Made by a program: the position numbers and the translations under genes
Source: Lytechinus pictus
Lineage: Eukaryota
NCBI RefSeq assembly: GCF_037042905.1
Contig: NC_087252.1
Span: 4,838,001-4,902,000, forward strand
DNA length: 64,000 nucleotides
Reading direction: 5' to 3'
In this document: positions 1-64,000 of the stretch, piece by piece
How positions within the stretch are numbered: position 1 is the first letter of the stretch
Layout: the number at the start of each line of letters is the position of its first letter
The notes under the pieces: generated by a model
Told to the model about the DNA's origin: nothing
Databases searched by the model: none
Seen by the model: only the letters and a program-made list of their open reading frames with translations

Positions 1-991
1 AACCGGAGAGTGACGAAGAGAAGAACAAAACGGTATTATAATTTTCTGTCTCTTGTGAATTAATTTCCGATGAAAACAAATATGGAACACTTTGACCTCA
101 ATCATAACAACCATGTGTGTACTCTGTTTGATGTTTGACATAAATATTATTTTGGTTGCTGTTTGTGTTTTGCATCCATCTATAATTAAAACTGCGGTCA
201 AGTGCAAAATTATATTGACAGTAATATTTAAAGAAAAATCAAGCTGTCTACATTTCATTAATAATACTGGTAATTACTATATTTATATGTCAGGTCTGCG
301 GTGTAATAAAGGAGAATTCAAATTAGAATGATTTTAATGCAATTCTAATGGCATTAAACACAATATGGCGATTGCATTTGATTTAAAAAAAACCTTACCA
401 TTTACATTTGACAATGCAAAATTAATGAATGGTGGTGAGTTTTTACCTGATTGCTAAAGAAAGCATGAATGCTTGTAAGCAAGCAACCAGAGGACCGATG
501 TCTTAAGGTCCTCTCCAAGGGACCTGGTAATGAGGATAAATGCCTTTCCAAAGGGCACTAGCGCACCACTTGGGAATCGAACCTGGTTCACCGGAATCCG
601 AAACCCCCCTCTACCGACTGAGCTATCGCTATTGATGGCAAAATTAGAATGCTCAAAGAAATATGCTATTATGAATTCTTTTGAAAATAGTGACAAAATA
701 AGGAATTTGCAGATTAAGTGTTTACATTTTTCTTTGTATTATGTGTCAGATAGGGTGTGGCCATAGGGATGGGCATGGCAGATTTACAAGAGATTGTGGA
801 TACCGGTCAGACTCTAAAAGATAAGGTTTGTTATAATTAATGGAATAAAGCTATGATGATGATGATGATGATAATTCTGGTGATAGTGATGATGGTTTTG
901 ATGATGATGATAGGGCTTGTAATGATGATGATAGGGATTGTGATGATGATGATGATGGTGATGGTGTTGATGTTGGTGATGATGGTGGTGG

Positions 992-1025
<34 letters not shown>

Positions 1026-4000
1026 AATGAGGATGGTGAGGATGATGAGGATGATGATGATGGTTATAATGTTAATTATTGTGATAGTGATGATGACAAT
1101 TATGATAGTAATAATGATGGTGATGATGATGATTATAATGATGACGGTGATGATAAAAGATTATGATGGTGGTGGTGGTGATGATGATGACCATGACGGT
1201 GATGATGATAATCATCACAGAAATTGTGATTGTGATGATGACAATGATGGCACATTTATTTGTGTGCAATATTTAATGCTCCAAATGTCGTAAGTTATAA
1301 ATAAAGACATCGATGATCCATCAGTTATGACTAATCTTAAACAGAATTAATTAAATTAAGAACAGCTTAAGATGCTCTGAATATTTCTGATGAAAATATT
1401 ATTTTAGGCTTTCAGTAACATGGTTTTCTCTCATTTTAACCTTCACAGGGCTACAAGAAGATTAGTCCATATTTTGTTCCAAAGATTCTTCCAAATCTTG
1501 CCGCTGGTCACATCAGCATTAAACACAAACTGAGAGTAAGTTATTTTTATGAATCATGGTTTGCAATTAAAGTTTGAAGCATTTTTATAAAGTTGTAATG
1601 ATGTCGGATATTGCTCAAAGTTATTGTGGAAGGCAGTTTGTAATTTACCTGAGAACTGGTGTTTGCTTGAAAAGCAATGGAATCGTCAAAGTGCAAATCT
1701 TCTGAAGGTCATTTGCACCGCTCACAGACACAGATCTAGAAAAGCATATACATGCATTGGACAAATCTCAGATGTTCTACATATATTAGTTCACATATTT
1801 TAATGTCTATTTATACATATATTTGGATGATATTTGATGTTTAATTTTAGTAAATTTGTGGAAATAAAATTTGGATTGAATTTGAATTGAATTGTACAAC
1901 TTTAGATGTTATTTTGTATATTTTAAATGTCACCAGGCAAAAAATACCATGCTCATTCATAAAAAATTACATAGATTCTACCGAGTCATTTGGCACATTA
2001 TTTTCATTTCATACAAACACTTTGGTGGTCATTTTGTTGGTTTTTATTAAAGTAACCTTAATAGTCTAAGATCTATGCAATAGGTGGAATGTTTGATAAG
2101 CATATTTTTAATAAAATCTCTTCCAGGGTCCAAACCACTGTGTTTCTACGGCTTGTACTACAGGGGTTCACGCACTGGGGGACGCATCAAGGTTTATACG
2201 TTATGGAGATGCCGACGTCATGGTAGCCGGTGCAACGGAGGCATGTATATGTCCTGTGGGATTGGCTGGTTTTGCTCGGTGAGTTCAGTATTTACACCCT
2301 TTAATACTTCAGGTATTGATAATTAGTTTTAATCTTCAAATTGGCAATATCAATGTCATGGTAGCTGGAGCAACAGAGTATATCCTGTAGGGTTGGCTGG
2401 GTTTTATGAGGTTAGTATTTATATTCTTGCTTCAGACATTTATAAATTTTTAATCCTCAAATTGGCAATTTTTGTTCTTCATCTTCCTTCAAATTTTCCT
2501 GTCAAATCAACAATTCCAAGCTTTATGTATAATATGACCAAATTACTGCAGTTATTAAAAACTTTTTTAATCCTCAAGTTGGCACATGATGATGTCATGG
2601 TAGCCGGAGCAACATAGGCTTGTATATGTCATGTAAGTTGGCTGGTTTTACTTGGTGAGTTTGGTATTTTTCTACTTGCTTCAGGTATCAACAAGTTTTT
2701 ACTCCTCATGTTGGCAATGTTTTTTTTCCTTTTCCAACTTGTCTGAGGTTTGCCTGTCATATCAACAATCCCATGCTTTACCTTCACTGTGACCAGTATA
2801 CTTCAGTGCCTCATTATACTTGATACTTGATGTAGTAATCCCTTTGGCAGCTCATACAGGAAGCTATACTGGGATGATGAATAATTGAGCCACTGGAAGG
2901 AGCATCATGAAGTGTAGAAATGGTGATGGATAGACATAGCAATTTGTATATACAGTAAAAAATACTATGTTGAGTGCAAGTAAAAACCAATTAGCTATTG
3001 ACTTTAAATCATTTGGGATCCAACAGGAGGCTGCATCATTCTGATGTAGGGAGAGCAGCCTCCTTGAAACTGGACATTCCTTTGGTGTTGACAGCTGAGC
3101 TGGTTAGGTTGTTCCAGTTCCTTATCGTTCTTAGATAGAAGGAGAACTTGAAGGGGTCGATTATCATATTCCTTTACACTCCATGAAAGAGAATTACGAT
3201 GGCTGCAATTTTTTTGTTTAATTGAGATTACTCTATCCAATTTTCTCACCCTTGTAGAGCGAGGGCGCTAAGCACAAAGTTCAACGATTCACCTGAGAAA
3301 GCATCAAGACCATTTGACAAGGAGAGGGATGGCTTTGTGATGTCCGAAGGGGCTGCTGTAGTAGTTCTCGAAGTGAGTGTATATATATGAGACTTGAGCG
3401 CCACTTGCTCAAATGAACAATAGTCTTGGTAATGATGATAATAATTATATAACAAAGCTATTCTTATGATAGGCATATTAAAACTGCTCTCCAATTTTAT
3501 GTACAACAAAAAATGTCTTTGAAATGATTCCAGTGATGTCCAATGCTGCATGGACACCATGACAATTTCAAAATTTTCTTTTGAAACTACAATGTATGCA
3601 TAGGAAATCTGAGGTATTTAGCTAATTGACTTAAAAAGTAAATGTATGTATTGTTTCAAGTTTTAGTTGTCTAATTGCATTAATTTATCTTTTAGGACCA
3701 AATGTAAATATATCCCAAATGCTACACGGACACTGTGTCCACTAAACAGCATTATACTCTGTTTTGCTTAATAACTTCATGGATAATTAGTTTAAATGGC
3801 CCCAAATTTCCAGTAAAATGTATGGTCTTAATACAAATGTAAAGCCTACAAACAATAAATGTATATTATAATTAGTATTGAGTTATGTTTAAATGTCACA
3901 ATTTGTGCCCCAACTTTATGGAAAGACCCATGTATATATTTGAGTAATTTTGCTTACCAAATTTGATTAGCATTTTTGGTCATGAGAGAAAAGCTCTCAA

Positions 4001-7000
4001 CTATTAAGTTTTGTGTAGTCCTATGTAAAAATCTGCGACGCCAAAGACCTTTTGGAGCAGTCTTTAAAAAAGTGGAGCATATGGAATGTGAAAGCCTCTG
4101 AAGCAATGAATTCTTGGAGTTTTAATGGAATAATATCATTTTATAGGAAATGGAGCATGCGAAGTCAAGAGATGCTACAATCCTGGCTGAAATCCTTGGT
4201 TATGGTCTCTCAGGTAATGATTTGATTAAGAATGTCAGCAAAGTGATGAAAATAATGTTTCAGTGCAATGAATTGAGTCTTTGTTTATCTATCTATCCAT
4301 CCATCCATCCATCTGTCTATCTATCTATGTATGTTTCATTTATTGAATTATTTATTTATGTTATTTATCTATTTTTCATTTATTTAATCAATTATTTATT
4401 TTATTCATTTATTTTTCATTTATTGATTTAATTATTTATGTTATTTATTTTTTAATTATATAATCAATTATTTATTTATTTTATTTATTTATCTATTTAT
4501 TTTTCATTTATTTAGTTAATCAATTAATCATTTTCTTTTATTTTAGTTAGTTAGTAGATTAATTATTTATTATTATTATTTCTTTTTTGCAGCAAATTAA
4601 TTTCATTTTCATTCTTTTTGTTGATTACATAATGCTCCGATGATCATGACTTGATCATTCAGATTTTTGATACATGACATGTTATCCTTTCATTTGAAAC
4701 ACAATTTTCTTGATATTTCAGTTGATTTTGTTTTAATAGTTTGACAGGAATTGAAATTGAAATATTGAATCTTGTAGATAACCCCTGTACAAATTCAATG
4801 GAGGAAATCCCTTGTTGAACTTTTTTTGTCAAATGCGTTAAAAAAATTTGTAATGAGGATACATGCCTAATGTAATTTATGTCAGCATACATGAATGTAT
4901 ATGTTAAAGAACATGTTTTTGCTCATGTAATTTGCTTTTAATATGTGATGTTTGATTTTTGTCAGGTGATGCAAGTCACATGACATCACCGAGTGAGAAT
5001 GGTGTTGGGGCTGAGCTGTGCATGACGAGTGCCCTGCGTGATGCTCAGATGAGTCTGAAGGATGTTACGTACATCAACGCACACGCCACATCTACACCAA
5101 CAGGTCTGTTAATCATTAGTCTTAATTGTGATAGTCTCCATCATAGTCATCATCCCCTCAATCATCAATGTCAACATCACATTCATCATATATCATCAAC
5201 AGCCAGACGCGGATCCAGCTGGATTAGACACAATATCATATCAGAGGCCATAATATATTTGCACAATAGCCGGCCTCTCATAATTATGTTTCTAATCCGG
5301 CTTGATCACACCTGTCTTCAACAGTATTATTAGTTACCACCACACACATCATCATTTCGACCGCACCACCTATATTATCATTTTCATTATGTAATTTTCA
5401 TGAGTCACCATTGCCTTTACTACCACCAATTCGATCATCATTATCTTCATTTTTTATCATGATTATTAACACCACCACCAGCACATTTATTATCATCATC
5501 ATCATCATCACCAACATCATTATCACCATTACGTCCATCATCACATTAATCAGTATCACCACCACCACCCCTATCATCACCAACACTACCTTCATGATCC
5601 CCCTCACCACTACCATCACTACTTCCTTCAACTCAATTCATCATCATTACCACTGCCTAAATATTCAATGCTACACCATCATCATAATAAAAAAATCAAG
5701 ATCACCATGATAACAATCAAGATATTTGATTATGGTCAGTCCCTTCGCAATCGAGACCATCCTCGATCTCATCCATCTATCATTTTCCTCTCTACACAGG
5801 AGATGCCATTGAGAACATGGCAGTAAAGAAGCTCTTTGGTTGCCATAGTGACCATCTTCCAGCGGTATCCTCCACGAAGGGAGCAACAGGTCATCTGCAA
5901 GGAGCAGCTGGAGCAATAGAAGCTGTCTTTACCATCATGGCATGTCATACGGTAAGGTCTATTATCAAAATTTTATTTAAAGATCTGGAAGTACAACACA
6001 CAGTTGCAACGTCTTGCCAATTATCGACTGGCTACTTCGGGCGAATGACAAACCTGTTAAAAGGAAGGCCCTTATAATGCCAGAGATTGTGCAGATTCTG
6101 TGCTCATTGAACTATGTTCAGCATGCAAAAATAGGTTCATCATTCACCCAAAGATGCCAATTAGGAATCAATCTAAATTATTGAGAATCTTTGGTTTCAT
6201 AAAGTTTCATGAAACAAATAGTGCTTTCCACTGACAAATTTGCTTTGAGCCAATCAGATGCAAGGTTTGTTATATATACCGATTGGCATAATTTTTACTA
6301 TTGCCCTATCCAGAAAAATAGATGATATATTATAAAACAAATGTTGACTGCTCTTATTCAGGTAATAGTCTATTATTCATCAATGAACTAGAGACTAATA
6401 AAGAGTTTCCCTTGAATTTTAGTTGAAAATCAGTTCAAGACAAAAGTTATCCTATTGCCCTCATAACCAGTCAATATTGAATTAAAATAGTCCAGATAAG
6501 ATTCAAATTGACATAACATTGCTAGATGGGGCTCGTTCCATAGAGTTATAACTATTGTAACTTTGCCATTATGTCAACTACCATGGTAACCTTGATTGTG
6601 ATTGGCTGTTGAGCCCTGTTACCATGGTAGTTGCCATAATGGCAAAGTTACAATAGTTGTCTCTATGAAATGGGCCCCAAATGTGTATATACGATTACGA
6701 ACTTGAGGCTTGCAATAGCCACAAACTTCTACTTTATTCTAATACAACTAAATTTCATATCCTCCCATCAGGGGCGGATCCAGGATTTTTCGCAAAAAAA
6801 AAAAAGGGGGGGGGGGGGTTAACCCGAAATTAAGGGGATTTCTGACAACCAAGCAAAAAAAAAAGAAAAAGGGTCTTCACTTCCCAAAAAAAGGGGGGGG
6901 GGCACACTTCTGTTTTTAACGGCATTTTCACATAAAAAATTTAGTTGTGCCTCTCTAAAGGGGGGGGGGCACGGACCGGCTGTACCCCCCCCCCCCTGGA

Positions 7001-7537
7001 TCCCATTATCTGATTTCAATCCTTTTGTTCCTTCTCTTTTTCTTTCTTGTATATACACGCATATATGAATAAGTCGACAATATTTGTTTCATTTCCAAGG
7101 GGGATTCACACTTTACAAGCTTTGCTTTTAGTGGACCCCCCTCATTTCCATTTATGCTCAATTTTATCCTTTTTTTACAAAGAATATTCATCTGTAAAAT
7201 TGTATATGATTTATATTACATGTACTTTGTATAATGTTTTGAATGGAAATGGAATAAAGAATTGAATTATCTCTCAAGGAACAGCATGTCTGAATATGCA
7301 TATTTACGAGAACATTAATATTTATTTTAGAGTGTTTTATTTTCTTTGCTCCAGGCACAACTCCCACCAACGATCAACCTAACTTCAACGACCCCAGAGT
7401 TTGATCTTAACTATGTCCCCCTGACCTCACAACCTTGGGAAACGACACGTGACGGGTCAACACGACGGGTCGCCCTGACCAACTCATTTGGGTTCGGTGG
7501 TACCAACGCCTGCCTGTGTATAGGAAGTGTATCGTGA
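1..7537 (+). CDS. OXSM: 3-oxoacyl-[ACP] synthase, mitochondrial (FabF/KAS II-like); 5' end lies outside the window. Coding exons: <1-32, 754-825, 1449-1535, 2127-2278, 3258-3372, 4147-4213, 4966-5103, 5800-5951, 7355-7537
   Basis: Spliced translation: ..[21 protein letters not shown]../[53 protein letters not shown]../[28 protein letters not shown]/..[49 protein letters not shown]../..[18 protein letters not shown]. The Cys-His-His triad motifs are intact, all introns are GT-AG and phases match. Confidence 0.96.
455..629 (-). mobile_element. tRNA-derived SINE (family A)
   Basis: Minus strand reads gcgatagctcagtcggtagag..ggttcgattccc (Pol III A and B boxes), then a body shared with 63915-64000. 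Confidence 0.75.
853..1250. repeat. Degenerate (ATG/GTG)n trinucleotide tract
   Basis: Direct inspection; intronic in OXSM. Confidence 0.92.
4288..4582. repeat. (ATCT/ATCC)n grading into (ATTT)n low-complexity tract
   Basis: Direct inspection. Confidence 0.85.
5400..5690. repeat. Degenerate (CAT/CAC)n tract
   Basis: Direct inspection; intronic in OXSM. Confidence 0.85.
6528..6678. mobile_element. Palindromic MITE (~150 bp)
   Basis: Long inverted arms around a central gattggct; same family as 40675-40831. Confidence 0.8.
6770..7004. mobile_element. GC-tailed non-autonomous element; related copy at ~54837-55100
   Basis: ggcggatccagg...cctggatcc termini; interior ttctgtttttaacggcatttt is reverse-complementary to aaaatgccgttaaaacagaa at ~54922. 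Confidence 0.6.
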
Positions 7538-9797
7538 AAGGAGATATGTGATCATCCACTTCAAAACCTGAACTATTGGGGCGTAAAAGAAACTTAATGT
7601 TTGATTAAAAGTCAAGATTGGGTGTCGTAAGAAAGATGAGTTGAAGCTGAACACAAAACAATTACAAATTTGAACGTAATCAATTTGAGACTTATGCTTG
7701 ATTGGAATTAAACAAAACTTTCTTGCGATGCCTCTTACATGCAAGTGCACAAGCAAGGTTCTCTGTAAATGGGCATATTAGTCATTTTGAGCTTCAAATT
7801 CAGAATTTAGACGACTAACTTTTGTGGAAAAACAAGTCTTTTTATTTCTGGAATCTAAATAATAATATATGTAGCTGAGAACCTTGGCACCAATAGGTAG
7901 ATAAGCTGTAAATGGGGAAATGTGCAATGGAGAGGAAAATTGATGAGGCGTCCAATGCTATAGGAGTCCACTGGGACAGCGCCAGTTTGTGTAATGCGAA
8001 GCGGCTGTGGAGCCTACATGTAGTGTTACCCAGCCAGAAGGTGCCTAGTTGCATGCAGTTGCTCAAAATGGCTCCTAACAGCGACAAAATTTCACAAAAA
8101 ATAAATTTGGCGTGACAAAAATTTCAAACATCTCGTTGAATTTTTGGCACCACCAGTTGGGGGGGGGGGCAGTTACATGTAGAGCCACTGCACGTCACTA
8201 CGCGCCACAGCTGCTTTGAATTGGTGCGAATTGGCCCGAGCCCATTGGACTCCGAGCATAACGTGTCAAACTACTTGACCGTCCATCATCACTCTTGTGG
8301 ATGGCTCACTAACTTGTGATGTTTGAACACGTCGACAACAACACAGCTCTTTCCAGGACCAACATAAACTCAAGAAGAAACAACACTAAGTTCAGTCAAT
8401 TAACTCATAATACAATTGCAGGATGTTAAATCATTATCATTAAACCATTATAATTGAAGTTTTCATGATTTATATGGTTATATTCACAGTTTGGCTAATT
8501 ATGTATCACATGATTATTTTTATAAAAATACACTATTGGTCTGTTTGTATACATCGTTACTCAATCTTTTTTAAGAATTGCAAAAAGCATACTACAATAT
8601 ACTTGTTTAATAAAACATCAATATATCATTTTGATAAATATTTAATAATTACACATTATTGGTTTATTTAGTATTCTCTGTTTGCTGGTGTTTGTAAGCC
8701 AATAACTAGGCTTTGGTAGAGTTACCTATAAATCTCTCGTGTGTACATGTTAGTGGTGCTTTTCAGGATTCTAATATTGATATTCATATTATCATTAAAC
8801 AAAATTCTTATACAGAGACTATTGGAGCAGTTGGTCATGAATAAAAAATGACGAATGCAAAAAAATTATTTACTGTGTACATTAAAATTTGCATTTTGAA
8901 AATAAATTAACCCTTTCTAAAACAAGGCACAAAAATAAGTACAAGGTGAATTTCAGATTAATAGGCATCTGCATCCTAAATCAAACATACAAACCTACAT
9001 TATTTATGATAGCTTAAAGGCTTGAAGTACTGATTTTTTCCAGAAAGTGCAAAATAATTAAGAAGTAAATACATCCATCTCCTTGTTAAAGGCATTTATT
9101 TTAATTCCTCATTGAATTAAAATTAAATCTCTGCACGCTCCACCCGTCAGAATATTTGCACCATAAGCACATATTACTTCTATGAATCTTCCATCACACA
9201 TGCTGTACCAGTTGAAACCTTCTTAAAAGACATTTAGTCCACTTTTGTCCAATGACACAGGCTTGGACCAATGTACCATAAGATACCCTCATCCTTATTT
9301 TTTTTCTCACCTTAACATGACAGTGGTTGACACCGTAAGCACCATCAGTTTATATACCTCACTAAATCCCCAATATCAGCCTCTTGAAGTATGTCTTTGA
9401 GCTAACCGCTTGTTTGTCTTCCACTGTGCAAAGCTGTACCTTGTAGCTCTCTGGGGGTACCTGCATGTTGCACCAGCTGACACCGATGTGCTGCTTGAAA
9501 CACCATCAGTATGTATACCTGACTAAATCCCCAATCTCAGCCTCTTGACGTATAACTTAGAGCTCTTCCATATCACCACCGGTTGTCTTTCACGGTGCAA
9601 AGCAGTACCTCATAGTTCTCTGAGGGACACTGCATGTTGCATCGGTTTAAACCGTTGCATCGGTTGAAACCATGTACCATCAGTATATATACCTCACTAA
9701 ATCCCCAATCTCAGCCTCTTGAAGTACATGTCTTTGTGCTCTTCTATATCTTCTATATACTGCTTGAAATCGTTGCATCGGTTGAAACCATGTACCA

Positions 9798-10056
9798 TCA
9801 GTATATATACTTCACTAAATCCCCAATCTCAGCCTCTTGAAGTATATCTTTGAGTTCTTCCATATCACCACCTGTTTTTGTCTTCCACTGGGCAAAGCAG
9901 TACCTCATAGCTCTTTGGTAGTCCCTGTTAAACCTATCTGCGATTCCTTCAGCTTCGTTGAACCCAATACCAAGGTTGATACACAACGTTGTGTAGGCAT
10001 CAACAGGTACGTATTTGGCTAGTCTGTCCAGTATTGCGTCCGCTTTCAGATCAGAC
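9798..10056 (-). CDS. Novel gene terminal coding exon: death domain
   Basis: DAILDRLAKYVPVDAYTTLCINLGIGFNEAEGIADRFNRDYQRAMRYCFAQWKTKTGGDMEELKDILQEAEIGDLVKYIY* fits the six-helix death-fold pattern (LxxLA..LxxxLG..W..LxxxLxx). Confidence 0.88.
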
Positions 10057-13000
10057 CTACAAAAGGATGATATGCATTTTGGCTTAAAAGACGTTTAATA
10101 CAATGGCTTGTGTTATCATCATCATCATCATCATCAAAGTTATAAATCCATTCCCCTCCCCCCCCCCAAGAACGGGGATGGCCGGATTCACCTCACACTT
10201 GCAGCAATCACCTTTACCCCCCCCCCCCCCCCTCTGAACTCAAGATCAATTTACACTCTGGTCTAAAGTTGTGGTTTATTTGTGGAGAGTCAGATGTTGC
10301 ATAAACCTGACATTGCTGACTAAATCTATCAGCTCATTTTACACTCGAATCATTTGTACCTCTCTGGAAATGATTTTAAAAAATAAGTTCTTTTCATCAT
10401 GAGAGTATGAGAAAACAAGATTCAGGACATACACTAGTGAAATGCAAAAGCGTCTCTTGAAAAGACATACTGTACCTCTGTGAGCTAATAAAGAATAAGC
10501 CCTTTTAAAAAATGAATGGATGAAATGATGCTTCTGATAAGACACCTGGGGCCCATTGCATAGAAGTTACTATACTAACATCCACTGGTAACTACCATGG
10601 TAAAAATGGACAACAGCCAATCAAAATCAAGGATTCCATGCAAGTTACCGCTGGATGGCAAAGTTACCATAATGGTAACTTGTGCAACAGGGTACTGGGG
10701 AGCCTATAATCTAAGCAGAGGCTGCAACTCATTTATGAGGTAAATCTTTAACATAACAAATACATCTTATTTGCCGAGACTATAAACACTGGCTTCTGAG
10801 CAGTCGTCTATTCCTTCTCATCTAGCTTTAGTCATGGTTTTCTTTATAATCAATGAAAGTCCCGTGGCAGTTTTTCACACAAAAAAAATCAGCCTGGCTC
10901 ATAGTCAATACAAATAAAATGGCTGCTATTAAAACAGATGGTATAGGCAATGGTTATTTCACAACCACTGTTTGTATTCTCTCCAGAGCAGAGACACCTC
11001 TTAAATTAGCTTATGAGATAAGTAGCTACAGCCTCCGTCCGCCTTGATTACAGCCTAACATCAGGGTGGAATTTTCATTCAAACTTACTCTGCAGGTGTT
11101 GCTGCAGCTGCTACCATTGCAGCAGTGGTTGCTGTAGTCAAAGCTGTTGCTGGTGTCGTTGTTATTGCTGATGTCATTGCTGCTGGTTTTGCTCTTGCTA
11201 CTTTCGTTGATGCTGCTGCCGTAGTAGTTGCCGGATCTTTAGTCAAGAAGGAAAGAATTACATTGAAGATATTCAATGATAAGTCCAAAAGTCTGATGTC
11301 AGTCAAGCATTTTTATGGTAGAGCTGCATAAACCCACCTTTTTAATGTCTAGATATATCCACTCTATCAGTTGTGGGTTGGTCTATATGGAGGTTCACTT
11401 ATCAGTTTTGCTTCTTTACATTTTTTTTTCTTCATTGATTAAGATTGCATTATTATTTTCCTCAGTAATTTATAACAGGCAGCAAATTGAACGCTTGGAA
11501 ATACCTGCTTTAAGCGCCATACAAATGTTATAATAATAATTATTATTATAGAATGGTATCATAGTATATAATAATTGCTGGAGATTGTTTGGTCCGAGAA
11601 CAAGTCATCAATCATCTTATTAAAGTTGTGCGTAACTAATGAACAGCATTATGAAACTGACCCCTGTGATTCTTAAAGAGGAAATTCACCCTGGCAATAT
11701 TAAAGTTGGTTTAATAAAAGCAGAAAACTTTGAGCAAAACTATTGGTAAAGACTTGATGAAAATCCATGAAAGAATATGATGACTCTTAAAACATTGTCA
11801 ATTTGTGACATCATATGCGAGCAGCTCCCCCATATATCATGTAATTTAAATTGAGTATGATGAATAAATATATTTTCTTACAGAAGGGGGTACAAAATGA
11901 TCCCACTGATGTTATATCCCCAGCACAAATAAAATGACTTTCAATCTTTAGAGAAAATAACACTTTGGGGAATTTACATCACACAACAGATATGGAGGAG
12001 CCGCTCGTCTGTGGCATCCTACGAAAAAAAAAAAAAAACTGTTATTCTTTGACGGATTTCCATCAAACCATCAGCAAAATTTTGCACTAATTTTGCTGAT
12101 TCTATTTAAACCAACTTATTGTCAGGATGACCTTCCCTGAAAACAGGACATGGAGCACGCACTACGTACCATCATATGGCAAGATGAATCGAAGCATCGT
12201 AGGAGATGATGAGAGTGATCTGACTTGTTTTAACTTGAATCTAAAGAACCTCTGACTTGGGTCCGTCACTGATGACATGACATCGAAGGTAAGTTGTCTT
12301 CTATCAAGTCGTTGAAAATCTTGTTCATCTACATGCTACTTGAAAGAGAAAATAAACATTGATTTGAGCACTACCAGAGATGGTTTATTTTCAGTTGGTC
12401 TTATGCCAATTCGTCAAATTCCAACTCGTCTATTAGCATTTGGTCTACCATCAGTTCGTCCCATTTCCACATGGTCTAATAGCCATTTCGACCACTCACC
12501 ATTTCGTCTAATAACCAGTTGGTCCGATAGCCATTTAGTCCATATAGCATTTGGTCTAATTAGACTAAGTGTTAATTGTTAATTGGGCAAAATGAATGAA
12601 AATAAAACGGATATTAGACCAACTGGTTATGAGACAATATGGTCATAGACAAAATGGTGATTAGACAAAGTGATGATTGGACCAAATAGTTATTGGACCA
12701 AATCTTGGAAATCTACATGCTATTTGATGCTACCCTTCTTCAACAAAATATATTCATGGAAAAAAAAAAAATTTCCAACTGGAGCAACTGCCAACCTGTA
12801 GCTGTCGTATGAAATTAAAAAAAAGAAAGATGCAATATGGCCAGAGCTATCTACGCATCTGGTTACTGTAAAAATTGAGCATACACTTAAGAATAATATA
12901 ATGCATATCAATTCTAACAACTGCTTATCTGCTCCCATTCTTTTCTCTGCATTCTTAATGCACATATATTTTGTGTTATTGCTTTTATTATATTCAGTTT

Positions 13001-16000
13001 TCATTTTAATCTATTTTTCAAAATAATCACCATCTTTTCATGTACCAAAATAACAGAGCAGTTGTACCAGTATGACATCACACATTTTGTTGCATTGCCA
13101 ATTGAAAAACATCCATACTATTATTGGTCTCAACATTCAAGTGCTTAAGTTTTTTCCCCAAAATTTGTCAGAGTTTCATTGAATAGTTTCTTCCATTTAT
13201 CTGTTTTCTATCCGTTTACTGGTTTCATAAATTTTGCTTTCAATAAATATCGTACGTACCGCCTCGTCAATTCTCTTTTCATTATCCTTCGGGCCATCTA
13301 ACAGCTCGATGTTGATATCTCCACACTTCCATTCTATGAACATGGGTTGGGGAGGAAACAGCTTTCTGTATTCTGACATTTCTTCTTTTACTTTCTGTAT
13401 ATTGGTGGGGGAGGGAGTGGTGGTGAAGAGACAAAAAAACAGTTGAAAATAAAGTCACCCCTTCAGCACACCTTGAGCATGTCAATAAAGCAGATGAAAA
13501 ATCAATTATAAAACACTCTCCAGGGCTACTTTTTGAGCTCAACAGCCAGGGAAAAAAAATACCTGGATGCTTGGGGCAATTAGCCCCCAAACACTCAAAA
13601 GAGCCCCCCCCCCATCCCCATTCACTGCCATGTTAAAGCTTATTCAATTCAGCAGATTTAGACAGTAGGTTGTGAAAAGTGAAAAATTAATATTTGCTAC
13701 GTTGTATTACACTATACATTGGCCTCTTCATGAATTTTAAAGGGTTCCTTTTCAGTTTTCCTAGGGGGGGGTGTTTCACAAAGAATTTTGTATGACTTAT
13801 AGAGTCGCGCTTAAATACCGATACGCACGTGATATGTTACGCGTAATCTTCATGATAAATATGCAGTTGCGCACGTCCGCTTAATATTAACTGCCTTTTA
13901 TACCACGCGTAACTTGGAATTTAAGTGCGACTCTTGGTCATATTTAATCTTTGTGTAACACCCCCTACCCCCCCCCCCCCGCTTTTTCGGGGCATGTCTA
14001 GGGCAAACTAACCCAAAGACCTGTGTAATTTTTTTCCCTGCAAAAGATGAAGGTCTTGAATAGATGGAATATGGTGGAACAATTCATATCACTCCTGAAA
14101 ATAAAGACATACGTATCGTATAATAAAAAAAGAACAAGTCTCAAACAAACAAAAACATAGCACAAACTCATGACATCATTCATTATGATGCCAGGACTCA
14201 CTTAATTTGATGTCTTTATGATTTAAATTATGCCTTGAGTTTGTATGCAAAGCTTTATTGTCTGTCTGAATTTGTACAAACTTTGTTCAAACGTTCGCCT
14301 TTCTGCTCCACTAATTTTCATGCTTTCTTTCATTTCTTTCTCATTTCGTTAAAAAAATAATCCAATCATTTATTTTGCTGCCTCTAACGTTACCTTAATT
14401 ACTTCTGTAAGGTCATCATACAAGCAGAGAAGCATAATATGAGAGAAACCCTTTCTTGCAGGTGGGCGAAAGAATGGCGTGCAATTGATCCTCTTCCCAA
14501 TAAAATAGCGGGTGAAAACAGCGACGATCCACCACTCTGAGAAATGATCGACAAAGAAATCCAAGTCCTTAGTCCTGACCTCACAACGTGGATAACCGTT
14601 GACAGATGAAGGGATTCTTTCAAAAGGTTCCAAATCTACAAGCATGTTAGTAGAAAAATGATAACAATTGTCAACAAGATTAACTGATGAACGATGACAA
14701 AAAAATTTACGTGGAACAGAAGTTAACTGTAAAATCAGTATCATAGTAATGAATATTAATTCAAGCAAAAATAATTACATTTTTTCATGAAAATGCTTTA
14801 CGGGTTGCATATCAGGCCATCCCATATATACTGTACTTAGACTATTATAAAAGTGAAATATATTTTTAGAAATAAAATATTTCAAGCATGGCAATTGGTC
14901 ACAACCTGTCAGCTAAGATGTAACCAATTCCACTAAGTAAAAAAAAAGTGGTACTGTAAAACCAAGCATATTGGCGCTATCCAGAAGATGAAAAAAAGCA
15001 CCAAAATTGTACTTTAAAGGCTTTTTGAAGACTCATGGTTTCAGTGTTATTTTATATAACAAATAATGCACTGCTGTCATTGGCAATGCAGCGAAAGCTG
15101 TGTTTCAGATGGTGCACATTTGGCAATCGCCTGCAGCACCCATCTCCCTGTGCCCTGCTTTTCCACTCAAGCTCTCAGTTCTATGTATTATTGTTATAAT
15201 AATAAAGTACTTATCACTCTTACCATTGCTGCGTGTGTAGAAGACAATTTCTGCACGCGTTGGATGAGAGAAATATGCATTGTGGTCCAATGTGACCTTG
15301 AGAGGTTTGCTGAGTTTAGCACCGGATGGTGAGAATTTGACCCCTGATGAAATAATTGCTTCATTCTCTTGGAGGACCAGCTCTCGGGGAGTGTCTGTTA
15401 TGAATTCCCATTGAGCTTCATTAACATCTGAAATATACATTGTCGGAGAAAGAGGAAAAATTATATTTATATAAAGTTTATTATTACGAGCACCATTGTC
15501 ATCTTCACTGTCACCTTGATGAAGACCATATTATGATCATTATCATCAAGAAAATCATGATTGCAATCATACCTACCACACAAGACAAGCATCTAATATG
15601 CATTTGTATAACCCTCGCACACTGTTGGCTCACAAATCTATCAGACTTTATGGACCTGATGTTTGGAATTCGATACCTACTAGTACTAGGAATATATTAT
15701 CAGTGCATTCCTTCAAAAGTGCGGTAAAACGCATACTTGTCTCTAAGATGTAATTTTGTTGTACTGTATATTTTAAACTTAAATATTGATATAATTTCAA
15801 TTATTATTACGCCTCACACACTCCTTGTAAATATTTGTAAATAGTTGTGGAACATAATAATTTGTTATTTGGTTTTCTTTCTTTGTTTGTTAGTTGTTTT
15901 TTTTTCTTTCCCCTCTTTGTGTAATCGTATTGTTTTTATATTCATGTATGTATTTCATATATCCAAAGGTCTGACAACAGCTCAAGCATCTGCTTATTTT

Positions 16001-19000
16001 GTCATACCACTGCATGTCTGCAACCTTGTTATAATCAGTTATGTTATGTTAATCATCATAATCATACATTAGTATCATGTAAAATTTAATGTAATCAATT
16101 TTGTGATGGTCACACTATGTACATTGTCATGACATGCAGAAACAAATAAATAAATAAAATTAAAAAAAATAACTTAGAAATTGTTTATGGATCTAGTTCA
16201 CGAAACGTGGACATACATGTAGGGTAATCAAGTATCACTGATCGTTCTGCATGAATATTAGGTCATGATCAATGTCGAATTAAGGGTCAATGAATGTAGT
16301 ATTTTATATAAATGATATGTGAATGGTGTTTTTTTGTGAATAATTATTCAAAGTCAGCACTGTTGCTATATTGAATCGCGTAATGCAGGCGAGACAGCCA
16401 GAGGCATTCCACTTGTTTATAAACATTATAAATATCTTTATTTTCCACCCAAGTATCTTTTGCTTTATCCCGCCATTTCCAAAACGTACCAAGTTTAAAA
16501 ATCCTTGTGCCATCAATGCCTCCGAAATGTCAGCTTTGCAGATGTGGTTTTTTTTTAGGAAGACTTCTAAATCATTAAATCCACTATCCCTCCCGGAAAT
16601 AAATGTACTAATAGATTGAGGACATTATATGAGACTTTCTTTTCTTTCCGCCTACGTCTATTTACTCTTTGATCAATTGATTGTGCTCATTTCTTATTAA
16701 TGCAGGGGATTTCCCCTCACTTTTCTCATACTATTTCTATTTCTATTCTTAAAATTAGAAAAATACAATAGAGCCTATTGAGGATATATATTGAACCTGA
16801 ACTATAAATACTTTTAGATTTTTTTTCCATTTTAAATACTTTAAGAAAAAACTTTCAATTGCCCATGGTTAAAATCCCAATTTATTACCAAAGCTTTGCT
16901 TTGTAATAAGTCCCTCATTTTAATTTTCATAATGAACTATGACCTGTAATTTTTAATTATCAAAACGTGTTTTGAAACTACGATTTACTTATCTACCGAT
17001 CACTCTTGTTTATTATTTGTAACTGAAGTATCTATTTATGACGTTTATTCTGCTTTATGTATTATGTATCATACATGTTTGTTGTTATGTTTATTATCTG
17101 AATATGAAAATAATCACCATCATCTTCATTATCATCACTAACACCATCTCCATCATCATCATCATCATCTCCATCTCCATCATCACCATCATCATCATCA
17201 TCACCACCACCATCTCAATCACCATCGTCATCATCATCATTATCTCCATCTCCATCATCAGCATCATCATCACCATCACCATCATCATTATCTCCATCAT
17301 CATCATCACCATCACCATCTCCATCATCATCACCATCACCATTGTCACCATCATCACTATCACCATCTCCATCATCATCATCATCTTCATCATCACCATC
17401 ATCATCATCATCACCATCACCATCATCATCATCATGAGCGTAGTGGTTTCGAAGTACACCATGTATTTTAATGTGGGCATATGTTGGTCCTGAAAAAGTC
17501 TTTTTCTTCTCAGATGGTAATTAAGAACAGTCGGAACATAAAGTTTGGGTGAAACCACTACTCTTCTTCGCCATGGAAACCTTCAGAAGTTACATCATCA
17601 TCATGATCATCATTGCCATCCTTACCATCATCATAATCTTTACCATTATCATCATAATCATCATCAACATCCTCACAATCACCGTGATTTTGACCATCAA
17701 CCTAATTCATAAATTTTTATGTAAATGATTTTTTTAAATCAATAGAACACATCTATCCCCCAAATTCCTGTGAGAAATACTCACCAATACGTCCTCTTTC
17801 TACCTCTGTATTTCTTCTCTGATTTGCTCTCCTTTCTTCTCTCTGACTTGTGAACAGTAGCCACTGAACCATTAAATATGTTACCATATGCATGACACAC
17901 TTCTGGATTGGCAGACCATAGAAAACTTTCACCAAGAAAAGGAGCGAGAAATTCTCTGTTGATGTTTCGATAGAAGCAAACTGATCAATCAAGTCATCAA
18001 GGCTGTATCCCTCTGTCTTTCTATTGTCTGACCAGATTTTGTAACGGTAGTAGAGATACATCAATAGACCTACGTCCTCTACACCTAATTGTGGTGTAAG
18101 AGCTGATCTGCCTTTTCCCGGTACACTGGATAGTGGTGTAAGAAACCCTCGTCTTATTACAGTTTGTTCATCGCCGAGCTGTCGTAATGCAAGTGAAACC
18201 CTTGCCAACCTGATCAAAATTAAATATGTAAAGAAAATTCTGTGATTAAACTATGAAAACTAAAACTTATAATTTAAATTCAATGAGGGATAGGAAAGAT
18301 CATTTGAAAGGCATTTTATACAAAATAGAGGAAATTCATGGCATTGAAATCTATGCAAACCTGCTAAACATTCAATAATGCAGATTAATTGGACTATTAT
18401 CAACCAGGACTATCAATGGGTCTCTGTACCGTTTGTCTCTATTCAGTAGATGTTGAATAAGCAATGTTTACAGCTGTGACAAGAGCAGAACAGTAGAAGT
18501 AGGTTTAAGGATCCTCTGGACTATATTCAACCACTACTTACTGCCTACATCTGCAGCATTTGATAAGCTTAACATTGCAATGAATGGGGATTTCCAGGGT
18601 TACTTTTGGAGTTTTCAGGGTTCTTTTTAGCATTTCTGGGCTGATTTCGCCCTGAGCCCTTGTGTAATTTTTCCGTTATCAACTTACATTTTCAATTCTG
18701 ACAATTTGACTCAAGTTTGTTAGATTGTTGATTGGTCTATACATGTACCTGCTTTGTCTTATTTCAGTTTGGTCTCATCCCACATGATCTTATCCTAGTT
18801 TGTCTAAAACCAGTTTTTCAAATAACCACTTGGTGTAACAAAAATACTAATAGAACATTTACCATTTATCTGACTTTCACTTAGGCCATCATTCTGTCTA
18901 ATATCCACATGATCTAACACAACTTAATCTGAATGGTTTACAAATCAAATTGAAGATGAAGTGTACAAAAGATCAACTGGCCAGTTGACTAAATGACAAT

Positions 19001-21535
19001 TAGACTAAGTGGCTTTTTGACAGAGAGCAATGTAGACCAAATGGCAATTAGAACAAATTAATAATAATAATAATAACGCAGTTCTTGTATAGCGCATATA
19101 ACATTATGTCATAACGTCCCTATGCGCTTCCAAAGGACTTGGATATTATAATATAATAGTAGACCAAATGTGTTTAACCCATGTTGTATTAAGATTGCTT
19201 GAGTAGTAGACCAAGGGCATAATGTATAAAACTAAATTTAACCAGTAATTTATCAAAAATCACATTTTACACTTAACCGTTTATTCTCATCTTTTATACA
19301 AATATACTCCATCTGGTAATAAATTCAAACTTGAATCTCTTGCCAATATCATACAGGATTAATTATGACATGCTTTACCACCAGCAGGAATTTAAAGCTA
19401 TAAATCAACCAGTATTTTTATTCAGAAGTCTTGTTTAACTTTATAAGCAAAGGTCTAAGTTGTGTTAAGGCTATTGAAAGATGAAATGATGAAGAAACTT
19501 ACTTCATTTATGAATGATCTGAGTGTCAAGTGAGCTGATATATTAAATCTACATTAAAAATTTGTTTCACAATAAGCCAGTTCGTAGTTCCATTCTGCGC
19601 ATGATCAGAAGATTCTGCGCATGATCAGAGGAAGGTCATTGGTACTAAAGTGCATGGTGGTTTAAAATTTAATGAGATAAGCACCAACTTTGATTTCTTG
19701 ATTATTCAGTTATTCTTTTGAATTGTGTTTTTCATTCACATCCACAAAGAACAACAATGCGTCCACGAACGATATTGGTATGGTATTTTACAGTTTGTCA
19801 AGTACATTGTACAGCATGCTATAATATGCATTCAGAGTAGAAATACAACAAATACCTTCATGGAGTCTTCACTGGTGTGCTATTCTAGTCACCTGGTATA
19901 ATTCAATTTCTTCATCCTGCTATGTAAGGCATGCATACATAATATCTTGCTTTGAAATCTGCCTATCATAATGAAATAAATGCAAGGTCATTTGACCAAA
20001 ATTGTCCATGAAGTAACTACGAACTGGTCAATTGGCCAGCCACAGTTAAACCACATCTTTAGACCAGAGTCTGAATTAAAACTTAGTATAGATAGAATAC
20101 AAGCTACTTGAAGGGAAAGTTCACCCTGACACTAAGTTGGATCTAAAAGCTATTTTTTTGGTGAATGTTTTATGAAAATCCATACATGTATCAATAATCA
20201 GAGTTAAGAATTTCTAAAATTACTAGCATGTGATGGCATATGCGAGCAGCTCCCCAATATATCATGTAACATAATTTTTTTTTTTTTTAGGAAGGGGTAT
20301 GAAATGATAATACAGTCGCCTAAAAAGTAAAATCACTTTCAACTTTTATATAAAATTGCATTTTTCAGGATTTACATTACCCAACATATAGAGGAGAATA
20401 TTAATCTATGATATCACAAAATCAAAACTTTAAAAATTAATACAATTTTGTTTGGTCTTTTTCAACAGACTTTAATCAAACATCCACCAATACTTTTATT
20501 GAATTTTCTTTCATTAAAACCAACTTATCATGATGAACTTCTTCTTTAATACATTCTTTATGATATAATTATTTACTCTTGATTCTCTATTGGTCCTTGA
20601 TCCACAGGCAAATCTAGAGATGTATCACTTCCTTCTTCCAAAGTACTTTCTGAAAAGATATTGATATCCATTTGACCAATCATATTTCATTCCCCATCAA
20701 TGACCCATTTCATAAAACTTGTTATTGCATTAACAGTATAAAGCTACTGAAATCATTCAATATGATTGGCTGATTGTAATCTTGCTACAGAAATTGTGCA
20801 TTTGTTATTATAAAAATCTTTATGAAACACCCTGGGGGGGGGGGGGCACTTCCATTGATGAGTGGATACCATGTGTGACCATGGGGTCTCGAAAAGCACC
20901 CTAAACACGTATTTTCCATATTCTGAAAATGCACCCCTTAACAAGTATTGGCGTGTGAAACCCTACCCTTAACAAGTATTAGAAACAAAACAATACTCTT
21001 GGCAAGATTCCCTGAATTGACCCCCTAAACAAGTACAATGATATTTTTATTGTTACAGTATGTGCACTGTCGTCGGTTTTACCTGATTGGGCTTAGTACA
21101 GCCCCTGCACCTCCCACATCTCGTGCAAAATCATCGTGCCAACTAATCCCAGTAAATTACCATTGACCATTGAATTACATACAAATAGTAATTAATTTTA
21201 AATTGAAAAATAGTGCCCCCATTGCCCCCCCCCCCCATCCAAAAATATAATTCATATATTCTTTTGATTTTTCTTTGTCCAAATGCAAGTTCTGCAAGAA
21301 TATTTCCTACTTCCTCAGTAATTAACATGGACTACTTTAAAATTGGCAAGTATGGTGGTTGTGGTTAGATGTCTTCTTGTCTCTAAACATAGTTGCAAGA
21401 ACGCTACCTACCTCCTTGGTCTTTAAGACGTTCATATAAGAATTGCTGAAATAAATCCTCTCCTTTTACTTCTTGTTTCAAATTTCTTTCGAGTGTGAGT
21501 TCTCCTCTTGGCTCAGATGGTTCTTTTCCAGCCAT
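9798..21535 (-). CDS. Putative ~591-aa protein: Bcl-2-like (BH3) domain + ZU5/UPA-like region + death domain. Coding exons (minus strand): 21535-21412, 20649-20577, 18209-17785, 15427-15224, 14635-14394, 13394-13260, 12335-12170, 11236-11089, 10056-9798
   Basis: Nine exons with GT-AG boundaries join in phase into one stop-free 1776-nt ORF. The ATG has good context (aaaccATGg) and an in-frame TAG just upstream. Motifs: LARVSLALRQLGDE (BH3), SSGVKFSPSGAKLSKPLKVTLDH and FVDHFSEWW (ZU5-like), C-terminal death-domain pattern. Confidence 0.82.
11089..11236 (-). CDS. Novel gene coding exon 8: Ala/Thr-rich linker
   Basis: DPATTTAAASTKVARAKPAAMTSAITTTPATALTTATTAAMVAAAATPAE; phase 1-to-2 fits the neighbours; donor GA|gtaagt. 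Confidence 0.75.
12170..12335 (-). CDS. Novel gene coding exon 7 (UPA-like, beta-rich)
   Basis: HVDEQDFQRLDRRQLTFDVMSSVTDPSQRFFRFKLKQV..LRFILPYD; acceptor ctctttcaagtag|, donor G|gtacgt. Confidence 0.78.
13260..13394 (-). CDS. Novel gene coding exon 6 (UPA-like)
   Basis: KVKEEMSEYRKLFPPQPMFIEWKCGDINIELLDGPKDNEKRIDEA; 135 nt, phase 0-0, GT-AG. Confidence 0.8.
13762..13966. mobile_element. MITE, same family as 41035-41245
   Basis: ggggtgtttcacaaagaa...atctttgtgtaacacccc with a similar interior. Confidence 0.75.
14394..14635 (-). CDS. Novel gene coding exon 5: end of ZU5 region with HFS motif, start of UPA-like domain
   Basis: DLDFFVDHFSEWWIVAV..MLLCLYDDLTEVIK; cttgtag| acceptor, AAG|gtaacg donor. 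An alternative in-phase donor at 14403 is possible. Confidence 0.85.
15224..15427 (-). CDS. Novel gene coding exon 4: ZU5-like segment
   Basis: ENEAIISSGVKFSPSGAKLSKPLKVTLDHNA matches the ZU5 'SPVVxxGPxGxxFxKPVxLxLPH' pattern; phase 1-1. Confidence 0.85.
17110..17435. repeat. (CAT/CAC)n trinucleotide tract
   Basis: Direct inspection; intronic. Confidence 0.92.
17785..18209 (-). CDS. Novel gene coding exon 3: BH3 motif plus degenerate Bcl-2 core helices
   Basis: 425-nt open exon within ORF 17753..18217; tttgatcag| acceptor and G|gtgagt donor. LRQLGDE is at 18187-18167. Confidence 0.78.
20577..20649 (-). CDS. Novel gene coding exon 2: acidic loop (E)STLEEGSDTSLDLPVDQGPIENQ(E)
   Basis: 73-nt exon, tcttttcag|...GA|gtaaat. 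Its phase 1-to-2 boundaries bridge the flanking exons exactly. Confidence 0.72.
20830..21140. mobile_element. Truncated copy of the 55961-56510 element
   Basis: Reverse-complement similarity; the ORF track gives near-identical spurious 'MLRGAFSEYG..' peptides at both sites. Confidence 0.8.
21412..21535 (-). CDS. Novel gene coding exon 1: MAGKEPSEPRGELTLERNLKQEVKGEDLFQQFLYERLKDQG (resembles alpha1/BH4 helix of BAX/BAK)
   Basis: Acceptor ttcattttcag (AG at 21559-21558), ATG at 21535, donor G|gtaggt (phase 1). Confidence 0.75.
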
Positions 21536-22247
21536 GGTTTGGGTATACTTCTAGGACCTGAAAATGAACAGAATAACTTGAAAAATGATTCCAAATTCAA
21601 ATCATCAACTTTCTAATCATAAATCAGGTCAGAAAGGTTGATCATTGACAGATTTCTCAATAACTAATCACTGATTTTGAAAAGTTTGGAAAAAAAGATA
21701 AATCATTATGTCGCCAGGGTGTTCAAACCTTATCTCAAATTTAATAAAAACAGAGTAATAAGGGCAGTTCGATCAGAACAAGCTTGAAGTGAGGTTGCCA
21801 ATATTCCAATATTTTTAAAAACAAGCTTTTTTCTGAGCTTTTTGATAATACAACCATGTTTTTTTTATAATAATTTTTCTATTTTCATCCAATTCTTTCT
21901 CTTGATAGGGTGGACCTTTCTGTACCTAGCAGCTCATTAACTTTGTGACAGTATCAGTAGTTAATTTTGGTGTGGAAATGACCAACTACGAACAACAATA
22001 ACAACGTTTAACATGTTTAAGTTTACTCAAAGTCTCAAATACTAATTGTCGATACTCAAGCTCTGCTCACAAGCTCTATGGGCATGGAACATGAAAACAA
22101 GGTTGAAGTGGTGAAATGACTTGACCTTGACCCACATGACACAAAAGGTGAAAGTAAACTGACAATACCTATCCCTGGTATCATAATTATCTGCAATTTT
22201 GCATGATTTCAGAAGAAAAAAACCCAAACTGGCATTATATTTGTTAA

Positions 22248-22842
22248 AGGACAAGTCCACCCCTACAAAATGTTGATTTTAATAAAAAGAGAAAAATCCA
22301 TCAAGCATAACACTGAAAATTTCATCAAAATCGGAAGTAAAATAAGAAAATTATGACATTTAAAATTTTGCTTAAGTTTACAATTTTTTATAGGTCTATG
22401 CACATCTCTGTTGGTATGCAAATGAGGGAACTAAATAATGATATCACTCACTCACTATTTCTTTTGTATTTTATTATATGAAATATAAAATATTTTAATT
22501 TTCTCCTCCTTATCCTGTGAAACAAAGTTTTATTCCTCCCTGATCATGTGGAATTACCATTGTTTAACATTTTATGGTTCAGTCAAGTTGGTCCTTATTT
22601 TCAAATCTGTAAGTGTAAAAAGTTAAATATTGTATAATTCAAACAATAAAAAACAAAATAAATAATGAGTGACATCGATTCTTTCATTTGCATGTGACTA
22701 AATTTTGCATGTAGGCCTAACTATTTTGTGAAAAATAAGCGAAACTTTAAATGTCACAACTTTCTTATCTTACATCTGAAAAAGATGCTTGTCTGATTTT
22801 TCTCTATTGATTCAACTCAATTTTCTGAGATGGACTTGACCT
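22248..22842. mobile_element. Non-autonomous DNA transposon, TTAA TSD, AG..CT termini (Kolobok-like)
   Basis: ttaa|aggacaagtccac...tggacttgacct|ttaa; homologous to 45673-46258 and 58042-59429. Confidence 0.8.
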
Positions 22843-23209
22843 TTAATTTGTTGACCCTGACCTACCCTTGGCCTGACTCACTTAGCAGCCATGCCCACCA
22901 TGTTAATTTTCTCTGTGAAGATTTCCAACTTTCAAACATGCAATTGATCATTTAAAACTTAAGTTAAGCCAAACAACAGTAGGATGGGGGGTCGGGTGTC
23001 CGGACACTTTATATTTTTGAAGCCTTCTTTTTTGTCTTTGGATTACACTAAAAATACGAATTCAATAGTTGTAATTATCTTCTATTTTGTTTTCTATAAT
23101 ACCGGGTATTTCCTAACATTTTGTACTAAAAATTGATAAACCTTCCCTTGTAAATTTTTCCAAATGACTTCCTAAAATTGATCGTCCGGACACACAACCT
23201 GTCCGGACA

Positions 23210-23506
23210 TAGTCTTGAGGACGCAATGATGACTTTTTAAATACCGTCATATACTTCTTCATCATTGACGTCTTGACACTCTCTCCATAGTCTCATAAGA
23301 GAAGGTCCAAAACAAAGATGGATTTCGCTCGGAAATCCATCTTTTAAAACATAAATGAATTTAAATTTATGAATTTTATTGATTTCTACACCTTCCTACA
23401 CCTAATGCGTAGGAAGGTTTAAAAAAATCTACGGTAAAAATGATACAATGATGAAGAAGTATATGACAGTATTTAAAAAGTCATCATCATTGCGTCCTCA
23501 AGACTA
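23210..23506. repeat. Foldback inverted repeat (~58-bp arms) with internal hairpins; probable MITE
   Basis: tagtcttgaggacgcaatgatg..cttcttcatcattg (23210-23267) versus caatgatgaagaag..cattgcgtcctcaagacta (23446-23506). Confidence 0.8.
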
Positions 23507-23977
23507 ACTTAGTCCGGACACACAACAACTGGGTAGGCCTTGGGCCTAAAATTAATGGAGAAGTGAACCAGTGACAGTAGTGTCCTGTACTGTACTGTCA
23601 TGACTGTAGTGAAGTTCAAACTTCAAGTTCGACGCTGACCCACCAGGACATGATCCGGCCAACCTAAAACGTAAAGAGAAAGAATTTGGAACTGAATACA
23701 GAGTCATAATGACTTCGTTCAGTATATTCCCTAAGTATCCTAAGTAAGAAATGTAACTAGGAGTCCAAGGACTGAGTCACAGCTCAGGCTCAGCCAGGCA
23801 TGGCAGTTTGGCACAGCAGCTGAGAGCGGATACGGTGTGTGTCGTCGAGCGGACTCATACTGGAAACCACGCCGGTCAACACGGCGCGGCCGGGGTCTAA
23901 ATTAGGCCTAAAAGAAAAAAAACTACCACAACCTATAGCTATACCCGGTCCCCCCAAAAAAACAATCCATAACTCAC

Positions 23978-24140
23978 GAAGAGAAGAACAATCCCCTGAC
24001 AATGTTCCGATTATTGTGGTTCTTTTACAAGTAGGTTTTCTCGCTAGAAATGTATGTACCGAACAGGATCTAGGTCCATGATCTCACCCAAAACAGAAGA
24101 TCAGCGAAACAGAAGGGAGAAGATCGGTTATGAAGCGCCG
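23978..24140 (-). other. Probable non-coding first exon/promoter region of the BH3-ZU5-DD gene
   Basis: Donor-like ttc|gtgagt at 23977, local CpG enrichment at 23800-23900 and a CRE-like TGACGTGA at 24185-24192. The TSS cannot be determined. Confidence 0.35.
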
Positions 24141-27100
24141 TTTGAACTTTTAATTAAAAATAATTAATAGAATCGTAATGAATATGACGTGACCATTATC
24201 TATTGAAACTGCAAAATTCATTATTTATACTCAATAATCGGAGAAGCGAGCTAAATAAAGAATTGTAATTATGCAAAAAGTTATGATAAATGCATGTAAT
24301 CTGAAAATGGCGACCCATAGATGTGGGGCAACTATAAATAAAGGTAGGGTAATAAAGAACAGGCGGGGTTCTTGTTATTTCTTGCCTCATTTATTTGTTA
24401 TCTAAGAATCTACTTTCTTTTCTGTTTTAAATTATTTTCTTTTTCATAGCTTCTTTGTCTGCATGTTTCCCAAGTTTCTTCCTCCCTTTCTTTCTTTCTT
24501 TCTCTTTCTTTCTCTCTCCCTCCCCCTCTCTTTATTTTTCTCCCTTCCTTCCCATCTTTCTTGGAGAGCTGGCTCTGAAAGCTTGAATTCCTTTGACGAG
24601 CCCTTGGCTCAGTCAGCCCAGCCTTGCACAAAACACTCTGTTCACGAGTCTCACCCCTATACATCCATACAAGAAGAAAATAGAAACTGAATATTTGCTG
24701 GTTACATAATTGGTTTATTAGAATAAAGAATGACAATACTGGGTGAAATCTGACCAAGTCTGAAACATTGGTCATCAAGGGTATTTTTTTTTTCATATAT
24801 GAAAAGTACTTGAAAGTTGGACAATGAATATCACAGTATGAACATAATGGGAAAACAAAATGTTAAATCGAATTCATATCACTCACACTGCGCAAGCAAT
24901 GCTTAATTGTTATCGTTTCAAGGAATACATTTCTTTCAAAGACAGAAATATTGAGATTCATAAAATGCTACATTATCTATCTTCCAAGCAACTTTATAAG
25001 TGAATGAAATTGTAACTAATGTGTAAGAGTTATTGGGTAATTTATGGGACCATACTGAAATTGTACTCCCTAGGGAATGGAGAATGAGTGGGTACATCCG
25101 ATTAAATACCCTGACCAAGGTAATAATGAATCAGACAATCTTAGAACAATTATTATGCCTCAAAAGCTATAAGAAATCTTACTTGTGCAATAATAATCGA
25201 GATATAGCATTGTAATTGATTGGGAATGTTACTCAAATTCAAAACTACCCTGTCTGAGAATATACAAATCAATACATTGACTTTCTAGACAGGACAAAAT
25301 ACATAAAGAAAGAGGGGGGAAAAGTGCAATTTGCATGAATGTCACCACCAATAACTTTGGTAGATAAAAATAATTAGATACTGAATGGCCTGATTCGAAC
25401 AGGGAAATAGATTTTACTATTGCCTAAAAAAAAATGATAAGTATATAAAACAAATATCGACTGTTGTTTTTAATTATTCGCATTTGGATACTATCGGGGG
25501 TGGGGGGGGGGGGACTGGCTGATATTTTAAAATATTGTCAACAGGACAGTTAAAACAATATAAAGGAAAGTTATTTTTAAAGATCTTTTGACAAAACATA
25601 TATTACAAATCTTCACACTTGTCAGTGCAATGTTTAAAGTTTGGCATGTAGACCTTTACAGATATCTCGAACAACTCAATAATGAACCAGCTTTTGATAA
25701 TTTTGCATTTTTTTTCCTTACGATTTTTATATTTTTTTCAAAACTTGTCACTCCCAGAGTAATGACACACCACACCATGTTTTATCAGTTTGAAATCATA
25801 ATTCTATCATCCTTCTGTTTAAATTTTAGTGACCAGTAAAAGTCATTCTCCATTTCAGAATGTTCAACATCCTTGAAATTGTGATTATGACTCGAACTTG
25901 TGGATCCAAAAGCTTCCTCCATACATCTACTCATGTCCTAAGAACATTACCGGGTAACACTTTCTTTAGAAGTTAATGATGGTATGTACTTAGAGTTATA
26001 CAAAATACCTGACTTGTACAGTCATAAAGTCAACTGCAAAAAGTTATTAGTATGGAGACAGTATATATGTTCCCCTTAATTAGAAAATAAAAATATTCTA
26101 GTTAGATTTGATCAACATGGTGCAGTATGTGAATACTCTGGTTATGATTATGAAACTTAAAACACTATTTTTGACACTTGAACAAAGATAAAATCCAACA
26201 TTGGGCATGGTTACAAAAAATGATCACTTCATATAACATCACAGAATTAGTAAACCAAAAGCTTTAGCCGAGTGATGATTTACTCGTTTATGGAACTCTT
26301 CCTTAAAAACATTGAAGACAAGATGGTTGCTCAGCACTCAAGCTGAATGTCAATGACACCAAAGTACTGTTATCATACATGAAGTGACCATTTTTAGAAC
26401 TCCAGTGAACCATGGCAAGGTAATGCATTCTATGGAATGTGTTAAGGCTTGCATTGAGTCAAGGTCTAGTAACACAAAGTATAGCAATGATCGTAGAACA
26501 ATATCTATGACTGATTGCATTGACTACAATGTTCAATCAATCATAAAAATCAAGCATATAATTATCAATTGCCTGTGTTGCTGGCCCCACGTTAGCCAGG
26601 ACTCCAGAATAGCGGAACAAACCGTTGCCTGAACCACTCCAGTAAATGCTAAACCTTGCCTTGATACAATGTATACCATAATCTGCCCAGAAGGAAAACA
26701 TTTGTAGGACTTTGTCTCTCATTCTAAAGGCATTCTAGTCAGCGCGGTGAAGCCCGGACAGTTATGCCTTGGGATTAAAAGACAAGTTCTAAGACCATCC
26801 TTACAGAACCCTTTTGATTCCAGCTATAAGGTGAAATATTCTTGAAATAAAAAAAGTCAGCAGAAATCGTGTGGCGTCTCAATCATTGCAAATACTTCCA
26901 TTTCAGCACAAATCATATAAATCTACAATCAGATTGATATAGACCAAGAAGGTAATATTTATGCTTTGATATGAATAAGTGTTGGAAATTTTTTGTATTA
27001 TATTTATCAGCCTTGTCATCCAATGAAAAACAACTGTACTACAATAACATGTAAGAAAGGGTATTCAGATACCAAGATTTTCACCTTTTAACCGGAACTT

Positions 27101-30100
27101 CAACAGAAAACGAAGGATAGTCTTATCACATTACAGTTAATATCATGAGCAATACAGAACTGTGCCAATGCTGTATTGCTCCTGAAATACAATGTTTGCA
27201 AAGTTGCCTTGATGCTGTCATCATATGTTCAAGATGAAGTTAATGACGGTCTTAGTTGTAGTATGCATGAAACAATCGAGGGCTGCAAGGTTCAGCAGAA
27301 TATCCTATTAAAATTTGACATTTTTTTATTAGATCAAGACTTTATCCACATGTACTTGGGCTCCACCACAAAAGTTTGTGATCAATCACAATATAGCCAA
27401 AGCCAATCAGAATCATTTGATGCATGTGCATTGCATGCTTTCAACCAATCATTGTTTCAATGCTTCCAATGATCACAAGTCCTTGTGACAGGCGACCCTA
27501 ACCATGCAGCGATCGAGGACGGAAGGCAACTTTGCAAACTAAGATTAGGTTCAAAGACAAGCTTTGATAAGTACTTGACCAACAGAGTGTTGTGTGGTCT
27601 GCAGCTCTTGATGGCTAATAAGAGCTTTTTAACCTGTAGAATGATCTCTATACTCTACAGGATAACTTCAATGAACAGAGAAACCAAAACCAACTAGCAA
27701 TCAAACACTTCATAAAATGGATCATGTTGCTTGCCACCTAGGTATGTTATAAAAAGTTTTGTCAGTGATTTTGCTCTCAGCAATCAGATGCCAGCTTTAC
27801 AGTAGCTTAGAACATCTGTCAATAAAAATCACTGAGAAAATTCTTTCATGAATGGCTCCCCTGAATAGAACTACGCAGCACACTTTGGTTTCACTGTTCA
27901 CTGGTTGAAGACTGGTGAACTTCACTTTTAACACTGTTAAGAAGCACCGCAAGTACGCAGACTTGCATAGGTACAACCACGTTCCAGAAATGAAGATGGG
28001 AATTTCACCAGTCCCACTAAATAGTGCTAGGAGAGACATCTCGAGCACAAAAGTACATTTTGATAGATATCGGAACATATTTGTTCAGAAAATGGTTTTA
28101 GCTTTGTTTGCAGACATCAAACGACTTCTAACCTTTCCTTTGTCAAGGCTTTTTAACACAACCTCTTCACGGGCATCAACCCAAATCATTTGACCAGAAT
28201 CTACAAATATGTTGAGAATACCATCAAAATGTAAAAGTTTGTTGAAAAGTCAGTAAAATATTCATCTTAAGCATCAGATAAAAAACTTTACGGAAGTCAA
28301 CAGAGTACCATTCATGTACATTGAGGAAACTCGGTTCCTTTTCCAAAACTCAAAATGCAATACGCAGCTCTTTTTGTTCAGTGTTACCTATTATCATCAA
28401 CTGCATTTGTTCCTCAATGTATACAATTAGTACTTAGTAAAAAAAAAATTAAAATCAACACCTATCGTTCATTTCCCCAAACGAGATTCATTCACATTAC
28501 GCTACATTTATCATGGTCAAATTATTTTAGCTGCTGTGTGAATGGACCATGCATGCTGCATACACACAGCAAATAGGACAATATAAATATCTTTTTATTC
28601 ACATATCATTACCAAGTGGTCATCAATGATATTAAACCAGCTTTCATCACCTCAGGATAACTATCCATAAAATGGCAAGCATGTTCTCACCACACATGTA
28701 TGAATGAATGCATCCTTTTCATAAAATATTGCAATAGTTGTGTGTATGCAGTAAACCGAGGGAAATGGAGATAGGGCTCATGCTGGTGAATGAAAAAGAC
28801 CCCAGATTGATACATCATGAAAACGTGGGGGGAAATTCTGGAGTCTTCATATTCACAATATGAAATACAAAATCAATATGACACCTGTTCTCTTTTCCTC
28901 ACTCTTTGTCGATCTGCTTACATTTTCAATTTGGTGCATTTTCTCAGAAATGGAGTAAAGCAATCTTGCACTTTTATTCTTAGAATGTCCAAGTCAGGCA
29001 TCGTACCATTTTGTATATCATCTGACAGCCCCCCCCTCCCTCCGCACACACCTATGTGGTTGAGAGGAGCAAGGGGGGGGGGGGGGAGGGGGGCTCATCA
29101 TATTGTTGTAGGACAGAACAGAAATACAAGTGAAAAGGGGGAGATACAAAACAATGTGGAAATGTACACAGTACATAAGAAGTAATTCAGGCTAATCTTG
29201 TATTCCGGGTAACATCATAACGGCATGATGAATTATTAGACTTAGTATTTCTCTATTTACATGTTTACATTTGTGTTAAACGGAATACACGCCTTGTCGA
29301 AGGCTTGGCCACTCTAGTATGTTGTACTAGTTTGTGAGCGCTTTTAAACTGGCCGTCTTTTATGCAACATTCATCTTACTTGCAATGTTACTTTAGTTTA
29401 ACGATGCATTCAACGAGTGCAGTCACAATAAGCTTGTCTGTCAGTGCCATCCTGGAGGAAAGCTCTTCAAATTTTTTTCCATTGTTGTCCAACTTGTCCA
29501 TCGGTACTTTGATCACGATTCACGAACATTCCAAACTTATATCCCGATTATACTGAAGTCCAGCCAACGTTCCATTTCCAATAACTTCTCCAAAAGCTCC
29601 CTTCCAATTTTGTTTCCTTTTCTTCTCTAAGTGTCAATATCACTGGCCAATAGCTTCTTCCATTCACACATTTTTTTTCAATTTTCATTTTAAGGACACC
29701 ATCCAATGCTTCCAATCCAGTTCCAAGTTTTCAACTAATGTTCTTCCCGATGCAAGACTTCCTTGATGATTTGGTAATAGCAAATCTGATTCCTTATGTC
29801 TACCGTATCATGGAGCTTGTTCGGTAGTTCCACTCATTCATGATGCCAAAACTGAATTCCATCCTATCGAGTTTGTTCCAGATTTCGGTCGACTGCATGT
29901 TCGATCACGGATGCTCACTTTGTAATTGTTTTCACGCAGACACAGTACAAAATATTGCACGCCCTATTTCAAGGAGGGATTGCCAAAATCAGCGCAAGGG
30001 TGCACAGCACAATATTTCAAGTAGTACCCTTCATCCAAAATGATGCTTAGAGAGAGATACCTTTTATTGATACAGCATACTAGAGTAGCATGGACTAGCC

Positions 30101-33100
30101 TGAATTACCCATCTTAACATCAATAATCAGTTTAACATCACTTAGATAACGTTGTTCACTGCATAAAGATGACAATGGGGAGAAGTATCTTTTTCCAAAA
30201 GGGAGTACAAAACGAGGGCAGGTATGTCTGTTCACAGACTTTTGTCCCCACACAAACAAACTTAAGTGCTTTGGCATACAACGCTCTTTGAAAACGCGCA
30301 GATATGCAGAGAGGAATGGATGGACTTAGCACACACACAGATAGACACCCCAACACACACACCCAAAATGACACCAACACCTCACAAGCATTCATTAGCT
30401 TCAGAGCAAAACCAAAGAATCAAACCATTTCCTCCAGGAACGTGAATGCCATTTCTTCTTTGTTGCATAGGTTAGAATGTGTACATATTCTTTACAAAAT
30501 TTCCATATTCAGAAACAGTTATATCCTTCACAATATCCTACTATAACAATGCTTTTCTTTGTAGGATTTAGAATATGCGCATAGACCTTGTGTAATTTCA
30601 ATTTTCAAACCATTTCTAATATTCTCAGCTCAATCCCCACTCTTAACATATTTTTTTTTCTTGGTAGGGGAAAGAATATGTGCACAGTCCAATCTTAACT
30701 ACGATATTAAAACCCTAACATCCTCGTGACGATTCCTATCAGAACATATTCTTTGAAAGAGGACAGAGTACAATTTACAATCCTGTCATGTTGATAACTC
30801 CATTGCTTACATTGTCAAATGCCCAATTGAAAGTCCCGAAACACTAGGTTTGTCCTCATCATTATGGCATGAAATATGGGCACAATCCTCAATCTGTAAT
30901 AGGGCTGGTGGCAGCAACCTCAAAGTGCTGTTTATTCCCTTCAAATCAGCAGCTGTTCTAACAAAAGGAATGCCAAATGATTGAATTAAACATGCTTTTT
31001 GATAAAATCTTATGATCTCCCTTGATTGTTGTGTTTTTTGCTCTGAAGCCACAAGAAACCACATCAGAAACACTCAGTCATAGTCACACATATCTCCTCC
31101 TTTCTCTCTCACGCTCTCTCTCTCTCCCTGCTCTTCACTCACACATACACAGCGTAAACAATAAAAGCACTGTACACATACATCTCAAGTACAACGCAGT
31201 GCGATGTGCTGTAGGATAAACCATTCAAGATTACATCAGGTAACATAATGTCTGCTCAGAGCCTGAGAAGAACTGGGGAAACCCATTACAAACACTACAA
31301 AGGATGCAGCTTGGACATCCTGTACCCATTCACATTATCTGTTAACGAAAGCATTGCAACGGGGTAAAAAATTGTATAATGTCAAAGAGATAGTAAAATC
31401 CCCCTTTACACCATTTTTCGCTACAAGTTCTTGGATATCAGGCCTCGTGGGAATTTTTGTCATTACTTTTATACTTAAGGTCAAGTCATATACCATAACT
31501 AAACAATTCTCTTTCTTTTTTACACCAGAAGTTGCAATCTTGATTCCATGGCCTACCAAATGCATTTTTATTTCTCAATTTTTTTTAACTTTCATATTTT
31601 GTGCTTCTGCAATGCTTTTCAAATCCATAAATACCAGTATTGTCTTTTCTAAACCGAACATTTTAATGCCTAGCCAGTGCTTTCTTTTCGTATTCCCATT
31701 TTCAAGACTTTTCAAAGACAGTTTCCTGGATTCCGGAAAACTTTCAAAGAATTTCTGTGACATAGATTTTCCCTTATGATCTGTGACCTAAAAAAGAAAT
31801 GATTTTTCAAATGGTTTTAAGAGGAGATGTTCACATTCTCCCAGGCTCTGAGCGGAGTAAGATCACATGTTTATATTGGATACCAACCAAGGGATTATGA
31901 AACAACATTGACATTGTTGATTAGGTTAAGACTGCCGCAAGCCTTTTTCTGGAAAGCATCATACCTCCTTAGGTATTACAGAAACAATGTTAATTCTACA
32001 AAACACTATCCAATGGTGTGTTCAGCAATTTGGAATAATGATGATGCTTGCAAGAAATGGTCCTTGGAAGATCACCTTGGGGCTTGGGGAGTGTTTCATG
32101 AACAGCTTTGTTAGTGAATTTCACTATTAACTTGCTCTCAGCCAAACAGATGAAAGGACTTCTGTAGCTTAGAACACTCTTGATGGTGAGAGTCATTACT
32201 GAAAGGCTCCCCAGGAGTGAGGAATCCTCACCACGACCAAAAGTAAAAGCGTAACATCTGAAATCTTGTAAATAGAGCTAACACCCTTCCAAAAGCCAAA
32301 TCAAGGGGTACGCTTCAAGAAACAAAGTCAATAATTTTAAATGTTATAAGCTACCGATATTCTTGCATCTGATTGGCTTAGGGCAATTATGTAAGTGAAA
32401 GTCACTAAAATTTGTTCTGTGAAACACTCCCCAGGTTCACTCACTACAAGCAATGTGTAAAGTGGAGTGGTGATACGAGACTGGCGACTCTGTTTCTGTT
32501 TTCAAAACGAACCAACTTTCTCTTGTCTATTACGGAACAGGTGCAAATACTTTGAATAATCCCATAAGTAAAAAGATATCACACTTACACTCGGTGAGAT
32601 GAAAACCTTCAAAATATTGTCTATGCCATCTTTGGAATAAGTCATTCTAATGATCCAAAACAATCAAAATCTGACAATTATCAAGGTTGTTTCATATGGT
32701 ATGGGAGGACAGCACAAAGTGATACAGAAAAGAAACAAAATATGACAATCGTTAAAAATGCTCTACCTCACCAAACAGAACATTAACAGCGCAACCGTTA
32801 TCTGTAGGAGACGAACATTTGTGACACCTTTTATCCTTTTTGTTTTGAGCTAAGAAGGCACTCTCATCACGACCAAGTTTTCTGGTCCTTTTTTTTCATG
32901 TAAATTCATTTTTTTTAGAAAAGATATCTCGTGGTAAAATAATACATTTTCATCACGTCTTTTAGTCCATCGTAATACGCTTATTTTTTTGCATTTCTTT
33001 GACAAATTAAATACAAGTGATTAAAGAAAATTAAAAGAAAATATAAAATTGCACAAGGTTCATATCAGTTTAAGTTTTTTTCAGAATCGTTAATGGAAGG

Positions 33101-34021
33101 AAAAAGAAAAGAAAACAAGTCAAGATATAAAATGAGAGACTACGCCTTTGTTTCTTCTTTCATGAATTTTTTTGCATCTCTTAAACGTTCAAAAATAACT
33201 TGTACCTTCTCAACTCTGCTCTCAGACAGAACACACCGTCAGGGCAACATTAACACAAAACCTGGCGATCGATTGCATGAATAGTTTTTATGACGAGTTG
33301 CACCGATCACCGACGTGTAATCGATCATTCAAACAATCGTATTATCAGTTATAAAACTTTGTGTTACCGGGTCCATTTTTAGCACCATTGAGTGTATCCT
33401 TGACATGAAGAGATCATAGAACTGTTTCACAAAAATCCCCAGACACTGTCTAACATCTGTTTTTGGCTTCAAAGCAATCAGAAAGATGGATTTCAGTAGC
33501 TATTGATAATCACTGTACATTGCTACTTGACATGGCGTTTGGTGAAACAGGACTTACAATTCTTTGCACTGTCATATTTTGTAAAAAGGAAGATCCATCC
33601 AAGACAGCTCATGAAGTCACAATGAAAAAAATTCAAGAAAAAAAAAAAGGTATCAGAAAATTTTTAAATAATCTCTAATGATCTAAATCTTCAAATAAGG
33701 TGTACTGTCAAAATATCAAGATTTTTTTTCATCTTGGCATAAAAAATAAGATTCCCAAATGCTCATTGTTTTGATGTAGTTCAAGATTCTTTCTCAATTT
33801 TTTTCTTTTTAAGCATTACCTATCAAATTGAAGCCCATCTTCCTATTGATGTCTGAAGAATAAACCAAGCAATACTTTTCCGTTTTTGAAGTATTCTCAT
33901 CTGTCAATTACTTTTGAGGAAAAATAAAATAAAATCAGAGATTTTTCATTATCTGTTATAATTCAAATGTGTCTTGATTGGGCGAAGTCCTGTAACACTG
34001 CTAATGGCCGTCTGTGGAAGT

Positions 34022-44205
<10,184 letters not shown>

Positions 44206-45672
44206 GGCAAACAGTGTCTTTTTTCACAGTATTTGTTCTCCCTTTTTGCAAATTCTTCCAAGTTCCACCCTTATCGATGGGTGATTTTAGACTTTCCTTG
44301 TATTACGTCTCTTTAATAATCATCAATGAAAATTGCATCAGGTGTCCATACGAACATTTCAGTTAAAGATAAGATAATTCCTGAGATAACTTGTCAGAAA
44401 TGTAGTAGTACAGGTTCACAAAAAAAGGCAAGTTAGTGCCATTCAACTTTGCCCATACAAAATGGGAAAAAATTATCTTTGGCAAATATACAAATATACA
44501 TTAATATATAAAACGACCTTTACAAATAATATATTCTGCTATAAACAATGAAGCCTCTCAGAGAGGCGTCACAAGGAATTTGAATTATAAATTCAGATTG
44601 TCCGCTTGGTAGGAAGGAATCAAGCAGCAATACAAATGGCTAAGGACCCGCAGAAGTTTTGAACTTCTCGTGCGGAGAGTCTATAAAGGTGATAGATCAC
44701 TGTTCAAGCTTGCAGCGTTCACTCACATGTGTGTATAGCTCAATGACGTTTGCATAAATCTGGTAGAATCATAAGTTCAAAGGAAAGAATGTAAAGTTGT
44801 CCAAACGCTATCCTGACTATCGCAGGAATGCCATCAAACCAGCTTCTCTGTAAAATGAAATAGAGAGAACAGAAACTTTCAATAAACCAAAGGAGGGTTT
44901 AGTGAATAAACATCACATGATTAGCATTTAATTTCTACTCTCCAAACCATTATTTCCTGTTCACGAAATTGGACCACCACCTGACATGCTACCAATATAA
45001 TTGTCTATTTTTAATTGCATTGTTCATTTTCAACTTCAGTCTTGAATTCTGAACTCATATTTAAATTCAACCCTGCTTTAAAGTTGTGGTTTAACTATGG
45101 ATAGCCAATTGGGGCACAACTCCCTAACAGTACACATTCAATTCATTAAACTTATTTGACACTCAAATTGTCCATTATTGTCTGGGAATGATAACTGAAG
45201 TAGTTTGAAGTATAAAGGAAACAAAATAGTAAACATACAAAATATACAATATAAACAGAATTTTTGGCTACTCATAATTTTCGCTGAGTTAGACCGTGGT
45301 CTAAATCAAACCTGCCATCAGAATACGAGCATTGAGATGTATTGCCACGTTTCATTTTAACGGCCATGATTTGACATGGCACATCGCACGTTAAAAAGTG
45401 AATGTGTGCAAGAGCAGCTGAATTGCGGTGCACGGAGATGCAGCAGCTATTCACTCCCAAAACCCCTTTCGAATGAAGGCAACCCTGAAGAATTGATTAC
45501 GGTATACATGTGTATTTAGAATCTGTGAATTCAATGCTGTTGACTTATTCTGTAGTTTGTTTGGATTTACAAGGCATCTTGAAGATACAAAAATTGTTTG
45601 CAAACTCAGAATCAAACCACTATTTTTATTTTGTTTCTAGCACTTTTTTGCAACCCCATTTCTTAAATTTAA

Positions 45673-46258
45673 AGGTCAAGTCAACCCCAGAAAAAAGTTG
45701 ATTTGAATAAATAGAGAAAAATCAAACTACCAAAACGCTGAAAATTTCATCAAAATTGGATGTAAAATAAGAAAGTAATGACATTTTAAAGTTTCGCTTA
45801 TTTTTCATAAAACAGTGATATGCACAACTCAGTAAAATGCAAATGAGACAGTCAATGATGTCCCTCAGTATTTGTTTTGTTTTTTATTGTTTGAATTATA
45901 CAATATTTCATTTTTTATAGATTTGACAAGGACCAACTTGACTGAACCATATCGTATTTAATAATGTTAATTCCACATGTTCCGTGAGGAATTAATAGCT
46001 GTTTCACTTGACAATGAGAAAATTTGAATATTTCATATAATGAAGTACAAAAGAAATAGTGAGTGGATGACGTCATGAGTCTCCTCATTTACACCAACAA
46101 GGATGTGCATACAACTATTTTGTGAAATTAAGCAAAACTTTAAAATGTCATAATTTCTTATTTTACATCTGATTTTGATGAAATTTCGGGCACTTGTTAT
46201 GTTAGTTGGATTTTTTCTTTTTATTAAAATCAACTTTTTGTTGGGGTGGACTTGTCCT
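45673..46258. mobile_element. Kolobok-like non-autonomous element (same family as 22248-22842)
   Basis: ttaa|aggtcaagtcaacccc...ggggtggacttgtcct; shared interior gaaaatttcatcaaaat. Confidence 0.8.
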
Positions 46259-46547
46259 TCAAGCAAGCTGAGCTGAGCTACATACTGTAAGCCACCATGC
46301 GCTTTAGAAAAATGACGTAAATTCAGCAATTTTTATGGCATAGAATTTGGCTTTTCACAGCCCAAGAGCAGATTTTGGAGTTGAAACCAAGACTTTCTTG
46401 GGGTGTGGCGGTAGAGCACACATGTGAAGTGCGGACAAGTATCTAATTTGCGATTCTGCCATAGGTTTGTGTTGATTGAATGAGCTGGCTCGTGAGACTG
46501 AGTTTGGCGGTCGAGTCTCGGTGCACGTTGAATTTGGGGTCGCTTAC

Positions 46548-47050
46548 CTCACATCAGCAAATGATCATCCAGTCTAACTTTGCCAATAAAATTGATCAAA
46601 TTGAATGAGTAGCGTGCCCTATTCAACATGTGCCACGATACGTATCATTTCACAAGCCAGAAGGCAATCACCACAACCCACACCAAACACATTCACTCAC
46701 CACAGGAAAGTCACAATATCCCCTTTGAAAACTCATTTCCAGAGGCTTAGCTCAGACTTAAGAAACAGGATCGCAAGGAGATGTGCTAAAAATGAAGCAA
46801 TCACAGTTAAGTTCCAAGTTTTCTTGCAAATAAACGATCACATCTTCCATATGAAAACTCATAAAAGAAACAAAGATAACGCTAAACTGCATTGAATTTG
46901 CACATAAATACGGTCAACATCAATTCCGTCACAACCGTGTTGTTGTGATTGTTGCCTTCATTCGAACAGGCCAGTCATGCCAGGAGCTCCGAGCGTACGC
47001 CGTAATCTGAGCGAAAGTCTGCAACTTCCGGATTGAAAATCGCGTGTGGT
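46548..47050 (-). other. Probable non-coding first exon of DDX6
   Basis: Strong donor GAG|gtaagc at 46547, matching acceptor tttcattttacag at 44849, CpG-richer surroundings and an ETS-like ACTTCCGG at 47024-47031. The 5' boundary is a guess. Confidence 0.4.
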
Positions 47051-47692
47051 ACAGCACTTATCATCAGCTCTCCAACGCACTGACACGACATATGATCGAC
47101 TTTAGCACGTGCAATGCAAAAGTCTAACTTTACATTTTGAAGATTTTAGACGAAGCTCAAACAAAAAGTCAAAAGTTTTAAATCAAACTTCATGAACTTA
47201 GGCTAGAAGCCTAGAAAAATATAGGCCTAGACCCAAAAGCTTCAGTCTCTGTTATGTTGGCTGTTCCGCTGAACTCCGTTGGCTCCACTCACCAAAATAC
47301 AGAGGCCAAAGTTCTAGCTCGATCTGTACAGGGACTCAATGGCCATATGTTTGTGTATTAAGGTCGGATAAAACAGGGAAGTGAATTTGCGTGACAGCCG
47401 AAGTCACTGTTTTTTCCCCTTTTATATAGGCCTAGGCCCTAACTTCCTAAGTTTATTTTTCCCCGTTTTGGTGCATTTTAGGCCAAAACGGAATTATCTT
47501 TATTTTGGTTTGACAGTTCTTTGTATGATTATGAAATAAGGACAAAAATCGATGAGCACTGCCGGGGGGGGGGGGGGGGGGGGATTTCGCATTGTTAACC
47601 CCCTAATGGTGGCTGCACGATAGCGAGCCGTCTGTATGACTACGTCTACGAGGTCGAGGAGAAATTTAAAAATATTAGTTTTATTACATGAA

Positions 47693-48162
47693 CAGTAGAG
47701 GCGCATGGCCAATATTGGAGACTGTCTCCAATGTGGGAGATTATCTCCAAATATCAGAGACTTTGGTAAAGAATTTGGGTAGGCCTATCCAATTTCAGAG
47801 ACAGTCTCCAGTTTCTGACAATCTGAGTCCAATTTCCTTTGTTTACATTTGCTGCAAAAGGATTAAATGGCGGCAAATAAAAATGTGATAAGCAGATTCC
47901 TCATGAAAAATTACCCCTTTTCACCGTCTACTTTAAAAATTCACCGTCTACTTTTGTTTTGATAAGGATTTTTGTTGTCAATCACACACAAAACAAATGG
48001 GCTTCTGACCTCAGTGAGACAAAATTTTGGGTGGAAAAAATCATGCTTTTGTTGGAGTTGTTTCTTTTGTCCTTTTGCAAAGCAAGTCTCCAATGTGGGA
48101 GATTGTCTCCCCTAGGCCTAGTATTGGAGTGAGTCTCCCATATTGGCCGTGCGCCTCTACTG
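47693..48162. mobile_element. Non-autonomous TIR element with 5-bp TSD (ATGAA)
   Basis: atgaa|cagtagaggcgcatggccaatat...atattggccgtgcgcctctactg|atgaa. Confidence 0.8.
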
Positions 48163-49243
48163 ATGAAAAATGTTTAAAAACTCCTGTCTCAGAACAGACG
48201 GCTGCAGCTAAAAAAATCGTATTATTATTGGCATGCCGTATTATTGACCTATTGAACAAAAATTGAGGCAAATTTCACATCGTGAGAAGAAATTTTAGAA
48301 TAAAAAATGTTTCAGAAAAAAAAATTGAAAAAATATCTCGCTCTGCCCGGTCTGATCAGGTCACATCAATAAAATTAAAATAAAAAGTCCCAAATTCTCA
48401 ACATTAACAACAATCTCTACAAGACCTTTAGCAGATCCCGAGAATAAAGATTAATTCCACTTCAACTTCATAGAAGCAAGATGAAGTGTTTTTGTCAGGG
48501 AAGGGCACAGCGGGTCCTTTTCCAATCATCCCATTACGTTTCAATCTCATATTTTACAATTTTAGCCTATATTATGACGCTGTATGAACTACCTGGTACG
48601 CTACGACCGAATTCTCAAACCCATATTCTCAAACAAAATTATACACTTTGCCAACACTTAAAATGCCCAAAATGTGACATATCAGAATCGTATAAAACAC
48701 ATCATTCGAAAAACATTTCATTCAAAAGTAGCATATTCAGAACAACACAGATTAAGACGGATTTCTAGAGACGGGTTGTTCGACTTACAATACAAGAAGG
48801 TTCAAAATGGCCGTCTGTGTATACGCATACGAAATTCTGTCCACAGTGTATTTGCTAGTGCTGCAGTGCAGTACCGTAGACAAAACAGGTACCGGTAGAC
48901 TGTTTTCTTCTTTTGTGTATGGCATCCGGGCAGCTCGTCCTTTGTCAATTCGCCGGATTATTATTCCCCCCCCCCCCCCCCCCGCTGCAACAGACTGTAA
49001 AAGAAGGTTCGAAAATGCCTTATAATCTTTGGGTTGTGTATAAATAATATATATATATGCCTATTGACTTTAAAAAAATTGTTTTTGTTGTTTTTTATAT
49101 GAAAAAAAGTATAAAAGAAATAATAAAAAAGATTTAGCAAGATCGATGAAAATGAATATAATTATAGGCCCTAATCCCAATTGAAGTTAGGTCCTATAAA
49201 ATATAGCGCTATACTTTTCCCCGCCCAATATCATACATCAGTC

Positions 49244-51627
49244 CATGGGTGTCGATCGGTATTCTTGGTTGGGGGGGGATGATGGACACAAATGTTCTTG
49301 TGGATGGGGATCTTTCAACATTACCCCCACTAAAATCACAAGTTAGGACATTTGGGAGTGGTGTTCTTGCAGCTAGTGGTGTACCGTGAGTCACGGCATT
49401 GGGGCCGGGCACCAGCATAATTTTGAGTCACTTGGTGACTGAGCGCGCAAAGCGCGCTCAGTTGCCAGGTATACTGACCTAATAGGTACATTTTAAAGAC
49501 AGTGCCATTAAACGGATATGTATCTCACTGCTCAATTAATGCGAGCACGAAGCGCGAGCTGAAAATTTTTGATATGCAGACCAAAAAAGGACATTTTAAG
49601 CAAATTTTTGTAATTATACATACCTGTCTCGCTAAACAAACAATGCAAGCGCGAAGTGCGAGCTGAAATTGTTGTAAATATTGACCCCAAACAAGGACAT
49701 GTTAAGGACTATATTTTAGGAATCCATTAAGAGTATACATATCTCACCATAGTCATCTAATGCGAGTGCAAAGCGCTTAATTGCTGATTTTGCTACATCT
49801 AAACACATGAAGCACTTTTTGCAGTCATTGTAATCATGATAATACGCATCTCTCATCAAATATTGCGAGCGCGAAGCGCGAGCTGAAAATTTGGAATATT
49901 AAGACCTGAAGAGAGGCATTCTAAGGCCTGTTTGTAAGAATTCACTAAGACCATACGATACGTATTTCACTAAACAAATGATCCGAGCGCGAAGCGCGAG
50001 CTGAAATTTTTTGATATTCAGATCAGAAAAAGGGACATTTTTAGGACTGATTTTTAGGAATTCATGAAGAGCAGACATATCTCACCAATCTACTAGTGCG
50101 AACGTAAGCACGGACAGGAAATGTTTTATATTAATACCTTAAAATGGGGCAATCACTTTAAGTAGTCATGAAAAAGAACCATATGTCACTACATAAAACA
50201 ATGATAAGTCGAAGTGCGAGGAAATATATTTGGTGTATATTGACTTTAAACAGACAATGCGAGTACCGGGAACAATGAAGACATCTAGGCCTGAGCAAAA
50301 TAAAGTTATGAAAAAATGTTTCTTATGTATTATAACATAACATTATTATAATATAACATTATAATAAACAATAATTTCTTCATTCCCACTACGTTTCTCT
50401 TCCTTTCTCCTCTTCCCCGTTTTTTTTGCCAGCCGATGGGGGGGGGGGCACGTGCCCCCCATGCCCCCCCCCCCCCCGTAGTTACGCCACTGTAATTTCT
50501 CGGAAATTCTTTCATTGTTGCAGTGTACTGTACTTATATAATTTTTTTTTGAAAATTCAATTTGTGTTACAAGTAAGCCTATTCTAAACTCATACGAAAG
50601 AAATAATGACAAAAATTGTCTGGACCATGTACAAAGTGATCTGTTTATTGAACATGATGTATACAACTTCTCTCTTAAATCTAACCCGACTGGCAATATC
50701 TTTTTTCTTCTTAATGCATGATGATAAAATGCAGATTCGGACAAATTAAGACTAGCACAAATTACAAACTGTGTGGCTTCTCGTGCGCCATCGGGCTTAC
50801 CGTCATTCCTTAGACGATTTTAACCCTGGATTTTAACATGTTTTAAATGCTTTATAAGTGCATGGAACAAAAACAAACATAAAAACAATCAAAACTCAAC
50901 TGTCATGTTATGATATTTCTCCAACATTTTCTTGAACCATCAGTGTGTAATATCAGCTAATATATGTTTTAAAATGAAATTTACGTACCGCATGAGTGTG
51001 CTCATATAGAATGCAAAACTGTCATCCCTTTCCAAACTCAAAAGAGATTTCTTTTTGCCAAAATAAAGAAAAAATCAATCAAGTTTAGTTATTCAAGTCC
51101 ATAACAATAACAAGAATATCATGGGAAAAAAAACATCCGATGTTCATATCCGAAGATACGCTTTAGAGAGAAATGAACGATTATTCTATCTGAAACCATT
51201 AATTGATTTCATTTTTTAAAAAATTGTAAAAATATGATCATATTACCACTGGTGGGATGGAACACTCTATCAACAAAAGTTGTTTTTCGTCGGGGTCCTT
51301 TTATGTCATGTGTTAAAAAATATCATATATACATAAATATTTCATTCTTTTTCATCTTGAACCTCCACCCATCTGTTTAAAAGTCCTAGAAAAGAATGTT
51401 TTTATTTAATAACAATATACACGAATTGCGAGGGAAACAAACTGATTGATGGCATACTATAATCATCACTATAATCATCATGATCAAACTTTTCATTTTT
51501 TCATCATCATCATTATAATAAATTTTCTACCCTAAATTATTGGGGGGATGATAATACAGACCACCCCCCACTTGAAATATTGGGGGGGATATATCCCCCC
51601 CCATCCCCCCCGTGATCGACACCCATG
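49244..51627. mobile_element. 2.4-kb composite non-autonomous hAT-like element, 8-bp TSD
   Basis: catcagtc|catgggtgtcgatc...gatcgacacccatg|catcagtc. No transposase ORF; it appears to contain a nested element at ~49374-50492. Confidence 0.82.
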
Positions 51628-52555
51628 CATCAGTCACTTGAATTTATTAATGTGCTCTGATAAATTCACGCGTTATCGTTTTCCGGAGATATCGATCGTC
51701 ATATTTTGAAATCAGACACTCGGAATTCAATTAAAGGGATAATCCGTGCTGAAATATCCGTACGAGTCACAAAGCAAAATGCTGAAATTTTTTCATCAAA
51801 ATCTGAATAGCGAAGATATTGTATTTTAAATATGCACGTCATCATGAATATTGATTAGAGTATGGAGGTCACATCCCCACTTTCCGCAATCAAACAAGAG
51901 ACTTGATAGGGTTTGGGCCCCGGCATAGAAGCAAAGCTTGTGAAAGGGGCCTATATCATGTATATATGAAACAAACATAATAAAACAAAGTACAAAGGCA
52001 GGAAAATTGATGAAAAAAATATTTACAAAAGTACTAAGAGATTAGCTCGCGCTTCGCGCTCGCCTGATTTTCATAATAAAAGAAATGTAGGCCCATGTAG
52101 AATGCTCAGATTCTATGCCTACATCTAAAACACGAGCACAATATTGAGATACGCAGCGAAAACGTGCGTGAAATTATCCTGTTTCAGATTAGATTATCAA
52201 AAATTTTCTACTCGCGCTTCGTGCTCGCATTATTAACGTAGGAAGATACCCAATTACCCACCTTTTTCATGTTTTATGAAATATGAATAGAGTGTCTCCC
52301 TTTTTGGGTTAATTTTTTCCGCTCACGCTTCGCCCCCCCCCCCCCCGGTAGGCGAAAAGGGGGCGCCAAAAAGAAAAAGAAAAGAGAGGGAAAGAACAGG
52401 GGAGGAAAAAAGGAGGGAAAGAAAAAAAGAAAAAGAAAAAAAAAACGGAAAGATATATATAGAGAAGGAAAAAAAAAGGAAGAGAGAAGGGGGGGGGGCC
52501 GAATTTATGTTATACTTATACTGTCGCCAATCGATGTTCGAGATAGGGGGAGGGG

Positions 52556-52726
52556 GGGGGGCGCCAAATTGATGTTCAACCGAGGGGCGTCGAATTGATG
52601 TTCGACCTATAGGGGCGCCAAATTGATGTTCAACCGAGGGGCGTCGAATTGATGTTCGACCTAGGGGCGCCGAATTGATGTTCAACCGAGGGGCGTCGAA
52701 TTGATGTTCGACCTATAGGGGCGCCA
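52556..52726. repeat. Short tandem repeat (dimeric ~54-bp unit, ~3 copies)
   Basis: ggggcgccaaattgatgttcaaccgaggggcgtcgaattgatgttcgaccta repeated. Confidence 0.85.
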
Positions 52727-53931
52727 TCAATTATTGTTTAGTAGGGTGACGATCGTGGTCAGATAATGCTTTAATAAAATGTCCAACTTTGGGTCGATAG
52801 ATCAAAAATTTTCAGCTCGCGCTTCGCGCTCACATAAGCTGTTTTGTTAGATACTCATCCTGTTCATGATTAATAATAATAATAATAGGCAGTTCTTAGA
52901 GACGCATAATACCATATAGTCTTTATGCATGTAGAAGAATTGATGAGGCAGATTGTTCCACAATTTTGGTGCCATTATTTTTTCCCCAAAGTTCTATAAC
53001 CAAAAGTCTCGGACTTTACACTCGTATTTCAGATTACTAAAAAATGCATACTCGAATGTCCAAATTTTAAATCTACAATTTTAGAATATACAAAATTTTC
53101 AGCTCGCGCTTCGGCTCACATAATATTGTTTAGATAGATATTCATCCGCTGTTCATGGTCCCAAAAATTTGCTTAGAACGAATCACAAGTTTTGGGTCGG
53201 AATATAAAAAAATTTTAGTTCGCGGCTTCGTGCTCGCATCGATTAATTAGATGCCCATCCTATTCATGATTACAGAACAGGGGCCAAAAGCTGGGGTAGG
53301 GTGCTGACCATGCAAAAAATCACAATCATATGGTCATTTTTACGTTTTTTGTACACGGTTTTGGAAAAAAGGGGGGCTGAAGCCCCCCTCCCCCCCCCGC
53401 TTCCGCGGCCCCTGCAGAAAGTGTTTAGGATGTCCAAATTTTGCAGGTAGAAAATAAAAAAAAAATCAGCTCGCGCTCACATCAATTGCTAATTAGTTAA
53501 ATGACCATCCTGTTCATGATCACCGAAAGCGCTTATGTCAACATTTTAGGTCAGAATATAATTTTTAGCTAGCGCTCTGCGCTCGCACAATAATTGTTTA
53601 AATAGATACCCATCCTGTTCATGGTTACAAAACATGCTTAGAATTTCCAGCTTTGGGTTGGAAAAAATGTCAGCTCGCTCTTCACGCTCGCATAAAATGT
53701 TGAGATAGATAAGGTGACGAGTCATCGTTAGATAAAGTGCATAAAAATAATGTCAAACTTTGGGTCGGAATATAAAAAAAAATTAAGATCGCGCTTCGCA
53801 CTCGCATAAAACTATATAGATACCCACCATGTTCATGATTACCAATAGTGCTTATAGAATGTCAAAATTTTAGGTCAGATTAAAAAATTTTCATCTCGCG
53901 CTTCGCGCTCGCATCAATTACTAAGTAAGAT

Positions 53932-54075
53932 GTGGAGCCTCGTGGCCTAGTGGATTAGTCTCCAGACTTTGAAACATAGGGTCGTGGGTTCAAATCCATG
54001 CAGCCATGGCGTATTTCCTTCAGCAAAAAAGTCATCCGTGTGCTGCACTCGACCCAGGTGAGGTAATGGGCAGGT
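53932..54075 (+). mobile_element. tRNA-derived SINE (family B)
   Basis: gtggcctagtggattag..gtgggttcaaatcc..tgtgctgcactcgacccaggtgagg. Confidence 0.75.
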
Positions 54076-54278
54076 ATCGTTCTTAACGGCAGATATCGTT
54101 CTTTACTCGGTTTACTCAGAACCATTTCTGCCGGATTGCTGCGCTTTGATTTTCTTTTTATTTATTTTCCTATTAAAATATGTTAATAAAAGCCGGGTAT
54201 AGGTCCTATATAATTTCGAAGGAAATGGGTACAGTGTGCATGCAGATCGAGAATCGATAGCAAGAACAATATGAAATT

Positions 54279-54536
54279 ACACTGTTGAAAATAGTTTAAA
54301 CAACGCTGTTTGCTGTATGTAAATCGCACAGTAGGCCTATATATACTGTTTAAACATTTTAAACAGGTGTTTAAAATCTTAAACAACAAAGTTTCAATTC
54401 AAATATTTAATTATCAATAATTTAAGCATTTTTTATATATGATTATTGTTTAAGATTTTAAAAACTTGTTTAAACTGTTTGAACTACTGTGCGATTCACA
54501 TAGTGAACAGCGTTGTTTAAAATATTTTTAACAGTG
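54279..54536. mobile_element. Palindromic MITE with CACTG termini
   Basis: cactgttgaaaatagtttaaacaacgctgtt..aatcgcacagtag / ctactgtgcgatt..aacagcgttgtttaaaatatttttaacagtg. Confidence 0.7.
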
Positions 54537-55317
54537 AAGCTCTGAATACGCTGGACTCTTGGAGCACGATCCGCCGTCAGATATTGTTCCTAACCGCATC
54601 TGCCTATTATGATAGCACCGGATCCGCCGCTACACCCCGACGACTGTGTATACCACGGGTGCGGATCAGATCGACTGTTATGTTGAATAATACGTGGACG
54701 AGCTGTTTAGAATCTATCGGGCATAATAAATGGCAAACACACACACACAGCAACGGTTTGTCGGTATTAATTGTGTGTGTGTGTCCAAAGGCGATTATAG
54801 TCTTTGTTCAAAACAAAATAAATAAATAAATGAAGCACTGGCGAATTCGGGGGGGGGGGGGGGGGTGCACAGCCGGCCCGTGTCCCACTTTTGAGAGGCA
54901 CAATTAAAATTTATAATGTAAAAATGCCGTTAAAACAGAAGTGCCCCCTTTTGACCTTTTGATAGTGAAGACCTTATTTGTCAATTTTTTTCATGGACAA
55001 AATCCCTTAATTTTTGGTTTAAGCCTTTTTTTTTTTTTTGGGGGGGGGGGCTTGTCAAATTTTTCCTCAGGAAAATGTGCCCCCCCCCTTTCGAAAATTC
55101 CTGGAGTGAAGGTATATATTGTTGATGTTTGATTGTTCCAAAGGTTAAATTTATCCAGGGGCTTCGGAACAGTTTTGAAAGTGGAGGGGGAAGGGGGGGG
55201 GGGGGGTCTGACCATGCCCTAAAAATCACATGTCAGATATGGTAATTTTTTAATGTTTTTTAATTTGTACACAGCCCCCGCAGGTTATCATCACACCCCC
55301 ACACACACAAATATTAA

Positions 55318-55935
55318 AGGGATGGTCCGGCTGCCAAATATTTATATCTAAATAAATAGAGTAAAATTCATCACAAAGCAAAATGCTGAAAATTTCATCA
55401 AAATCGGATAACAACAAAGTTATTGAATTCTAAAGTTTATCAATATTTTGTGAAAACAGTTATATGCACATCGATCGTCATGAATATTCATTAGGTGGGC
55501 TGATGATGTCACATCCCCACCGAGTTCCTTTTTTTTGCTTATGTTATTACATGATGTCATATTTGTTTCATATTTTCATACATGTGTAAACGATGTGTCT
55601 CCATTATGGTGAAATAAGTTGCGGCAATAAATAACTAATGCACTTAATCAGTTGTCAATCCAATTGTTTTAGTTTTGGTAGAAAATTTTAGAATAAACCT
55701 AATTTCATATAAAATACAAAATAACAAGTGGGGATATGACATCATCAGCCCACGTAAAGCATATTCATGAGGACATGCCTATATAGATCAATCTGTTTCA
55801 CCGGGATAATGCAAATCTTTTAAATCCAATAACTTCGTTATTTGTTATCCGATTTTGATCAAATGTTTAGAATTGTGCTTTGTGAATTTTACTCTATTTA
55901 TTGAGATATAAATATCTCCAGCCTGGACCATCCCT
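55318..55935. mobile_element. Kolobok-like non-autonomous element with TTAA TSD
   Basis: ttaa|agggatggtccggctg...cagcctggaccatccct|ttaa. Confidence 0.85.
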
Positions 55936-55960
55936 TTAAATCAAGAAGATGAGTAATCTG

Positions 55961-56510
55961 CCCGGGGGGGCCACTTACATTGACGAGTGGATACCATGCG
56001 CGACCAAAAAAACACGTAAAAAGGATGTCTTTTTCACGATAGGGCACGTTACGTACGTAACGTGATAAGGGTGTCAAAAACAAAAAAATAATGAAAAAAG
56101 GGTATCTATTTCGCTAGGAAAATTACTTGTTTAGGGTCGAATTTGCGGGGATGATAAAACAAAATGAAAATGTTTAATAAAGGATGTCCTTTTTGCCCCA
56201 ACACTTCGTGTTTAGAGTCCGATTTACGCGAGGTGTAGAAGGTGGGGTCGTACTAAACCAAATAAGGTAAGACGAAGACCGAAGGACCCGTAACAATAAA
56301 ACATTCCTGTACTTGTTTCGGGGTTCATTTCAGGAAATATTTGCCAAGAGTATCGTTTTATTTCCAATACTTGTTAAGGGTAGGGTTTTAGACGCCCATA
56401 CTTGTTAAGGGGTGCATTTTCAGAATATGGAAATTACGTGTTTAGGGTGCTTTTCGAGACCCCATGGTCGCGCATGGTATCCACTCGTGAATGGAAGTGG
56501 CCCCCCCGGG
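55961..56510. mobile_element. TIR element with 8-bp TSD; partial inverted copy at ~20830-21140
   Basis: gtaatctg|cccggggggggccactt..gagtggataccatgcgcgacc...ggtcgcgcatggtatccactc..aagtggcccccccggg|gtaatctg. Confidence 0.88.
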
Positions 56511-57040
56511 GTAATCTGACTCACCTCGTCCTCTCATTTTATCAGAATAATTATGTGTGTCGATTTAAATGCGCGGTCATCTAATGATAATTTACAAAAC
56601 AAATTGAAAATTTGAATTCTACTCTCCATTATTCTTTTCTAGAATAATAGAGGTAGTCATAAATAAGCTCATGTACATTAGGCTACAGTGGTGCACAGCG
56701 GGGGGGGGGGGGGTAGGGGGTAGGGGTTCGGGTTGCATGCTCAGCGCTTATCATTAATTCAGGCATTATTTAGGCCTATACAGGCCTACAATATTTTTTT
56801 ATGGCATCGACATATTTGTCATATTGCGGTTTTGATAAGTTGTCCCTTTAAACAAGCCGAAACGGCTTCTTCATAAGAAGTTTAGTTGGGTGAATAATTT
56901 CAGCAGGCCTACGTGAATCCGACATGAATTACTAGTAGTAAATGAAATAAATTTAGATCAATCAATAAATAAGCCTTGATCCAAGACTAGATCCGGAAAA
57001 CCAAAACTGGTGCAATTCGTGCTTGGATCATCGTGAGAAA

Positions 57041-60000
57041 ATGGTGGATGCAGCAACCAAGAAAACTCTTAACAACATTCCATTACTTAAAACCAAAGCA
57101 GGGCCGCGTGACAAGGACTTATGGCCAGCTAGATTGAAAGAAGAATACCAGTCATTGATTCAGGTATTTAATCTCTCTTGAGTAGAATTGTGTGTAACAT
57201 ATGTTTGCTCCAATTTTCAGCAGGGCATCGCCACGACAGCGGTGTCCTAGCGGGGTAGATACGGGGTAATATTTGTGGTAAGACCGGCACGCGACTGGGC
57301 CGTGCCTAGGGTAGGCGTGGTCGTGATGCATGATGCTTGGGTCTTGGGATTGAAATGAAAAGGACTTTTGCGAGGACCGCCTTTTTTAATTGATTTTGAA
57401 TTCTAAGAATTAGATTATCATTTATATGAAACATTTGGTTTCGATTCACTTTGAAAACTTGAGTCGAACAATTTTGAATTAGAACTTGAACTCAAAGAAA
57501 AATCCAGAAGAATTGTGTTCGTACTTCGTCTTCGTTTAAAGACAAGTCATAGCTGAGACAAGGTCTCTCAGAGAGTTGTCACACAATGGAATAATCTACC
57601 AGATGAAGTTGTGAACAGTCGCACTGTCAACATGTTCAAATCACATTTTGAAAAGGTGCGGAAAAGGTCCCTGAACATGTACAATCCAGACGAACATTTT
57701 CTATGTCCATGCTCTACCCATGCCACTCAACGCCAAATAAGTTTTAGGTACCAACGTTTGGATACAGAGGGGCAAATAAGGTGTGTATAACTTTATGCCT
57801 ACTTCCAAGGTAAATTTACATATTCGAAGAGCTAGTGACCACAAGCCTGGCCCTTGTAAAAGAGGCTTTATTCTCCTGCCAATTTAAAGTTATGAGATAA
57901 GACTTTAAATAATTCAATGTTTGAAATGGGGCAATGGGCTGTGAAAAGAATGATTAGAAAATCATGTTCTTAAGTTATTACTATCCTCTTGTATAATGGA
58001 ACAACAAGGAATATAGGACAGTTCGAGAGCTGAAAAAAAAAAGGGTCAAGTCCAGCCAAATAAAATATTGATTTGAATCAATAGAGAAAATACAACCATA
58101 TAAGCATAACTCTGAAAATTTCATCAAAATCGGATGTAAAATTTTTCTTATAACAGTTATAATATGCACAACTCAGTGATATGCAAATGTGAGAGTCAAT
58201 GACGTCCCTCACTATTTCTTTTGTTTTTATTGTTTGAATTATACAATATTTAATTTTTTGCAGATTTCACAATAATGACCAACTTGACAACCATAAAATG
58301 TTAAAATAATGGTAACTCACACATTTAAGGAGGAATGAAACTTTGTTTCACATGACAATGAGGAAAAAATTAAAATACTTCATATTTCATACTATAACTA
58401 GTGAGTGGATGATTTCATCAGTCCCCTCAATTGCATACAGACCAGGGGTGGTATTCTGAGATCCATTTTATCTCAGATAAAATAAAATATTTTATCTCCG
58501 TTAAAATCAGTGAGATAAAATACCCTTAAAATCTCTCCGAATTGGTATTCTGAGAACAATTTTATCTTCATTTTATCTCTGTAAGACACACCTATTTTTT
58601 AATCAATATCCAATTAGAAATGCGCTTTTATAGCTCTCTCATATCACTCAACCAATGAAAATCCATTCCGCCAGGAGGTGTGGCAAAGGAGTGAGATTGC
58701 GTCAATCTATTGACTTCAAATACGCTTGCAATATACGCTTGCGCGTCTTTACAGAGATTTCTTTTAAAAAAAATGACAATACTCTCATCTTTTTTCGAAG
58801 TCTATATTTCCTCTTTTCAAGCATCATTTCAAAGACAATATTAGTCAAGAAAAGTCTCATGAAATACTTCCTGATTGTACAGGAATAACGTTAAGGTATT
58901 ATTCTCAATAAATATATAATTTTTCTTCATTTTCATGTCAACATTTGTAGTTAATTCACCAAGAAATAATGATGAAATCAACGTCGCGGAGATAAAATAG
59001 CCCCTACCCTCTTTTAAGTTTATTCTATTTTTCTTCAAAGTAACATGAGCGCAAGCACATCATCCGCGTTGCAATGGCCAGATACGCGAAGGGTATGTCT
59101 ACGCAGGCACTCCCCTGTTGCGTATTATCTGTAGATACGCAAGATAAAATTTCTACGCAAGATAAAATTTAAAATTTTATCTGAAAAATAAAATGTCATC
59201 TCAGAATACCAATTTCATTTTAAGAGATAAAATAAAATATTTTAAAGATAAAATGACCTCAGAATACCGCCCCAGGATGTGGATTACAACTGATTTGTGA
59301 AATTACACAAAAAATTAAAACGTCAGAACTTTCTTATCTTATATCAGATGTCGATGAAGTTTCATTGTTATGCTTGTTGGATTTTTCTCTTTTTATTCAA
59401 ATAAACTTTTGTTGGGGTGGACTGGTCCTTTAAAAATATCTTATCAATGTTGATACAGTTGTCAGTGTTTTGCTTGTTGGATTTTTCTCTTTATATTCAA
59501 ATAAACTTTTTGTTGGGATGGACTTGTCTTTTTAATATTACCGGTAATCTAAAAATGAAAATTATTAACTTTCTCTATCCTCCAGTATGTTGAGAACAAC
59601 AAGGAAGCGGACAATGATTGGTTTAGACTCGAGTCAAACAAGGACGGAACGAGATGGTGGGGGAAATGCTGGCATATCCAAGATCTCTTGAAGTACGAGT
59701 TTGAATTGGAATTTGACGTAAGTGAAGTGTTTAAGCCAGTCCAGAGCTGCCAAGTAGTACCGGTTTTCCGTATAATAGGCCTACTGAACAATGAAAATAA
59801 TACTGATGGTTTCATGCAAAATACTGATTTCTAAAGTTCAGTTATATGTGTTGTCCTATGGTATTTCTTTGAAAATACTGATTTTCAGCCTTTAAAAATA
59901 TTGAAATGTTCTTGTTCAGGTTGATAGCTCTGCCAGTCTGTCTTGAAATTTGAAGGAGAGGAGATTATAATTTACTGACCCCAAAAGCCATGACCCCCCC

Positions 60001-61745
60001 CCCCCCCCCCAAAAAAAAAAAAAAAAAAATTGTATAGTTGTAAAGGTTGTTGCATCTTTATGGCTCAGCCAATTGGATATTATTAATTGCTGACCCCAAA
60101 AAGCCATGACCCCCCCCCCCAAAAAAATGGTATAGTTGTAGTTTGTTGTATCTTTATGGCTTGGCCAATCGCTATTCTTTCAAACCAGGGGGCTGTTTCA
60201 TAAAACTTTTTATACTATTACTAACAAATTTTGCACCAACAGCTACTGAAATAATTCAATTTGATTGGCTGATAGTGAGCTTGTGATAGAAATTGTGCAT
60301 TTGTTGTTATAACAAGTCTTTATGAAACAGGACCCATATATTCTTAGTTTACATCAGGCTCTGTCATACCAGTCTGAAGAAGATACTAACTTATCTATCT
60401 GATGCAATTAATTGAATATACACATTATTAGTAATGGCTGTTGGTCATCAAACTCAATTCTTTTCTTAGTTATTGACAACGACACATGTTTCTTGCCACC
60501 CCCCATCCGACATTGTGTTGGCCCAGTAGAGCATCCGTCTCACAACTGGGAGGTCGGGAGTTCAAACCCCGGCCGCGTCAGACCAAAAGACGTAAAAAGG
60601 TGCGAGTTCAGTTGCTGCTCCCCTGTTTGGCTTTCAACATTTAACGGATAGAGCATCGTTGATCTCGCGCTGCACAGTGGCTGCAGGGTCCACGATCAGT
60701 TGGGCAAAATGAATTTTTAAAGAATATTTCTCTTTCTATTTCGAATAATAAAATATGGATTTTCATTATGTTTTGTTTTCATTTTCATATTGAATTGCAG
60801 AAATTTTAAATTTTGAAATACTGTTTGGGTTTGCATTTGATGACAGATCCCTGTAACATACCCTGCCACGTCACCGGAGATCGCCATTCCAGAGCTGGAC
60901 GGGAAAACAGCCAAGATGTACAGGGGAGGAAAGATCTGCTTAACGGATCACTTCAAGCCACTCTGGGGAAAGAATGTGCCCAAATTTGGCATCGCGCACG
61001 CCATGGCATTAGGGGTAGGTTTGGGAGAGAGATGTGAGTGTGCACCGTTCTCCATGAAAAAGGTTCAATGGACAAAGACTTACCCTAATACTGCTAGTAT
61101 AATTGAAGTTGAACATTCGAAAAGAAAATGACATGTTAGCCATTTTGTGAAGTGGAGCAAATGGAAGAGTACTCCCTATCCTACATAACAATGGCATGAC
61201 CAATTTTGCCAATTTGAAATCTCCAGCCTATGTATCATGATTATAAGATTTACAACTTTTATAAATTCATAACTTTCTCATTGTTTGTCTGGTATGGTTA
61301 AAAATTTCACCCATATGCTTGTCTTATGTTTCTTTTTCCCCTATGAAAAGCTCTCTCTATTTTAATTTGATTCCTCTTTAAGTGGAAATAATTACATAGG
61401 ACGTTGATAGAAATATATTGATTAATGCACTTTACATTTGTTCAATTTTGCTGCAAAGATATAAAAGCAGTTCAGGTGATTTTCTAAGCTCCATTGAAAT
61501 CAGTTTCACTTAGAAGATGTAAATATTACATGTTTAGCATATATTCTGGTCTGAAATAATGCTCTGAGTTGGGTGATTTTTGACTTGCAGAAGGTTGACC
61601 TATGCAGAGTCTAATTTATATCTCTAATTTATATCTCTTTCTCTGTCTTTTGCAGTTGGGCCCATGGCTGGCAGTGGAGATCCCTGATTTAATATCAAAA
61701 GGACTTGTGAGGCATAAAGATGAAGGAGCTGCTTCCAATTCATAA
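57041..61745 (+). CDS. UFC1: Ubiquitin-fold modifier-conjugating enzyme 1 (UFM1 E2), 170 aa. Exons 57041-57163, 59586-59717, 60847-61014, 61656-61745
   Basis: [59 protein letters not shown]../[40 protein letters not shown]../[16 protein letters not shown]. The catalytic Cys lies in GGKICL; all introns are phase 0, GT-AG. Confidence 0.97.
57560..57670 (+). mobile_element. CR1/L2-clade LINE 3' fragment
   Basis: Translates to [30 protein letters not shown], the typical 'RVVxxWNxLP..V..FK' C-terminus of CR1-type ORF2. Confidence 0.7.
58042..59429. mobile_element. Kolobok-like element interrupted by a nested MITE
   Basis: agggtcaagtccag..ggggtggactggtcct|ttaa; the interior is collinear with 45673-46258 except for the insert at 58446-59272. 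Confidence 0.75.
58446..59272. mobile_element. Non-autonomous TIR element with CAG TSD, nested in the Kolobok-like copy
   Basis: cag|gggtggtattctgag...ctcagaataccgccc|cag, with subterminal (ttttatct/agataaaa) repeats. Confidence 0.85.
60511..60705 (+). mobile_element. tRNA-derived SINE (family C)
   Basis: cagtagagcatccgtctcacaactgggaggtcgggagttcaaacccc head followed by a non-tRNA body. Confidence 0.65.
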
Positions 61746-62689
61746 TGTTGAGATCACTGCCTAAAGTAGAACTTTCTTATAGCCAGAGGAAATTCAGTAA
61801 CGACTGTCATAGATTTTCATTGTTTTCAATTTCTATGGAAAGCCTGTGATGTCATAATTAGTCATCTAAACACATGTATGTTTGTGTGTAATTCCCTTGA
61901 GTACAGGACATGTATTGTATGTACTACTAGGGACCTGTAACACAAAGCTTGGCAATTGATCATGTGGCTGATTTTATGTTTGATCGTACACTATCGTCAC
62001 TGCAATCCTTTTTATTAATAATAGTCCCGTGATCAATCACTAATCTTTATGTAACAGGGCCTTGGGCCTGTCTGACAGAGAGTTTCGATGGGTGCTTGAA
62101 ATCAAACTCGGACGGTGTTGGATCTGAAATTCCTATCTTTTAAGTGCACAGAGTAGATCAATCACGATATGACATCAGTTAGAATCAATTGCAACTCTTT
62201 GTAGGACGCGGCATGTGTCATTAGTTCAAACATCAACACACTCCTCTTCATCCACAAGGTTATAAAACGTACATACAGCATGTGCACTCTTTCTAGGTGA
62301 CCAGTTATAGCATTAGATTCATGGATTTTAATCACTGTTGAAGCCCAGGACCCTGTCTAACAACAAGTTATGGAAAGACAGCGACTCCATCATCTCGAAT
62401 ATATGAATCTTTTTAAAGTGGTCTCTACATATGATGAACATCATATTGCATGTGTCTTTGTTGTAACCAGGTATGCAAGTTATAAACTCAGAAAAAATTA
62501 AAGGAATCCCACACTCAAAGAGAGAATCAATCTGAGGAGATGAGTAAAATGAGTAATTACTTTCATATCTCATCTTACGCTTGTGCGATGAATGGTTATT
62601 GAAACATATGGCTTACCATAATCTAGTCATGCATATGGTTGTATGTAACTTATTTAGGTCAAGCTACATGTACCACTTTTTTAGCAGCA

Positions 62690-62843
62690 CTCGGTGCATT
62701 CAAGGAAATAATCTTAATCCTAATCCTGGGTGCACAATGAATGTGAATCCTGCCGAGGGGAAATTATGACATGGCTTGGATTTGAACCTATGCCCCTCTT
62801 GTTTCAAAGTCTGGAGACTAATCCACTTGGCCACAATGCTCCG
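62690..62843 (-). mobile_element. Degenerate tRNA-derived SINE (family B)
   Basis: Reverse complement shares agtggattagtctccagactttgaaaca..ggttcaaatcc with the 53932 copy. Confidence 0.65.
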
Positions 62844-63914
62844 CATAGTGTAGAGTGCCCAGTTTTCTAAAATGCAAAATCTGTGCTCTGCAGTGACAGA
62901 ACATATATTGTGTACAAACATAATAAAGATAAAGCAATCTTAAAAATAGTGAAAATATCAGAACCATATGCATCTAAAATCATGGCGAATATATGCTTAA
63001 ATACTGCAAACTGATTTGATCAACATATTTTTCGAACTGAATTTTAATTAATTTGATTTGATTTCCATAATTTTCATTACATTTTTCATAATTCATATTT
63101 TAGGGTCTGAAAAATTTAGTTTTCCTTGAAATCTATGAATTCTGTATCCCCAAATTCTTAGAAATTTTTCTGTTTTCTTCATCACAGAAAATTTTGAACT
63201 GTATGAAGGTGTTCCTTTTACCCAACTGTAAAAAATATGCAAGAATTGTAGTCACAAGAAAAGAAAAAGTATAGTCAGAATATTTTAGTTGTGTACTGTT
63301 TATGTATGTGACATATTTATGACTGACAGTTGTTTAGTAAGTATAAATCAATCATTTATGTAATGAAATTTTCTGTAAAGGGGTTGTCAAAAGACTTAAT
63401 AAGAGGAGCATTTCATGAAATTACTTGTCAGACGTTTTATCCGACAAGTCCCGTTTTATCCGACAGTTACCATAGTAACAGTGCTTCTCAGCCAATCAGA
63501 ATCAAGGAAAGTTGTCAGATGACATATATTAATGAAATGCTCCCCTGGACCATTTTTGCCAGACTGCTAAGTAATGTATGTACATGGCAATTTTTTTAAT
63601 CATCTCATCCTACAGGTAACATTGCTTCAGTCAAAACATTTTGGGGACCATAGAAATCTGTTTGCCTTTCATAGTAATTTTATTTATGAGAGGTATATAA
63701 CACTACTTTTGCACAATCTTGGGCCAGATTCATAAAGAGTTATAAAAAATATGTACAACTAATATATCTGCCATTATGGCAACTAGCGTGGAAACACAAC
63801 TCAGTAGCCAATCACAATCCAGGTTTCCATGGAAGATGAAATGACAAAATTGCAATAGTTTTAAATCTTAATGAAATGGGTCCATGATCTAAAGAAAAAT
63901 TGCTCCGATTGGGA

Positions 63915-64000
63915 AAGTCAGGAGAGTTGGGTTTTGGGTTCCAGTGACCCGGGTTCGATTCACACTTGGTACGCTAGTGCCCTTTGGTAAGGCATTTCTC
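63915..64000 (+). mobile_element. tRNA-derived SINE (family A), truncated by the window end
   Basis: gggttcgattcac..ggtacgctagtgccctttggtaaggcattt matches the reverse complement of 540-590. Confidence 0.7.

What the first reader, a model, noticed from the sequence alone, without database searches (positions are those of the whole stretch)
9798..21535. Single gene fusing a Bcl-2-family (BAX/BAK/BID-like, BH3) domain to a PIDD/UNC5-type ZU5-UPA-death-domain module
Seen: nine minus-strand exons splice in phase into a ~591-aa ORF, and the first two exons are absent from the ORF track. Residues ~25-41 (GEDLFQQFLYERLKDQG) are followed by an acidic loop, then L67-ARVSLA-L74-RQ-L77-GDE, then helical/hydrophobic sequence. 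A ZU5-like region, a UPA-like region, an Ala/Thr linker and a terminal death domain follow. Established: LxxxGD(E) is the BH3 signature; BAX and BAK begin with a similar alpha1 helix, loop and BH3; ZU5-UPA-DD is the signalling supramodule of PIDD1, UNC5 receptors and ankyrins; in mammals PIDDosome-activated caspase-2 cleaves the BH3 protein BID. Inference: this protein could combine the death-domain platform and the mitochondrial BH3 trigger in one chain. I know of no described protein with this architecture, but I cannot search to confirm novelty.
Basis: partly seen in the sequence, partly recalled or inferred. Interest (0 to 1): 0.9.

Follow-up and report, generated by a model that had tools for sequence, protein, structure and literature searches.

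The report
Sea urchin BH3 plus death-domain fusion
This is a real, spliced sea urchin gene that joins a Bcl-2-like cell-death trigger helix (BH3) to a probably self-cleaving death-domain module, a combination I could not find described; whether the trigger helix works is untested.

Summary
The gene is real. Nine GT-AG exons give a 591-aa protein identical to RefSeq XP_063959486.1 (Lytechinus pictus, 'uncharacterized'). A public contig matches exon 3 edge to edge and is exactly as long (1,562 nt) as a spliced exon 3-9 piece. Residues 208-591 are a ZU5-UPA-death-domain module of an expanded sea urchin family whose members carry swapped N-termini (ankyrin, DED, DD), not a PIDD or UNC5 orthologue. 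Residues 24-81 (alpha1 plus BH3) match a profile of this genome's nine Bcl-2 genes weakly but above chance (0 of 3000 shuffles, 2 of 3000 block shuffles), and the BH3 docks canonically in an urchin Bcl-2-like groove (0.77 versus 0.02; possibly from memory). Residues 85-205 show no Bcl-2 signal: no NWGR, no GGW, and the folds were uninformative. So a BH3-bearing fusion is likely; a whole Bcl-2 domain is unproven. It is single-copy and was seen only in this species and one close relative.

The parts
21412..21535 (-). Exon 1 (aa 1-41); holds the BH4-like alpha1 helix (aa 25-40, about 21463-21416)
   Evidence: alpha1 aligns to profile positions 6-25 of the genome's own Bcl-2 family; stranded RNA depth 1.61 versus 0 in bin 21370-21613
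20577..20649 (-). Exon 2 (aa 42-66): acidic loop with Asp50, Asp54 and Asp58; possible caspase sites (inference only)
   Evidence: both RefSeq isoforms X1 and X2 reproduced
17785..18209 (-). Exon 3 (aa 66-208): BH3 helix, then orphan helical sequence; no BH1 or BH2 signature
   Evidence: contigs of two organisms match exactly 17785-18209; single copy
18164..18208 (-). BH3 motif, L67-Q81, with L74, L77, G78 and D79
   Evidence: modelled with G78/D79 against N86-W87-G88-R89 of the genome's own Bcl-2-like protein
17852..17950 (-). Moderately hydrophobic helices, aa 153-185, followed by a basic stretch; buried hairpin or membrane contact (unresolved)
   Evidence: Kyte-Doolittle 19-mer maximum 1.46 (P0004) and 1.76 (P0002); helices in low-confidence models
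15224..15427 (-). Exon 4 (aa 208-276): N-terminally truncated ZU5; starts the phase-1 to phase-1 ZU5-UPA cassette (exons 4-7)
   Evidence: Pfam ZU5 E 6.6e-5, profile 47-90 of 97; truncation shared with sea urchin relatives
14394..14635 (-). Exon 5 (aa 276-356): end of ZU5 and start of UPA
14538..14546 (-). H306-F307/S308, a PIDD/Nup98-type autoproteolysis motif
   Evidence: HFS in 19 of 31 aligned family rows and HFC in 3 more; meaning of the motif from PMC3210808
13260..13394 (-). Exon 6 (aa 357-401), UPA
12170..12335 (-). Exon 7 (aa 402-457), end of UPA
11089..11236 (-). Exon 8 (aa 457-506), Ala/Thr linker
9798..10056 (-). Exon 9 coding part (aa 506-591): death domain and stop
   Evidence: no Pfam Death hit on its own; relatives matched over this stretch hit Pfam Death; the family profile hits Fas, TNFR1, FADD and PIDD death domains weakly, E 0.004-0.24
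9320..9780 (-). Three decayed tandem copies of the end of the death-domain exon, behind the stop codon

Best explanation
An exon-shuffled cell-death adaptor. Exons 1-3 descend from a Bcl-2-family gene (BAK/BAX-like alpha1, loop, BH3; the rest diverged beyond recognition). They were joined through a phase-1 intron to a mobile truncated-ZU5-UPA cassette and a death domain. MODELLED: the BH3 fits a prosurvival Bcl-2 groove. INFERRED: the chain cleaves itself at F307/S308 as PIDD1, CARD8 and NLRP1 do. The C piece (UPA-DD) then recruits a death-domain adaptor and an initiator caspase, and the N piece, perhaps after a caspase cut in the acidic loop, exposes the BH3 to occupy prosurvival Bcl-2 proteins and lower the threshold for mitochondrial apoptosis. 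My odds by step: one gene 0.97; alpha1+BH3 Bcl-2-derived 0.8; BH3 binds in vivo 0.5; self-cleavage despite the truncated ZU5 0.55; whole Bcl-2 fold kept 0.4.
For: Model equals RefSeq X1 and X2. Contig X1 record 1 matches 17785-18209 with 0 differences at its positions 1-425 and is 1,562 nt long; the spliced exon 3-9 sequence up to its first repeated 31-mer is 1,562 nt. A profile of nine own-genome Bcl-2 genes, built without the query, scores aa 24-81 at 8.1 bits: reached by 0 of 3000 shuffles, 2 of 3000 block shuffles and 0 of 316 natural slices. The intron before the BH3 is phase 2, one codon from the phase-2 intron before the BH3 of this genome's BAK. Complex model: 0.77 against best control 0.02; runs agree in at least 94% of contacts; partner pLDDT at least 72; the mark was reached by 51 of 78 solved and 2 of 108 mismatched microbial pairs, and by 39 of 65 solved and 2 of 126 unrelated eukaryotic pairs; contacts are canonical (D79 with R89 of NWGR). 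L74, L77, G78 and D79 are kept in the 86%-identical second version P0002. Exons 4-7 begin and end in phase 1, and relatives attach the same cassette at the same residue to DED, DD or ankyrin sequence.
Against: The homology is weak: 8.1 bits (4.4 for P0002; 7 and 18 of 3000 shuffles reach that) against 38-100 bits for true members left out of the profile. hhalign probability 3%, P 0.014; best pairwise result 13 of 500 shuffles, for BAX. Residues 85-205 show nothing (2049 of 3000 shuffles score as high). No Pfam, PDB or ESM Atlas hit to any Bcl-2 family. BH3-in-groove complexes are abundant in the PDB, so the pass may come from memory, and peptides were not calibrated. Exon 3 lacks the BAK/BAX introns after alpha4 and after GGW. 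The ZU5 has lost about 30 residues, including the 'HGIxVxIP' hairpin, so cleavage is not assured. The N-terminus diverges faster than the rest (178 of 207 identical versus 318 of 334 in ZU5, UPA and DD), which fits decay as well as selection. Junctions 1-2 and 2-3 were not among the rows displayed.
Confidence: 0.45

Rival explanations
1. Bait (tripwire) sensor, as in NLRP1 and CARD8: the Bcl-2-like N-terminus is not the killer but an integrated decoy. A viral Bcl-2 mimic, a protease or a host Bcl-2 protein binds or cuts it, the N piece is degraded, and the pre-cleaved UPA-DD is freed to assemble and signal.
For: Same ZU5/UPA/death-fold chassis and cleavage motif as CARD8 and NLRP1 (PMC3210808; PMC9213247 abstract start in the listing). 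The family has a constant chassis with swapped N-termini. The N-terminus changes about three times faster than the chassis. BH1 and BH2 are lost while the BH3 is kept.
Against: No dN/dS test was possible: only 9 of 28 differences were listed for organism B. No ligand is known. The truncated ZU5 may not hold the C piece in an inhibited state.
Confidence: 0.2
2. The N-terminus is a decayed relic of a Bcl-2 gene, or a chance look-alike, with no BH3 function. The protein acts only through its death domain, as an adaptor or a dominant-negative decoy among many paralogues, possibly held at a membrane by aa 153-185.
For: Weak scores and no signal beyond aa 85. No fold support. The motif alone occurs in 7 of 142 other proteins. 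No homologue of aa 1-205 beyond the two L. pictus records. RefSeq isoform X3 starts at M116 and lacks the BH3.
Against: alpha1 and BH3 lie in the right order and spacing across three exons. Frame and core residues are kept in P0002, and exon 3 is kept with both edges in organism B. Canonical docking.
Confidence: 0.3
3. Annotation artefact: two neighbouring genes, or a rare read-through, merged into one model.
For: The letters of the contig beyond exon 3 were not displayed, so the join rests on an exact length match. Run X1 is only guessed to be RNA.
Against: Exact match of 1,562 to 1,562; no stop codon in exon 3; exon 4 has no start of its own in the RefSeq models; all RefSeq isoforms and P0002 hold the join; organism B's contig also leaves the genome sequence at 17785 and continues for 151 nt.
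Confidence: 0.03

Closest known systems
PIDD1 (ZU5-ZU5-UPA-DD, cleaves itself at HF/S)
   Same: ZU5-UPA-DD order; HFS at the end of the ZU5 (PMC3210808 passages); weak profile hit to the PIDD death domain (E 0.2)
   Different: No LRRs; one truncated ZU5 instead of two; a BH3-bearing N-terminus; nearest relatives are lineage-expanded sea urchin proteins
CARD8 and NLRP1 (FIIND = ZU5-UPA, plus CARD)
   Same: Variable N-terminus on a self-cleaving ZU5-UPA-death-fold chassis
   Different: Death domain rather than CARD; HFS rather than SFS; no Pfam FIIND hit; no NACHT or LRR
Ankyrin and UNC5 ZU5-UPA-DD supramodule
   Same: Best solved-structure hit is ankyrin-2 4d8o (E 1.7e-10); UNC5B 3g5b E 0.026
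   Different: No ankyrin repeats, no Ig/TSP ectodomain; UNC5B has Leu where the cleaving proteins have Phe (PMC3210808)
BAK and BAX (multi-motif proapoptotic Bcl-2 proteins)
   Same: alpha1 (LFQQFLYERL against LLQHFIVDRF in this genome's BAX), loop, BH3; phase-2 intron just before the BH3 as in this genome's BAK
   Different: No NWGR, no GGW, no terminal anchor; the genome has separate intact BAX and BAK genes
BID
   Same: BH3 behind a long acidic loop and no BH1 or BH2 signature (BID features recalled, not from a call); a link from a death-fold platform to mitochondria, by analogy
   Different: No PF06393 match; BID is reported only from sharks and rays onward (PMC8998228 passages); BID is a free substrate and is not fused to the platform
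Expanded marine-invertebrate death-fold fusion families (Kaur et al. 2021, PMC8195603)
   Same: Constant death-fold core with variable fused domains; that paper lists TRADD-N fusions to Bcl2, FIIND and UPA-ZU5 (passages)
   Different: No TRADD-N here; the passages seen do not describe Bcl-2 or BH3 and ZU5-UPA-DD in one chain; its source-data files were not read

Membership tests
Multi-motif Bcl-2 family (BAX/BAK type) | BH4-like alpha1 helix | tested here: met
   aa 24-40 align to profile positions 6-25; joint alpha1+BH3 score 8.1 bits, 0 of 3000 and 2 of 3000 shuffles; weak
Multi-motif Bcl-2 family (BAX/BAK type) | BH3 motif LxxxGD/E on a helix | tested here: met
   L74-R-Q-L-G-D79-E80, kept in P0002; canonical docking in the model
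Multi-motif Bcl-2 family (BAX/BAK type) | BH1 (NWGR) and BH2 (W..GGW) motifs | tested here: not met
   absent from the sequence; aa 85-205 score -1.6 bits, inside the null; no PF00452 hit
Multi-motif Bcl-2 family (BAX/BAK type) | Bcl-2 helical-bundle fold | tested here: inconclusive
   AlphaFold pLDDT 50.5 and 37.9 with 1 and 2 sequences; searches with these models uninformative
Multi-motif Bcl-2 family (BAX/BAK type) | C-terminal transmembrane anchor | tested here: inconclusive
   internal hydrophobic helices aa 153-185, KD maximum 1.46 and 1.76; not terminal in this chain
BH3-only proteins | BH3 binds the groove of prosurvival Bcl-2 proteins and promotes death | not testable with these tools
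   only a model (0.77 versus 0.02), which may pass by likeness to solved complexes
BID | Pfam BID domain (PF06393) | tested here: inconclusive
   no hit on the protein at E up to 5; the genome search rang nowhere, controls included
ZU5-UPA-DD supramodule proteins | ZU5, UPA and death domain in this order | tested here: met
   Pfam ZU5; family profile against ankyrin-2 covers ZU5, UPA and DD
ZU5-UPA-DD supramodule proteins | Complete ZU5 domain | tested here: not met
   profile positions about 1-46 are missing here and in all 10 closest relatives displayed, and present in the 9 more distant ones displayed
Autoproteolytic ZU5 proteins (PIDD1, CARD8, NLRP1) | HF/S or SF/S motif at the end of the ZU5 | tested here: met
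   H306-F307-S308; HFS in 19 of 31 family rows
Autoproteolytic ZU5 proteins (PIDD1, CARD8, NLRP1) | Actual self-cleavage | not testable with these tools
   needs expression with an S308A control
PIDD1 orthologues | N-terminal LRRs and two ZU5 domains | tested here: not met
   neither found

The most novel reading that the evidence does not exclude
A single-chain 'PIDD plus BID' evolved in sea urchins: a self-cleaving ZU5-UPA-DD platform that carries its own BH3 ligand or bait, with alternative splicing (isoform X3) removing the BH3. It would supply the death-fold-to-mitochondrion link that vertebrates make with BID, in an animal reported to lack BID, and would show that urchin ZU5-UPA-DD proteins are a CARD8/NLRP1-like sensor family with swappable N-termini.
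Probability: 0.35. Interest if true: 0.8.

Novelty: new variant of a known kind. Interest (0 to 1): 0.6.

Why it matters
BID, the known bridge from death-fold caspase platforms to mitochondria, is reported only from jawed vertebrates (PMC8998228, passages). A BH3 fused to a death-domain platform would be an independent solution, in a tractable laboratory urchin, and is testable with a peptide-binding assay and two point mutants. The work also exposes a sea urchin subfamily with a truncated ZU5 that keeps the self-cleavage motif and swaps N-termini, a possible innate-immune sensor family. The limits: single copy, seen only in this species and one close relative, and the Bcl-2 homology covers only about 60 residues.

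Tried and rejected
No result: Pfam on single exons and the whole protein found only ZU5. PDB sequence searches with the protein and with the two-sequence N-terminal profile found no Bcl-2 chain at E up to 10. ESM Atlas gave no usable hit twice. Two AlphaFold models of the N-terminus were too poor to use; Foldseek and VIA searches with them gave only generic helical matches, best Z 5.0, which is no evidence against a Bcl-2 fold. Homologue searches for aa 1-205 found only the two L. pictus records (longer proteins; shorter proteins, 0 of 148 candidates; 1.84 billion representatives, no best stretch in aa 1-188 other than the self hit; metagenomes). Query-built searches against the ORFs of the genome's Bcl-2 loci gave nothing; only the reverse profile search did. 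By-eye alignments of aa 109-185 to BH1, alpha5 and alpha6 of BAK, BAX or BID (BID recalled) had no statistical support and were dropped. Exon 3 as an exonised repeat: single copy by DNA search. No listed holder of the exon-3 words is on record as RNA; this is not used as evidence. In one search the 80% likeness setting let intronic repeats crowd the tables, so junctions 1-2 and 2-3, loose ends and 19 of organism B's 28 differences (any in the BH3 among them) were not displayed; the laid stretch did not include exon 4. No earlier finding of this scan matched. Literature: 0 papers for sea urchin + Bcl-2 + ZU5 + death domain; 4 for BH3 + ZU5 + UPA, none on such a fusion by title and abstract start; 0 for the locus ids; searches listed none on it. 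Robertson et al. 2006 (urchin apoptosis genes; seen only as a citation) and the supplements of PMC8195603 were not read and could bear on novelty.
Full report
1. The observation. Reading the minus strand and splicing nine exons by coordinate gave 1,776 nt, AG/GT at all eight introns, and 591 aa. A search with exon 3 returned two NCBI proteins named as Lytechinus pictus 'uncharacterized'. The cluster holds isoforms X1, X2 and X3 of LOC129272730. My model equals X1 (P0004) exactly, and a 4-nt shift of both splice sites of intron 1 equals X2 exactly. Such a double shift is unlikely in a model without junction reads (inference). X3 starts at M116 and lacks the BH3. Exon 3 is single-copy in the genome by protein and DNA search. 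The gene lies between a beta-ketoacyl synthase gene and a DEAD-box helicase gene.

2. Is it one transcript? I laid four runs on 17710-25000. A contig of run X1 (guessed RNA, organism A) matches 17785-18209 with 0 differences at its positions 1-425 and is 1,562 nt long. The spliced exon 3-9 sequence, read until its first 31-mer that recurs in the window (the decayed copies behind the stop codon), would give a piece of exactly 1,562 nt. The letters beyond exon 3 were not displayed, so this is a length argument, but an exact one. It also leaves no room for a hidden exon in intron 3. A contig of organism B (X5) matches the same exon edge to edge with 28 differences and a 3-nt gap and runs on for 151 nt past the donor. 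Raw stranded reads (X19, about 6 in 100 of the run read) cover the exon 3 and exon 1 bins thinly on one orientation only (2.11 versus 0; 1.61 versus 0), as expected for a minus-strand RNA. Junctions 1-2 and 2-3 were not among the displayed rows; they rest on the RefSeq models and on P0002.

3. The C-terminal module. Pfam finds only ZU5, profile positions about 47-90. phmmer over 1.84 billion representatives gave 142 hits; apart from the self hit, every best stretch starts at aa 189 or later. The genome search gave 74 matches, many to paralogous ZU5/UPA and DD exons. Among the 55 relatives scanned, N-terminal partners include ankyrin repeats, DED, death domains and a B-box; none hit a Bcl-2 family. 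A profile of 31 family members hits ankyrin-2 4d8o (E 1.7e-10, ZU5 through DD), ZO-1 and UNC5B ZU5, and weakly Fas, TNFR1, FADD and PIDD death domains. The protein and its 10 closest displayed relatives lack the first ZU5 strands that 9 more distant ones keep. Eight truncated rows form one side of a branch, 100/100, in a 32-row tree with no rows dropped for length and a midpoint root. Exons 4-7 begin and end in phase 1, the textbook form of a shuffling cassette. H306-F307-S308 sits where PIDD1 and CARD8/NLRP1 cleave themselves (PMC3210808, passages); 19 of 31 rows have HFS and 3 have HFC. Whether a truncated ZU5 still cleaves is unknown.

4. The N-terminus. Library searches see nothing, and no homologue turned up outside the two L. 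pictus records. I therefore collected this genome's own Bcl-2 genes (12 PF00452 matches; exons) and built a profile from nine of them, without the query. It aligns aa 24-81 (alpha1, loop, BH3) at 8.1 bits, reached by 0 of 3000 shuffles, 2 of 3000 block shuffles and 0 of 316 natural slices. P0002 scores 4.4 bits (7, 18 and 0). True members left out score 38-100 bits. Residues 85-205 show no signal (2049 of 3000 shuffles as high); hhalign gives P 0.014 and probability 3%; the best pairwise result is BAX, 13 of 500 shuffles. The intron before the BH3 has the same phase as in this genome's BAK and lies one codon away, but the later BAK introns are absent. AlphaFold models were too poor to judge the fold, and so were the fold searches. 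A complex model of aa 58-92 with the genome's Bcl-2-like protein (L022) scored 0.77 against a best control of 0.02, with at least 94% agreement of contacts and partner pLDDT of at least 72. That mark was reached by 51 of 78 solved and 2 of 108 mismatched microbial pairs, and by 39 of 65 solved and 2 of 126 unrelated eukaryotic pairs. G78 and D79 touch N86-W87-G88-R89, and L74 packs on M92 and F96. BH3-groove complexes are well represented among solved structures, so this shows likeness, not binding. Between P0004 and P0002 the N-terminus is 178 of 207 identical, and ZU5, UPA and DD are 318 of 334 identical; the BH3 core is unchanged. Of the 9 differences displayed for organism B, 5 change a residue and 4 of these agree with P0002.

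5. Mechanism. Most likely (0.45): an exon-shuffled death adaptor that cleaves itself into a BH3-bearing N piece and a UPA-DD C piece, coupling a death-domain/caspase platform to neutralisation of prosurvival Bcl-2 proteins. Cleavage, adaptor recruitment, a caspase cut in the acidic loop and killing are all inferred. Rivals: a non-functional relic or chance motif on a DD adaptor or decoy (0.3); a CARD8/NLRP1-like bait whose loss frees UPA-DD (0.2); a merged gene model (0.03).

6. Comparison and novelty. It is a member of the ZU5-UPA-DD supramodule proteins, in a truncated-ZU5 sea urchin subfamily. It is not a PIDD1 or UNC5 orthologue. It fails the BH1/BH2 test for multi-motif Bcl-2 proteins, though it may work like a BH3-only protein. 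BID is reported only from sharks and rays onward, and candidate echinoderm BH3-only proteins are described as largely disordered (PMC8998228, passages; PMC7022251, passages). Kaur et al. (PMC8195603, passages) describe marine-invertebrate expansions in which TRADD-N is fused to Bcl2 or to UPA-ZU5, so such shuffling is a known kind of event. PMC2246300 (passages) reports novel combinations for Apaf-1 homologues only. No paper found describes BH3 or Bcl-2 with ZU5-UPA-DD in one chain; unread supplements and subscription papers could change that.

7. Verdict. Observation confirmed; interpretation partly supported. New variant of a known kind; interest 0.6, rising to about 0.8 if the BH3 and the self-cleavage both prove functional.

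Noticed in passing
window:9320-9780 (-): Three decayed tandem copies of the 3' end of the death-domain exon lie behind the stop codon.
   Followed up: partly
window:35397-36336: A 66-bp tandem array of about 14 copies (92% matches) inside an intron of the DEAD-box helicase gene, open for 173 and 169 codons on the two strands.
   Followed up: no
window:12380-12700: A roughly 320-bp, partly palindromic interspersed repeat in intron 6 with many genomic copies at 86-89% identity; MITE-like by appearance.
   Followed up: partly
window:4147-6074 (+), 34025-44302 (-), 59559-61128 (+): Neighbouring housekeeping genes: beta-ketoacyl synthase, DEAD-box helicase (DDX6-like, name recalled) and UFC1.
   Followed up: partly
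P0006-P0012, P0035, P0036, P0040: A sea urchin subfamily whose ZU5 lacks its first strands yet mostly keeps HFS or a variant, joined at one fixed exon edge to DED, DD or ankyrin sequence; not found described.
   Followed up: partly
L034:522-7056 and L035 (G000:C21): Two near-identical copies of an unusual Bcl-2-family gene with a 653-codon basic open frame upstream, a BH3 exon and a degenerate BH1 (GMEQ in place of NWGR).
   Followed up: no
G000:C8:33.57-33.92 Mb and C16:24.7-25.7 Mb: Tandem clusters of ZU5-UPA paralogues with full-length ZU5 exons.
   Followed up: no
P0002 versus P0004: The second L. pictus record shares 4 of 5 displayed residue changes and a one-codon insertion in exon 3 with organism B rather than with the window: an old allele, a lost paralogue or a labelling matter.
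   Followed up: partly
window:23566-23809 (-): Minus-strand RNA depth (8.14 versus 0 in run X19) upstream of exon 1, probably a non-coding first exon.
   Followed up: no
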